From Paragordius varius (lineage: Eukaryota > Animalia > Nematomorpha): a DNA stretch of 64,000 nucleotides. The notes below the pieces were generated by a model that was given only the letters and a program-made list of their open reading frames with translations, was not told the DNA's origin and made no database searches. Shown piece by piece: positions 1 through 64,000 of this stretch; within the stretch, counting starts at the first letter, position 1, and each line of letters starts with the position of its first letter. The DNA is taken from assembly GCA_964247055.1 (NCBI GenBank), contig OZ176052.1, positions 2,108,001 through 2,172,000 on the forward strand, given 5' to 3'. A program made the position numbers and the translations under genes.

Positions 1-105
1 TGAAAAAAATGGACATAAAAAGTCCCTAAACAATATGATTTTTTAAATTTTTCATGATATTTATATTTTGAAAGCCTGTGCTATCCTAAATATTTTTTTT
101 TGTTT

Positions 106-377
106 TTAACTTTTAAATGAGAATTCATTACTGATAAGTTTTTGGGGTGATTCTCTTTTATACTCTGGTGTATTGACGTCGGCGGCGTTTTTAAACCTTT
201 TAAAAATATTGTTTTTGGATTCATGATATTCATCCGTTTCGGTTTTTAGATTTGTTTCAGAATAATTTGCGTGACCGTCTGAACTACGTTTCAAACCCAT
301 GAGTGTCAATTTAGACGTTGTGTTAATGGAAGATGAATTAACCAATACTGTGTCTCTGGGAAGTAGATTATCATTGT
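106..377 (-). CDS. Candidate terminal coding exon, possibly the 3' end of the zinc-finger gene; product unassigned
   Basis: Acceptor ttttttag at 378-379 opens a phase-1 frame NDNLLPRDTVLVNSSSINTTSK...FSFKS* that includes the 106..345 ORF. No recognisable domain. Confidence 0.4.
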
Positions 378-3300
378 CTAAAAAATTATAAATTTCATTA
401 TTTAGCGGTTATAAAATGTGTTTTTTTACATATATATTTTATGCTATGAACCTCTTTATGACCTAAGGAACATTTCAAAAAAAGAACGCTTATAAAGTAA
501 TAAATAGCTTATTTCTGATATTAACGGACCTAGTTTTTTAATTATAATCAATGTGCCTAAAACTATTTATGAAATAAATTTCAGATATTGGGATAGAATA
601 GTATATACATATTTTAAAACACTGAATTAATTGAAAATATTTCCAAAATATTAAATTTGATTCATGTCAAAAAAGATTTTGATATGCATATATATAGCCA
701 TGTAATTTTTAATTGGAGTCATCATTATGAGGGGGTCGGATCTACTGTAAATATACGCCCCTTTTGGGTCGTGTATCATATGCATCGAAATTTATCAAAT
801 TTTTTATTCCCGCCCTTTGTTAGGGTTACATTACACATACAACATACATGGGAAATATGGCCTTGTAACTAAATATTATAATGTTTGCGGTAAAATGGGT
901 GTGTATGTATATGTTAATTATATATATTATGGCAGAACAAAATAAAAAATTAAGGTTTTTTTTGAAAAAAATATCTCATCAAAAAAAACGTAAAAACATA
1001 ATGAATGTTATACATATATATATGTTTGTTTGAGGAAACGTTAATTTTTACTAGATATTTTACCTTGTAAAGGTAACGCTACATACTTACATACTTACTT
1101 ATATCAAACAATTTATCTCCTTTTATTTTCATATAACGACAAGAATAACTTAGTTTCTTTAAATACACACACATACATATTTTTTCACATTTTTTTCAAA
1201 TTTTCAAACCGAATCAAGGCTAAATCGATTAGGCGCATTTTTAGTTATGCATGTATGTTAAAGAGAAAGCATAAAATTAATTACATTCGATTATTTTGAA
1301 TATTGGGGTTTTACGGGTAATACATGTGTTAGTTAGGATAAAACATAAAATATGGTTATATATATATTTATAAGGGTTAAAAGTTGTAGATCTTATAATT
1401 TTTATGATCTTAGAGCGATCAAAGTTAATTCTATAAAAATACATTATAACGTCCGGCATAAAACCAATATACTTCGGAAAAATCAAAACTTCAAACAAGT
1501 CAAGCCACACTAAAAGACATAGAGAGAGTCAAAAAAAATTTTCCAATGTATATACTATGAGTTGAATATAACCCGCCTACCCATTTCAACACGACCAATT
1601 TTTTATATATATATAATTTTATTTCAAAAAGCCAGCTATGTAGCTATACAACGCATATTATATAGGTTAAAGTGAATTCTCATTCCCTATTTATAAATAC
1701 CACAAGAGTAAAAATATTACATATAGTATTCTATTGTAATTATGATAAAATATATCATGATAATGGTTAAATATGGGTTAAGGCCATACCATACAAATAT
1801 ATCGCGCGCATAATAAGCATACGTGTTCCCAAAAAACTAGTTTCATACATACACATACTATTTCTCCTTCATATACACAGAATTTTTTATGTTTCTATGT
1901 GTTTTTATCTATTCATTCGTTTTTTTTTTGATAAAAACGGTGGTAGTAAAATAATTATAAATAAGTAAGCGAGCAACTTAGTTTAACTAAAAAATAATTG
2001 ATATTTTGGAGGAGGCGGAAAGGTGAAAACTTTAGAAAACATAAAATACAAACCTACTTTCCAAATATCAAATATAAATAAAATGTTGCTTCCTATATCC
2101 TAGAGCTTGCTGATATACATTGAATGTGTAAGAAAATGTGTTTTTGGCACAAATTGCACCTCTGTAGGATAGATAGATAGATAGATATGTTTTTATATTT
2201 TTTTCAAACATTTTTATTTATTTGTGACATACTTTCTGTTGCTATATATAATTTACAGTTTTAGTTACTTAATTTTCTGTAATGTATATTATTTGTCACC
2301 TATACATATTTTCATAACTTAGCTATTTAACCATAATAGAGATAAATACTCTTTTTAAAATCAGCTTAGGTCGGTATACATATATATATCCTTAAATTAA
2401 TCACATATTGCACACACAACCAACCTCGAAAACATAAAATTCAAAATTTTTAAATTGCAAAATTAATATCAGTTGCAAAAGCAAAAAAACTTATTAGTTA
2501 TGCTACATTTCCGCTCCCCTGTGCTATATATTGTTGCATACTAACCCACAAAACTGATTAGATTTACAATAGAGAAATGAATGTGCAATATTTTATATAC
2601 ATCATTTAATTTGGTGCATAAAACAATTTTCCAACTAAAATATAAAAGGGCAGATAGTTTTATTCTATCACATAAAAGGGCGTATGAGGTTGACCAAGTT
2701 TTTTTAGGCGGATCATTGAGATAAATTGACTATTATATGTGAAAAAAAGGTGGCTGCTTATCAAATAATTTTTACCATTTTTAATTATTTACATTTATTA
2801 CTGAGTCACTCACTCACTTGATATTAGCTAATAATCACATTTTATCATCTACCTACACATTGTATACCATTTTTGCTTGATTTTTAGTTTTTTTTTCTAT
2901 TGCAATTTTCCCGAAAGGCAACTAACTCACTAATTTGGTAATGTCATGTTGTGTTTCACTATTCATTGATTAACATTTCACTCTTCAACTCCGATAAAAG
3001 GTGAGAATGAAAGGAAAAAAACAAAAAATTGAGTGAAAAGCGTTATAAAATCAGAATTTATAAAAGTAAGGTGGGGAATATTAACGCATATTTTTTAACC
3101 TTATGTAATTACAAAAAAACTTAGTTATAAACCAAAATGTGCCAGAAAATGATTTAATATTAAGTAATATTATATATATTATGAAGAAAACTAAAGTAGT
3201 ATGATGTGCGCCAAATCACTGCAAGGTAAAAATTAAAATAAAAATTTTTGTAAATCACAATTACAAAGTAAATTTTTAAGCATTTTCATCTATATTAAAG

Positions 3301-4165
3301 TGGAAATAATTTAAGTTTATCGTTGTTGATAGATATATTATCCGCAATGTTAAAGAGATTAGATTCAGAGATTTGGCTGCCTTTTGGTTTTATGCATCAT
3401 GTGCCAAATAAACACTGATTTGATAAGAAGCGTGTTATCAAGTTTGGACAGTTGTATCAGCAAGCATAAGAACTACTGAATGTTAAGTCAAACATAGTTA
3501 AAACCTCAATCTAAGATTACAGTTTAAGGAATTGAATGTTTCAAATCTTTCACAAAAATTTAACCAGTAATTTCAATTTTGCCGGCTTTAGTCGATTGGT
3601 AGAGAGAGAGAAATGAAGTGAGATAGCCAAGCCAAACGAAAACGCGTAACAGAATGTGTGCACGTTAATAAAGATATACGAAGGTCAACCAAAAAAAACA
3701 AGAAAGAAAGAAAAAAAGAAAAAGCGAGCGTTTTGTTATTTTAATTTTCGTCCTGTGGCCTTAAAATGAATGTGATTGTGGTTTGAGCGATCATGCAGGC
3801 AGGAAAGCACTTCAAGGAAGCAACAAAAAAACTAAAACTAAAAGTTTTGAGATTACATGCAAATGTGCAATCATATAACATTAAGCACGCGTTTTTCAAG
3901 GATAAGCGACTGAACGATATAATAGAAAAAAATGTGGTTTTTTCTAACGGTTTCATACGCATACATATATACATACACAATCATAATAATTCATAATATG
4001 TGCAAAAAATTATTAATTGTGAAATAGTAATAATCAAAACATGTTTCTCTGAACAGAAAAAAAATCATATGCTGCTTGATAATACATAACAATAATAATA
4101 ATATTTATAATTGTATCAAACAACAACCTTGAAAATAGAGTAAGTAACTTTTATGTATTACTCAC

Positions 4166-4183
4166 CACGCTCGCTCTCTACAT
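4166..4183 (-). other. Candidate 18-nt microexon
   Basis: tttttgctag|ATGTAGAGAGCGAGCGTG|gtgagt has a good acceptor and a consensus donor. Read phase 1-1 it is frame-compatible with the exon at 377. Confidence 0.3.
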
Positions 4184-5068
4184 CTAGCAAAAATAGTAAG
4201 TAATATATGTATTTAATCAGTTTCAGTCCCAAGGTTAATTCTTACAGACAACATGTTTTAAAAGCATTTACTGAAAAAAAACTAAAATCTGATAAATTCA
4301 AAAAACTCTATGAATTAAATATCGTTGTTATCAGGCATGGCATAGTTTCTTTCTTCATAATACAACTCATAAAACCCAAATATCCTTGAAACATATAGGT
4401 AGTTAACATAAATTCCGCGCCTACCTCGTTTTTTATTAAACGATAAAAAATTATTAAAAAATGAATTTGTAAATAAAAATATACCAAGATGACATAAATT
4501 TTCAAAATCTCGTAACCTATTATTATTATATTGTTAAACCATTAAATATAAAAGTTCTGTTGTCCTTTACATCACTATATTAAAAATGCGCAAGGCATTC
4601 TTTAAAGCAAATTTCAAAGTTAACGAGACTATAAAAATTTTAAGACTATGATAAAAAATATTGTATTAAAAGTAAGTGGTCAAGGTAAAATACCTCATAT
4701 CCAAATTATCTCATATATAACGTTAGATGTAAAAAAGATAGTTAGTTGTATAGTAAAAAATTACAATATATCCTGTTACACAAATAAAACATAATTTTAG
4801 TGTATTTTATATTAACAAGGTGTCTAAAATATATTGTTATATGTAAAAACTGACCTGATATTGAGCGATCATTTGTCATTTGTTGGGTTGAATCGTTGCA
4901 TGTTTGTTCCTAAAAGATGGAAAAAAGGTGTGGTAAGAAATTCCAAAACTTTTTATATTCAACAAAGATCACTTATAATAATCGAAAGTTATGTTTTACA
5001 TAAATTATTGCTGAATTTAAATATATAAAAAGCTTTTCTTCAAAAAGTTTTTTTTTTGAAAAAAATAC

Positions 5069-8000
5069 CGTTTTTACGGCAACATTTTCCAGAGATGCGG
5101 GTGGCAAATAATTGCGGACAATGGATGAAGTGAAATGGGACGATGCCCCTTTTAACCTTAGGGTCCTTCGATTAACTCGATTATTAACTATAACACTTTG
5201 TGGTTGAGACGTTTGGGATGTTTGAGCAGAAACATTTTTGGTAAAGTCAAGCGTCGGTTCAATCATAGATTCATCATTTGGTTCCTTTTTAATCGAATGA
5301 TATGTATTATCATCTGTAATCATTTTATTAATTATGGATTGTTTCTTCCCATCCACGGAGGAAATAATTTTGTTTAATTCAGTTTGTTGGTGTTGTTGTT
5401 GGTTCTTTTTAAGCGTTCCATAAACTTTTTGGTAAAGTTCAGAACGTGTGGTGGCATGCACCCTTTTAAGATGGATCCGTAAGTTTATGGCATACCCAAA
5501 CGATAAGTGACAGTATATACATTCATAGGGTTGAACGACCCCATGTCGATTTTTGTAATGCATGCGCAGGTCACAACTCCACTTTGTGCTATACGCACAA
5601 TATCCACAATGTTTATCTTTTTCGTGGGCTGGGACGCGTCTGTACACCAGAGGTGTTTTCTTTTTGTCTCGTTTTTGTAATAGCTGTGCAGAATCGTTTT
5701 CAATATTGGTATTATCGGCTCTTGGGGTAATGGACAAGAGATACGCCCTTAGTTTCCGAGTGAATTCAGTTTTATCAATCGTTTTGCTGTCTGAATGAGA
5801 GATATACATGTGCATGATATAATCTTCAAACGATGTAAAGTGTAGTAAAGATGTGGTGCATACCGCACATGCAATTTTGTCAAGCGATTTAATCTGTTCT
5901 ATATGCACCATTTGGATATGGTGGAGAAAATGGTCGAGTCTGGTAAATTCCAAATTTTTACATCCTTCATCGTTTGCGTTGCGGAATATACAGGTGAATG
6001 TTTGAGCAAGAATAGTGTTAGAAAATGAAGCATTACCCGCTAAAGACTCGTGCATTTCATCTTCGTCAAAGCCGTGTAAATCCTCGCTGAGTGCTACAGA
6101 AACCGTATCTTCCATATTGGTGTCAGAATTATAATCCTGAGCACTGGAAGATCTAATAACGCCACCACAAGGCGACCTTGTCGTTTTATTCATTTTGTGA
6201 TGATGATGGGTTTGATGAAAATTTAGACCTTGAAAACTGTTGCATGAATAGGTGCACGTATCACACCGATATGCCAAGTTTGTGGAATGATGCCTTTTCC
6301 TATGTCGCTCATAGGTTGAGGGATTCACCGTTTTAAAGTCACAAACACTACATCGAAATAAATAGGGGGATTTTGCATTTTTATTTGGGGGAGTTTTATG
6401 TGCCCTTTTCCTGTCAGAGTCAAACAGGGCTTTAACTGTTTCAATCATTTTCGCTTTACCATCATCTCGAATCATGGCAGAATTGGTGTTTGGTAAATGT
6501 GTTTCGTTAAAATCATCCATAATACTGCTGCTGTCATTGTTCTTCCCATTTATCTCGTCGCTTTCTTCTTTTTTTATTACGCCTACTACTTCCTCAAACA
6601 ACATAATTTTATTACTGTTGCTGTTGTTGATGTTACATTGTAGGTTTCCGCCGCCGCCCCCTTTGCGATAATGACATTTTGCCTCATGCAATTTCATTTG
6701 GCCTTGAGATGTATCACAATATTTGTTGCACGTTTTACAACGATAAAGTGTAATCTTATTACATGGGAGGGGATCACAAGTGGGTGGTGTAATACAAGAA
6801 TCTTCTAATTTATTGCTGTTATGATTATTACTGCTATTATTATAATGGGGAGAAATTGAATTAGTCTGCAAGTATTGTTTAAGTAAAGGAACATTATCGG
6901 CTGAGATGAAAGAATTTTTGTCGTTTATATCATCATTACTACCAATTTCATCTTTGGGTTTTAGGGGCTTATTTTCATGTTCTAATAATGACAAATTCAT
7001 TTCTTTCATCGCCTGTGTATAATAAGTAAATTGAGAAGAGCTATTGTAGGGTAGAAGGGGTGGTGGTGTTGATCGGACAACCGTCCCATACATTTTAGAG
7101 TAAATAGCTAAAGTTTCGTTATTATTACTCAACATTTTATTATCATCATTATTATCGATTATAATAGTGCTGTCTTCGTTGTTTTTTTGTTCATCACCAC
7201 CAACAATGTTTGTTGTTTTGGATATAATGTTGGTATTGCTTCTGTTGCAATTATTTTTATTATTGCCATGATAAAGTTTACTTAATAACAACACATTTGG
7301 TGATGGTTTTGTGTTGGCACATGATATGAGCGTAGAATTTTCGTCATTATTATACGGTTTTTCAACAAACGAATCCGAGTTTCTGACTGTGTCCGCAATG
7401 TACGCATTGGGTGAAGGGCAACAAAGTATTTTGTACAATGTTGTAACATCTTTAAACTCTGCCGCATTTATGCGGTGTTTTATGGCTTGGTGTTGGAATA
7501 AACCATCAAAATTTGACGTTGTAAATTGACAGAAATTACATTTAATTTCAGGACTTTTGGGTTTATCAACTAAGGGATCATCAACAGTATTATTCATGTT
7601 TGAGTTAGTTGTTGAAAGTGTTTGTTTAATATTATTATTATCCGTCAAAACCTGGGAATTTTCACCCCTTAAATTTGTTGGACTCGGCGTAGCATTGTAG
7701 TAAAAGTTATTAGAGGGTGGTGCATGCAAATTATTAGTATTATTATTATTATTGTTGTTCAAATATTTGTTGGTACTGAAAGTATGATGATAGTGTTGGT
7801 TGTTTTTGGTAGATTCGTTTCCTTCTATGGTAGTGTTTAGTAGTGGTTTTGTTGAAGGGGGCAATGAACTATCATCTACATTATTCTGTATTCGATTTTG
7901 ATTACCATTAGAACTAACAGACTTGTCAGAATAAAAACGGTTTTTGTTTATGTTACTGTTATTGTTATTATTATTATGATGTAAAAAAAGGTTGTTATTA

Positions 8001-9556
8001 TAGCTACTTTGGTTTTGTAATGTTGTACTTTTATTATTACTGTTACCACTGTAAGTTCTAGAATCTGACCTCTTACTCCCCATCATCATATTCAGAGTAT
8101 TTGTTGGTGAAGGAGAAAGTTTTGGTGTATTCATAATAGTAATCAAATTAGTAGATGAAACTGTTGAAAGTAAGGGTGAAGAACTATTCGTAATTGGTTG
8201 TTGGCTTTGTTTTTTATTATTAACCAGGGCCTCAAACAGCTTTGATGATGAATGATTTTCAATTCGAGATTTCAATATTTCATCACTATTATCAACAATG
8301 TTTGAGGTCGAATACTTGAATATACTTTCTGCCTCTAGATTTCGGTTGATGCGGTCCGCCAAAGGTGAAATGGTAGAATTTGAGTTAGTTTGAGAGGTGT
8401 AGTTTGCTGCCTTTCTAATAATGATTGAATCTCTCACTGCATTTTTATCATGGTTAGCCATGTATGATTCTCTGTGATTTGCCTGATATAGCTTAGTGTA
8501 TTGTTTTAACAAACGTTCATCATTATCGTCATGGTTTAGTGGTGGGACAGGATTCATTGATGAGCTACTAGATGCCAATTGTGATTGATGCATTTTTAAA
8601 TGATTTAAGAATTCCATATCATTGTCACGCAAACTTGTCAAGCAAATGGGACACTTGGTTATATTAGACGACGGCTCTTCCACACATTTATCCATATTAT
8701 TAATGAGTGATAAGGGACCATCATGAATATTCTGATTTGAGTGGGCATTAGCTGCTACGATTAAGCCTACTTTATTTATCTCATTTATTATTTGCTCAGA
8801 GTTTTTATTATTATTGCTGATGTGGTTGTAATTTAAGCCAACTTTTTTAGTAGTAGCAACAGCAGTACCAAACATTGCTGCAGTTGTTGTGTTAAAGTTA
8901 TGTACCATTTTCATGTGCTTATCATAAGCATTTTCCGACATAAAGAATGCTTCACATAAATCACATTGCCAATTCATAGAGGATGACGGACTCGTTATTA
9001 TTTGACAATTTTTATTAGGATTGTTTTGCTGTACGTTGCCGTTGTTTATGTACAATTTTAATCTTTTACTGCTAATACCATCCAACAAATCTTCTTGAGA
9101 ACTGTGGTTTCTATGTTCCTCATCATTAGTAACATTTGAATGTCCTTCTTCTGTATAATTACTACTACTGGTCAACAATGCATTGTACAAACTACTTTTA
9201 TTGCTATATCCATTATTTGTTGCATAAGAATTAACATTAGAATTAGAATTTAGAAGTAGAGAGTTGCTAGAAGAAGGATACGACGAAACAAAATTAGGTG
9301 ACGCTTGTGGTACATTGCTGCTGCTATTCGTGTTATTATTAATATTGTTGTTGTGGTTGGTACCGTTAGAAGCAAATAAGGTAGAATCTCTCACATGATG
9401 TCTGTAATCCAAGTGTCGTTTTATGCTTTGCTTATATTCAGAGACGAAATCGCACAAAGGACATTTGTAATTTAATTTGGCCGGCATACCAGGGGTCGTG
9501 GACGGTACATGTACTTTACTTATGTTGGAGATGATTGCATTAGCAAACATATTCAT
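5069..9556 (-). CDS. Multi-C2H2 zinc-finger transcription factor with about 11 dispersed fingers and Asn/Ser-rich linkers; one large exon
   Basis: 1527-aa ORF with C2H2 motifs such as CPLCDFVSEYKQSIKRHLDYRH, CSVCDFKTVNPSTYERHRKRH, CGYCAYSTKWSCDLRMHYKNRH and CIYCHLSFGYAINLRIHLKRVH. The ORF tail after ...VAVKT (FFSKKKLF...) looks like intron read-through past a GTATTT donor at 5068. Confidence 0.85.
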
Positions 9557-12500
9557 TATAAATTAAACTTTAGAGTTTTTTTTACAATAAAGTTTCAAGA
9601 AATTTCGTAGTTTAAATTAATGTATAAATCTTTTAGGCAAGGTAGACTGAAGTTAAAACAAAACGGACACCATTTAGTAATTTTGCATTTGAATGTTGAT
9701 GTAGTAGGGAAGGGAGGGAGTATCGGAGTTAACAAAAACATTAACTTTAACATTATTATTATTATAATTATCCAAGGTGAGATGAGATGAATAGATTTGA
9801 TGAATATTATTGTGAGTTAGTTTTATATATGTTTTATCTTTTTTGTATCGTTTCGTTAAATATTACTACTTACTAACATTGTCGTTCGTCGGTGTTGGTA
9901 ATGTTGGTTGGCCTTGTAAAAAAAAAGTTAGTTTTTTTTCTTCGTTTAACAATTTTTTGTCACACTTCTCTAGCAACATTTGTAAAAGAATAAAATGATC
10001 TGAGCGAAAAGGGGCATTTATTATTTATCATTTTGGTTTTGAGATAAATCCAATTTAAAAAATTCGGTATTATTGCTACGCAACTAGAATTCAATAATAC
10101 ACCTTTAAAGTGGTAGTAGGGTGGATTTTTATGCTTATTTCCCTTATCGCCATAAATTTTTTGAAAGTCATCATCGCTCAATCCTTTTTTTTTCAATATA
10201 TTTTTTTATCTGATACCGCCAATTTTTTACTTTTGCAATTGCAATTGCATATAGAGAGGAGGAGGAGAAAAGAAAGGTATAAATGTAGTTAGTTAGCTAT
10301 CTAGCTATATAGTAATTATATATATTTGAAGTTTTAATGGTGCGCGTTGTTTGTGCATTTTTTATAGTTTGAGGCAATGTAGTGTGTAGAAAATACCACC
10401 CATTTTATCATTTATCATATTGTATTGTAATTCATTATTAATATATGTATATTTTTGTTCCACCCTTGTTCTCATCATCGTTTAAACTGTGATCGGTGGG
10501 TGCTCAATGATGTTTGAAGGGGAATGAATTTTGTTTTTTTCAATATAATCATTATCATAATTTAACTATTTGAACGATAAATTTTTACAATTGAAAATTA
10601 AGCAAAGGTGCTTTTACCATAGGCGATAGTTTTTTTCATATGTGTTTAATATTATCATACAGAATAGTTGATGTTATGGTTTATTCTTATAATATATCCT
10701 AGAATACAGAATTGCTAGAAATCTATTAAAATGTTGCAGATTTCATTGTTGTTTCGAAAAATTTGGATAATATGTTTTCTTGGAATAATTGCGACACAAG
10801 AGAAGCATATTTGAATTTTGCCGTTGTCACTGTGCTGTTCTTCTATCTATCTATGCTACTGTAAGAATATGCAAGGGGATATGAGATGATGAATGATTTA
10901 ACAAAAAATAATCGGATCTTTTTATTTCTTTGTCGTGTTGCGTCTTTAGTTATTTTTCTTTAATATATCATATAATAATAATAATCTCTCTTATCATGAC
11001 TGCGATTGAAAAATATTTTATATTGTATATCTAATAATAAAAACTCTAGTAGTAGTTGGTTGGGTATAAAATACTGGCACAAAGGGAGGGAGTATGGATG
11101 CACACTTGAATTTGCAAAAATTCTGTCATCATTATATGTTTTAATATTAGGATAGAAATATTAGGCCGATAACTGTTTTATTTTTGTTAACTGTTGTAAC
11201 AATATTTGTTGCGCGCATATAATCTTTGAATTTCTCTTTCTTTCGTTTTGTGCTATATTTCTAATAGTTATTGGATTTCACATATATTATTATATATTAT
11301 TTGTATAATCCCAGAAAAAAAAAGATGATGGGATGATATCAGCAACAATATAAAAATTGGAATGTTCAATTGATTTTGAATCTTTTATAATATTTTCTGG
11401 CTTGCAAAATTTCTCCTTGATCGACGAATATAATTGGTTTATATTTTTTGAGGTTCGTTCTTGCCTACCTGTAAATATTAATAATTAGAATTAATAAATA
11501 AATAAACAAAAAAATTCATTTTGTGTTCTAAATTAGGCATAAAATAACATTGAAAAACACATATTCTGGCAAAGGAAAAGGTTAATATATAAAAAAACAT
11601 ACACATAACTTAAGTGTAGATAGATAGATAGCTTAGCTGTATATATAGTTAGATAAATTAAGTAAATAGGCGCAATCTCAATATGCTCAAGGTTTTTTAA
11701 CAACTATATTTTGCTTTTCATTTTAAATTTTAATTTTTTCCCTTGATTTTTTTAATAAAAAATAATTTGAAGTAACGAATCGATTACCTGTAAATAAAAA
11801 CAAAAAATGTTTTTCTTGGTATGTTTAGTGCGCTAGCAAATGTTAAATTTTAAAACGATAAAAATTTCATGGTAATGAAAATAGATATATTTTAGCTATC
11901 TGAAATTTTTATATTTAAACTTCAAACTGAAAGCTGGATTTTCAGTAAAGATACTATGCTAAATTTCTGGAATATAGCGAAAAAATAACGATATAGTTAG
12001 TTTATCAATGCGTAAAATACATGATGAAACCAAAAAAATTATACATCAAGGTTATCCTTCACTAGTATGCTATTCATTATTGTGTTTTCACAATATAACT
12101 TTAATTCTTATGTAAGTTGGTGTTGAAGGCAGCGCCTTCAATAGTTAATCACATATTGTAAAAAATTGAGTATAACGGTATATTAAATATAAAAACCACA
12201 TTATTTTAAATCAAAATAAAATGCTTATATTTGTTTTTATAATAAACATAAATATTATTGACCAAGGGTCATAAATATGTTGGTAGAAATGTATTTATAT
12301 ATAAGCAAGTTTATTATTTGGTTTCTCTTTCTTAAATTGTACATACTAAATCTGAGAAAGATAAACTAAAATACTTCCGCATATACAATTAGTTTTTCTA
12401 TTTACAAATCTTAAATTTTTTATGACCAAATCGCATACTATGTCTGTTAGGGTGTTTAAGGCATAAAAAGCATGTGAATATTTTCAAGTTGAAATCCAAC

Positions 12501-14173
12501 TAAAAATTACTATCATCGCCGTCAGCCAAAGAAAATGTTGAAAATTACATGGATCCTGTTAATAAATTTCAATCCTAATCCTTAATAAAGAATAAATCAG
12601 CCTTTAAACTTAAAATTTATTGCTTAAAAATGCATATTATTTGCTCAACAAACATGTCGGCGAATTTAGATAAAAATTCAAAAAAAATTTTGCATATATT
12701 TTTAAAATTTACTTATACTATAAAAATCGATTCTTAACAATAATTCGATCTGGCAACATAATTTATACATTTTCTCATTCATACCCATGAATGTCCCCAT
12801 GCATATTTGCCAAATACACTATATGTTTAACACATAGTTAAATAAATTCTATTTTAGCTATAATTATTTATAGTTTGACATTTCAAGGTTTCTATAGTAA
12901 ATTTCTGATTAAATGGTAATTTTATGTCGTTAATTAGTTTACTTATTTAGATATTCATTTTTTAAGGCCATTGTTTCTATATCTTTAATATTATATCATT
13001 TTTATGGGCCATTTTAGTAAAATTCATTGTTAATGATTGAAAAAGACCAAGGTCAACTTTTGTATTTACCATGTCAAAATTCATTTCAAATTGTTTCTCC
13101 ATTTCTGTCCACACACAATATTTGCGTTTGCTAAGGGGCGCTAAAATCATATATTGTTGGGCTGACCTATTTAAACTGTGTCCCTATTAGCTAGGTAGGC
13201 AAGGTTTTAACTATAATACACTAGTGATACTTAATTATAATTGCTTGCTTTATTATATAACTCCTTAAAAAGCTGTGTTTTTTGAATAAGGGGGCACCCC
13301 TACCCATGTTTACATAGACTTAGTTGCTTGCTGGATTATAAAGAGAACATGTATGAGTTAATAAAAAGGTTTTTTTGTGTATTGTTTACCAATGGCGGTT
13401 AAGGGGACGGAAGTCATATACTTAAGCAACGATAAATATTATGATATTATTACAAAAAAATTTTGAGTATTTTAACGAAATTGGTCTTTTTACCCTATTT
13501 TTATATTAGTTAGTTAATTAAATATTGTATGAATATAGATGGGTAAATTTACAGTTAATTTTATAATCAAAAATACTTTTGCGCTTTCAAGCAGTTAACT
13601 GTTGGCACCAAAAACGCTAAGGGAAGACAAAAAGCTTTTAATGTAGAAATACGTATACATCATATCTATATACACTGTGCTATCTTATTGTATATATTGT
13701 GTTTTATTCTCTGTTTTGTCTCCATTTCGTTGAAGCAATTAGATCCAATATTTTGCATATTCTACATGATTAATATATAATAGTGCATTTTCATTATCAG
13801 CGCTTCCAGATATTTTTACCCAAGGTTGTGCCAGAAAGAAACGTTGTCTGTTTTCATTCAAAATATATATTTATTTTCTATCAATATTATTACTCTTATA
13901 TATCGTTTCACATATACTAAACATTACATTTTATTGGATACATATAGTCTTAACCTAATATATGTGTCAAACATTTTTGCATTACTAAATATTTTTAATT
14001 TTTAACAATTTATTTGTTACGCAATTTGAGTTAGAGAGTTTAGTTTTCAGAAGTTTTCAAACTTTTTTGTTTTTATTATGTGTTGGTAATATACATCCTT
14101 CCAGAATTTCGTATACATGAATTAGCTGCTTATAGGCGCAATCAACCTTGAAAATATTTTTTGTAAGATACTA

Positions 14174-14315
14174 CAGTAGCGTATGGCATAAAACAATATT
14201 AGTCCATAAAATAATAAAACAATGTTTTTTTAAAATATACAACTAGACTTATTTCATAAAAAAACTTTTTTTTATTCTTTTATGGACTAATCATGTTTTA
14301 TGCCATACTCTACTG
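14174..14315. mobile_element. MITE family A copy (Tc1/mariner-pogo type, TA TSD)
   Basis: TA|cagtagcgtatggcataaaac...gttttatgccatactctactg|TA; terminal inverted repeats with TA flanks. Confidence 0.85.
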
Positions 14316-15194
14316 TATTTTTCTCCAGCATCATATGTATAAATATTTTCAATCTTTACTGCAAAAAGTGTAGCTCTTATATTCAAAGATATCAAAATGA
14401 GATTTCGGAAGAATATAGATTATATAATGAATAATATGAAAAATCAATCGGTATATTGATAAAGATCTTACTTATATTTTCTTTGAGTGTTTTGCGACTT
14501 TATTTCACAGTTTTTTCTTTGTTTTCTGATGAAATTTCGTTGAATAATAAAGCAAACCTAGCAATTATAGCATTACTGGTAAGAGATATAAAATATTATT
14601 CAATTTTTTAACTGTTTCTAGTGTTAGCTCAGAAACTCATAGTTAATATCATTATAGTTTTTTTTTATTTTTGGTGCTAAGCTTATTAATATTTTTGCGC
14701 TTGTATCTATCACATGTCACAAAAAGCGGTGAGGGATTTTGCGATTCTCAGTAACTTAATAGAATTATATTCGTATAATTTTATCATAATCTTCTTTGTA
14801 GCACTTTTTTTGCTAAATGCAATTATATACTATTGCGAACGAATAAGTGTTGAGTAGATAAGTATTAGATATGTATGTATGTATGTTTCGTTTCTAAAAA
14901 AGTTAAATGTTGTATCAAAGATAATTTTCGTTGATCAAATTTTGCAGATAGAAAAATCCTTGAAGTGACAATGAGAGAGCGCTAACGATATCATATCATA
15001 TCTTTCTTTTTCTTTGATAATACATGGCAATATTCGCTTTCAAACAGTTAATACTGGTAGTAGAAAAAAAGATAACAATATCCTGAAGAATAATGATAAA
15101 TTCTCAAAAAATTTTCTCTAAATATATCTTAATTTGCTGCTTAGAATTTAGTTTGTTAACATAACGAATGTTGAATGAAAAAAAGTTTAATATA

Positions 15195-16349
15195 CAGTAA
15201 ATGTTAATTTTTAATATCAAGAATTTTTTTTTTAATCCATGTGGCATTTTTTTATCCTTTTAAAAGTTGTTTTACAAGCATATAAAAAATAACACTTACA
15301 TATATATTTAAATGTACTTACATGTCCCTTTTCGGTACACATATATGAGAGATATATTAACATTGCAATATGTTCCCCTTCTCCTACATTTCTTATTTGA
15401 GAAATGGTAACATTGCATATGTGTTTTGCCTACTTTGATAAATATTTAGGTTTGATATAACATTTTTTATAAAATTAGGTATTAATCAGTATATGTGTTG
15501 TGCATACTTTGATATTTAATTTATAAGTTTATATATTTTTTTTATAAAAAATATAAAGTTTTTATTATTTTGTCAAAAAGAAATTTAGATAAATGTATAG
15601 TTTTTGTGAAGAAGATAGTATAAATGAAAGTTTGCCATCAACATTAGATTCAAATTATGGGGACACATTAATAACCCAGACTCCAGAGATCAAAAAAAGT
15701 CAGGAAAGATGCCATTTCAATGTGGAAGAATTGATTGAAAACTTAACTCAAATTCTTGAAAATATTCAGCACATTCATTTTCTTAAGTATTATGAGCACA
15801 CCAAAAAAATTGTCAAAAAAATTTGCTTAAATAAATTACCACTTGTAAAATAATTAATTATAAATGGTATTATTTTACCATTTTTCGTGACATTTCTCAT
15901 AATTTTAGGTGATATAGTGTTTTTAAAAAAAGTCAGCAAAATCAAATCAATATTTAAATTTGTATAATACAAGTTTTATTACGCACATAAGCGATTTATA
16001 TGTTAATTAATATATTTTTTATAGTCTTTTCTGAAATATTTTTTAATTAATTATTAAAAACTTAATTTTTTATAAAAAAAATTATATATAAAACCTAAAA
16101 AATTATTTAATGAAGTAGGCACAACACATATGCAATGTTACCATTTCTCAAATAAGAAATGTAGCGAGAAGAGGAACATATTGCATATAGATATCTCATA
16201 TATGTGTACCGAAAAGGGACATGTAAGTACATTTAAATATATATGTAAGTGTTATTTTTTATATGCTTGTACAACAACTTTTAAAAGGATAAAAAAATGC
16301 CACATGGATTAAAAAAAAAATTCTTGATATTAAAAATTAACATTTACTG
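15195..16349. mobile_element. Long-TIR non-autonomous DNA transposon (CAGT termini, TA TSD) with an internal 86-aa ORF
   Basis: About 15195-15440 is the near-exact reverse complement of about 16110-16349 (cagtaaatgttaatttttaatatcaag... / ...cttgatattaaaaattaacatttactg). ORF 15593-15853 lies between the arms. Confidence 0.8.
15593..15853 (+). CDS. Cargo ORF or exon-like fragment inside the long-TIR element; function unknown
   Basis: ORF MYSFCEEDSINESLPSTLDS...KLPLVK*, preceded by an acceptor-like aaatttag. No recognised motif. Confidence 0.3.
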   Translation: MYSFCEEDSINESLPSTLDSNYGDTLITQTPEIKKSQERCHFNVEELIENLTQILENIQHIHFLKYYEHTKKIVKKICLNKLPLVK

Positions 16350-16607
16350 TAAATGTGTTTTCGCATGGGAGGCACAAAAACCCTAGACTTAGAAATTAAA
16401 CAGTACTATATTTTAGTAAACTTTAGTAAAATAAAAATGTGTTGTGCAGACATAAAATTTCTAATGGAGTTAGTCTCCTATTATCATTTGTAAATAGATT
16501 GTAGAATATTTTAATATGCAGGAAGGTTATTGTCTACACATATGGAAAAAATGTTACTTATAAAAATATCTAATATAAAACATTTTCTGTGAGTCCAATC
16601 ATATTTA

Positions 16608-16745
16608 CAGTAGCGTATGCCATAAAACAATATTAGTCCATAAAAGAATAAAAAAATGTTTTAAAAAGTTTATATCCAACTAAACTTTACAAAATCATTT
16701 TTTATTCTTTTATGGACTAATATTGTTTTATGCCATACGCTACTG
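16608..16745. mobile_element. MITE family A copy
   Basis: TA|cagtagcgtatgccataaaac...gttttatgccatacgctactg|TA; closely similar to 14174-14315. Confidence 0.85.
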
Positions 16746-17234
16746 TATATGTACGTAGTCTTAGGAACCATACATATCGTAAATACTACCCCCGCATATA
16801 CTCTGTAAAACCAACTGGTTTCAGAGGATTTTTATTTTAGTAGAATTTTTATCATTCGTAATATTAAACTCTTAATTTAAACAATATGGATGTTCCATCT
16901 TTAAAGAACCCTAAAGTTTCAAAAGTACACAAGTTTAGAAAAAAATTAGAAGCGGTATCATTAAATTGGTTTACTAACAAAAATTGTATTTAGAGTTTAC
17001 ACCGAGTTGAATTTGTACTTATGCACTAAGTATATATATATATAATATTTTTACCAATTATTTTTTCACTTTCATACCTCACATCGTACAAGAAGTTTTG
17101 TGTGTTTATACAGTAGAGAAGTAAAAAATAAAATGTGGTTTTGAACAACAAAACTCTGAACTAAACTAGCAGTTCTCTATCATCTAACCAGACAGCATGC
17201 AGAGGAGTAGTATTGTTATTGTGTTGTGTACATA

Positions 17235-17408
17235 CAGTGGCGTATGGAGTAAAAGATTGTTAGTGCAAAATAGAAAAAAAAATGTTTTTTTTAAAAAAAA
17301 ACAAGGGGACATTATACATATGTGTATTTACAACTAGGATTGTTTTTTTAAAAAAAACATTTTTTTATTCTATTTTGCACTAACAATCTTTTACTCCATA
17401 CGCCACTG
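17235..17408. mobile_element. MITE family A-related copy with perfect 41-bp TIRs
   Basis: TA|cagtggcgtatggagtaaaagattgttagtgcaaaatagaa...ttctattttgcactaacaatcttttactccatacgccactg|TA. Confidence 0.85.
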
Positions 17409-18387
17409 TATACTTATAAAAATTTTATATTTTGTTTGTATGCTAAAAATATTTTTGAACCCTGGGAAACATCTATATATTAGTAACCCCAAATTTATTT
17501 TAACGCTTAGTAGATAATAATTCTATACTTATAATTTTTAAAAATTATAAAAATATTCCCAAAATTTGGTATATTTGTTAAATAATTCTATCATTACATA
17601 TGAGGTTAATGAAAACTAAACATTTTGCTGCTTAATTACCAAGTTCTGATCTTTAAACAATCATTCCTCCAGTAATTAGTATACTTCTAAAAGTTATGTT
17701 TAGTTTACATTAATAAGGCTAGGAATCTAGATTAACTTGTAGTATGTTAAATGGAACACTTAAGATTGCAACAGAAACATAGGAAATAAAAATAATGAGG
17801 TTTTAGTTTTAATTACCGAAAATCTCAATCCAGACTTTTTAAACAAATATCGATTACAGCAGAATTGTGTAAGTTAAATATACTAAAAATTAGCTACTAC
17901 AATCACTCTATATGAAATATAATTTATTAAAATAGGTGTAAATGCAAACAGAGTAAAAAGTTTCAAACAGGTTAAGTTTTAATTTTTAATAGGCTAAAAA
18001 AATGAATATGCGTTTTAAATTCCATTTTGGTTTAGAATAGATTGATTACTAAAAATTCTAATCAAATAAATAATTCTTATAGCGATAGTTACCATTATAT
18101 TGACAAAATATGTGAGCGAGCATTAATATCTTAGTAGAACCAATTATAAATAAACAATCAGATTAAGTCCGCTTCAGATGTTTTTTTATTTTAAAGACGG
18201 CTAAATAATATTAATTAAAATCATGGGAATAAATATTTTTAATAGCAAAATTACACTTCGTAACCTTAAAATTTTTATATGTATTATACATTTTGGGGTG
18301 TTTTTTATGCTAGAGGCTTTAATATTTTAAGAACATATATTACAAAAAAGTATTTTGGCTAGAAAATAATTATTAAATTAAAATTAA

Positions 18388-18658
18388 AACCAACAAATGG
18401 CTTTGCTCGCATTTTTGATTCAAAAACCGGCTGCAAATATATATGAGCATCCATAATTTTATCAGTCAAACATAAGACTGTAAAATTTAAAACACAATAC
18501 AACAGTTTCTCCTGGTAATATGTTTCCAATTTTGCAGACTTATTCAGATTGTTTAAAAAATATTAATTTTCCATGAGTATATTCTTGCAAATTATGGATT
18601 TTCAAAGTTTTCAGAGCCGCATACAATATTTCGAAGGGCCGCATGTTGAACACTCCTG
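18388..18658. mobile_element. hAT-type MITE remnant
   Basis: The right end gggccgcatgttgaacactcctg resembles the caggggtgtcc/cccctg family termini at 30286 and 62841. The left end is degenerate. Confidence 0.45.
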
Positions 18659-18758
18659 GCGTAAACACTTATAGAGTTTTGTAACTTAGAAAGTCAAACA
18701 AGAAACAACGAAAATTATAATACCGATAATTTGCTATCAAAAGCAAAAATTGGTTAAA

Positions 18759-18764
<6 letters not shown>

Positions 18765-18792
<28 letters not shown>
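18765..18792. repeat. (TA)n microsatellite
   Basis: Read directly. Similar tracts at about 57846-57872 and 60234-60262. Confidence 0.85.
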
Positions 18793-18795
<3 letters not shown>

Positions 18796-18940
18796 AATTA
18801 CAGTCATGTATATCATGATATTGTTTATAAATGTTTTTGGTCTCTTTAGATTGTTTTACGTAAACATGGCGTATGCTAAATTAAGATATTTTAAGGCTTA
18901 ATTCACATGTTAAAAAGTTGACTCAACAATATATAAATAA

Positions 18941-21780
18941 TTATAACAATGAAAGGGGTGCGAAAAACATGTATACAATCCCGACTTTAGTAATATAATA
19001 AGACCAGAAACAAATTTTGGTTGGAAAAGTTTGAGATGATGATTTATAAATTTTCATTTTAAACTTTTTTTGGATAATAAGTGCATTAAGGTATATTTGA
19101 ATTCGAAGATCACTGATATCTTTTAAGAATTTTTTGTTTGTTAATTCTTCTGAGCATAAAACTACCCAATAAAGATCAGTACACATGTTTTAAATTGATA
19201 ACACTCGCCTCTACATTTATATCAATTTTTTCCATAAATACGTCTCCATAAAAAATAAGTCATTAAGGAATAATTTACTATGATATCCAAACAAAAATAA
19301 AATTAGAGTCCGCTTTTGTAATCGGAGTAATTAAATAATATTGAAACTAAAATAGCCCATAAACCAGTTATATAGTTAATTTCTTTCAATTGAGCTAAGA
19401 TTGTTTTATGTTGAAAATTTAAATCTAATTTAAACAATATAAAAAAATAACCAGTTCAATAATATTTTTTGAAAATGAATATAATAAACCGTTTATATTT
19501 CCGGAGTTAAATTAAACTGTTTTTGATTGGACAAGACGCCATTTTTATGTTTCAATGTAAGCAAGTTTTTATTGTAAAATTGTGAATCATTTTGCTAAAG
19601 TTATTTATTGACTTAAATCAAAAGAGAATGGGTTATCATATTAATTAATTGGTGGTCACAAATCTATTCACCATTAACATACGAAAAATTAATTTTAACT
19701 TAAAATGGGTCTTTAATAAAACCACTCCATATTTTAGAAACTTTAGAGACAATTCAAAACTTTTTTTAATAATCTTAATTTCATTATTTTTTTCAAGTTA
19801 ATATAATTAAATATTAAATATCTTGGTTACCTGATAATAGTTGGGAATAGTTGAATTTAACTACACTGTTTTGTTGTTGAGATAATGGAATATTAAAATT
19901 ATAAATAGATAAAAAGAGTTGGCTTTTAATATAATAATGCCTGTCGTGATTTGGTGAGTATTTTTACAGAAAACACCTAATTAAACAAAAATTGGAATAA
20001 AAATCATAGATATAATAAATCAATACAACATACTGCTAATGACAAGTTCCACAATTATAATATATATAGAAAGAAGCTAAGTTATAAAATTTTAAGATGC
20101 ATTCAATAATCCAATTTACCTTTTATTACCGATTGGGTCCAAAGAAAAAATTTATCCTTTGAAATATAGGTTGTTAATGATATATTATTACAAATATTTT
20201 ATTAGTACCACATTTAATCATAATTTAATTTTATTTTTTAAAAAAAAATTACCTGTTGATCCAAGGGCTGGAGTTTTAATTGTATAAGAAAGACATCATT
20301 TTATTGTTGCGAGTTTATCGATTCAGATATTGATAGTTTAAAATTTTAATTTTTTACGAAACTTTAAATATGCGATATAATGTTAGTAGAGATAATTTAA
20401 AAAAATAAAATTTAGAAACATAGCTAGCTATTCAATAAAATTATTTCATTCAGGTTGAAAGTTATTTACCAATCATTTAACATCCAATCGTATAATACCC
20501 TAAAAACTAAACCTATTGCCATACAATACACATATTGATTATGATGAGATAAGTTAAGAAAAATAACCAGGAGAGTTGTTATTGTTTTCAAACATTTTGA
20601 ATATTTGTTTTTACACAATTTTATTTTGTTGCTTGTATTTAAAGGCGAACGTTTCAGAGATATTATGTTTAGCATATAATATTTATGTATGGATGTAATT
20701 ATTTAATACTAATATCAGCCTATGGGTCAGTTGTTAGGTGTATAATAAAAATAATTTTAAGGTTCAGTTGTAGGTTAAACAAAAAATAAAAGGGTTAAAA
20801 AGCTGACACCAGATTTATTATAAAAATAATTTAAAAATTTATAAATCATATTAAATTTTTTAACCCTTTAGGTTATTTTTTTGCAAACATAAGAGGTATT
20901 TATAAAAATTCTACTTAAACCCTTATTTAATTTTATGAATAAAGAAGATTTATTTAAAGATATTTTTAAACCAATCACCATCTATGTTCATACCACATTA
21001 GGTATTTTCAAAATGTCAAAAATCGAAAATATACTTATCACAAAAAAATGTTCGCATATCAGTTGTACAAATATAAAAGCCCTCTAAAGAAAGAATTTAA
21101 TTATATATGGTAAAAATATTGGAAGGAACAAAATAGAACATGCTATATCTATCTAGCTATTTGGCATTTTTATGATTTTGGGTGACTTATCGAGGATAGA
21201 TATCTTAAAATAGCAATAAAACACCTGCAAAAGGCGAAAAATAAATCGATAAGATAAAATTATTGAAATACTTACCTATATATCCCTACCTAATGAACAG
21301 AAAAAAACTTTGGCATATACATTTTTATCCCTCATCGATTAAAATAATATAAAAATATATTAATTATGTTAGTAAATGATATAGATTTTAAGAGAGGTAA
21401 TCGTACTATCTCAATTAATGATGCTAAAAATATATCCTAGAAAAATAAAAATTTACCTGAGAAAGTAGTCAGAAGAATGTTTTACAGTTGGTTTGTATGT
21501 TTCACTTTAATATAAAAATGGAAAAAAGCGACTTGTTATCAGTCAGGTAATAGAACTAGATCAAGGTTTTTGAATTTAATTTTAATTTGTTAAGAGGATA
21601 TTTATTTAAAGGCATGACACATAATGTAGCTCACCATAAGTTTGAAGGTTTAGAGTTAACAACTAACCTAATAAATACATTTTTATAAAATTAACATCAA
21701 AGTTTGTATCAAGGCAATAATGTCGTCTTCATTTATTTTCGTCTGCTTCTTAACCGTCTGCTGTAAAAATGTTATTATTC
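18941..21780 (-). other. Possible decayed or highly divergent multi-exon transcription unit
   Basis: Several acceptor/donor-bounded open segments (e.g. 19835-19976 VFCKNTHQITTGIIILKANSF..., QTVKKQTKINEDDIIALIQTL near 21700-21760) and ORFs 18941-19186 and 20466-20675. I could not chain them into one stop-free ORF. Confidence 0.2.
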
Positions 21781-22499
21781 AATAAAAAACTTGATTTTAG
21801 AACTTACTAAATATTTCCTAAAACACCTAAATAAATTTAGACGTCATGTTGGTAGATTTTAATGATTTACTTTATCAATTGTGTAAATATATCAAAATAT
21901 TTGTGGAAATAATATTATTTCAGTTTTGCATTGGCTAAATGAAAAATGTGCATTTTTCACTAGGTCAAATAAAATTTATAAAATTAATTAAAGCGTGTCT
22001 ATGTTATTAATTCAAAGTGTTAACACAAAATAATGATTGTATCTTGGAATGGTGCTGAAAGAACCAATAATTAGATGTAACACTTTGATGATAAATTCAA
22101 ACATAAATAGGATTAGGAGTTTAAAATTTACCAGCTTTCGAAATTCGAATAGGGAACGTTTCACATCTCAACTGATTTTAAGAAGTGATGTGTTTTAATT
22201 TCCGACATAGAAAGTTTTTATGAATTAAAATGACTAAATCTTCGCAAATCAATAGATAATAAGGCTTGTAATTCAATAAACTTTGTTATAATAAAGCGTG
22301 TAAAAACTAAATATTATAAACTAAAAATTAGTTTATGGGGTAAAATGCATATAATTTATATGTTGTTTTGTTTATATTACGTTTTTATACTAGCAACTTA
22401 ACTTTTGTAACATGTGATTACACCTGAAATAAAGAAATAGTATAAGAAGTGTACTCTACCGTTTTTTGGTATATATAACACGTAATTTTAAAGAGAAGC

Positions 22500-23435
22500 A
22501 ACTATTTATTTATCCTAAATCGTGTTTATCAAATTCTACATATTTCGCCCATCTTTCAAATATATAAAGGCCAGGCCAGAAAAATTGATCTTTTACGCTA
22601 ACCATTCGTTAACATTTTCTAACATCTCTTAAATTATTGAAATACTGTTCTATCAGCTTATGTATCAAAAAGTAATAATCAGATGGCGCCACGTCAGGAG
22701 AGGACAGCTGATGCAAAAAATTTCCTATTGAAGAAAGGCCTTTCACTGATTTGAATGTGTAAAGCATTTTCATGTGGAAAAATCACTTTGCCATGTCTTC
22801 CGGCCCATTCTGGTGTTTTCGATTAATGCATGGTTTATTAACTTGTTGGCAAGCGTTGTGCATTAATGGTTCGTCCGGCCTTAAAATTATAGTACACAAT
22901 ACCGTTCTAATCCGATCAGACACATAGCACGGTTTGACGAAGCGATTTGGCCTTGATGTTGATGGCCCCGCATGGGAAGGTTTAAGCCACAAATTCGTGG
23001 TTTTTTACAAAAAAAACTCACTTTTAAATGCCTGTCACAATTCTATGCAAAAATGATCTTCTTTCGTGACTTTAAAGCAAGATTTCTCAATTACTTTTCT
23101 ATTTAACGTATATTTTAATTAAACCCCTTTAACGAATATATTGCTCTTTCCTTTTGCTCGTAGACGTCTACCGATCGTTTTTTGTAATACATGTTTTGCT
23201 GCTGCCGATCATCCATTAAATATTGCACCTTATCGTCTTCGCGGTTGTGTACTTTAACAGAGCGCCCACTCTTCACATTGAAATGACAACATAAATGTTT
23301 AAAACCATTAATATGTTTTATTTGTATTCACCATGGGTTTCTACAGACGATGATTTCGAGCCATTTTCTTTTGATGGAACAAGAAAAGGAAGGCGGGCCG
23401 CGAATGTTCTTTTCGGGCACAAAATTCAAAATAAT
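22500..23435 (-). mobile_element. Degenerate mariner (Tc1/mariner, Mos1/mauritiana-like) transposase pseudogene
   Basis: Frameshifted fragments NFVPEK, FLFLFHQKK, LHRIVTG, WLKPSHAGPSTSRPNRF, TVLCVWSD.NGIVYY, PEWAGRHGKVI.PHENA, SPDVAPSDYY and ERWAKYV, in transposase order. Many stops. TIRs not found. Confidence 0.85.
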
Positions 23436-24626
23436 CAAATGATACATATATCGCTAGTTTTTTGGGGAACCAACTTGTGTTTGTGGTTAAATCTCAAATG
23501 AACAAAATGGCGATTGTGTTAAATTAATCGGCTGCGTACTTTTGGCAGACGCATCTCTTTGTTATATCGGTAAGGGCTTATTACACCCGGTAACGCTTTT
23601 TTAATCAAATAACATTTCATAAATTAGTTTTTTTTAATATAAAACCTGACCTTAACTATAAGTATAACTGAATCTTTTGCTATATATTTACTCATCACAG
23701 TTTATGGAAAGAAAACTTGACTCGGCTATTTGATTTAGGAAGTTTTGTTTTAGGATTCTTTTATTTAAATAAAGTAATAAGGAATTTGTAAATACAGTTA
23801 ATCTAAACACACATTTTACCATACCATGGATTTAAAAATAACATCTTTAAAAAATCAGTATAATGCATTTATAAAAAATAAAAAAATTTTTTTTTATCAC
23901 ATCTAATTTATCATTTATTAATCACATGATAACCATAATTTAAGAAAGAAAAAAACTTATTTCTGAATCTATTATTTGTTAAGATAACGATCATTTTGAT
24001 TACAATGTTTTTTGAAGGAAAAAGTATTTCAATAAGCAGAAATTCTGGTAGTTTCTGAATTTTTTCCTAGTTTAGCTAAAATTGCTATTTTTATGGCAAA
24101 AAAAGAGAGGGTGAGAAATTCGTAGAATAGATCGATAATTATTATTAAAGAATGCGTTAATATAAAAATTATTCTGACAGATGGTTTGTTACAATGTGAT
24201 TATTAAAAATATTTTTCGATAAGATTGTGTTCCTCATGGAAATCAAATCATAAAGTTTTCAACATCAAATGCGTTTCTTCAGTTGTTTTTTTCAAAAAAT
24301 CAGAATTTAAAAAAGAATAAAATTTTAGTAATTAATGTTGGAAAAAAAGTAATGCTTATACACTAGTACTAATGAACAAGTAAAAGATATACTCGTCAAA
24401 ACTACGTTTAGGCAATGAATTTAATAAATAAAGTTTCAGAATCTGATAGTGCGATGAGATGTCATTTTGTAGTATTATATTTATATAATGCACTCATAAT
24501 AATAACGATTAATTTCTAAAGTTATGTACGTTAAAACTTTATTCGTATTTTTATTAATAGCAAGCAATTAAATAGACGAGATAATCCTCAGTATTTCTAA
24601 ATATTCAATGTAAATATATTAATATA

Positions 24627-25210
24627 CTAGCGTAAATCTCGTGCTGCTACGCAGCCCGAGGAAGTCCTTCGGACTTCTGGGGGGGGGGGGGGGGGGGGAG
24701 GGGGAGATATTTGAAAAAAGGGACAATAAATGATCCACATGAATTATTTCGAAACATTATTTAATAGCTATGATCTCAGAGGAATTTCAAAACGGTGCAT
24801 TCATGCTATTATATTGTTTACTTGGGCGAAAAATAGATTCAAAAAATTATTTTTGTGGACCTTGTTTTTTGAAAAAATGGCATTATACGGGGGGAGCGGG
24901 TAAAAAGAGCGCCTAAATTAAAAAAGCGAGACGACTATGTTCGGCGCAATCGAAAATAACTAATTGAAATTGAATGGTCCAACACGTTCTCCGGAAAATT
25001 GTCTCAAAGACACAATTTTTGTGGACTTCTGTTTTCAAAAAAAACCATTTTTCACACCGGGTGGGTCCGAACTGGGGGCCTATTTTAAAAAAGGCGAAGC
25101 TATTGTCGGGGCATTTATTAATGATTATATTTTTGTGATATTTAGATTTGAATGGGTTTACCGGTTTTCCGGAACAGATCACAAAGCCAGCATTTTCCAT
25201 TTTTATAAAT
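24627..25210 (-). mobile_element. Helitron-like non-autonomous element; 3' end defined, 5' boundary uncertain
   Basis: The minus strand ends ...gctgc-gta-gcagc-acgagatttacg-CTAG|T, a hairpin shortly upstream of CTAG followed by T. A second hairpin (gaagtcc-ttc-ggacttc) and a G20 run lie just inside. Confidence 0.5.
24679..24706 (+). repeat. Poly-G run (G20-A-G5-A-G), G-quadruplex-competent
   Basis: Read directly from the sequence. Confidence 0.9.
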
Positions 25211-26306
25211 ATATAAATAATCTATTTTGCAATAAAATTTTAATTAATTTCATATCATAATATATTTGATAATAGAGGATTGATAAAAAATATACCTAAT
25301 TTGATTTATAAAGACGACTTTGTTCGGTAATAATTCAAGAAGAATTTTTTAATAACCTTTATGGTGTGAATATTACCTTTCTGCATGTTTTTTTAGTAAA
25401 ATATACCATTTTAATTTTTATAATGTTTTAAAGTAATCTGAACAGAGTTCGTCTTTAGATTCTGCATTTTTAAAATTTATTTTTTAACCGATGTATTATT
25501 TTATAAAAGGGTCCTCTATACAGCATTTTATAGGGAATAGTTGTAAAAATATATGGTTAGTAGGAAACTAGAGTTACGCAGTGAAAAGAAATAATATGTG
25601 CTAGAGTTTTTGCACAACTTTTTAGGGGTTAACAATGATTAGATATGGGGCACCGATACGTAGCAACCATGACTGATTGCGTCAGAAATTTAATTTTAAC
25701 CCTAAAGTGTGCGTTTTTTCAAAAATAATTTGTGATGTATTAATAAAGTTTATATGAAACTTCTAATTTAATTTTTTTGTGCTATTTTTATAAACCAGAC
25801 GCCCATTTAAGCGGGTCAGAGATTTTGAGCTCGTATAAAAGTTTAAAATAGTTGATTATTATAAAAATTATTTTATGTATTAGTTTTTACCAAGAATTTT
25901 CTATATTATGTGTGCGATTTTTGAATTCGTTGAATTTACGACAATTATTGCTGTAGTTTTTTTAAATTATATTGAGCTTCAAAACCAAAAAACTCGTGAG
26001 AATTTTATCATTGGACACTTGTGACATCCGTATCAGTAAATTGAATTGGGACATGTATTGAAAAAAATATTACCGTCCTATTTATTTACTATCGAACTTC
26101 ACAAATTGTTTGGGCATTCCAAACTAATGATTGAATAGCTTTTTTGTCTAATATTTGACAAATAAGATGAGATATGCTGAGGAAATCGGGTTTTAAAACA
26201 AGTATTATCCTAAGAATCCCGATAAAAATATTTACAATTTACGCTTACTATTGATTGAGGGCCTTAGTTAAAAATTTGAAAAAATGGTATTTTTGTTCCT
26301 TTTTAA

Positions 26307-26520
26307 GGGGCCTATGATAAAATAACCCCACTTTAAATAATATAAGAAATGTCATCGAATTCAAACGGTTAAATACATTTCAGAAAATATTTTAGAACAG
26401 GTATACGGCGTGTGATGGTAGAGTAGGTCTGCCATTAAACTTGCACAGTATGGCAGATTTTAATAGCCGAATTCGCATAATTTATCTGCCCTAACGAGAG
26501 TCAATGTTTTCTTGGGCCCT
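26307..26520. mobile_element. TTAA-flanked MITE (Kolobok/piggyBac-like)
   Basis: TTAA|ggggcctatg...cttgggccct|TTAA, with an internal hairpin tctgccat...atggcaga. Confidence 0.5.
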
Positions 26521-27460
26521 TTAAATAATATAGAATCATTTTTTATAAACCCAAAATTAAAATAATTTAACACCGAAAATTTAACCGTGTCAGAAACACT
26601 TCGATTCCTTTATTAATATATATTTTATGCGCCCTAGTATTTTAGAATTAAAGCCGCTATTAAATTAATTCTGTTATATTAACATGTGATAGATAATTAC
26701 TGAAAAAAAGTCTCACACCATCATGAATATACATTTCAGGCCAAGGTTCTACAAAAATTTGTGGTTTTAGCTAGTCAGCCCTGTTTTGGGTAAATATTAA
26801 TTCAGTCTCTTTAAATTGGTAAATTTTTACATATGAAAAAAATTAGTTTATTGTTATTTATATTTTTGCATCCAAAAGTAATAATATATTTTTGGAGTTA
26901 TATCCGTCATTATTTATTTGTTTAATATGCGTAATATATGATAGATGGTATGATTGATATAAAGGATACAGTTAAAATTTATCAAACAACGATAAATATT
27001 TAGTTAAAAGATTAGTCATGGTAATCGGAAAAAGCAATACCTGAGTAAATATCATATCCTGTATCAGCAAGTTTATTTACTACAGAGTTTATCTATCCCT
27101 AACTATGTGCGTGTAAAAAAATATATAGGGTTTACCCAAATTCAAACGTTGTTAACTATTTTACTAATACCTACCTATACTACTATTTGTGAGTCTCAGC
27201 AATATACTAATCAGTCAAATATCAAACACAACCAATAAACAACACGAGAAAAGAAGGACAATTTGAAATAAACTATCGTGTCTTTATCTATCCCTCCCTG
27301 ATGATTTAAAAATACAATTTATTTGCACAAGTAGTCCTTACTCATGCTTTAATCAAATATTTTTTGGTCTTATCTAATACGGACTGTCTTTACACACTAT
27401 AAATACCACTGAAATAATATCGTTTGTTCAGTATATTCACAATTTCGGTTTAATTGTGGA

Positions 27461-30400
27461 ATGAAGACACACTACCATTCTTTCAAAAAATTTCCAAATC
27501 TCTTCATATGGGTATTATTCGTTCTAAGCATTATTATCAAAGGTAATAAATATTAGAAATTTTAACATTAAATCGATTTTTTGTTAACTTGTAATTATGC
27601 AATTTCAGGCATCATCGGATTTTATATGACTATAAAGAAGTTAGTTTAACATTTTTATAAAATAAATTCGATAATTAATATTCTGAGGTTTAAAAAAATT
27701 CAAAAACCGAATTTGTAGCAAAGAATTATTTTCAGTGATGAACTACCAGCCATTGTTGGCCATTTCGGTTTTTAATTGGCTAAAAAAGATTTAATTTAGA
27801 TATCTATTGATATGTTTTCTTATTACTTATAAAACTATTTCTTGCATGATAAATCATTGCGAACAGGGCACCACTGTATTTTTTATCCATTATTTAATTG
27901 AATAACTAATAAAATAAAAATCTCACATACCCATAGTCAATCATCTTTGAGCCAATTAATATACCGAAATTATCTATTAGCTCTAGTTACTGTATTTATT
28001 ATACAAGAGTTGAAGTGCTATTAGGAATTTATATTATTGGTAAGCACTGCTTTAGCTTTTTCACAGTTCATATTAAATATAGGCAATAAAATACAATTTC
28101 CAGGTTAATCAGCTCATTACCCGAATAAAAAAAAGTAGTCTTTATATAAAATGATTGTTAACCAACATCGATTTTCTAAACCAGAATTTGTTTATTTAAA
28201 TCTCTACCCTCATCTCTCAGTATTATTTTCTATACAGAATAATTATATTTATCAGATTTTGCCAGATGTTTGGACACAGAAAGACCCAATAAAGCTCATC
28301 AACCCTTTCCCAGCAATTTTATTTCAAGCAAATGCCCCGAATTCGCTATATACTCTATTCTTATCAAAAATGCACATCATATTGGAAGGCTATGCTTGTT
28401 TGAACATACGCATCCCATGTTAAAAGCCATTATTGATCAAGAAATAACTTTGTTAAAAATTACAAAATCACAAAAATTAAATATTCTCTTACGTGAATCA
28501 AAATGGAATAATACGACTTTGCCTGCTACCGAAAAAAATGGGACTGAAAGATTAACAGATGACATACTCACTAAAACTATACGTACGCTAATCAAGGCAT
28601 TTGACGCAAACATAGTTTTGAAAGAACAATCAAGTCCGCAAGATGAAACTGATATCGTCTCAACTAATGAAATCTCTAAACCATCTCATATGCAAGAAAA
28701 AAATGTATTTAAAAATGCTACTAACATAATAAAAATATTAACGGGTTATATCTCAATAAATAGAACCAATGCCTTCACACTTTGCGCCGAACATGATGGA
28801 ATTTTAATTGTAATTTTTTTCATATAAAAGCCTATTATTTTGTAAAGATATTTAACAATACCTTTACTGTATTGTATTGTGCCTCTACGGATAATATTCG
28901 AACACCAAATAAATTTTATATTTTTTTTCTAATTAATATAAAATAATTATAATAGAGTCAATGTTTGGTCATCGTTAAAGGAAATATATTTTCAATAACC
29001 AACCTTCGCACTTCTGTACATGGATCTGATATGGAAATGCAAATACTAAAAGGTACTAATAATTTAATTTTATATTTTTATGATGCATATACAAACACAT
29101 TCATGGTGGCATTCTCATTATTGTTGGTTAATAAATTTGTAATAAAGTAGCGTGTGTAAAACAACTTTTGTCTATATAATTAATTGTACATACGCAAAAG
29201 ATTGTTTGATTTCAACATTTGGATGTTTTTTTCAATACAACACTAATGTGTTGTCAATTGACCAACAATAATGTGAACAAGCCAGAATAAATATGCATAT
29301 TGTAATTATTAAAATGCCATTTTTGATATAGAGATTGACACGCCTCTTGTGGATATTGAAGTAGTTTTTCCTGTATTGGACAAAAAAACTGCATCCATAG
29401 TCCATAATAATGATAACACACTAAATGTTGACATTGATAGTGGAATTGCACATTTTTCTTTTGTGTTCAATGAAACCGTGAAAGATATTTTGACTTCAAA
29501 TTTTCGAACTGATATTGGCACCACCGAAGATTACATTGAAGATGAATTAATGATTCATACAGGATTCCTAAACACCTACAATCATAGAAAGTTAGCTCAT
29601 TCCAAAAATGAATTCGCTGAGATTATAATAGCCTTTATAGATGAAACGAAAAAAAGCATGGTTAATCTCCATTTTTATTTTGTTTTATGTGGTATAAATT
29701 AAACTAAAGATGCTCGTAACTAAAACATAAAATTGGTTATTACTTTTTTTATTAATAAGTCTGAATCATGGAATTCTTGTTTGGAATTGCACAAATTTAA
29801 GAACCGTATTATTATTTTATTTTGTTGTAATACAAATAATAAGTTTTTACCAAAACGGTTCTAAACAATATGGTACTTACTGGTTTGTTTCCATAGAAGA
29901 ATTTTACTTAAAAATAGTTTCGGTTATATTCTTTATGATCAAACATTTATCATTTTTGCTATAATAATTGGATTGACACATATGAGCTACAATAATTAAA
30001 TGCATGTTACATTTCCTAAAAACCTAAACAACCCTTTGATTTTTTACAAAACGTATTTAAAAAGGTAGATATATTTATATTAATTATTTGAATAAAAAAC
30101 TAATTATTTTCTACCATTTGCATTTTGTTTAAAAACTATTCCGCACTTTGGATATATTTTCGTACCAAGGCATGCTCATGCTCCAAAAAAAAGCTAATCG
30201 TTTTGGATTCCATCATTGTTTTTTTAATGCATAACCACAATTGTGTTTTTATCTTAGCAGATTTATTATAATTAATAATTTAAAGCAGGGGTGTCCCACA
30301 CAAATGGCTTCACGGGCAGCATTCGCAATATGGGCAAACAACAAATATTTTAATATATTTCATATATAAAATTGTAAGAGCCACTATTAATTTTAACATT

Positions 30401-33400
30401 TTTTGCTTAGTTCTGCTGAATTTGAACAAATTGATTCAGAAAATTTGTTTAAAAAACAACTTTTTTTGGTCGCGGTCTGCAGAAATATTTTGGAAGGCCG
30501 GCGACCTGCAGGCTGAGTATTGGCCACCCCTGATCTAAAGTTTTAAATATATATATTATAAATAATGGTGGATAAAAATTCTAAAAAACAATGTTGTGAT
30601 TAAATATTTTAAAATTTAAATTTCATCAAATTTAGGATGTTAAATTTCAAGTCGGGGATAAGGCATACATGGTAAGCCCTATGATAGACCATGAAGTACA
30701 CTCTAGCAAACAAACAAAATCAAACAAATACACATTGATGCCCCACATTTTGGTGTCAAGCCATATAGCTAAACCAATAGTTAATGAGGGTAACTATATA
30801 TATATATATATAATTAAAAATATTTTCTAAAAAAATTAAATTGTTTAATTTATCGACACCACTATAAGTTATTAAAAATAAAATCATTTTTACAGATAAT
30901 GATCAAATTTGTAGTAAATCATGCCTATAAAGTAGTATTTTATAACTTTTTGAATATAGTATTTACAGCTCCGTCCTACAAAATGGCAAGAGATGCCCTA
31001 ACTGGTCCCTATGTGATTGAAGCTACTTTCTATGTAACTCCAGATCATATGAACATTCCCATCAAATATTTACCATACTTAGCTGCCAAAGTATTGTTTA
31101 CGATCTCTTACGAAAAAAATATTTGAACTGTTGTATTTCACTAAGTTTTTACCCGCTTTTTTATTAAAACGAAATAAAACGAGTTTTGTGCATTTTAGGT
31201 GTGGATTACATTCTATCTCATTTTGCAAGACTGATAATAAGAAATTTTGTAAAAGGGTGTCTTAAATAAAAGCGCATGATTATGACCATTAAATTTTTTA
31301 TTCAATATTGTTTCATATCTATTTTACACCTTTATTAGATAAATCAATATTTCAGGGATCCGTCTATTCAACTACCCATTAGTTTTAAATTGGCAGAAAT
31401 CGAAAAATATCCAGTATAATCTAAATTCAAATACTAAATGCTTTCTATTCTAAAATATGCATATATGTGTTTTAATATTATAGCTGCAATACATATACCC
31501 GGATAAACCGGATATCACATTAAGCAATTTACAGGCATATCGGTACCAAAGGGGATCTACTTCAGACGTTTCCATCCTCATATCAAAGTAAATTGATATA
31601 AATTTTATTTTTACCCCAAATTATTTTATTTTAGATTGGTTTTAATATATATTGTAATTGTTGTGTAGTCAAATTAGCCCAAGAAAAAGTGTCAAGGGTA
31701 TGTTGTTGTTAATTAATCATTATTTTATATATTCCCTATTTTACTTAAAATATTAAATTTTATAATAAAATATTGATAACAAATAAATTGATTTCGCATA
31801 AAATTGTTAAATCGGAATAGAATTTAATTTTAACCTATATTTTGGTTTAATCAAAGCTATGTGCTTTTGAAATTAAAATTTAATTTACCCTTTTATAAAA
31901 AATAGATATTATCTGTTAACTTTAATAATAATTAATTAAATTATTTTTTGATAGGAATGGCCGCAGTATCTGGTATATGTAGCGATTCAATTAGTGCATT
32001 GATTGCCCACGATAATTTTATGAATACGGCGTTTTACATTGCACATGAAGCAGGCCATCTGTAAGCATTAATATGTTATATTATTTTACAGTAAAAATTA
32101 AATTTCATAAAGACCGAACTTAAAAAGTAAAAATATGTTTAAAGATAACCATATTGTTTTGACTATAGATTTTTATGTAGAGGTAACTATCGTTATGGGT
32201 GGTGAAATAAGGAATAGAGATACAAATTGTTATACGCTCAATCTTATATTTCGCATTTGTAATCATTAGTTTATAAAGAAAAATCACGTATCAAAAATGC
32301 TGTCTTACTAAAAATAATATTACTTTTTACGTTTTATCTCTATAATTTTATTTTCTACTTTTCTTATTGATAGTTAAATATTGAGGCATATATTTGACCT
32401 TATTTCTTTTTATAAATGGTAACATATTGAACCATATTTTTAATTTATTTAGTTTGGGAGCTTGGGATGATATCGGAGACTCCAAATGCGCTAAGAGTGG
32501 CAGTATAATGAGTTATAACTTTGATCCTGTCTACAGTCGCGTTTGGTCAAAATGTAGTGTTTGGGCTATGCAACGGCAATTAAGGTAATATCTTTTATGG
32601 AATTAATTACATAAAATTTTGAAAACCAATATGGATTTGGTATTTTGTATTGTTAATTCAAAATGAAGGCAGTATTTTAAACATTAATTTTTTATTTTAC
32701 AGTAATGATTGAAACTATACGGACAAAAAGTAAGAGCATAAAGACAACTCTAAAATATTTTCTACATAACCTATACATTTATAATTATTAAATATGTAAT
32801 TGAATGCGTTACTAATTTAAATTTCTACTTCTATCAGCTCTAAAATTATTTATATGTAAAAATATGCAAGTTTTAAAAAAAATGGTTGTCAGTTACATTT
32901 ATATTTTTGCATTTTGTTTTTATTTCATTGTTAACTGCGATTACGAAAGAAAGCGCATTAGATTCCGCGATTAATTAAACATTTGAGCAAATTGATACTA
33001 TCTACTAAATTTTTTTACAGTTTGAATTAGGACTTTTACCTCTAAAAATCAATTTTAGCTTTTAATTGAATTCATTATTTGGTAATCATTTACAAGTAAA
33101 TTTTATAATTAAGCAAAAAATTTAACGATCTAATGCTAAACTTTAAAGTCCCTCGTAATATATTGTTTTTAACATAGGTTACTTGGCGGTCAATGTTTAT
33201 TGGAAACCAATAAAAAACAAGCCAATTTAAACGATCCCAATTCCGTAAATCTGGTGAAGATCAATGAAAAAATATGCCATGATCAAAAAAGACATTCTAC
33301 CATAGCTTATCAAGTTTTTATTATTTCAAATATTATGTTCTCTGTGAAATGCGACGACAATTTAATTTTTAGTTCTATTGTCTTTTGATTGATTATTTTA

Positions 33401-36400
33401 AAATTATTTTTAATTTAATAAAATTATAATATATTTATTACATTTGGCTGCCCATAGTTAAGATTGGAATTCTACATTGTTTTTAACCAAAACAGAAGTT
33501 TTTCATTATTACAAATAATATATTTTTTTATCAAAATAACTAATCATATTCAAAGAGTAAATCAAATCTATCAAGATGAGTTCTTTTAATGTACATTGAT
33601 ACTTGTAGATTATCTTTTATTAGCCATTTTTTCCGTTAAAAATTGAATATTTTTTTAAATATATATATAATAATTTAAGAAATAAAAATCGTAAAATTGT
33701 TGAATAGGTTTCCACATACTTAATAGAAAAATTTAGCAAATACCGAGATATATGAATTTTGATTGATTCCGCAAAGATAATTATCACAATTCCTTTCACT
33801 TAAAACCGATCGTTTTGCATCCAATCATGTTGATAATTAAATATACACTTATTTAGCTGTATTTTAAATTTTTTACCATAAAATATTATAATATTTTACT
33901 GTGACAAAAAATCCGAAATTTTAGATGCATTTTTAGACTAAAGCTATAAGGATATATTTGGTGTTATTTTTATATGGGTTTAGAGGTTTGGTCCTATATA
34001 TATATATATACTAAATAATGATATGATCAAAACAAATATGTATCACTAAAGCACAAAGATATTTGTGGGATCTTTATTTCAATTAATTTTATTGTGACAT
34101 TTTAAGACAATAATCAATCTAATTTACAATATTAATAAAAGAGCTCCACGTGCACGAGATTAAAGTGTTTGTTCAATGGCATGCTTTTTTGGGGAGTAGC
34201 TACAAGCCCTGTGAATGGCACATATTGTGATATGAAAACAAATCTCATAACAAAATCACCAAGCACTGGGGTAAGTTTTTTTATTTTATTTAAAAAAAAT
34301 GATTGATTATCAGAATTGGCAAATAGTTTATATTATATCCGTAAATTAAATTTTATCTTTTTTTTAAATTTTATTTTTAATCTTTTGTTAGTTTGTAAAT
34401 AGTTGATTGCGATAGGTACTAAAAGGTGACTTTTACGATACATTTAACATTATAAATTGATAAAGGAAAAAATTCGTTAATTGCATTATTATAAACTATG
34501 TTATGCCTTTATACAAATATTGCAATAATTAGACATGTCATAAAGGAGAGTGTATTTCCAGTCCAAATTATAAAACGGAAAAATCGGCATGGTCAACATG
34601 GGGACAATGGTCAAAGTGTGAAGGCGCTTGTGGGCAGGGATATCAAATCCGTTATCGAACATGCAAAGTTGAGTATGTCCTTGACCATCATATATTTAAA
34701 ACTCAAATAAAATTAATTTGACTTCATAGCGATAGTAACAATATAAATTTTTTATTTTGTCCGAAATACTTTAAACTATATCCAAGAAATGTAATATTGA
34801 TGGATAATGATTGTGAAATGAGTTTTTTTTAAAAAGGAAATCAATTGGTTTTTTTGTTATCAAAATTTTGGACTAAATATAAAATTTAATTAATACCCCT
34901 ATAACGTCAATCTATTTATTTGCGGAAATTATCCGGATATTATACCAAAAAATTAAATTTTGAAAATTACTAACGATTTAGAAAAGATGGGACATATGAT
35001 TGCGAAGGTGAAAATTTGGAAACCAAATTCTGCAAGGTATAAATATATATTTTTATTATTTTTATAAAATTCTAATCCGCTACGATGATAATTTTTCTGG
35101 ATTTTCCACATAAGTTGCCACTTGAATATTTTGAGTTTTGAACATTTAGAGTTTTTTCTTTCGATATTTTTCATAATTTTATACAATTTGTTTAAATATA
35201 TTTTATAATATTCGTATTTTAAAACATTTTTAGTTTAGTGATTTTCCATTTTTTATTATATTATTAATAACTCATGTAAGCTTTACCACTATCCTGTTAG
35301 GCTGACACTCAAGATGCGAAAATTTTACAGTTTCAGGAACTCTGGCCTGCTAACATATATAGTAGCCAGACATTCTAAAAACACTACCTTTTTAATTTTA
35401 TTTGGATACCTCAAAATATATAATTTTATATAAAAATAATAATTATTGGTGTATATTTTCCTATGGGGTCACATTGTTAAATCAATATCAAAATTGCTTT
35501 AATATTAAAAACTTGCTGAAACGTTAACCACATAGGCCAAAAAATATATTAATATGTTTGACTGAGTATTTGAATAAAAACTAATTATGAGTATTATATT
35601 AGGGAATAAGCATCCTATTTAAGATGCATAAATGCTAAATTATTATAAATATGTTGGTAATTTATTAAATTGTGTGTTAATTATTTAACTAACAGGCCAA
35701 TTCATCCAAAACTCAATGTGTCCAATGGAAACAAAAACTGGAAAAGCGAAACAATTTCTTGTGCAATAAAAATGTCCCCAAATCTCATTATGCCGGAAAC
35801 GTCCTTACTTCTGAATGTAAATATTCACTTTTCATGTTTAATCATTATATTACTTAATAAAAAATTGGGTTTTCAACGTTTAGTTTTTATAAGTGTTTCA
35901 TCTCCAATTCACTTCAGTATAAAGGTCCTCAAATTAAGGCCAAAAAAATATTTTTTAAGGACCATACAAATGTAAAATTTTCATAGCTGTTTGACACATT
36001 TGCAGATATTTTTCTCCAAATAAGGACATTATAATATTTAATAAATAATTCAAGCCTATAAAAAAGCACTTTTAGGGCCATGCGGCCCGTGGGCCGCCGT
36101 TTGAGTATCACTGTAATAAATTAACAACATCATTATAAATTAAAATTACCGCATATTTTTTGATATGATTACTTATAAAATTGATTTAAATACGATGCTA
36201 CGTTTTGTTAATATATTTTTTTGAACAATTCATTAGTCCAATTTTATAATATGAGTGTTAAATTATGAGACAATATATGAAATATATGCATTTTAAATTA
36301 TCACTAATTTTTTAGCTATTTGATAGAAATAATCAGGAAAATCACAAGTTTACTGCTAGAATTATAATATCTTTAGTAACATGGCTCCCATTCTTTTCGG

Positions 36401-36871
36401 ATTCTATAAGTGGTAGACTTTTTTTATCTCAAATTCATTACATTTTGTCCCTAAATTTGTAATCAAAGTGTCAAAATCGGATTCTAATTTTGTAATAACT
36501 TTTTTTAAGTTTAGTGAAAAATTCCCGATTATTATATGAGTTTTTCGTTCAAAATGCAGAAGACATCCAATTTGTCGCCTAAAATTTAGAAGCTATATGT
36601 ATTTTATATTTCATATTCTGTAATATTTTAAACAAAGACAACATGTTTAGCTATTAGCCCATGTGAATTGTTATGTGAAAAACGTGGAGATATAACCCGT
36701 ACAAACGAAGCCGTGGCTGATGGAACAATTATGGATTACCCGTATAAGGGCATTTGTGTTCATTCCAACATTGTTATGTCTTCGAGTGAAAAAGAGAAAA
36801 AATTACTTTATGACTCCAGAACAAGGAAGGAACCAAATTTTATAGAGGACGAATATTACGATGATTATTAA
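27461..36871 (+). CDS. ADAMTS-like secreted M12B (reprolysin) metalloprotease: signal peptide, prodomain, catalytic domain, disintegrin-like region, one TSP1 repeat, partial Cys-rich domain
   Basis: Exons: 27461-27542 (MKTHYH...FIWVLFVLSIIIKG), 27609-27639, 27736-27767, 28256-28809, 28956-29052, 29332-29660, 30896-31090, 31199-31248 (phase unresolved), 31484-31587, 31669-31697, 31955-32060 (AFYIAHEAGHL), 32453-32584 (LGAWDD...SIMS...WSKCS), 33178-33313, 34142-34270, 34533-34672 (WSTWGQWSKCEGACGQGYQIRYRTC), 34982-35036, 35696-35816, 36651-36871 (PCELLC...AVADGT...GICV). The small N-terminal exons are less certain. Confidence 0.85.
30286..30532. mobile_element. hAT (Charlie-like) MITE
   Basis: caggggtgtccc...ggccacccctg, flanked by atttaaag and atctaaag (8-bp TSD, 7 of 8 match). 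Confidence 0.8.
31955..32584 (+). CDS. Catalytic zinc-binding and Met-turn exons of the ADAMTS-like gene
   Basis: The spliced sequence reads HEAGHL|LGAWDDIGDSKCAKSGSIMSYNFDPVYSRVWSKCS; phases match across the gtaagc...tttag intron (32061-32452). Confidence 0.85.
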
Positions 36872-36973
36872 ATAGTTAATTTTTTTCAATAAAAGTTAAA
36901 TTAAATTCTTTTATGGACAAATTGATGTATATATAATTTAATACGGGTATTGATTGCAGTATGATGTAATGTA

Positions 36974-37382
36974 CATTGCTAGTTTTCAATTAATTTTTGC
37001 CAGATAAGCATATCCAGTATAGGGGAATATTATTTTTTCACTTTTTACTAATAGTAAAAACTGAAATTATACAGACAAAGGTAAAAATATAAAGTCAAAT
37101 TTTTTTTCAAAGACAACCATACTTTTTGAATCTTGTTATATCCTATAAAAATCATTAATCACATAATTTATTGTGATAATATTGTACATCTCTATCTATA
37201 CTGTGCATTTTAAAACAATGAGTTATATTTAAGAAAGTATAAAAAAAGTATGGTTATCTGGAAAACAATATTTGTCCTTATCTTTTTATGTTTTGTCCGT
37301 ATAATTTGAATATACTGTATTAACCAATAATATGGCTCTTTGCTACATATGCTATCTGGCAATATATGAAAAATAGCAATAT
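36974..37382. mobile_element. MITE family C copy interrupted by a family B MITE
   Basis: The flanks cattgctag...ttttttcactttttacta and ...ctttgctacatatgctatctggcaat...tagcaat join up to match the uninterrupted copy at 59400-59558. Confidence 0.7.
37051..37317. mobile_element. MITE family B copy nested in family C
   Basis: ...agtaaaaactgaaattatacagacaaa...ttttgtccgtataatttgaatatactg|TA. Confidence 0.75.
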
Positions 37383-37591
37383 ATATTTACTTATTCATAG
37401 TGTAATAAAAAATTGTTAAACAACTCAATATATATTATTGTATAATAAATTAATTATCTATTTTATAGCAATTATTTGAGCCAAATGAGGAATCAAAGGG
37501 ATAATTATTCACCCCTAAATATATATTTTCAACAATATGATATAAAATTTATTATATTATATAGGTATGTTAAAAATCTGTTTATAACAAA

Positions 37592-40500
37592 TCATGTACG
37601 ACTTTTTTCAACAGCCACTTCCAGCGATATATAAACATCGCATCGAAAGGTATCCATTAAGCTTTGACTAACTTTATCACTAATTTTACGGATTCTTTCC
37701 CCACTAGGACCAATAATTATTTTCTAAAATTAATAAAAATACAGAAAGAAATAAAAAAGCATGTATGCATGATATATAAAATTCGAACTCCAAAACGATT
37801 TTGTAATCCAATGACTTATTAGGTTGCTTTTAAGAAAAAAGCCAACGTTCAAAATTAGTTTAAAACCAATTATCGTAAAATTTTAATTATTAAAATCCAT
37901 TCTTAGAGAAAATTAAAAGTTACAAGTATGTTACCACAAATTAATCATTTTTTTGCTTAATTTAGATTTCTATTATATAAACTAAAATTAATATATTTTT
38001 TTACACAAAAATTCATCTATTAAAAAGTAAAACCCTATAATATAAGTTCATTATGAGAGATTTTACCATTAAGTTGTCTTTGGGGCATTTGATACTAGCA
38101 CGAATACGTAAAAGCCCAGATTCTTGTATGTAATATTCAATTATTTTCTAAAAATATTATTACAATTAATTATATTTTATAATCAAATAAAATTTATTAA
38201 AATTAATAAAATCAACCCTCTCATTTATAACATTGGAAAAAAGCGAAAACGGCTATTTTAACCCTAAAAACCGTCTATTATATTATTTTTTTGAGTCTTA
38301 TAAAAATACTTATTAAAATATTTGATTTTCTAATGATATGGTTTTTAAGAATCGATAACATAAATGTTTTATAAAAAAAACCTTTTTTATCCTATCAACC
38401 ATATTCAGCAGTTACATTTTTAAAAGGTGATAATCATTATATTGGAATAAAAAGTTGAAAAATCAGTTTTTTTACTGTGAAAAAAAAGAGCTACAACAAA
38501 AAGAATTAACTCACACACAATTATTTTAAATGTACAGTAAAAATTGAGATTTTACGGACAAAACGTAAAAAGACAAATATTTTTTTTTGGTAATTCGCTA
38601 TATTTTTTTAAACTTTATTTTCTTGATATCAATTCCTTGTTTTAAATTGCCTAAAATAAAAATGTATATTGGTTACACAATCAATTATATGTAATTTACA
38701 TTTATAATTATTTATAAAATAAAAATTAAGGTATAAGTATGATGTATTTTGAAAAACATATTTAGTTTTCTATATATCCTTACAATGTTGAGTATGTATG
38801 GTATCTGGAAATTTAAATGGTTTAATAGCTCTTGTCGTATGGCATCAATGACAATTTGTTCTGGTTGCTGATCTGTTACATATTGACTGTTATATTTCCA
38901 AGCTTGGTAAGGGGCTTCACACATAAGACAATCCTTAAAAATAAAAATAAATCTTAATTTAGATGCAACATTAAATTTTTTAAAAAGTATTTATGACAAA
39001 AAAAGATCCATTTTACAGTATTATAAAAACAAAATGTAAAATACAAGTAAAAAATGAAATTATATGGACAAAACGTAAAAATATACTGACAAATATTTTT
39101 TTCAAAAGACGACCATACTTTTTAAATCTTGATTATTTTAATTATAACTCATTATTTTAAGAGAAAATGTATCAAATACAGATGTAAATAGATACATCAA
39201 TTTTATTTTATACAATGGTAGGTAATTATCATATGTAATATTAATGTATAAAAAAGTATGGTTGTCTTTTAGAAAAAAATATTTGTCTTTATATTTTTAC
39301 GTTTGTCCGTATAATTTCAGATTTTACTGTATATCGTAAGATACATTTATATGCCAAAAAACTAATTTTACATTAATTCAACTATAGCGATAAAATATAA
39401 AGAGTAAAAGACGCATATTTTTAGTACAGAAAACTTATTTTTGATGATTTTTTATAACCTATATATTATCAAATGTGAAATATAAAATTGAGTGTAAACA
39501 ACCAATTTATATAGCTACGCCTTTATTCATAAACTAAAACGATAGGTTTTTTAATAAACATTAATATATTACATGATTTTCATAGAAAAAAAGATTATCC
39601 TTTAACTTTTAAAAGTTTTGTGCCTTGTAATTTCAATTAATTCGCATTGTATTTTTTAAGGCTTAAAAAATTACCATTAATTCATCTAAGCCATCATTAT
39701 CAAGAGCAGAAACCATAAATATGGAGTAAAAATTTGGCCAGGATGTGGATTCACGTTTCAAAGAATTTGGTTCAAGCGGTAGATTTTTAGCGTCTAAAAA
39801 GCAAAAAAGCATTAACAATCGTTAAATTTTTCGTCTCTTTTTCTAAAAAAATTATCTAACTAATAAAAAAAATTCATTGTTTTAAATTGTGGACAATATA
39901 GAAAGATCACAGAATAAAATATTTTTGATATAATTTTTATATCATATCAGAGCAGAAAATCACCCTATTAATTGCTCCCATTTTATTCTATGAGTTTTCG
40001 TTGCATGATTAAATTATATAAGCATTGAACATCGTTAATATTATACCTTTTTTTAATTACCACCAAATTTAATAAAATTAGAGTAACATTTAAAATTATA
40101 AAGATAAACAAATATTATTTTTTATAAAGAATACCATATTGAAAAAGTATTTTAAAAATAACTACCGTTTTGGATTGACAGTAAAAATTCAAATTATACG
40201 GACAAAACGTAAAATATAAAGACAAATATATTTTTCTAAAAGACAACCATATTTTTTAAATCTTGAGTTTTTTCAATATAACTGATAGTTTTAAACTGCA
40301 AATTATAAAATAGAAATGTAAATTGGTAGCACAATCAATTATGTAGTTTTCGATTGTAATTAAATATTTCATATACCAAAAATAAGGTTTAGGATGGTTG
40401 TCTTTTGAAAAAGTATATTTGTCTTTATATTTTTACGTTTTGTCCGTATAATTTCATCAATTTTTACTGCAAACATTAAAATTATGGTTTCCTTTGGAAG

Positions 40501-43500
40501 TATTAGCTTCTAAGTTTTATGGTTTGTTAAGTTTTTAAATTTAATTACAAAAAAAACCTTCAAATATTTTAGGATCTAATGATTCATGATTCGAATAAAC
40601 GAGAGAATTTGTTTTATCATGGACGTGATGTGATTTCATTATAGTTGGGATTGTTTTAGGCGACGCGTTAGAAATATCATCCTTTTCATTTATATAAATT
40701 TTGTCCTTTTCAGACATGTTAGGTTGATTGGTTTCCGAGTTTTTAACTGAGCTCATTTTACCAATCGTTCTACGGGCATATCTAAATTTATAATTGTTAC
40801 GGTGTTACACGCAAATTCTAAATATATACTTTGGTTGTATATCATAATTTTCTGTGAGATTTGAATTGTCTTATTTTGATATTTTTTTGTATTAAGTAAA
40901 TATTATATCCTTTGTTACTCGAAATTTTATGGTTAGAATGCAAATTATGATCACCTAAAAATAGTATATATAAAGCACAAAAAACCGAATAAACATCATT
41001 TCAAGTTTACGTTTTATACCCTTGTTACCTTTCTAACATCTGGTGGCCAAGACGAGTAACAAAAAAATATAAAAATAAGACAATTCAAATCTCACAGAAA
41101 ATTATGATATACAACCAGAGTATATATTTTAAATTTGCATGTAACATTACTTCACCCTTAGGCGAAATAATACTAGTTTGAATGAGAACATCATGTGTTG
41201 GGTGAGTCACGAATCATTTGCATAAGGTACATCATAGTTTGAAGGATAACATGTGTTGTGTGTGCCGACGGATCATTTGATCTATGGCTCACGCCATCCA
41301 TTTCTTGCTAAACTGGTCCAGTCGCACTGAAATACTATCGGCGCTGTGAGGAATCTGAACGGTATCCTTTTATAACGGAAACATCCTCTTAGCGTTGAAA
41401 TCGTACAGGGTGTAGCGTCTCTTTAGCTCGGCCTGGGGAGGTAGGCGTCTTACAGATCAATCTTGTTAAAAGCTTCTTGCGGTGAAATATTATAACTTTT
41501 GATTTTTCTATACTTGCCATTTAGGGTGCCCACTAACCTTTCTACCATCCCATTACTTTTAGGATGATAGGGGGTTACCCTCACGTGTTAATTCCCAAGT
41601 TTGTTATAGTGGTTGTTAAGTACGAAATATTGAAATAAGAAGCGTTATCACTTATTACCGTCCTCGGAAACCCAAACCTGACAACGGTTTCCTCGAGTTT
41701 GTGCAATATGTTTACCGAATTAACCCGTTTAAACATGAACCCTTCTGACTATTTTGATAAGCTATCAATCACCAACAACCAAAAATACCCGTCAACTGGT
41801 CCCGCTATATCGATGTGTAAACGCTCCCATATCGCAGCATTTGGATCCCATTGATAAGTGGGATTTTCACCTAGGCTTGGCTTGTTTCCTTAAGCTAAAT
41901 TGGCTGTACCTTCTTACCAAATCGTTCTCTAATTTTGGCCAAAAACAGGTAAACCTTGCCATTGCTTTCATCGTTTCTACATTATTACTGTGTAAATAAT
42001 TGACAACATTCGCCTGTAAGCTTTCTGGGATGATTATTCGATCGTTCAAACTTAGCAATCCATATTGGTACGAAATTTCTCCTTTCCGGTTCGTAAACCC
42101 AGCCAACTCAACATCACTCCAATCTTGATTATGAATAGCCTTGATTAACTTCTGCAACATTTTATCCTTAACTGTCTCTCTCCGGATCTCATCTCGACTT
42201 AAATGAACATTATGACAATTTAGGAACCTAAGATGTCTCGTTACCATGTAATCTCTATCAATTGTGTCAGTATTATCTTCACCGGGACATCTTGACAAGT
42301 AATCGGCTCTATTTTTCGGACCCGCCTGATACCTTAATTCAAAATCATAATCATTAAGACGGTTAACCCATCTTAAAACTTTCGAATTCTGAATTTCTTT
42401 CAAATTTCTATCCATATTTATTAACCTAACCAGTGGTAAGTGGTCTGTCAAAATTGCGGACAAGCTTTTAACAAGATTGATCTGTAAGACGCCTACCTCC
42501 CCAGGCCGAGGATACATCCTCTATGATTTCAACGCTAAGAGGATGTTTCTGTTACAAAAGGATACCGTTCAGATTCCCCACAGAGCCGATAGTATTTCAG
42601 TGCAATTGGACCAGTTTAACAAGAAATGGTCCAGGATGGCGTGAGCCATAGATCAAATGATTCGTCGACAAACCCAACACATGATGTTCTCATTTAAACT
42701 AGTATTATTTCGCCTAAGGGTGAAATAATGTTACATGCAAATTTGAAATATATACTTTGGTTGTATATCATAATTTTCTGTGAGATTTGAATTGTCTTAT
42801 TTTTATATTTTTTTTGTACTAGGTAAGTATTATATCCTTTGTTACTCGAAATTTTATGATTAGAATGCAAATTATGATCACCTAAAAATAATATAGATAA
42901 AGCACAAAAAACCGAATAAACATCATTTCAAGTTTACGTTTTATACCCTTGTTACCTTTCTAACATACGGTAAAAATTGAAATTATACGGACAAAACGTA
43001 AAAATGTAAAGACAAATATTTTTTTATAAAAGACAACCATACTTTTCAATCATTATTTCTTATATAAATTATTTAATTACAATCTTAAGTAACATAATGT
43101 GTGACTACACATCTCTATATCATACCAAATATTGACTTAAAAAATTATATTTTTGATAAAATTAAGATAATATAACAGTGATTACCAGCTGTGTAATGAA
43201 GAAATAATGGATTAATAACCCAAAAATGTATATTCTATCGAATAATGCATCCTAACAAAGTGTTTACAAAAACTAATGCATATATAACCTATTAAACGTC
43301 AAAAAACATAATTTCTATTATATTATGAACCTTAATTTTTCAAGCGCTTCTAGGTTACGTAATATTTCAGGTCTTTTATTTTCACATTCATCGCTATTTC
43401 CATTATCCCTTTGCTGCATATTATTATCATCAAATTTATTTGCAAACTTATCTTTCAGAGGTGTAAATTCAGGCGTTTTATTAGTCACTAAGATTTCGGG

Positions 43501-45187
43501 TTGCGATTGACCGCGAAAATATCCATTAGTTAAGCATTTCACTGTATCCAACAAAAGGGATTTAGGATGAATTAAATCAACCTATTATAAGATATGATCA
43601 ACATATTCACCTTCTTACATTAAAAATATTAACCATTTCTAAAATATTTGGATTGATAAGGCAAAAATATTATCATGAAAAATATGAATTGATAAAATAG
43701 ATAGTTTTTAATGTTGATATTTATCGTAAAATGCATATATGCAATTGTTGAATTTTAAACAGTCGGTTAAATTTTTTTGAAACTTTAAGGGTTATAAAAA
43801 ATATTTTTTAAATTTAAAACAATAATAATATATTTTATAAGAACTAACAAATTTTTCCAATCAATTAATATATATATATATATATAATTTATGAAAACAA
43901 ATCAATACTATAATTATTAATAAATGATCACTACAAATAAAAGCTAAACTTTCCTCTTACAGAAAAGAAATCTCGATTTCGTAAACTGTATAATATAATT
44001 AATTTTTAATAGAAAAATATCGAACATTGGATAAAATCTAAACAAGGTTATTAGTAACTAAAATTTTTCAAACAATAATTATAATCACATTATATAATAC
44101 TCTGATCTAATATTCTACCTTGTTTAGAATTAGTATCGATTTTTTATCCTTATTTTGTTCAAGAATATCCAGAGTTAAAAGATCTAATTTATGTCGAGTC
44201 CATATATTTGATGCATCCACTACCACACAAACTAAAATAATTCATTTCTTAATATATTAAGAAATTATTCCAATCAATAAAACAATTTTTTGACTTAAAT
44301 AAAGGAAAGAAAAAGGTGAAAATACATATATTTTTCGTTTTTTCTTAATTTTGACAAAAAGAATTGTTCTTTACCGTAAAAAAAGTATTTATGACAAAAT
44401 CAAATATTTTATATTGGTATGTTTATAAATCAAACATAATATTTTATTCATTCCGTATAGTCTAGATATACTTTTAATGATTAAAGAAGCATATAAAAAA
44501 TTTGGTATTCTAAAGAAAATAGCGCATAAAATGTTAAAAAAACTTTGTGAAAAACTATATTATCTATTATTTTTATTAAATTTTTAACAGTTATAATACC
44601 AAAATTTTTTAATATATATAGAATGACTTTCAGTAAAAAATAATTAAATTATCCATGATTTTATTTAATTTAAAAAATATTTACTGATATCGGCATCTTT
44701 TGCAGCGGTTTGCGGAAGGGTGGACATTTCAATATCAAGATTATGCCTATGCATTAATCCAAATAGTACTTTTTGCAATGCTTTTTGTTAACAAGGCCTG
44801 GTGTATCGTAAAAAGCTAATTGGATATCCTCATTGGTAAAAACTGAAACAATGTTTTTTCGGGTTGTGTGAACTTTTCTGGATTCGGATAAGACCTATAT
44901 AATAAATTAAAAATCGTATACCCTCCAATTCATAAGCTTATTTATTAAAGTAGATTTTCCCGAATTGGGTAAACCAATAATTGACACCTTAAGAAATTTT
45001 GCTTGATCAAATTGTTCTGGTGGAAGTTTTGACAAATATAATTGTTCATCTAAAAGTTATATGAATCGAAACTTTTAGTTTTTGGAATGGATTTCGTTAA
45101 AATTTCCTTATTTATGGTTTGACACTGGACGGAAGAATAGTTTTTAAAAATATTTGGAAAAATAATTTTCCATGCTTTTTGAAGCAT
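37592..45187 (-). CDS. ERAL1: Mitochondrial Era-like GTPase, 11 exons, about 499 aa
   Basis: Exons: 45073-45187, 44922-45049 (G1 GLPNSGKST), 44770-44894 (HTTR, DTPG), 44685-44746, 44119-44231 (..ILNK), 43331-43581 (VD..), 40558-40781, 39675-39793 (WPNF..VSAL), 38784-38933 (WKYNSQYVTDQQPEQIV..QELLNHL..IPY), 38067-38147, 37592-37723 (KIIIGPSGERI..LMDTFRCDV; KH domain). All phases are consistent and the exons total 1500 nt. Confidence 0.92.
38535..38700. mobile_element. MITE family B, truncated copy
   Basis: TA|cagtaaaaattgagattttacggacaaaacgtaaaaagacaaatat; the right arm is missing. Confidence 0.65.
39045..39329. mobile_element. MITE family B copy
   Basis: aagtaaaaaatgaaattatatggacaaaacg...gtttgtccgtataatttcagattttactg|TA. 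Confidence 0.8.
40179..40469. mobile_element. MITE family B copy
   Basis: cagtaaaaattcaaattatacggacaaaacgtaaaatataaagacaaata...tttgtctttatatttttacgttttgtccgtataatttcatcaatttttactg. Confidence 0.85.
40803..41038 (+). repeat. 5' LTR (236 bp)
   Basis: tgttacacgc...ctttctaaca; direct repeat of 42729-42965. Confidence 0.9.
41470..42462 (-). pseudogene. Gypsy pol fragment (RNase H end, linker, integrase), inverted relative to the LTRs
   Basis: ILTDHLPL, LRWVNRLNDYDFELRYQAGPKNRADYLSR, FWPKLENDL, WERLHIDIAGP, VISDNA and PYHPKSNGMVER on the minus strand, with stops and frameshifts. Confidence 0.88.
42729..42965 (+). repeat. 3' LTR (237 bp)
   Basis: tgttacatgc...ctttctaaca. Confidence 0.9.
42968..43050. 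mobile_element. MITE family B left arm, at whose terminus the LTR element inserted
   Basis: cggtaaaaattgaaattatacggacaaaacgtaaaaatgtaaagacaaata follows the TSD directly. Confidence 0.65.
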
Positions 45188-45278
45188 GTTTTTGCTGTCT
45201 GGTTTGCCTTAAGTCATAAATTCAGATGTGAATTGCGTATGACTTAAATATCAAAAATTATTTTTCAATTTTGCGATT
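45188..45278. promoter_or_regulatory. Putative 91-bp bidirectional promoter with a palindromic core
   Basis: Lies between the divergent ATGs of ERAL1 (45187) and the SLC38A10-like gene (45279). Inverted repeat ttaagtcata (45209-45218) / tatgacttaa (45238-45247), with an inner aattc/gaatt pair. Confidence 0.65.
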
Positions 45279-48200
45279 ATGGTCGATATAGATACCTCTC
45301 AAACCATTGTATTAGGCAATAGCATTATTGGTGTTAGCATATTAGCACTTCCATTTGCCTTTCAAAAAGTTTTTTTGTTATAAACTTTTGTAGTGTGGTA
45401 TTTTATTGGCCATCCTAATCTTTCTGATTGCTTGTTGGATAAATAAATCATCATGCCGGTTACTCATTCGATCTGCTGTGTTAACCAAAACAAATTCTTA
45501 CGAAGATGCATGTTAGATTTATATGTATAACTTAATTTTTAGCGAGTATAATATTGGGCTTTTCTGGATGCGTTATAACACAAATTAGGTATATTTTGAA
45601 TATATACAAAAATATAAACAGTTTAATCCTTTTCCTGTTTGGTATTTGTTCGGCTTACTTGATAGTTATTGGAGATTTGGTTCCCGAAGTTTTTTGTCGC
45701 ATGTTTGGATTACAAGTTTTTGATTATTTTAAAATTTTAGGATCCAAAAAGTACCAGAACATGGGTACTTTTATTTTTCTGTTCGGTTGTGATATTACCT
45801 CTTAGTTTTACGAACCGGATAGAACGAATGAATCGTGCCTCAACCCTATGTGTCATATTCTATATCCTTTTTACCCTTAAAGTATAATTATCATAATGCT
45901 TAAATATATTTTGCGAATATTTTTATACATCAAATATGCATTTAATTCTCATTTTTTATTGTTATTTCATAATATGATTTTAACAGAGTTCATTACTCAA
46001 ATCATTAAACCAAAAAAACTATAATATTTTAAGTTTTCTTTATATCATATTTTTTTATGTATAAACTCTATTTCATGATATTCATTGTTTTTTGTTTTAA
46101 ATTGCACATAAAAGGCAATTTTTCAAATTTTAAGAATTAGAGTTTATGTGTTCATATTTTTTTGTTATTCATATTATTTGGCTATAAATTTAAATAATTG
46201 CACTTACAGTCATGTATATGTAGAATTGACAGACGTTTTTAAATGATTATAATTTGTTTTTAATTGTAATGTTTTATATGTCAACTTTCAACATGCGCAT
46301 TTTTTAAGCATTAAAATAATAATAGCTTATTTATTGTAAACAATTAAAAACAAAGTAAAATCAATTATAAACGTATATCTGACAATTCTAAACATACATG
46401 ACTGTAAATTGAACCATTTCACCAGAAAATTGATCCTAAATTTGCAAAAAATATTTTAAGCCTATATCGGAATCAAAATTGCCTTAAAGGTCTTCTCATT
46501 ACAAAAATCTCCATAAGGGACGGGGATCATTATACTGGAATTCAGTGCACTATAATAATATATTATAAGTCCATAAATAAATTTATGTAATTTAGCTATT
46601 AAACGGTATTATTTAATTAATTCTATACATTTTGTGGTTTAAACATAGATTTTCTTTGAGGCATTACCCAAATTGGCTTTTCAACTTGATCAAATATTCT
46701 TCCAATTAACATTTTGGCACACGAAAGGATTATTGAATGCCCTACCTATTATAGCTTTATCCCTAACATGTCAAACGTAATTTAAATTTTTTTGGAATTT
46801 AAAGACTTTATTTTGTTTATTCAGGCGGCAATTGCTAATAATTTGGGTATATTTTCCTAAAAGCTAACTAGTCTGAAGGTATTTTTAAGACCTCATAATG
46901 AGTCAAAAACAATATTGAGCATTATGTTTGATTTTTATACAAATATATCTAAAATAATATCAAATTTTTAACATTTTTTTGACAAAGAAGGGTTATGATG
47001 CGGATCGCTACATATATACCATATACACTTCGAATTCACGCTTGAACAAATCATAAAAATTCAAATTCACCCTTGAACAATTTAAAATAATCTTAAAATA
47101 AATTTGGTTTCTGATATTGAAAATTTCCTATATTAGGCATTTTTTTACAAAATGTAATTTCGTTCAAAATTAAAATAAAACTGAAAAAATAATAAACTAT
47201 ACCGTGGGTAAATATTTCATATTAATGATGAGTTATATTAGCTTAAAAACATATAATTTATTTTTAGGGTGAATTTGAATTGTTCGAGGGTGAATTTGAG
47301 TTGTAAAGGGTATTATTAGTCAATTTGCTGTATATAATAAAATAATTTTTGATTTTTAGACAATTATTTCTGGTATACCAAGCTCTATCACACCCAAACC
47401 AAAAACGAATGGCCCGTATATATAACAATGCCATAGATACATGCACACTTTTATACATATTGGTAATTATACATCCTAATCTAGACTAAATATTACTTTA
47501 ATCCTAATATAAATTTCCATGCGCATATACGCGATTTGCACTTTTGAAAATTACTTTTTTAACATTTGAGATTTAACGGTTACTTAACATCTGTAATTCA
47601 TTTTAAACTAAAATTTTATTTTTGGGTTGTATACTATCACAATTCATATAGTTAGACATCTACCATATTTCTTTTTCATTTTAGATTTTGTATAATTTTT
47701 TTCACATATTCAAAAATTATTGTTTCATATAATATATAAAAAAATAACAGAAATTATTAAAATATTTAAAAAATTTCATGATATTATTTAATACAATTTC
47801 CAAATTCACCCTTGAACAATTCACTTAAAATATGAAATTCTGCTTACAATCAATATAATGCTGAAAAAATAATAAACTATGTCGTAAAAATATATTTCAT
47901 ATTAATGATGAGATATATTATCCCGAAACACATAATTTAGAGTGAATTTGAATTGTTCGAGGGTGATATTGAATTGTAAATGGTATATAAATAATGGATA
48001 ATAACACTAGACAACAAATTTTAACTTTTTTGAACTGCCATTCTTGTAAATTTAATATTTATTTCATTAAAGTACATAATTAGTATATCTGAAAAGAAAA
48101 TTGGTCTAGTATGGAAGAATTTTTTTATATGAGAGGTTATCGATAATTTTTGGCCCCGATTTAACATTAAACTCGAAATTTCGAAAATTAAAAGTTTTAG

Positions 48201-51200
48201 ATATGAAGCCAAGTATTTTATATCATTCGAAAGAGCGCAAAAAACTGCATCTTTTAAATGGTAGTAAGTCATTTAAATCAATCGGATGTAAAAGTTATTT
48301 GGATTTAAATGATCGAAATTTTCAATCCTTAAATAAGTCAAGAATTTTCGCAGACAAACTAATTTGAAAATCATATAAATTATTTATTATAATTATTAGG
48401 GTTATATTAGTATTTAATTTAAAAAAAATGTTTGAAAAAGCTTTTGGTTTGCTTTTTTAATATAAATTATAATTATCATAAATATTTTACCTAGTGGATA
48501 CTAAAATGCATAGTTATAACTGTAAATTTATAACATAATGGCTATAAAAGATCAAAAATACCTTAAACTTTATTTTTATCAATAAAATTTTTAAATTATC
48601 AGCATTATAAAGAAAATAAATTAATATTGATGAGATGGTAGTTTTTAAAAAACAAAAAACTTAAAAATGGCTGTTTTGAGTGACATAAAAGCAATAAAAA
48701 ATGTTTTAATCTAAAAAACTTTCTTGTGTTATTCTTTTTGGACATTCATCACCATCTAAACAAAGTTTGAGCTATTTTCATCCATTAGTTTTAAAAATAT
48801 AATAATTAAAAAAAATGCTCTCGCTTCGCGCGTTTGTCGCTCTTTGTGTCCAATATTAACTGTCGATGTAATACATAATAGTATGCATTTTATAGAGTTT
48901 TTATTACTCTTTCGAATGATATATTACAAATGGGCATTACTTGTATATTTTGAAAGAAAAATATTTTTTAGTAAAATTTTGATAAAGAGGGCGCATAATC
49001 AAAAAAAATCAAATTATACAAAATTCTTCCAACGAGTTATAATTTTTATTTCAGATTTTCTGTTAAAATGATACTAAATATGAGAAAATTCAAAAAACTC
49101 GAATGGCAGAAAATTTGTTGTCCAGTGTAATTAACAATAAGTTTTGAATGATAAAAAAACTGTAAGAAATTATTCCATTAACATGTATATTGTGCAAATC
49201 ATTTTATTTGGAATGTTATTAAAGAGTGTAAATTAAAGTATTTAAATCTAAAATTATATTGTTTTAAGCTTGAATTGTAAAATGTCAATTATAAGCATTA
49301 CTACACCATATCATTCATTTATTCATTTATTAATTAAATAAGGTTGGTTTACTCGGTTACATTGCATTTGCCCCAAAACTCCTCCAAACTACTAACATTA
49401 ATCCCGATATAACAGCACCTTTGAATGGTTTGAAATCTTTGCCACCCCATACTACACTTTTTAACTCTAAACAAGACGATCAAATATTACATAATAATTT
49501 ATTGGAACTAAAAGGTGATATCCTTATAAATTTGAATGCAAACACTCAAAAAAATGTAGCAAATGGTCAATCATCCCTATTCTCTTTACTAATTACGGAT
49601 TTGATAACAATAGGTTTCGCCCTGAGTTGTGCACTGAGTTTTCCACTCTCACTCCTACCCTGCAAACAAACGCTTATGATTCTCTTGAATTGGTCGAATC
49701 AATATCCACCCAATAAAATTACCAAGAATAATGTAATTAAGGTAAGTTTTTTTAGTGGGGTGTGGTTTTAAAAATCTATAATAAGTGATAATTTAAAAGG
49801 TAAAATAATAGAATTCAAAAGGTAATATGATGGAAATTAGAAAGTTTATTAATTGATAGGGTGATCCTAAAATTTTGATCCTTTGATAATTACGAAAAAC
49901 ATAACAGTTTGTTTTTAAGATTTACATTGCTCGAAAAAAATTAAATTTTAAAACATATATAATGCTATATAATAATATATTAAGAATATTATATATTTAA
50001 TATTAATTAAGAATACTGTATTATACTTACATAAATGGAAATTTAGAATTAAATACCTGTTTAATTTTTTTTTAAAAAAACTACTTTTTAATCTATTATA
50101 ATTCAGCGGTGTTCTTAAGTTTACCCATTTTTTTATGCAATATGTATGGCAAAATAGCGTTATTCCTCAATTAATGATATAACAAGCCCCATACATATTA
50201 CGCATGATTCGATGATATCATTGGACGAAGAGGCTAGCCAAAAAATGCCTATATATCAACGAAAGCAACAACCATCCAATGATTATAGTATCAATTCTTT
50301 TCTTATAATTTTTTGTTTTGAAACTTTTTTTTGGGGTGGGGGGGGTCTTTCAATTAATTAAAATGATTTAAACTTAGAAGTGTTGAACACGTGGCCCGCG
50401 AGAAATTTAGATATAAAATTTTACGATCATCATCATGATAAAGGGTAAGCCAAAGATTTTGTACCACAAAGTAATTCATATTCATAATATTTATACTTTG
50501 TGGTAATCTGAGGCGATTTTTTTTACCTAACACATACCCTTGTGTGTACAAATATTGATTTAACTAATCAATAAAAACTGGCCTTTGCCGTTAGCGCATT
50601 TTCATGTCCCAACCAACACCGAGAGGTAGCCATAGGACTTTGCTAATTAAAAAAGTATTTGTAAACAAATATCCTCTGAGAAATATTTCCGAATTTTGGC
50701 AATCAACTTGCAGAAATGTTGACATAAATAGAAGTTTTTACAGTCTTAGTTGTAAATTCTAATAAAATATTCGTTAATGCCCATGTATATTCCAAATGCG
50801 GCCCGTGGAATTTTTTGATTTATAAAAATGCGGGTATCGCAGCCATTTGGACACCCCTGTAATAAGCCTTGCTTAAAAAGGGTTAATTATAAAATAGGCA
50901 ATTATCTAATCAACCATTTAGGTTCAATACTATTTTCTCAGAGTTTGGGCGTAAAATATAACGGACCTTTAAAAAATGACCGTTTTTAGTGTTACGCTCT
51001 ATTTGAAGAATTTTATTTTCTTTTACGCTTTATTTCATAAGTTTTATACTGGCTTCTGGTTTTTAAGTTAAAATTTAAATCATACGGACAAAATGTAAAA
51101 ATATAAAGACAAATATTTTTTCTAAAAGGCAACCACATTTTAATCTTGATTTTTTTAAATATAACTCATCTACAAATTATAATATAGAAATGTAAATTGG

Positions 51201-53998
51201 TAACATAATCAATGGTGTATTTTACGATTGTAATACAATGTTTTATATGGGATAAATTAAGGTTTAAAAAAGTAGGGTTGCCTTTTGAAAAATATTTTGT
51301 CTTTATATTTTGTCCGTATAATTTTAATGTTTACTGTAAAATATAGTTGGCCAATGTACATTTTTATTTACTACTGAGTCCCATGTAATACACTCATTTT
51401 ATACCATGAGTTATAGAGAACAAATCAATTAGTCCTATGTTAAAGCAATCTATGCATTCTTGTGGCGAAACGATAAATGATAGTTTGGAGAGAGTTAAAT
51501 ATTTTGGAGTTTCTCTCAACACACTGATAACCGTATTAATTGTCACATTTACTCTAATGATATCAATAGTGTTACCTAATAGTAAATATATATTGTATAT
51601 ACATATATATATATATATATATAGCATTTATAGTTCAAATTCACCTTTAAACATTATAAATTCACCTTTGAACAATTCAATTTACCCTTGAATAATTCAA
51701 ATTCACCTTCGAACAATTTAAATTTACCCTAAAATAATTTATGTTTTATTTATAATTAAATATTACTATATTTTTTTATATTTGTAAAAAAGAAATTTTG
51801 TATGTAATCTAAATAATACTTAAAAAAATAAACTTTTCCATAAAAATATATATAATTATAATGATGAGTTATATAAGACCGAAATTTCATAATTTATTTT
51901 TAGGGTGAATTTAATTTTTCGTTGGTGAATTTTGAATTATTCGAGGGTGAATTTAAATTGTTCAAGGGTGAATTTGAATTATAAATGGTATATATATCCG
52001 AACTTTTCATTAAGGCACACTTTTTGAAAATTAATTAAAAATATTAGGTTTGGCTTTTTATTTAATAACGGTAAATTGGTTTATAATATAGAAAGATGCA
52101 AATTAAGTCGCTTATACGATATATAATGTATATTGTTGTAATTATTTTACCAATGAAAATAAAATTTACTTTAAAATACTTTATTGAACATGTATAATTT
52201 ATTTTTACATACTCAATCAAGTTAACATTAACAAAGAATTAAATTTTGCTTTTAATGTAAATAAAAAGGAAAATTAAAGGCTTAAAGACTGAAAATGAAA
52301 TCGTTTATTGAACCTTTTTGCGAAATGTATCTCAAAATTCTAATTAAGGAACTTGTTAATTTTTTTTACAAAATAATTATAATTACATTTTCATATATTT
52401 TTGCGTTGTTTTAAAGTTGAAGATATGCTCAATATAATCGGAACATTGATGGGAACACTAATAAGTTGTATCATACCTGCTCTAATGTATCTTACCCTCC
52501 TTTCCAAAAGCCGTAATTATTCTCACTCTTTGATTAATATCAAAAATAATAACACCAATCATGTTGATTTGTTCAGTTTTGATAAAAATATCAATGGTTC
52601 AATACATTCCTTATCACCGATTTCTAATGCAACTACCCTCCCGATCACTGAAAGTTATGGGGATAAACGGAGAGCTCAGGTTTTTAATTTGATTCAAATT
52701 TAGTGTCGTTTATGTTGAAAAAGGTCACTTTTAATGAAAAAGGTTTATTAGAAAATTTTTTATACAAATTTATTTTTGTATAATTTTCATGTGCAGTCTT
52801 GTCTTTTCATACAATGCGGTTTGAATTTCCCATGTAAAATTTGAGATAATATTTCAGATTGTAAATAGCTTAGCAATGATAGATTAGTTAATATGATGTT
52901 GTATACATTGAAAGCTTAATTATTCGGTCAGTTATTTTTTTAGGTAAAAATTCATTCGATTATTTCCTCAGGCAAATTAATGCATTTTTGTGAAACATTT
53001 TTTAATTTTTGTGTCATGGCATCCTTACGAAAAAGCAATTCATCACTAATGTTGAAACTTTTCATACAGTTTTTGCAAAAAATCTAACTTCAACTTTTTT
53101 ATTTTGGATTATTAAGCAAATCAACATTTCTATTTATTAGCAGTTGGGCATTGATTTGAATGTAATTTAGGATATTGCTGCTTGAAACTTTTTTTAAGTC
53201 GAATAAGTAAATTTTCCATTATGTTACTTAGTTGTTATCCCTCATAAAATATATTTTGTTTCATTATTTTTTAGCATTAAATACTTTCAATCGATCGATA
53301 TATATATGTTTATCTTACCTTTTCTTACTTTTATTCATTAGCGACCAAATATGGACAAATTAACACAAAAATATTCCTCTTTAGATTTTTATGGTTTTTC
53401 CATCTTGGTAAATATAATTTTTTACATCTGTCCGATCAATGTTTTAGATTCTCCTATTATCTGGCATTGTAATAGTATTATTTGGTATGTCTAATTACAT
53501 TCCGATTTGGAAAGAAAATGAAGCCTTGTTGCCTGCCATACCTTCCCATGTATCAGGACTTGAAAATAGTGCGATTGTATTGACTCCAAAAGTTTCAAGT
53601 TTATTCTTTTTCCCCCATATTTATAGCAATGAATGAATATGTAAAATTTTAATAATTTATTCAATTATTTAACGTAATTAGATGGGCATCTAAAATTATC
53701 TTATGCCACGGCAGTCAATGCATCCATAGATCGTTTACCTCAACAGTTTGTGCCAGAAAATTTGGTTCTTCCTGTCTTAGAAAAATCCCCTAACAATCTT
53801 GTTAATAATACAGCTTTGAATTTACAAAATAATTTACTACCTGATATCAATACTAATGTCGAAAAATCCAATGACGGTGATCATTTCAATATAGATAAAA
53901 ATACGGATGTTAAAAAGCCCTTCCTTGCGCCAACTCAAAATATACCCAAAATTGAATTATTAACCGTTAATAATAACAAAACAGCCATTAACTCTTGA
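45279..53998 (+). CDS. SLC38A10: SLC38/AAAP-family amino-acid transporter, SLC38A10-like, 13 exons
   Basis: Exons: 45279-45368 (LGNSIIGVSILALPFAFQK), 45394-45511 (CGILL..), 45543-45588, 45622-45715 (CSAYLIVIGDL), 45741-45881 (VILPLS), 46649-46776 (LPIIALSLTCQT), 47360-47462, 49343-49741 (VGLLGYIAF..SFPLSLLPCKQ), 50158-50287, 51417-51581 (..LPN), 52417-52679 (IEDMLNIIGTLMGTLISCIIPALMY), 53448-53598, 53682-53998. Phases are consistent and the motifs match SLC38A10 as recalled. Confidence 0.88.
46207..46404. mobile_element. MITE family F (CAGTCATGTA termini, TA TSD)
   Basis: TA|cagtcatgtatatgtagaattgacagacg...ctgacaattctaaacatacatgactg|TA. Confidence 0.75.
47017..47312. mobile_element. Foldback-like MITE family D copy
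   Basis: Arms are built from ~21-bp units ttcaaattcacccttgaacaa and their reverse complements; tacc...ggta termini. Confidence 0.75.
47800..47985. mobile_element. Family D copy with a shortened left arm
   Basis: aattcacccttgaacaattc...gtgaatttgaattgttcgagggtgatattgaattgtaaatggta. Confidence 0.7.
50375..50859. mobile_element. hAT-type MITE with a degenerate left end
   Basis: gtgttgaacacgtggcccgcg...gcggcccgtgg...tttggacacccctg. Confidence 0.6.
51065..51336. mobile_element. MITE family B copy
   Basis: catacggacaaaatgtaaaaatataaagacaaata...ttgtccgtataattttaatgtttactg|TA. Confidence 0.75.
51622..51990. mobile_element. Family D copy with about 5 tandem ~21-bp units in the left arm
   Basis: ttcaaattcacctttaaacat/tataaattcacctttgaacaa/...; the right arm is gggtgaatttgaattataaatggta and carries reverse-complement units. 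Confidence 0.85.
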
Positions 53999-54242
53999 GT
54001 ATAAAATATCTTAAATTGTGTAATTTATTAGCAAATGTTGTAAATGCAGTTAAAAATGTAATGTAATATATATTTTAATTAGTGAATTGGTAATTTTATA
54101 GGTGACTGAGTTATTTATAATATTTATCATTATATATCAATGTACCTTAATCCCATGACAATTATTCTTCGATATATTTGTATAAATATTTGAAATCTTA
54201 TTATTTATATATGGAATGGATAGGTGCACTTATACGCAAATA

Positions 54243-54462
54243 CAGTCATGTATCCTTTATTTTATCAAAATTTTTTTTTAGTTAAATGGGTAAAATATTT
54301 GGTAAAGAATAGAAAAAACAAGAGCTCTATGGTAATTCTTATACTTTTTAATGAATATGTTATTGTTAATACCATAGAGCTCTTGTTTTTCCATTCTTTA
54401 CCAAATTATACCCATTTAACGAAAAAAGATAAATTTTTGATTAAATAAAGGATACATGAATC
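54243..54462. mobile_element. MITE family F copy, almost fully palindromic
   Basis: cagtcatgtatcctttattt...ggtaaagaatagaaaaaacaagagctctatggta / taccatagagctcttgttttttccattctttacc...aaataaaggatacatg. Confidence 0.75.
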
Positions 54463-54559
54463 TATTAAAGACCACTAAAAGCAGTATTTTAAGCTAATAT
54501 TAATTGTACGTAAAGAAAATTGTATAACTCTTGCATATATATTTATAGCCATATTCATT

Positions 54560-55550
54560 CATATATTGCCGTCTGACGCCGACCGGTAATTCTTTGGTTA
54601 AAGGCATATATAAGGCAGGAGAATGTGCACATGTTTGGTCATTGCATTTCTATAGAATAAACTCACAACTATTGGATATTAGCAAGCTATCTCTGTTTTT
54701 AAGCCTTTGACAAACACCAAATATTTTCGACCATCCCATCCCCTTTAATTTGTTTCACCATAAACCTCTTGTATGCCCACAATGATGTCCTTAAAGTCCC
54801 CAACATATGCCGTAGTAACATATTATACGTTATCCTTTCTTCATTTTTTGGAAAATAACTGGCCTACCTAACATTATAAAAGGTTGGATAACATTCATAA
54901 GTATATTATCACGAAGAGTTAGCTCTTAATATGCATATTGCTGATGAATTATAAGTAATTGGCGGTTCACATATCAAACACTATTTATTTGATACCAACA
55001 ACAATTTTTTTTCAACTTTTCATCTTAGAAAAATATTTTGTCACTAACCTTATTATTTTTCGATGATCTTATTACAATACCTGACTTGTTTCTAAATAAA
55101 ATTCGCCCACTGATGAAATAATATTTCCAAGGAAATTTGTGTTTGATAGCGAGTTTCAGTGTTTGCAAAGAGCTTTCGGGCTAAATTTTCGGACTTATTT
55201 ATTGATTTTAGGCAGTATTTTTTTTAAATTTTGTTGGTACTTTAAGTAGTTAGTGTAGTGGCCAGCTCCATACCAAACTATCCAACGTTTTCAATACAAA
55301 ACAGTGTGGTGTATAACATTGTGTGATTGATTAATCCTTGGCATTATAAAACTTGTCTTAATATATTTGTACGTGTTTTATTACATGTAATTATATTACC
55401 AATGAAAGTGCCAAACTTAATTCATGACATAAGTCAGTTTAAAAATGATTGCTTTGAACAAATTATCATTACTTTAAACATGTTAAAGCACTTTGTAACA
55501 GAGAGATCGTCTTGCAAATTTGTATGATCATACAGTGAACACAAAAAATA
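54560..55550. other. Coding-like, stop-riddled segment, probably a decayed transposase or other gene
   Basis: Higher GC than the flanks, with short protein-like frames on the minus strand (e.g. KRWIVWYGAGHYTNYLKY). Family not recognised. Confidence 0.2.
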
Positions 55551-57234
55551 CCATGATAATAGGTAATTTTATGCTAGAAAATTTATCAGCATTCTCATGG
55601 GCTTTTGGTTTTGAACCTAATGAGATCTAAGGAAAATAATAACACTTGTAAGTGCAATAAAGCACAATTAATTTTAAGTCTATTAAAGATATTATTTTCA
55701 TATTTTTATAAAATTTTACTTTAGATGTGGGCTTCAAATCTTAAATTTTTTAACAAGTATATATTAAAAATATTTTTTCTCATTTAGATTATATATGTAT
55801 TTTTATCCTGTACACAGACGCTAAATACCTCATTTGCCAACTTCAAAATGCATATTTTTAGAATTTTATATTTTGGCAAAAATTATATATAATATGATAT
55901 TATAAACGTTATATTTATTGGAAAACTTTTAATTTTTCGAATAGAGCACAAAATTAAGGAGTAACTAACCAAAAAACTAAAAACAAACCGCTGTCATTTC
56001 ACATATTAAAACCCCAAACCATTTTTCCGTGGAACAAAACTTTAATCCAGCGTTTAATGAAGCTAGAATTTCATAAAATTATCTATTGATTGGCAAAGTC
56101 TCGGTCATTTTGATCCAATAAAATTTTATAACAAAAATTTTTTAAAATCGGTTTTGTATAGTTACTTATCGACGTGATGACTAATTTTTTTCGGATGAAA
56201 GTAGAAATAGTTCAATTTTTTATGCTGTCACACTGGCATTAAATATAAATTAAAAGATTTTCGATCAAATTATAAATGGTTAAATTACACATGTTAAATA
56301 AATATATTTATAATATCATTTATTTAAACTTAAAGGAAACACGAAATAATTACATAAAATAGAATGTTAAAGACAAACATTTATCAACATATTTCACGGA
56401 TGTGGAGTTTTATTGTCAAAATTATAATTATGTTTTTCATTATCATTGTAAAATAACTAACATATATTAATGCAAAATATGATGATTTTTGCGCATGTAT
56501 ATAGCAGTTCACATCGAAAGGTCCGAATATAACCTTATACTGCGTTATCGTAATTTGTGCAGATTTATGCAAACAACTTCGGTTTTCAAAGCCTTTTCTG
56601 TTGAACCACCGACTATTTTTGAAAGTGCCCAATCAATTTGAAATTAGTAAATTAATTCATATATTTTATTACAAAAAAACGTAAAAACAAACCAAAAAAA
56701 TTAAATAATATAAAAACTTACTATTAGATAAAAGACAATATAATCCCTTATTTAACCATAGATAATTGCTAAACTATCTATCTATCAGATAAATCCTATG
56801 AAAAAAAATTGAAAAAAATCTACTGAATATATGCAAAGAAAAATTATACACAAAGATGGGTTTTAAAACTCAATCTTAGTAATAATATAGTTTGCCAATC
56901 AAATTAATATCTTCTTCTGTTTCCTACTGGTGATACCATACGCCTTTTAGGCAAAGGAGATCTACCCTAAAGCAAATAAAAAAAGTAAAATATATTAAAC
57001 GAATTAGTTAAAAATGATTAAAAAATATGAATTAGATTGCCCTTATCGCCTTCATAAACAAATTTTTAAAATAAATAGCGTTTTATAAAATCAATGCTAT
57101 TCATTATTAACTTTTTTGGATTATATAAATTCGTTTAATGTTAGGTATTTTCAAAGGGTAATTCTAAGAATTGGAATTTTATTTTATACAAATCTCAATT
57201 TAATCAAAAAAGGGTTCAAGATGGGGATATTTAA

Positions 57235-57842
57235 CTATTTATAAACGTTTCCTTTACGGTCATCCTAAAGAGATATTTTAAAAATAAAATACCCTATAAA
57301 CAGGGGATAAGCGCGTTTTATCCGAAGATTGAATCGGTTTACGATATGGCTCAAAAGTGTTTTTGCTCAATTCTTGGCCTCCATTTATCGCAGATTTGTG
57401 GTGAGAGGTGTGTTCATTCCCCTGGGCAGCATGATGTCTATCTACCAATGTTGCGTATCTGTTTTTTTTAATTTAAAAATATAATTAGTTAATTAAATTA
57501 ATTTTTGTTGCTTAGAAATATTTCAACGATTTGCTGCCTTTTGGAAATATGGACAACAAAATTTTATTTAAAATAACAAAAATTACTAGTAGTAATCGAA
57601 AATTTATGCTTTAAATAAATTCAATTATTGCTTACATAATTCCAATTACAATATAATTTATATTATTTCAATTACAATTAGTTCCAATAGTATAAAATTC
57701 ATACATTTAAATGCGCAACTCTATATGCATTAAACGATAATTTCAAAACAACATTTTTAAAGTATTGGAATTAATTTCTTTTCAATAGTAATATAAATAT
57801 TAAATTTACGTATATCACATTAGAAGAAAAGAATCTTTTGTC

Positions 57843-57879
<37 letters not shown>

Positions 57880-60231
57880 AGAAATTAACCCTTTTCGGCA
57901 AAATATTTCTTATACCTTATTAAAATTTTTGTAATAACATATCTAAAGAATATTTTTAAACCTATCTTTCCTTAAATTTATGTTGCTATTATCAAATTTT
58001 TGGTCCAAACTGTGTGGTTGTGGTTTTCTGTTGTTTTGACTCATCACCAAATTTTGAGCCTCAGTTGGTTTTTGTTGACGGGAATATCTATTATCATTCG
58101 TATTAATGTGTTCTGTGGTATGAATACCTTTATTTTCCTTTCCAATCTCTCTGCTATTGTCATACTTTCTATCCTTACTTCCTAAATTATTATTTATAAT
58201 TTTAGAGAAACGTATATTGTTAAAAAACAGTAATCAATTTGGCAAAATGCTTATCTTTCAAAACAATGGACTTAAATTAAAACAAACGCTATGAAAACAG
58301 TTTAATGTCATAAAAAGGTATATCATTTTAATATACTTTTTTTTCACACTGGATCAAAAAAGCATAATATAACGGTTCCATCACTTAATTTTCCATGTAA
58401 AAATGTATTAAAACACCCACCAAGAATACATATAATGAATTCAAAAAAGGTAACCCTGTAATTCATTATAGATTTTTCGTTTCTCTCCAACTCCTGCTGA
58501 GTGATGTTGATCGGAATGTGTTGTTGTGTTGTTAGAATGCTGTTTCTTAGGATCCATGCTTTTTTCTTGATTTTGGTTTTGATTTTTATGAAGTCTATGC
58601 ATTTCTTCACGTTCACGAGCAAGTTGTCTCAACACTGATATATAATCTTGATAACGAGCTTGGTAACGTTCCGCATCTCGTACGCTTATGAAAAGGCGTG
58701 ATGGATGGTTTTTTTCAAGGTCAGCCATTTTTTCGTTGGCCTATATACATTTAAATTTTTTGTGTCATATTAATAAGTCAATTTTAGCTTAAAAATCTAT
58801 CATAAGTAAATATAATAAAAATTTGGCGTTATCTTTGAATATATTTGTAACTAAAGAATTCATAATTTTCAAAATCTTTTTATTGACAATAAATATTCAA
58901 TTTATTATCATAGATTGTTTATATTTTGTGTTATCAACTAAATAGTGTTAAATAAAAAAAATCTCTTAAAAACATACCATACATTTTAAAAAATGTGGTG
59001 TTATTTCCATCTTTAAACAAAATATCAAAAATAGAATGTTAAAAATAATTTTTTTACCTGTTTTTCGCTAAGTGGAAGCCAATAGATAGAGGGTAAACTG
59101 GAAACTGTTTTTTGAAAAAGAGTGTCCATAACTTGACTGGGTTTGTTAGTGGTTTTATCAGCCAGCTCATCTTTGTTAACGTCATTTGTAGTTTCTTGAC
59201 TCTCTTTACCAACTCCTATGCGTGTGTGGGCATTAAATCATTTATTTTAAATAACTGAATATTGATAAATTAAATATAAACATATTGTCCAATAGAAAGA
59301 AAAATTATTAAAAAAGTAGTAGATTTATATTTTAAATAAAATTACCTGACATAAAACAAAATATCGTTATTTTAATTACAGTATGACTAGGTAGGTATAC
59401 AGTGCTAGAAAGTTATTAATTATTGCCAAATAGGACATACAACAAAGGACAGTATTTTTCGCTTATGGTTATTTTTTCACTTTTTACTATTATTAGACAA
59501 TAATAATTTTCTTTGCTACATATGCTATTTGGCAATGATTAATAACTTACTAGCAATGTATACTTACTCATACTATAATAAACATCTAAACATTTAAAAA
59601 CTAAAATATCAATATGATAAAAAATGTGACTCTCAAAAAAGATATTTTGCACGTTAAACTCAAAGTTAATTAAAAATGCTAAACACAAAAATATCCCTAA
59701 TAATGGAAATTTTCAATCTGAAAAGAAAACAGACACAAAAAAATATATATCGAAATATCTATAAACTAAAAGGCTATAAATTTAACAAAGACAATTTTAA
59801 AATCCATAACAAAAATGTAATATTTTTTAATTTTCAACTTCCAATATAAACAAACGAGTCATCGAAAATAATGAAGTATACCCTTTATCCTTTGTCTAGC
59901 ATCTTGTTCCATTTGTACCTAAAAACAATTGTTATTAAAAAATCAATGAATTTTTTCAAATGTAAAAAAAAATTTGATTGTTAATAAAAATATATATATA
60001 TATATGAATTATTTTTCATTTCATTACCAAACGTTCCCGTTCTTCTCTCCGCATTTTAAGCCATTCTTGTTCCGTCATTCCTGTACCTTTATGTCAAATA
60101 TTTTAAATGTTTTATAAACTCGTAAATAAAATTTAAAAATGATTTGAATAAAAGTGATATACGCCCAACCCCAAAGACCCTAAAAATGGATTCGTGTCAT
60201 ATTCCCTTTTATAGAAAAGAATGAAATTAAT

Positions 60232-60268
<37 letters not shown>

Positions 60269-63200
60269 CAATTTTTTAAATGTATAAGGTTGTTCAAATA
60301 ATGTGATATTATATTATACTGGATAATTATATTTAAAGGATTTAATAAAAATGTAAATATTATTATTAACTCATTATGATGTGTCTGTAAAACACCAACA
60401 CATTCATAAAATGATTATAACCTAAAAATATGACCTCATTAATAAAAATAGAAAAATTTATTGTAATGTCTGGTCTATTCTTAGTAAAATTAAAAAAATC
60501 TGTAAAAATTAATTAAAACTAACGCACATTTTGAGTATAAAATGTTATTATTATTAAAAAATTTATGCCAACCTGTAAAATTATCAGAGGGCGCTAAATT
60601 GCCCTCTTTTGTGATGACGACTCTCCTGTGCGTTGCAGCGTTCGCCGTTCCTGGTGGTAATAATGGTTCCAAATTTTTCAACAAATGATATTCCGAAATA
60701 TCCATACTTGTAAATATAAAATATATAAAATTTAAAATATCTTTATTTTCTTTTTTAATTAAAAAGATTGTACAGTAAAAATATAATATTTATAGAAAAA
60801 AATTAAAAGTTAAAAACTCTAGAGAATTGTTGTAAAATAAAAATCATATTTTTTGATTTTTTATGGTATTTATCGTGTTGAATTATAAATTAATTAATAT
60901 AAGTGTAAATTGTTATCAAAATTTCATATTTAACTTAACAATAATAATATAGGTTAAGATTATAAAAAATAGGTTTTTATATGCCAACTTGAAATATTTT
61001 ATAATTTTTATGTTTTTTTTGCCTTTATTTAATTACCGTTATAAAACAATTTATGGCCTACTGAGATTTTAGAGAAGTGGTAGAACGAAAAATTTGTTAT
61101 AGATGTATTCGTAAATAAATTTTATATATAACTATTGATGAGTTTTCCTAAAAAATTAGGCTTTCTTTGCGCCAAACATATTATTATTTGTATTAAACTT
61201 TAAAGTTTTTTTACCTTTATTTACCTTGAAATTTTAACCAAATATAATAATTTAAACTTACCCACAAATTTAAGAAGTTGTAAAAACGAGAAATTTTATA
61301 AACAAAAACGTGTATGTAAATTGGTAACAAAATTTTATATTTAAACATCACAATTGACAAGTTAAGACAAAAAACACTAAATTACAAGATTTTCTTTACC
61401 CAATCCTTTTTATTTTCCATGTTTTTGCCTTTAGGTTTAACTAAAATTTTTATCGTACCATAATGTAATTGAATAAAACAATTTAAACACACAACATACC
61501 CAGATTTCAAAGAAGTAGAACGAGATAATTCCCCGCTTTCAAGTTCTGTTGTATGAGGGCGGGAATGAATATCGCTGGCATTAGAGCTCCTTTCAAGGAT
61601 GGCCGTAGAATTTTTAAAGTAATCCAACTATCCAATATGTGTTATTAATAATATATATAATACAAATTTGATATTATCTATATAATTTAAAATTCAATTT
61701 CACCCTTAAAGAATTCAAATTTACCCTCGAACAATTCGAATTCACCCTCGAACAATCCAAATTTACCCTTAAACATTATATATGTTTTTTAAGACTAAAA
61801 TATCTATATTTTTTATAAATAAAATTTTGTTTTAAATTGAAAAAATTCCAAAAAAAATAACAAACTATGCCATAAAGATATATATTTTATATTATGAGTT
61901 ATTTCCCGAAAACACAGAATTTATTTTTATAGCGAATTTGATTTGTTCAAGGGTAAATTTGAATTGTTTAAGGGTGAAAATTGTTCAAGAGTAAATATTG
62001 TAAATGGCATAGATATGTATATTGTGAAAACTCGTTGTTTGGATATATATATATATATGTCAATTTCAACGATCATTGTATTTTACAGAAAAATAATTTT
62101 GGAAAATTTAGACGTAGTATAGAGTAAAGATGAAACATATTTAAAGTTTTATTAGATATACGTAATAAAAAATAAATAAATATACAGTGCCCCATAAAGA
62201 TTCAATAATAAAAAAACACTTTTTATATATAGATCCGTAGAAGATAAAAATTTTTTTTATAAAATTAATTAAAAAATTATCTTAAAAAAGTCAGGATACA
62301 TTTTAATTATTTTAATACCATTATTCTACATTTTTTATAACTATAAAAATTATATATACAATTCACAATTAAGATTTTGAAATTGCTTATTTATCAATAA
62401 AACTATATTGTAGTTTTGCGATATTTTTTTTTAAAAATTTATAAACCTCTTGTTGATCCGTATATTCAATTCGTAGGAGTTTGGGGTTAGAGGAAGGCCA
62501 TTTTTGGTTATTCAAAGCATCATACGCTTTTATGGCAGATTCCATTTCAAGAAACTATTGAGTAATAAATAATTATAGAATCTCAATTATATTTATAAAG
62601 TATATCAATGTAATAAAAAACAAATTTTATAGTTTGAGATTTTGATTTTAAACAAAAACAATGTAATAATTAATTATTCCATATATTTAATTTAAACGAT
62701 CTAACCTGATCTATAACAGTGAATGATCGTATCAGAAACTTTTAATTAAATGTTTATTATCATTTTGTTTGATATAACCAAATTATTTTTTTGGTTTTTG
62801 TAGCAAAAATTAGGATTCACTAAATTATTACAATGTAGATCAGGGGTGTCCAACATAAATGCCCTCGCGTGCTGCACTCATAATATATTATACCATTTAC
62901 AGTTCAAATTAACGCTAAAAATACAATTCTAAACTAATTATATATCTTTATGGCATAGTTTATTATTTTTTAAGTATAATTTTTATTTTAAACAAAACTT
63001 TATTCTTTAGAAACTTATTAAAATATAGGTAATTTTATTTTTCCAGAACACATAATTTGAAGGTGAATTCGAATCGCTTAAAGGTGAACTTGAATTGTTC
63101 AAGGATGAATTTGAATTGTAAATGCTATGTATGGGCGTTTATGAATAATTTATTAGATTTCAAACATGAGAATACTGAAACATCTAAACGCAATATAATA

Positions 63201-63639
63201 ATTTTTTGTAATTCTTGCCAAATTAATAAAATTGTTTACAAAATATCAATTTGGCAACATTTTGTGACATATTTTTACAAATTATAAATTCCCAAATTTT
63301 TTGGGGGTAGGGGAGCGCGTGTTGAACAACCCCTGATGTAGATTGCTTTAAAATTATTGACAATATCAGTCAAAATAAAACCATTATACTGGTTAATTAA
63401 GTTTTCCAATAGCTAGTTAAATATAAAATATATATTTGAATTTTCAGTTTTAAACCGATAATAATCGTGAATTATTGTATAGATATTTCTCTAACTTTAT
63501 TAGGCCAAAAAAACAAAATTTTTACCTTAACTATACAATGAGATTTTATTTTATCAATCCAAAATCCATCGACCGTATCCTCGAAAGGGCCATACTTTTC
63601 GAATTCCTCTTTCAATTGACGCAGTGTAAATGGTCTTAC
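57235..63639 (-). CDS. ACIN1: Acinus (apoptotic chromatin condensation inducer / ASAP splicing-complex subunit), 3' part; 5' end outside the window
   Basis: Exons: 63526-63639 ([30 protein letters not shown]), 62447-62554 (..[19 protein letters not shown]), 61500-61627, 60573-60706, 60028-60086, 59882-59918, 59058-59215 (RSB motif [24 protein letters not shown]), 58455-58740, 57962-58181, 57293-57458, 57235-57264. Phases are consistent. Confidence 0.9.
59400..59558. mobile_element. MITE family C, intact copy
   Basis: TA|cagtgctagaaagttattaattattgccaaatag...ctatttggcaatgattaataacttactagcaatg|TA. Confidence 0.75.
61680..62011. mobile_element. Family D copy
   Basis: Tandem ttcaaatttaccctcgaacaa units on the left, reverse-complement units on the right. 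Confidence 0.75.
62841..63335. mobile_element. hAT (Charlie-like) MITE with a perfect 8-bp TSD and a nested family D element
   Basis: ATGTAGAT|caggggtgtccaac...gttgaacaacccctg|ATGTAGAT. Confidence 0.88.
62891..63127. mobile_element. Family D copy nested in the hAT MITE
   Basis: taccatttacagttcaaatt...gaatttgaattgtaaatgcta. Confidence 0.7.
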
Positions 63640-64000
63640 CTATAATTATAGGAAATAAAAAATATATAAATTGCATAGTTTAATCATTGTAAAAATTTAA
63701 GCCATAATTAAATTTTAGATCAATTCTATATTTGTTTTTCACCGTAACTTTACAGTTATATCATGAATTTTTAAAAAGTTAATATTTAAAAATCATTTTA
63801 TATATATAAATAAATGGTGAATTAATAAAATTAATAAAAAAGCCTTAAAACTACAATTAAAAACGAAAACCTTTATACTATCAAATTTTAAAATATTTAT
63901 ATATAAATATATAAAATATTATTGATAATGTAAATTAAAATGATGTAATACTTTAATTTGCAAATGAAAAATTATATACCAAATTATATATGTGAAGGAT

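Follow-up and report, generated by a model that had tools for sequence, protein, structure and literature searches.

In the AT-rich genome of Paragordius varius, two divergent genes adjoin head to head within the window, i.e., the whole stretch of 64,000 nt that was analysed: an Era-type GTPase gene (ERAL1-like) on the minus strand (37592..45187) and a putative SLC38A10-like transporter gene of the Aa_trans family on the plus strand (45279..53998). The two start codons are separated by an ATG-to-ATG spacer of only 91 bp, read off the sequence (45188-45278), which presumably forms a promoter region common to both genes. Both gene models were established by exon-by-exon frame checks, with GT-AG solutions that were unique or near-unique.

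The ERAL1-like gene contains 10 exons, extending from an ATG at 45187-45185 to a stop at 37592, and its exons total 1248 nt or 416 codons. Pfam searches of the individual exons matched MMR_HSR1 to exon 2 (E = 1.4e-6) and again to exon 3, and placed KH_2 (E = 1.9e-5) in the last exon. The predicted product shows the layout of an Era GTPase, in which an Era-type GTPase domain occupies the N-terminus and KH_2 the C-terminus. The first three introns measure 23, 27 and 23 nt. For intron 1 (45050..45072), the GT-AG pair that leaves both exon 1 and the beginning of exon 2 intact was taken among the frame-keeping candidates, while intron 2 (44895..44921), which is in frame and contains a TAA, and intron 3 (44747..44769) each had a single candidate. 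They are followed by introns 4 (44232..44684, 453 nt), 5 (43582..44118, 537 nt), 6 (39794..43358, 3565 nt), 7 (38934..39674, 741 nt), 8 (38148..38783, 636 nt) and 9 (37724..38066, 343 nt).

The plus-strand gene begins with an ATG at 45279 and comprises at least 12 exons. Its putative family assignment is based on two collinear weak matches to the Aa_trans profile, in exon 4 (profile positions 92-118) and exon 10 (profile positions 347-379), which at 17.7 and 16.4 bits each lie singly below the cut-off of 25.6; the gene was not among the matches of a genome-wide Aa_trans search. The designation SLC38A10 is that of the preliminary description of this locus and serves here as a putative label. 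Four tiny introns, namely introns 1 (45369..45393, 25 nt), 2 (45512..45542, 31 nt), 3 (45589..45621, 33 nt) and 4 (45716..45740, 25 nt), precede introns 5 (45882..46648, 767 nt), 6 (46777..47359, 583 nt), 7 (47463..49342, 1880 nt), 8 (~49742..51490, ~1.7 kb, or 1665-1791 nt as its boundaries are ambiguous), 9 (51582..52416, 835 nt), 10 (52680..53447, 768 nt) and 11 (~53599..53681, ambiguous at 83-197 nt).

The preliminary description had reported that the first three ERAL1 and the first four SLC38A10 introns do not exceed 33 nt and that this pattern is mirrored on either side of one 91-bp spacer. Both observations are confirmed by the frame checks, with sizes of 23-33 nt. The range given there for later introns, hundreds of nucleotides to about 2.5 kb, holds for most of them, although the largest reaches about 3.6 kb and the last SLC38-like intron is short.

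Two intron classes in the genome

The genome was sampled through 12 conserved protein families, amounting to about 110 genes (112) and 265-285 junctions. Outside the Ras, CCT and ALDH loci, intron sizes were estimated from exon-match coordinates, and tiny introns that keep the frame were inferred in this sample from stops and extra length rather than from the DNA. Among 267 usable junctions, 30 measured 15-34 nt and two 40-50 nt, the interval of 35-40 nt was empty, and the remainder spread broadly from 50 nt to kilobases. The genome thus contains two intron populations, a discrete class of 20-34 nt with GT-AG ends and a broad class of about 50 nt to several kilobases. The tiny introns are a minority in this repeat-rich genome, accounting for about 12-18% of junctions.

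The two classes also differ at their donor sites. In tiny introns the donor is weak, consisting of GT, A or T and then mostly T, whereas long introns carry a stronger GTA or GTAA; a GTAA donor was found in none of 17 tiny introns as opposed to 17 of 37 long ones (46%; p = 0.0004, small sample). Several tiny introns show a TAAC-like branch motif 8-12 nt upstream of the AG. The proposal in the preliminary description that two splicing regimes, intron definition and exon definition, coexist within single genes is in agreement with the discrete sizes and the differing donors, and can be regarded as plausible.

That the short segments are something other than spliceosomal introns, such as assembly errors, somatically eliminated DNA, or sequence that is either translated or bypassed, is scarcely credible. 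Searches for transcripts of this species with Rho and SLC38 exons yielded none, the best Rho match being 88% identical and the SLC38 exon search empty. Furthermore, the 33-nt intron 3 of the SLC38-like gene could be read through, and its retention is possible on the DNA alone because it is in frame and stop-free. However, all 17 tiny introns that were checked in the DNA have GT-AG ends within the narrow range of 22-33 nt, and two thirds of the segments shift the frame or contain stops. In all 17 cases, taking the segment out yields a single open frame in which conserved protein motifs are recovered, including those of the Era G domain and of the Ras, Rho and Arf domains.

Position of the tiny introns within genes

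Where tiny introns are present, they form a 5' run, mostly within the first 120 codons, that is followed by long introns. In genes with introns of both classes, tiny preceded long by 26:4 in a strict set (10:1 by genes; permutation p = 0.00085) and by 52:7 in an extended set (17:1 by genes; p ~0.00005), and the result stands after dropping any one family. With the coding or domain start serving as proxy for the start of transcription, the share of tiny introns was 40% at 0-60 codons from the domain start, 25% at 60-120, 5-7% at 120-400 and 0% beyond 400. Tiny introns often adjoin each other, with runs of three and four in the gene pair and further runs in Ras, Arf, E2 and kinesin genes. The gene pair illustrates this genome-wide layout clearly on a local scale.

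Within the regions covered, tiny introns were identified in 34 of 112 genes (~30%). Gene finders that assume a minimum intron of 40-60 nt would fragment or misinterpret the 5' ends of about a third of the genes in this genome. Fifty of the 69 genes with at least two junctions contain no tiny intron, and in many of these the first intron is long. Tiny introns downstream of long ones occur in at least three genes: in a myosin gene (G000:C5:4357115-4362715) introns of 883, 28, 520 and 32 nt alternate, the final intron in a Ras gene (C3:8847802) measures 31 nt, and a kinesin exon (C1:10686499) contains an apparent in-frame intron of 30 nt downstream of one of 593 nt.

This heterogeneity bears on the possibility that position plays no role, genes being either compact with only tiny introns or expanded, and that the pair is a chance cluster. 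Genes do differ (five have only tiny introns, 50 none and 14 both), and an association of tiny introns with genomic distance from the gene start (23/113 vs 4/117) is partly a geometric artefact of these differences. However, shuffling sizes within genes strips such gene-level effects and still gives the p values of 0.00085 to 0.00005 cited above, and the order seen in the pair itself, with all tiny introns first in both genes, would arise from random intron order with a probability of 1/84 x 1/330, or about 3.6e-5. A chance cluster is therefore very improbable. The preliminary description had named the lack of any link between rank and size of introns across the genome as the outcome that would speak against it; such a link was found, as the within-gene order tests were significant across about 110 genes of 12 families. 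It does not take the form of the smooth size gradient that had been suggested, since long introns are unordered among themselves (92 vs 80 pairs) and about 70% of genes lack tiny introns. Instead, the layout is a switch between classes.

Repeats, gene starts and possible causes of the layout

Repeats were detected as matches to a 262-kb sample of the genome. Two high-copy families occur in about half of the long introns of the gene pair, family A of about 290 bp with inverted arms of about 90 nt and family B of about 300 bp with inverted arms of 48 nt. Both can be classified as MITE-like, as they are shorter than 600 bp, have terminal inverted repeats, lack coding capacity and are present in many copies (dozens in the 0.26-Mb sample). 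Family A copies are located in ERAL1 introns 6 (two copies), 7 (39046-39332, with 46% of the intron being repeat) and 8 (38534-38775, 41% repeat), and in SLC38-like intron 8 (51066-51340). Family B copies lie in SLC38-like introns 6 (47009-47318, 53% repeat), 7 (47793-47993) and 9 (51583-51997, 48% repeat). In addition, 2.16 kb of ERAL1 intron 6 belong to a degenerate LTR retrotransposon, putatively of gypsy type (40803..42966), which exhibits two direct LTRs (40803-41039 and 42729-42966), the sequence TACGG at both ends as a 5-bp target-site duplication, and pol remnants in the form of internal ORFs with weak Integrase_H2C2 and rve_3 matches. The earlier statement that the later introns hold MITE and LTR insertions is correct for about half of them, while ERAL1 introns 4, 5 and 9 and SLC38-like intron 10 match no repeat of the 262-kb sample.

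The long introns were enlarged secondarily by these MITE-like elements and LTR retrotransposons, as is evident from the 95% identity of the two gypsy-type LTRs, the TACGG duplication and, for the MITE-like families, copy numbers in the dozens together with long terminal inverted repeats. The preliminary description considered a compact ancestral state with later growth of the distal introns only. The clearly secondary insertions in distal introns fit this history, which we judge improbable.

The surroundings of gene starts, up to about 0.75 kb, are almost repeat-free. At the gene pair, a zone of 3.1 kb around the shared promoter (43099-46203) showed no match to any repeat of the 262-kb sample. 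Across 26 other genes, the repeat share of intron sequence amounts to 1.6% up to 750 bp from the coding start and 15.5% beyond 1 kb, so that repeats are about ten times rarer near the start; ten genes had fewer repeats near the start and two showed the opposite (Wilcoxon p = 0.012). Sequence upstream of genes behaves similarly, with 1.9% repeat in the 250 bp before the start vs 15.7% farther upstream. These figures show a depletion of repeats within 750 bp of the coding start and, together with the LTR and MITE-like insertions, support the view that secondary transposon expansion spared the promoter-proximal zone.

The layout is probably accounted for by the exclusion of transposons near promoters in combination with two intron classes or splicing modes. 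In this model, insertions near a promoter would not be tolerated, and promoter-proximal introns would either remain unique or shrink to the minimum length that the spliceosome can remove, being excised by splice-site pairing across the intron (intron definition). Farther away, insertions would build up and exons would be recognised across the exon (exon definition). As the two genes would have one 91-bp promoter region in common, the protected zone would be mirrored on both sides. ERAL1 introns 4 and 5, long and repeat-free within 1.6 kb of the promoter, count against this explanation. Long 5' introns in general are likewise repeat-poor; transposon exclusion is therefore not sufficient on its own to explain the tiny size.

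The latter observation would also suit a possible, though unlikely, cause in the splicing mechanism rather than in transposon history. Weak-donor tiny introns might be removable only while the transcript is cap- or promoter-proximal, with help from, e.g., the cap-binding complex or early Pol II, and would therefore persist only near the 5' end, the 5' repeat depletion being incidental. The discrete size and weaker donor of the tiny class and its restriction, for the most part, to the first 120 codons are consistent with such a mechanism, and a functional or processing reason was also favoured for flatworms (PMC6530080). Two tiny introns located 1.5 and 2.4 kb into one myosin gene, another at codon 247 in a gene of the Aa_trans family and a further one in last position in a Ras gene argue against it. 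More doubtful is the stronger statement that the spliceosome removes weak-donor introns of 22-33 nt exclusively in a cap- or promoter-proximal window, so that the size class would represent a position-dependent splicing mode instead of transposon history, with separate origins in flatworms and in the ecdysozoan lineage studied here.

Related layouts in other animals

A 5'-clustered microintron layout has already been published for flatworms, with introns longer than those found here (PMC6530080; PMC4040987). In Opisthorchis felineus, other flukes, tapeworms and Macrostomum, intron lengths show modes at 37, 90 and about 3000 bp, and microintrons cluster side by side with a preference for the transcription start or 5' gene end, for which intron definition versus exon definition was proposed as the reason (Ershov et al., 2019; PMC6530080). 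The classes in P. varius are comparable (20-34 nt, about 50-120 nt, and hundreds of nucleotides to kilobases), and a discrete short mode, adjoining microintrons and a 5' preference are all found. However, the tiny mode lies at 22-25 nt instead of 37, and the weaker donor described above, from a small sample, belongs to the tiny introns, whereas the microintrons of O. felineus are stated to have splice sites nearer to the consensus (PMC6530080).

If the host is a horsehair worm and not a flatworm, the layout would be convergent, and 5' microintrons accompanied by long, transposon-rich introns would have arisen at least twice in animals. The cause of tiny introns at gene starts would thereby become testable by a comparison that sets insertion tolerance near promoters against a position-dependent splicing mode. 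The divergent pair with its common 91 bp provides a compact natural test bed.

In Gyrodactylus salaris, introns of the short mode (~32 bp) predominate at the first two ordinal positions and others from position 3 on (Hahn et al., 2014; PMC4040987). Two modes tied to ordinal position are thus common to both species. The second mode of G. salaris, however, lies at about 58 bp and mean length falls with rank (PMC4040987), whereas P. varius switches to repeat-bearing introns of hundreds of nucleotides to kilobases. Ultra-short introns (<30 bp) of 22-27 bp, with signals reduced to approximately GTa...AG, were described in Myxobolidae and Dicyema, where short introns neighbour short introns and no 5' bias was reported (Hadjez et al., 2026; PMC13644364). 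Those genomes are compact and their median intron is tiny, unlike the repeat-rich genome of P. varius with its minority of tiny introns; the tiny class found here is the shortest seen beside kilobase introns. As a general rule in eukaryotes, first introns are the longest (e.g., PMC6424223; PMC4085337). Length likewise depends on ordinal position in P. varius, with the direction reversed in genes that contain tiny introns.

Gene models and intron order in the divergent pair

The window has a G+C content of about 26% and carries genes of animal type. Two of them are transcribed divergently from start codons only 91 bp apart (spacer at window 45188-45278). The 5' UTRs and core promoters of the two genes therefore have to be accommodated within this spacer or overlap, and trans-splicing or overlapping transcripts may be involved. 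Two CAG trinucleotides are present in the spacer 6-13 nt upstream of the ATG of the minus-strand gene (putative ERAL1, 37592-45187), and none was found close to the ATG of the plus-strand gene (putative SLC38A10, 45279-53998). The exons of the minus-strand gene match MMR_HSR1 (exons 2 and 3) and KH_2 (last exon), which supports an Era architecture of the predicted protein. The plus-strand transporter yields weak but collinear matches to Aa_trans, with exon 4 covering profile positions 92-118 and exon 10 positions 347-379. Both gene names stem from the preliminary description and, because each exon was searched separately, denote putative orthologs of ERAL1 and SLC38A10.

Gene models were obtained by enumerating all GT...AG pairs that join neighboring exon cores without breaking the open frame. 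The ten ERAL1 exons comprise 1248 nt (416 codons, stop included) and are separated by introns of 23, 27, 23, 453, 537, 3565, 741, 636, and 343 nt. The transporter introns measure 25, 31, 33, 25, 767, 583, 1880, approximately 1.7 kb, 835, 768, and approximately 83-197 nt. These frame-consistent models confirm the previously described arrangement, in which tiny introns precede long ones in both genes and the order is mirrored at the 91-bp spacer. The tiny introns are confined to the first 368 coding bases of ERAL1 and the first 348 of the transporter, and the first long intron begins 503 and 603 bp, respectively, from the gene's own ATG. Under random intron order, all tiny introns would come first in both genes with a probability of approximately 3.6e-5. 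Three details of the preliminary description required correction. The largest intron, ERAL1 intron 6, reaches approximately 3.6 kb instead of 2.5 kb. The later introns range from hundreds of nucleotides to kilobases for the most part, with the short last transporter intron as the exception. Finally, the 33-nt segment at 45589-45621 of the transporter is in frame and free of stop codons, and its probable removal as an intron is deduced from protein length only. A search with exon 8 of the SLC38-like gene returned no transcript or cross-species match.

Elsewhere in the window, a single unbroken open frame of 1529 codons (4976-9562, minus strand) encodes an asparagine-rich product with scattered C2H2 zinc fingers and weak ZNF462-type matches. 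This long gene lacks introns, while other genes of the genome are heavily interrupted.

Intron size classes across the genome

The assembly from which the window was taken (110.6 Mb in 44 contigs; window at C3:2108001-2172000) was surveyed by profile searches for 12 families: Ras, Arf, E2 (UQ_con), proteasome, CCT, ALDH, kinesin, myosin, Aa_trans, mitochondrial carrier, DEAD, and actin. The searches report matches exon by exon with profile coordinates. Genes were built by chaining adjacent same-strand matches with consecutive profile coordinates, and intron sizes were estimated from the genomic gap after adjustment for profile overlap or gap. This procedure yielded 265-267 usable junctions in approximately 110 genes, and their detection was not skewed toward the 5' end. 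Junctions were checked at the DNA level for Ras, CCT, and ALDH loci. Most size estimates there agreed exactly with the best splice solution, and a looser splice refinement resolved 10 of 11 tiny junctions into GT-AG segments measuring 22-31 nt. Junctions of the kinesin, Arf, E2, proteasome, myosin, carrier, DEAD, and actin families are defined by match coordinates alone.

The intron sizes fall into two populations: 30 junctions measure 15-34 nt, none 35-40 nt, and two 40-50 nt, and the remainder is broadly spread from 50 nt to several kb. The order of the two classes was assessed in genes that contain both tiny (≤40 nt) and long (>120 nt) introns. Tiny introns preceded long ones in 26 pairs versus four in the reverse order (10 genes versus one; within-gene size shuffle, p = 0.00085). 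The bias strengthened to 52 versus seven pairs and 17 versus one genes (p approximately 0.00005 in the same shuffle) upon addition of in-frame tiny introns, which were deduced from matches reading through stop codons and containing 18-45 extra bases, with DNA inspection for the Ras cases only. This latter result was stable to the removal of any single family. Consequently, the window's gene pair is not the chance cluster that the preliminary description had considered as an alternative, since intron order and size class are linked within genes of the 12 families surveyed.

Tiny introns account for 28% of junctions at the first rank of the detected series, followed by 17, 11, and 4%. Their share by distance from the domain start is 40% at 0-60 codons, 25% at 60-120 codons, 5-7% at 120-400 codons, and 0% beyond 400 codons. 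Differences between families confound the pooled trend along the coding sequence, and long-domain families alone gave 3/29 versus 3/88 (p = 0.16). Within-gene shuffles were used for this reason. A pooled association of tiny introns with genomic proximity to the gene start (odds ratio 7.2, p = 6e-5) was likewise set aside as partly geometric, because genes with tiny introns only hold every donor near their start and thereby produce the association by geometry.

A smooth form of the promoter-centered size gradient in the preliminary description was not supported. Intron sizes within genes, also among the long introns, showed no significant order (92 versus 80 pairs, p = 0.26; first versus last intron, 22:17). 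The pattern is a switch between classes instead of a gradient.

Repeat distribution and splice signals

Repeats were identified by comparing the region against a 262-kb sample made up of the remaining window sequence and 40 further loci from this genome. Two high-copy families are prominent in this comparison. Family A (approximately 290 bp) is represented at 37053-37320, 38534-38775, 39046-39332, 40178-40470, 42966-43098, and 51066-51340, and family B (approximately 300 bp) at 47009-47318, 47793-47993, 51583-51997, and 61686-62016. Both are considered MITE-like, as matches occur in both orientations and the copies carry long terminal inverted arms of approximately 90 nt (A) and 48 nt (B). ERAL1 intron 6 additionally harbors a 2.16-kb LTR retrotransposon, putatively of gypsy type (40803-42966), with 95% identical LTRs, TACGG at both ends, and weak integrase matches in its internal ORFs. 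Its right LTR directly adjoins the partial family A copy at 42966-43098, and the element may have inserted beside or into an older MITE copy.

Repeat coverage among the introns of the pair is 41-53% in four and 9-22% in another four; these values are lower bounds, since only high-copy families are visible in so small a sample. ERAL1 introns 4, 5, and 9 and transporter intron 10, however, showed zero coverage in the 262-kb comparison. The 3.1 kb from 43099 to 46203, at whose center the presumed shared promoter lies, gave no repeat match in this comparison.

Ras and CCT genes with an anchored N-terminus show a similar depletion. Repeat coverage is approximately 2% over the 250 bp preceding the coding start and 17-18% between -1000 and -500. 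For non-exon sequence, it amounts to 0-7% up to 750 bp from the start and 10-30% past 1 kb. Mean intron repeat cover was 1.6% in proximal and 15.5% in distal sequence for the 19 of 26 anchored genes with both kinds of sequence, and the proximal part was the poorer in 10 genes versus two with the reverse (Wilcoxon p = 0.012). The exclusion of repeats from the promoter region, as originally suggested, is thus supported, and gene starts in general hold few repeat insertions. Because long 5' introns are poor in repeats as well, keeping insertions out is not sufficient to render an intron tiny.

The two classes also differ in their donors. Tiny introns begin with GT followed by A or T and then mostly T, with GTAA in 0/17, and long introns carry GTA in 30/37 and GTAA in 17/37 (tiny versus long for GTAA, p = 0.0004), in a small set for which some window junctions were chosen by the analyst and not blind. 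Several tiny introns contain a TAAC-like motif 8-12 nt upstream of the AG. The size gap at 35-40 nt and the donor difference support the part of the previously proposed two splicing regimes that concerns two intron classes, and repeat and donor evidence together fit two recognition modes inside single genes. The layout would also fit a balance in which promoter-near introns shrink to a minimum and insertions enlarge the distal introns. A live alternative is that tiny introns depend directly on proximity to the cap for mechanistic reasons.

Animal introns below 30 bp have been published only for myxobolid myxozoans and Dicyema, where short introns have short neighbors and no 5' bias was described (PMC13644364). 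The positional layout as such was reported for flatworms (PMC6530080). Intron lengths of Opisthorchis felineus peak at 37, 90, and approximately 3000 bp (PMC6530080), and ordinal positions 1 and 2 of Gyrodactylus salaris are dominated by introns with a mode of approximately 32 bp (PMC4040987). The tiny introns described here are shorter than those of flatworms and, unlike in the flatworm report, possess weaker donors. Our search found no literature on intron sizes in horsehair worms, and the layout appears to be unpublished in the present lineage.

Exceptions and individual loci

Only 34 of 112 genes contain a tiny intron in the part covered by matches. Among the 69 genes with at least two junctions, 50 lack tiny introns, 14 are mixed, and five have tiny introns exclusively. 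No frame-shifting tiny introns were found in the CCT, ALDH, proteasome, and DEAD families. The tiny-first rule is broken most clearly by a myosin-head gene (G000:C5:4357115-4362715, minus strand; G000 denotes the window's own assembly), whose introns measure in-frame ~30, 883, 28, 520, 32, in-frame ~27, and 437 nt by match coordinates. The last intron of one Ras gene is 31 nt long, and a kinesin exon seems to hold a further exception, an in-frame 30-nt intron after one of 593 nt. An Aa_trans paralogue (G000:C3:10906496-10907708, minus strand; exons of 242 and 187 codons) has a sole intron of approximately 22 nt at profile position 247, more than 700 nt from the domain start and with no long intron ahead of it.

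In a RhoA/Rho1-like gene at the sampled locus L039 (G000:C5:8097180-8099342, minus strand, within 401-808), profile position 47 is followed by a 23-nt intron. The large exon of this gene includes an in-frame, stop-free stretch of 24 nt, which adds eight residues between the conserved motifs WTPEV and KHFCP and looks like a second tiny intron invisible to stop-based checks. The Rho exon as a query returned only matches of 83-88% from many phyla, with no same-species transcript among them and no taxonomic signal.

At least five Arf-like gene copies are clustered within 0.2 Mb (G000:C5:1125946-1317278). Adjacent exon matches of two copies lie in different frames with estimated gaps of -1 and -7 nt, and such abutting matches suggest frameshifted pseudogenes and not introns. 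Two Arf-type genes without introns, located on small contigs (G000:C10:1742354-1742869 and G000:C11:1307069-1307584), both score 256.6 bits with identical 234-codon open frames and may represent a recent duplication or uncollapsed haplotypes.

What the first reader, a model, noticed from the sequence alone, without database searches (positions are those of the whole stretch)
44747..45072. Three ultra-short spliceosomal introns (23, 27 and 23 nt) at the 5' end of ERAL1
Seen: introns 45050-45072 (GTTTCG...TTTTAG, 23 nt), 44895-44921 (GTATAC...TATAG, 27 nt) and 44747-44769 (GTACTA...GCATAG, 23 nt). Retaining any of them gives an in-frame stop. Removing them yields a GTPase domain that lines up without gaps against human ERAL1 as I recall it (GKSTLINKLMNWR|VLSESRKVHTTR; DTPGLVNKKHCKK|HNLD). 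Established: introns this short are below the usual animal range and are known mainly from ciliates and a few reduced parasites such as dicyemids. Inference: this organism has a spliceosome that handles ~23-nt substrates even though its genome is transposon-rich.
Basis: partly seen in the sequence, partly recalled or inferred. Interest (0 to 1): 0.88.

Follow-up and report, generated by a model that had tools for sequence, protein, structure and literature searches.

The report
Three tiny introns in ERAL1
A mitochondrial ribosome-assembly gene (ERAL1) of an AT-rich relative of horsehair worms is interrupted by three introns of only 23, 27 and 23 bases. They sit exactly where rat, ribbon worm, tardigrade and another hairworm have ordinary introns, so they are almost certainly real, although no RNA could be examined.

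Summary
On the minus strand, 45072-45050 (23 nt), 44921-44895 (27 nt) and 44769-44747 (23 nt) are GT...AG segments. Keeping any of them stops the frame. Removing all three gives an open frame.

- **Protein match:** the spliced product aligns without gaps to human mitochondrial Era (PDB 8csp, E 8e-15).
- **Gene model:** I extended it to 11 exons and 433 aa, intact, with G1-G4 GTPase motifs and a KH_2 domain. It is 53% identical to the ERAL1 of Gordionus (Nematomorpha).
- **Strongest evidence:** exact exon maps of five annotated orthologues show that all three tiny introns share position and phase with introns elsewhere. Those are 41/227/50 nt in Gordionus, 398/327/238 nt in the nemertean Lineus and 1955/343/191 nt in rat. 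Exon sizes (128, 78+47, 62, 113, 150, 81) are conserved.
- **Junction choice:** junctions 2 and 3 are the only frame-preserving GT-AG choices nearby.
- **RNA evidence:** none could be obtained.
- **Literature:** introns under 30 nt in animals are published only for myxobolid myxozoans and Dicyema (PMC13644364). I found none for Nematomorpha.
- **Earlier notes:** the scan already noted the same class of micro-introns on other pieces of this same genome. This is one more well-anchored case.

The parts
45073..45187 (-). ERAL1 exon 1 (115 nt, ATG at 45187, ends in phase 1). It encodes a basic N-terminus that looks like a mitochondrial presequence.
   Evidence: It aligns to the Gordionus N-terminus..KTK|NEQ.. 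against ..RTK|DEQ...
45050..45072 (-). Micro-intron 1, 23 nt, GTTTCG...TTTTAG, phase 1.
   Evidence: Same alignment column and phase as introns of 41 nt (Gordionus), 78 nt (tardigrade), 398 nt (Lineus) and 1955 nt (rat).
44922..45049 (-). Exon 2, 128 nt, holding the P-loop (G1) GLPNSGKS.
   Evidence: The orthologous exon is exactly 128 nt in Gordionus, tardigrade, Lineus and rat.
44895..44921 (-). Micro-intron 2, 27 nt, GTATAC...TATAG, phase 0, with two in-frame TAA codons.
   Evidence: the only frame-keeping GT-AG pair. Same column and phase as introns of 227, 418, 327, 343 and 1583 nt in Gordionus, tardigrade, Lineus, rat and crayfish.
44770..44894 (-). Exon 3, 125 nt (G2 TTR, G3 DTPG). It equals the 78-nt plus 47-nt exons of other animals, fused.
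   Evidence: Crayfish also has a 125-nt exon here.
44747..44769 (-). Micro-intron 3, 23 nt, GTACTA...GCATAG, phase 2 (Lys codon split AA|G).
   Evidence: the only frame-keeping GT-AG pair. Same column and phase as introns of 50, 238, 191 and 2464 nt in Gordionus, Lineus, rat and crayfish.
44685..44746 (-). Exon 4, 62 nt.
   Evidence: The orthologous exon is 62 nt in Gordionus, Lineus and rat.
44232..44684 (-). Ordinary intron 4, 453 nt, GTAAAT...TTTTAG, phase 1.
   Evidence: Position shared with Gordionus, Lineus and rat.
44119..44231 (-). Exon 5, 113 nt. It ends in ..NK, the start of the G4 motif NKVD.
   Evidence: The orthologous exon is 113 nt in Gordionus, Lineus and rat.
43582..44118 (-). 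Ordinary intron 5, 537 nt, phase 0.
43331..43581 (-). Exon 6, 251 nt, covering the end of the GTPase domain and a lineage-variable linker. Its 3' end is tentative.
39843..43330 (-). Intron 6, about 3.5 kb (boundaries tentative), holding a retroelement-like ORF at 41867-42517.
   Evidence: weak Integrase_H2C2 match, below the cutoff.
39794..39842 (-). Tentative 26-nt micro-exon (39842-39817) followed by a candidate fourth 23-nt intron (39816-39794). This is needed to link the phase of exon 6 to the next exon.
   Evidence: Frame logic only. There is no homology support, and the candidate has no A between its positions 6 and 21, so it is weak.
39675..39793 (-). Exon 8, 119 nt (..SWPNF..SALDNDG..).
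38784..38933 (-). Exon 9, 150 nt.
   Evidence: The orthologous exon is 150 nt in Gordionus, Lineus and rat.
38067..38147 (-). Exon 10, 81 nt.
   Evidence: The orthologous exon is 81 nt in Gordionus and rat.
37592..37723 (-). Exon 11, 132 nt including the stop codon; C-terminal KH domain.
   Evidence: Pfam KH_2 PF07650, E 1.9e-5, 24.9 bits against a cutoff of 22.

Best explanation
The three segments are genuine U2-type GT-AG spliceosomal introns of the ERAL1 orthologue. ERAL1 is the mitochondrial Era-like GTPase that chaperones 12S rRNA. The animal is related to the hairworm Gordionus (Nematomorpha).

They are ancestral bilaterian introns that have shrunk in this lineage to about the smallest size its spliceosome can still handle. 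Other introns of the same gene stayed at 0.3-3.5 kb.

Each is presumably recognised across the intron (intron definition) by three signals: a minimal 5' site (GT plus A or T), an A-A about 15-16 nt from the 5' end that would serve as branch point, and the terminal AG.

Retention of any of them puts a premature stop in the message, so unspliced transcripts would give no protein and would probably be degraded.

Shown here: the sequence, the frame logic, the homology, and the conservation of intron position and phase. Inferred: excision in RNA, the branch point, and the fate of unspliced RNA.
For: - **Termini and frame:** exact GT...AG ends, and the frame is restored only by removing all three.
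- **Human match:** the spliced product aligns gaplessly to human ERAL1 residues 116-198 across two junctions.
- **Tiling on Gordionus:** translations of the window's exons 2-5, given by reference, tile Gordionus ERAL1 end to end. Only the two split codons are missing.
- **Whole gene:** an intact 11-exon, 433-aa gene, 53% identical to Gordionus and 33-38% to mollusc, nemertean, tardigrade, crustacean, mite, rat and one further, unnamed ERAL1. The GTPase domain is gapless in all nine sequences. The last exon matches KH_2.
- **Intron positions :**
  - Column 163, phase 1: 23 nt here, 41 nt Gordionus, 78 nt tardigrade, 398 nt Lineus, 1955 nt rat.
  - Column 206, phase 0: 27 nt here, then 227, 418, 327 and 343 nt in the same four species, plus crayfish 1583 nt.
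  - Column 247, phase 2: 23 nt here, 50 nt Gordionus, 238 nt Lineus, 191 nt rat, 2464 nt crayfish.
- **Exon sizes:** 128, 125 (= 78 + 47), 62, 113, 150 and 81 nt, the same as in rat.
- **No competing junctions:** junctions 2 and 3 have no alternative GT-AG solution.
- **Possible branch point:** in all three introns a TAAC or TAAT motif starts at position 13-14 from the 5' end. This matches the A residues described for myxobolid and Dicyema tiny introns (PMC13644364).
- **Neighbouring gene:** after removal of 25-, 31- and 33-nt GT-AG segments its N-terminus gives one colinear Aa_trans match, E 6.8e-13.
Against: No protein of this species' ERAL1 was found in the 5.8-billion-protein collection over candidate lengths 57-860 aa, nor in the 1.84-billion representative library.

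Junction 1 lies in a less conserved part of the protein and has one alternative 56-nt solution.

A naive window-wide scan for GT-AG segments that join open frames showed no excess over control dinucleotides. Frame logic alone would therefore not be convincing; the case rests on homology and intron-position conservation.

The branch-point reading rests on three to seven short sequences.
Confidence: 0.88

Rival explanations
1. The locus is a decaying pseudogene, and the three segments are small insertions that broke the frame.
For: The unspliced sequence has stops in every frame. No transcript-derived protein of this species was found.
Against: After removal of GT-AG segments, all 11 exons give an intact 433-aa frame with G1-G4 motifs and a KH_2 domain. 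Random insertions would not start with GT, end with AG, and fall at three ancestral intron positions in the right phases.
Confidence: 0.03
2. The segments are assembly artefacts, that is, spurious short insertions in the consensus.
For: None specific. No reads could be laid on the region.
Against: Assembly errors do not produce 23-27-nt GT...AG blocks at conserved intron positions. The neighbouring gene shows four more such blocks. Earlier notes of the scan report the same class on other pieces of the genome (unchecked by me).
Confidence: 0.02
3. The segments are removed at the DNA level, like the 26-28-bp internal eliminated sequences of ciliates or programmed DNA elimination in some nematodes, and not by splicing.
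For: The size range resembles ciliate IESs (my own knowledge). DNA-level and RNA-level removal cannot be told apart without reads.
Against: The ends are GT/AG, not TA/TA. The positions and phases are those of spliceosomal introns in five other animals. Gordionus has 41-50-nt annotated introns at the same sites.
Confidence: 0.02
4. Introns are present but with other junctions. In particular, intron 1 would be the 56-nt alternative (45072-45017), or the segments would be alternatively retained.
For: One search lists a 56-nt GT-AG alternative for junction 1 that also keeps the frame.
Against: That alternative deletes 11 residues (NEQLYLSKLPP..) that align with Gordionus DEQNQLKLLSP.. and with the D/E-E motif of other animals. 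It would also shorten the otherwise exactly conserved 128-nt exon. Junctions 2 and 3 have no alternative.
Confidence: 0.05

Closest known systems
Ultra-short introns of myxobolid myxozoans (Henneguya salminicola, Thelohanellus kitauei, Myxobolus; median 22-27 bp), PMC13644364
   Same: GT-AG introns under 30 nt in a parasitic animal, sitting at conserved positions between conserved exons. The 5' splice-site motif is weak. A few A residues lie upstream of the AG, and their distance to the AG grows with intron length.
   Different: There, tiny introns are the genome-wide majority. Here only 3 (perhaps 4) of the gene's 10 introns are tiny, and the rest are 343-3488 nt. The lineage also differs (Ecdysozoa, not Cnidaria). 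RNA long reads validated the myxozoan introns; none were available here.
Dicyemid introns (Dicyema sp. median 27 bp, two thirds under 30 bp, PMC6543705; D. japonicum mean 38 bp, PMC6736024)
   Same: Same size class, conserved exon-intron structure, a parasitic animal, and a genome with many repeats (49% in D. japonicum).
   Different: Dicyemid genomes are small (67.5 Mb) and nearly all their introns are miniaturised. Here micro-introns sit beside kilobase introns carrying transposon remains.
ERAL1 of Gordionus sp. m RMFG-2023 (assembly GCA_954871325.2, locus L001)
   Same: Orthologous gene, 53% identical. It has the same intron positions and phases and the same exon sizes 128, 62, 113, 150 and 81. 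It also shows short introns at the 5' end and kilobase introns further 3'.
   Different: The three orthologous introns there are 41, 227 and 50 nt, none under 30. Gordionus keeps a 60-nt intron between the 78- and 47-nt exons that the window's gene has lost.
Tiny introns of ciliates (Paramecium about 25 nt; Stentor 15-16 nt)
   Same: Comparable length. Retention leads to a premature stop; the 3n intron here carries in-frame stops, as reported for Paramecium (my own knowledge of Jaillon et al. 2008).
   Different: These are unicellular eukaryotes with uniformly tiny introns, with no homology or shared descent of the trait.

Membership tests
U2-type GT-AG spliceosomal intron | GT at the 5' end and AG at the 3' end | tested here: met
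   All three segments.
U2-type GT-AG spliceosomal intron | Removal joins flanking exons into a continuous reading frame that encodes the conserved protein | tested here: met
   For junctions 2 and 3 this is the unique solution.
U2-type GT-AG spliceosomal intron | Orthologous introns at the same codon and phase in other species | tested here: met
   Gordionus, tardigrade, Lineus, rat and crayfish.
U2-type GT-AG spliceosomal intron | Branch-point adenosine upstream of the 3' splice site | tested here: inconclusive
   TAAC or TAAT starts at position 13-14 in all three. The sample is too small and there is no lariat data.
U2-type GT-AG spliceosomal intron | Absent from mature mRNA | not testable with these tools
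No transcript-derived protein was found.
Animal ultra-short intron class (<30 nt; Myxobolidae, Dicyema) | Intron length below 30 nt | tested here: met
   23, 27 and 23 nt.
Animal ultra-short intron class (<30 nt; Myxobolidae, Dicyema) | Tiny introns dominate, with a median intron length under 30 nt | tested here: not met
   In this gene 3-4 of 10 introns are tiny and six are 343-3488 nt. The genome-wide distribution was not measured.
Animal ultra-short intron class (<30 nt; Myxobolidae, Dicyema) | Reduced splice-site motifs (GTa / AG only) | tested here: inconclusive
   Micro-introns start GTTTCG, GTATAC and GTACTA, whereas the long introns mostly start GTAA. There are too few cases to build a logo.
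Era / ERAL1 GTPase family | TRAFAC GTPase domain with G1 (GxPNxGKS), G2 (TTR), G3 (DTPG) and G4 (NKxD) | tested here: met
   GLPNSGKS, HTTR, DTPG and NKVD are present in the spliced product. The best PDB hit is human mitochondrial Era.
Era / ERAL1 GTPase family | C-terminal type-2 KH RNA-binding domain | tested here: met
   The last exon matches KH_2 PF07650 with 24.9 bits against a cutoff of 22.
Era / ERAL1 GTPase family | Mitochondrial localisation and 12S rRNA binding | not testable with these tools
   Only a basic N-terminus with no acidic residue in the first 27 residues. This is inference.

The most novel reading that the evidence does not exclude
This hairworm-related lineage would be a third, independent origin of sub-30-nt introns in animals, the first in Ecdysozoa.

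Its form would also be different. A discrete micro-intron class would be set by a fixed ruler of about 15 nt from the 5' splice site to the branch A. That class would be concentrated at the 5' ends of genes and would coexist with transposon-swollen kilobase introns.

Standard gene finders and aligners reject introns this short. Part of the reported 'rampant loss of universal metazoan genes' and of the low BUSCO scores of hairworm genomes could therefore be an annotation artefact.
Probability: 0.3. Interest if true: 0.8.

Novelty: new member of a known kind. Interest (0 to 1): 0.66.

Why it matters
A 2026 survey of 51 animal genomes found introns under 30 nt only in myxobolid myxozoans and Dicyema. 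It treated 30 nt as the previously assumed floor for animals (PMC13644364).

Here, three introns of 23-27 nt sit at positions that are demonstrably ancestral and orthologous to rat introns 1, 2 and 4 of ERAL1. The organism is a relative of horsehair worms whose genome is not compact. If RNA confirms them, two things follow:

- Extreme intron shrinkage can act on single introns without genome-wide compaction.
- There is a natural series at the same sites (23 nt here, 41-50 nt in Gordionus, hundreds of nt elsewhere) for asking what sets the minimum intron size.

There is also a practical consequence. Gene prediction and read alignment with default minimum intron lengths would break such genes. 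From my own knowledge those defaults are about 39 nt in AUGUSTUS and 20-21 nt in HISAT2 and STAR. That bears on gene-loss claims for this phylum; the Gordionus genome reports only 71.6% BUSCO completeness (10.1101/2023.06.26.546503).

Tried and rejected
- **Own-species transcripts in the protein collections.** None of four searches found a protein more than 67% identical:
  - phmmer of exon 3 against 1.84 billion representatives;
  - word search with Gordionus ERAL1, candidate lengths 270-860 aa;
  - word search with a typed 104-aa spliced peptide, 57-182 aa;
  - word search with an alignment of Gordionus residues 40-200 plus the window's exon translations, 89-282 aa.
- **Identifying the assembly:** an exact look-up of the window's 1527-aa ORF found nothing on record.
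- **Window-wide statistic:** I counted GT...AG segments of 15-70 nt that join two open frames of at least 25 or 35 codons, against five control dinucleotide pairs. There was no enrichment at any length. The test is swamped by noise in this AT-rich sequence and says nothing either way.
- **Synteny:** the neighbouring transporter gene is not next to ERAL1 in the Gordionus locus.
- **Rfam scan of the window:** no match.
- **Pomacea ERAL1 locus:** not on record.
- **Rejected readings:** pseudogene, assembly indel, IES-like DNA elimination and alternative junctions (see the rival explanations).
- **Literature:** no paper in the library mentions introns in a nematomorph genome.

Full report
**1. The observation**

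The gene lies on the minus strand. Reading 45187 downwards there is an ATG at 45187, followed by three GT...AG segments:

| Segment | Coordinates | Length | Ends |
|---|---|---|---|
| Intron 1 | 45072-45050 | 23 nt | GTTTCG...TTTTAG |
| Intron 2 | 44921-44895 | 27 nt | GTATAC...TATAG |
| Intron 3 | 44769-44747 | 23 nt | GTACTA...GCATAG |

The unspliced stretch has stops in all three frames. The two 23-nt segments shift the frame, and the 27-nt one carries two in-frame TAA codons. Removing all three yields one open frame containing GLPNSGKS, HTTR and DTPG.

**2. What the protein is**

- An 85-aa stretch of the spliced product has human mitochondrial GTPase Era (8csp_a) as its best solved-structure match. 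E is 8e-15, and query 2-84 aligns to chain 116-198 without a single gap across junctions 2 and 3. Bacterial Era and Der follow.
- A phmmer search of exon 3 against 1.84 billion representatives found no identical protein. It did find a 491-aa protein, 67% identical over the exon. A source names it 'GTPase Era, mitochondrial-like' of Gordionus sp. m RMFG-2023.
- Its gene lies on a 34.6-Mb chromosome of assembly GCA_954871325.2 (locus L001).
- With that protein as a guide I extended the window's gene to 11 exons, 1302 coding bases and 433 residues, ending at 37592.
- The product is 53% identical to Gordionus. It is 33-38% identical to ERAL1 of a mollusc, a nemertean, a tardigrade, a crayfish, a mite, rat and one further, unnamed animal sequence.
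- The last exon matches Pfam KH_2 above the curated cutoff.
- The organism is therefore a relative of Gordionus, that is, a nematomorph or close kin. Its GC content is about 26%, like the 26.9% reported for Gordionus (10.1101/2023.06.26.546503). I could not name the species.

**3. Are the three segments introns?**

The decisive test available was conservation of intron position. I fetched the annotated loci of five orthologues. With a script that requires the exact annotated protein, I reconstructed their exon maps.

Exon sizes:

| Species | Exon sizes (nt) |
|---|---|
| Rat | 283-128-78-47-62-113-249-150-81-120 |
| Lineus | ..-128-78-47-62-113-561-150-78-120 |
| Gordionus | 151-128-78-47-62-113-175-228-137-150-81-123 |
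| Window | 115-128-125-62-113-251-26-119-150-81-132 (125 = 78 + 47) |

Intron lengths at the three positions, placed on one MAFFT alignment:

| Column, phase | Window | Gordionus | Tardigrade | Lineus | Rat | Crayfish |
|---|---|---|---|---|---|---|
| 163, phase 1 | 23 | 41 | 78 | 398 | 1955 | none |
| 206, phase 0 | 27 | 227 | 418 | 327 | 343 | 1583 |
| 247, phase 2 | 23 | 50 | none | 238 | 191 | 2464 |

The three tiny segments are thus the orthologues of rat ERAL1 introns 1, 2 and 4.

Two more checks agree:
- An alignment made only from references shows the window's exon translations tiling the Gordionus protein end to end. Only the two split codons are missing.
- For junctions 2 and 3 no other GT-AG pair of 12-90 nt keeps the frame. 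Junction 1 has one 56-nt alternative, which would delete 11 conserved residues and break the conserved 128-nt exon.

**4. What could not be shown**

Excision in RNA was not shown. Three searches of the 5.8-billion-protein collection, which includes assemblies of public RNA runs, covered candidate lengths of 57-860 aa. They found no protein of this species or of any hairworm other than Gordionus. This absence says only that no transcript was on hand.

**5. How it probably works**

The gene's ten introns fall into two classes: 23, 27, 23 (and perhaps one more of 23) against 343-3488 nt.

- **5' splice sites.** The tiny ones have weak sites (GTTTCG, GTATAC, GTACTA). Most long ones start GTAA.
- **Possible branch point.** In all three tiny introns a TAAC or TAAT motif begins at position 13-14 from the 5' end. 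This places an A-A at about 15-16 nt from the 5' splice site whatever the total length. In the 27-nt intron the extra bases lie between this motif and the AG. PMC13644364 describes the same pattern for myxobolid and Dicyema introns of 20-27 nt and interprets it as the branch point.
- **Inferred mechanism.** I infer ordinary U2-dependent splicing by intron definition, at the minimum spacing between 5' site and branch, with almost no polypyrimidine tract.
- **Retention.** Every retention event creates a premature stop. That would let translation-coupled decay clear unspliced messages. This part is inference.

**6. Context in the window**

- The transporter gene transcribed divergently starts at the ATG at 45279, only 91 nt from the ERAL1 ATG. 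It opens with four GT-AG segments of 25, 31, 33 and 25 nt.
- With these removed, the frame stays open. A typed 101-aa stretch of the product, spanning the first three junctions, gives one colinear Aa_trans match at E 6.8e-13.
- Micro-introns are therefore not a peculiarity of ERAL1.
- Gordionus shows a milder version of the same layout: 41-60-nt introns at the 5' end and 0.15-5 kb further on.

**7. Comparison with what is known**

- Introns under 30 nt in animals are published for dicyemids (median 27 bp, PMC6543705) and myxobolid myxozoans (median 22-27 bp, PMC13644364).
- The latter paper surveyed 51 animal genomes and found no other case. Its main text mentions no nematomorph.
- The Gordionus genome preprint and a comparative hairworm preprint do not mention introns at all.
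- The present case is of the same kind as the published ones. It differs in being one class of a two-class distribution within single genes.
- Earlier notes of this scan report the same class on other pieces of this genome. I did not re-test those.

**8. Verdict**

The three introns are real with high probability (0.88). The remaining doubt is the missing RNA evidence.

The fourth 23-nt candidate I found at 39816-39794, with a 26-nt micro-exon, rests on frame logic only and lacks an internal A. It should be treated as tentative.

Noticed in passing
window 39794-39842 (minus strand): Joining exon 6 (phase 2) to the next conserved exon (which needs phase 1) requires a 26-nt micro-exon (39842-39817) followed by another 23-nt GT-AG segment (39816-39794). 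The alternative is a direct phase-1 splice from a GT inside exon 6 (near ..TTAC|GTAACC). The 23-nt candidate has no A between its positions 6 and 21, unlike the other micro-introns.
   Followed up: partly
window 45369-45740 (plus strand): The divergently transcribed SLC38-like transporter gene (ATG at 45279) opens with four GT-AG segments: 25 nt (45369-45393), 31 nt (45512-45542), 33 nt (45589-45621) and 25 nt (45716-45740). The spliced N-terminus, across the first three junctions, gives a single colinear Aa_trans match (PF01490, E 6.8e-13).
   Followed up: partly
window 45187-45279: The start codons of ERAL1 (minus strand) and the transporter gene (plus strand) are only 91 nt apart. The two genes must share a very short bidirectional promoter region with minimal 5' UTRs.
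   Followed up: no
window 44770-44894; L001 6626-6685: The ancestral phase-0 intron between the 78-nt and 47-nt exons is present in rat, Lineus and Gordionus (60 nt there). It is absent from the window's gene, and independently from crayfish, giving a fused 125-nt exon. Complete intron loss thus occurs beside extreme shrinkage.
   Followed up: yes
L001 6001-23102 (Gordionus ERAL1): The Gordionus orthologue has the same 5'-to-3' gradient in milder form. Its first four introns are 41, 227, 60 and 50 nt; the later ones are 154-5080 nt.
   Followed up: partly
window 41867-42517 (minus strand): A 216-aa ORF inside the 3.5-kb ERAL1 intron has a weak Integrase_H2C2 match (E 0.005, below the cutoff). 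This is consistent with a retroelement remnant swelling that intron.
   Followed up: partly
window 4973-9556 (minus strand): An uninterrupted 1527-aa ORF, rich in Asn and Ser low-complexity runs with scattered C2H2-like zinc-finger motifs. It stands out as a very long single exon in a genome whose other genes are finely split. It is not on record in the exact-sequence index.
   Followed up: no

Follow-up and report, generated by a model that had tools for sequence, protein, structure and literature searches.

The locus and its gene model

The window analysed here, a stretch of 64,000 nucleotides from the hairworm Paragordius varius (C3:2108001-2172000), belongs to an assembly of 110.5 Mb in 44 contigs with about 27% G+C. 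On its forward strand lies a putative amino-acid transporter gene of the SLC38/Aa_trans family, in which four segments of 25, 31, 33 and 25 nt stand between the first five exons. The neighbouring gene, ERAL1, is divergent and lies on the reverse strand, with three micro-introns of its own (45072-45050, 44921-44895 and 44769-44747). The start codon of the transporter gene is about 200 nt from the first of these (45072-45050), leaving a very short shared head-to-head promoter region.

The coding frame of the transporter gene opens at ATG 45279, the first ATG past an in-frame TGA at 45240, and all exons are read from the forward strand. Exon 1 (45279-45368) carries 30 codons, from the start codon to the TM1 motif, and is followed by micro-intron 1 (45369-45393; 25 nt, phase 0, GTTTTT..TTGTAG, 80% A+T) and by exon 2 (45394-45511; 118 nt), which encodes TM2. 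Micro-intron 2 (45512-45542; 31 nt, phase 1, GTTAGA..TTTTAG, 84% A+T) leads to exon 3 (45543-45588), a piece of 46 nt with 14 whole and two split codons that encodes the N-terminal part of TM3. The rest of TM3, with the conserved ..IGD, is contributed by exon 4 (45622-45715; 94 nt), which lies beyond micro-intron 3 (45589-45621; 33 nt, phase 2, GTATAT..AAACAG, 85% A+T), a segment that is in frame and stop-free. Micro-intron 4 (45716-45740; 25 nt, phase 0, GTTTTT..TTTTAG, 88% A+T) is then followed by exon 5 (45741-45881; 141 nt), which encodes TM4.

Exons 6-10 were placed at 46649-46776, 47360-47462, 49343-49741, 51419-51581 and 52417-52703, with boundaries that were drawn by eye and by reading frame and are less certain than those of exons 1-5. 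The resulting ten-exon model reads through 522 codons to a single stop at its end; its nine introns, all of them GT-AG, measure 25, 31, 33, 25, 767, 583, 1880, 1677 and 835 nt. Compared with SNAT7, the studied gene has these 522 codons in the model and a low-complexity insert of about 55 residues in exon 8. This N/L/Q/T-rich insert (49370-49570 on the forward strand; about 55-65 residues) is flanked on both sides by conserved membrane segments, and nothing in the SNAT7 alignment corresponds to it. Directly after the last conserved exon, a 24-nt GT..TAG segment (52680-52703, forward strand) forms a further candidate micro-intron, whose length is a multiple of three and which brings an in-frame TAG of its own. 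The frame does not tell whether this intron is real, because it ends within 4-9 codons whether the segment is spliced or retained.

Intron ends, phases and reading frame

Each of the four segments begins with GT and ends with AG, and the A+T content of the four micro-introns (80-88%) stands against 64-66% in the exons. The initial annotation had proposed four introns of 25, 31, 33 and 25 nt opening this gene, and both the coordinates and the GT..AG ends that it gave are exact; the junction peptides quoted there are also correct on translation. When the four segments are left out, exons 1-5 form a single open frame from ATG 45279. Exon coordinates were joined only for counting stops and phases, and all homology searches were run exon by exon.

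The consequences of retention differ among the four segments. A stop appears at codon 34 if micro-intron 1 alone is retained, at codon 70 for micro-intron 2 and at codon 145 for micro-intron 4. Retention of the 33-nt segment, as had been claimed for it, leaves the frame open and adds 11 residues, RYILNIYKNIN, in front of the Ser encoded by the spliced split codon of intron 3. A transcript retaining this segment would carry no premature stop and, because the length is a multiple of three without an in-frame stop, its retention would be invisible to nonsense-mediated decay.

For introns 1 and 4 the frame admits a unique solution. Downstream of intron 1, the frame opens only at the acceptor (in-frame TAG 45391-45393), and the exon-5 frame opens only at 45741 (in-frame TAG 45738-45740); each of the two introns has only one phase-compatible GT. 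Alternative GT/AG pairs around introns 1, 3 and 4 were considered and rejected, since none keeps the homologous frames.

Frame restoration alone proves nothing in this DNA, because blind joining of open reading frames performs no better than decoys. In a scan of 264 kb (the window together with L005-L024), ORF-joining GT..AG pairs 18-45 nt long were no commoner than decoy pairs, for which four to five dinucleotide pairs were used (TG..GA, GA..TG and others), whether or not filters on A+T contrast were applied. De novo detection of micro-introns by this route thus gave no excess of GT..AG over decoys across the 264 kb. The case for introns therefore rests on homology and spacing.

Match of the exons to the SLC38 family

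In MAFFT alignments the short exon rows from the C-terminal half come out scattered, so a local HMM was used instead. This HMM (468 nodes) was made from the own-genome paralogue together with seven orthologues of SNAT7. In the exon-wise profile search, residues 8-29 of exon 1 fall on nodes 61-82, residues 2-38 of exon 2 on nodes 86-122, exon 4 on nodes 140-168 (17.6 bits) and residues 5-43 of exon 5 on nodes 178-218 (18 bits), with later exons on nodes 265-296, 372-395 and 391-423, so that the order of the exons on the SNAT7 profile is their genomic order. When the six-frame pieces of 44000-56000 (n = 785) were searched, all profile matches with E < ~5 were on the forward strand. A tblastn search with the own-genome paralogue matched exons 1, 4 and 5 in order, the match of exon 5 showing 32% identity over 47 residues. 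The exon-wise scores against Pfam Aa_trans (PF01490) are 16.3, 11.9 and 16.9 bits, each under the gathering cut-off of 25.6, and these matches are again collinear (profile positions 91-117, 213-246 and 346-379, with exon 4 at 91-117).

Relative to the known SLC38/Aa_trans proteins, i.e., SNAT7 as the nearest retrieved relative and SLC38A9 and AUX1/LAX3 as solved folds, the matches are collinear from TM1 to TM11. The conserved Gly and the ..IGD of TM3 are common to these relatives and to the studied gene, and the LeuT fold is a feature of the relatives. Judged from its sequence, the gene is best assigned to the SLC38/Aa_trans transporters, and its similarity to SLC38 members is collinear over the transmembrane core. 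The contiguous SLC38A10-type N-terminus that had been proposed for the spliced reading thus holds at the level of the SLC38/Aa_trans family, through the open frame, the collinear homology and the exact spacing described below. The narrower label, SLC38A10, is tentative; the human SLC38A10 N-terminus probably aligns well and has the same TM3 spacing.

The gene with the micro-introns is not the SNAT7 orthologue, as the SNAT7/SLC38A7-like gene of this genome is a different, intronless locus (C1:12016060-12017568; L001:369-2216, reverse strand) that encodes 616 aa and was named by word search. Two further Aa_trans genes, each intronless or nearly so, were found at C6:6458946-6460388 (L002; open frame of 570 aa) and at C3:10906496-10907708 (L003; open frames of 241 and 183 aa). 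The other Aa_trans genes of the genome, on C1, C6 and C3, are thus intronless or nearly so, in contrast to the nine introns of the studied gene.

Several searches returned little. A homology search with exon 8 (133 aa) gave only two low-complexity proteins and no orthologue, likely because the N/Q-rich insert attracted them, and a protein atlas search with the same exon gave generic Aa_trans leads only, below 0.9. With the exon 3-4 read-through piece, a word search gave one candidate and no match, and a PDB sequence search gave nothing. A word search with the SNAT7-protein profile and the separate exon rows gave nothing SLC38A10-like. Two A+T-biased low-complexity transporters (P0013 and P0015) were rejected, as they show no match to the gene. 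In the SNAT7 genes of Tachypleus (horseshoe crab), Apostichopus (sea cucumber) and Blattella (cockroach), no intron position coincides with any of the four; this mismatch is uninformative, because those genes are paralogues.

Spacing around intron 3

The spacing argument is based on SNAT7-subfamily paralogues and Pfam. With introns 2 and 3 removed, the exons cover profile nodes 85-168 without gap or insertion: exon 2 ends at node 123, a split codon takes node 124, exon 3 occupies nodes 125-138, a second split codon takes node 139, and exon 4 begins at node 140. Exon 3 is too short for a significant match, and its arithmetic placement ranks 3rd of 455 by emission score; in this placement Gly-5 of exon 3 coincides with node 129, an invariant Gly. 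The nodes around intron 3 form a block without indels in the 8 family members compared (the paralogue and seven SNAT7 orthologues), and introns 1 and 4 adjoin small loop differences from the family alignment, of 1 node and 3 nodes, respectively. Counted from NSYE, at the close of exon 2, to the Asp of IGD/IAD in exon 4, the distance is 40 residues both in the paralogue and in the spliced reading. When the exon 3-4 read-through piece is aligned to Pfam Aa_trans, the alignment begins only at the residue after the 33-nt segment. By their ends, composition and spacing, the four segments are very probably genuine spliceosomal GT-AG micro-introns.

These results bear on the possibility of a decaying pseudogene, or of a locus that does not code at all, in which GT..AG pairs restore frames accidentally. 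In DNA of 27% G+C, where ORF-joining GT..AG pairs are as common as decoys, such accidents are to be reckoned with; however, an accident would have to produce a 522-codon open frame with nine GT-AG introns, family matches that are collinear and confined to one strand, and the exact spacing of the family, all in a gene that is single-copy in the assembly. We regard chance or decay as extremely improbable.

Position of the 33-nt segment in the protein fold

To place the introns in the fold, an AlphaFold model of a horseshoe-crab SNAT7-like protein (P0006) was used, which was built on a 10-row alignment and has a mean pLDDT of 80 and a pTM of 0.80. The model has the LeuT/APC fold, with AUX1/LAX3 and SLC38A9 as its best matches among solved structures. 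On this model, intron 1 maps to the turn between TM1b and TM2, intron 2 to the short helix before TM3 and intron 4 to the variable loop after TM3. The 11 residues added by retention of intron 3 would be inserted between profile nodes 138 and 139, and node 139 corresponds to P0006 residue 134, the tenth residue of the 38-residue helix 125-162 (TM3), with a pLDDT of about 95. The initial annotation had the insert beside a transmembrane helix; on the model, it falls inside one. The insertion site is neither a loop nor a terminus, i.e., not a place at which a retained isoform would be expected to tolerate it. The mean Kyte-Doolittle hydropathy of the 11-residue insert is −0.38, compared with +1.76 and +2.27 for the stretches of exon on either side. 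Because this polar insert falls inside the core helix TM3, the transporter with 11 additional residues would most likely be inactive.

The same site has to be weighed if the 33-nt segment is taken as coding, in which case exons 3 and 4 would be one exon with a lineage-specific insertion of 11 residues. Such an insertion would split a block in which neither the 8 SLC38 members compared nor the Pfam alignment shows an indel, and would do so mid-way in a confidently modelled transmembrane helix. It is true that the spacing evidence comes from SNAT7 paralogues and Pfam rather than from SLC38A10 orthologues, that the reading frame is open through the segment and that no pyrimidine tract stands ahead of its AG. 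However, the segment has 85% A+T compared with 65% in each flanking exon, and canonical GT and AG lie exactly where the family spacing requires them. A coding insertion at this site is therefore a distinctly improbable reading.

Constitutive removal or regulated retention

The reading that we favour, with a probability of about 85%, is that the four segments are U2-type GT-AG introns of the ordinary kind, removed constitutively and unusually small (25-33 nt), in a single-copy SLC38-family gene. On this reading, four micro-introns would interrupt the first 490 coding bases of a gene for an Aa_trans, LeuT-fold amino-acid transporter, and the same gene would then have introns of 583-1880 nt. The RNA would be cut at these sites constitutively, and it would be by happenstance that the 33-nt intron has a length of 3n and lacks an in-frame stop. 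If left in by error, it would yield an mRNA without a premature stop that would be translated, and the product, a transporter whose TM3 has 11 mostly polar residues added within its first third, would most likely be non-functional. The 33-nt intron would thus be a "translatable intron" rather than a sign of regulation.

How often such an intron is expected was estimated from the eight micro-introns of the window, i.e., the four described here, the three in ERAL1 and the candidate at 52680-52703. Over these eight, 8/24 frames are stop-free. In simulations based on their pooled base composition, 38% of 33-nt introns in phase 2 contain no in-frame stop, so that the chance of being translatable is 1/3 (for a length of 3n) × 0.38, or about 0.13 per micro-intron. 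About 1 of 8 micro-introns in the window would thus be expected to be translatable, and 1 is seen; the other two whose length is a multiple of three (the 27-nt ERAL1 intron and the 24-nt candidate) contain in-frame stops. The initial annotation concluded from the open, stop-free frame that the 33-nt intron is a candidate for regulated retention. This conclusion does not follow, because a length of 3n and a stop-free frame are expected by chance in about 1/8 of the micro-introns.

The acceptor of the 33-nt intron is the feature that sets it apart from the others. The acceptor is TAG in 7/8 of the window's micro-introns, directly after a T run in 4 of these, and 45589-45621 is the longest of the eight and has the sole CAG end, which is preceded by an A-rich tract. 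Because of its length and this A-rich CAG end, intron 3 may be spliced less efficiently than the others. A possible branch-site motif, TATAAC or TATAAAC, occurs in 4/8 of the window's micro-introns. In the 33-nt intron, TATAAAC was seen by eye only 2 nt from the AG, and it would not be a branch site there, because it is too close to the AG.

These features are what could be brought forward for regulated retention, i.e., for a 33-nt intron that is kept in some tissues or conditions to give a stable alternative or inactive isoform escaping nonsense-mediated decay. The length of 3n, the absence of an in-frame stop, an acceptor that could mean weaker splicing and a possible branch-like motif next to the AG would all fit such a switch. 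However, the first two are accounted for by the chance rate given above, and a polar insert within TM3 of a LeuT-fold carrier makes a working isoform unlikely. Moreover, selection against translatable introns is general (PMC11334263), so that the 33-nt intron is better seen as a tolerated liability than as a device. Taken together, we consider regulated retention very unlikely, and constitutive removal is the reading carried forward below.

Comparison with known short introns

Introns under about 30 nt were, to our knowledge, long thought to be absent from animals. Two papers on hairworm genomes make no mention of introns. A 2026 comparison of 51 animal genomes reported introns of about 30 nt or less from two lineages only, Dicyema japonicum and the myxobolid myxozoans, with intron medians of 22-27 bp (PMC13644364). 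Like the micro-introns described here, those introns are animal, canonical GT-AG and A+T-rich, and they have reduced splice-site motifs (PMC13644364). However, the genomes of Dicyema and the myxobolids are compact and their introns are short throughout, whereas here the same gene has introns of 583-1880 nt with transposon-like repeats.

Two other known classes concern the 33-nt intron in particular. The translatable introns described in Paramecium and other eukaryotes (PMC11334263) are exactly its class, being of length 3n without an in-frame stop. Exitrons (PMC10985678) likewise keep the frame on retention and give an isoform with an internal insertion. However, exitrons are situated inside coding exons and resemble exons in composition, in contrast to the 33-nt segment, which is intron-like in composition and would break a membrane helix.

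It seems on balance likely that introns of 25-33 nt are genuine in this bilaterian, the genes of which otherwise show no compaction, so that one transcript would need the excision of both a 25-nt and a 1.9-kb intron. If so, the hairworm would add one more lineage to the animals with introns under 30 nt, after Dicyema and the myxobolid myxozoans, and would stand out by combining tiny and long introns in single genes, with the tiny ones clustered at the 5′ end. This would bear on the minimum intron size that an animal spliceosome can handle and on the processing of one transcript with widely differing intron sizes. The 33-nt intron would in turn offer itself as a test case, being a "translatable" micro-intron that lies within a membrane helix and is tolerated there. 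It serves mainly as a control point, since chance alone is expected to yield tiny introns that keep the frame and lack a stop, and such an intron would speak for regulation only together with RNA data.

The long introns of the transporter gene contain short MITE-like elements with terminal inverted repeats, at 47058-47302, 51615-51997 and 51060-51341. Two of these elements are made up of ~20-nt repeats of the type AAATTCACCCTTGAACAATT, and similar units of about 20 nt can be seen by eye near 47800-47985.
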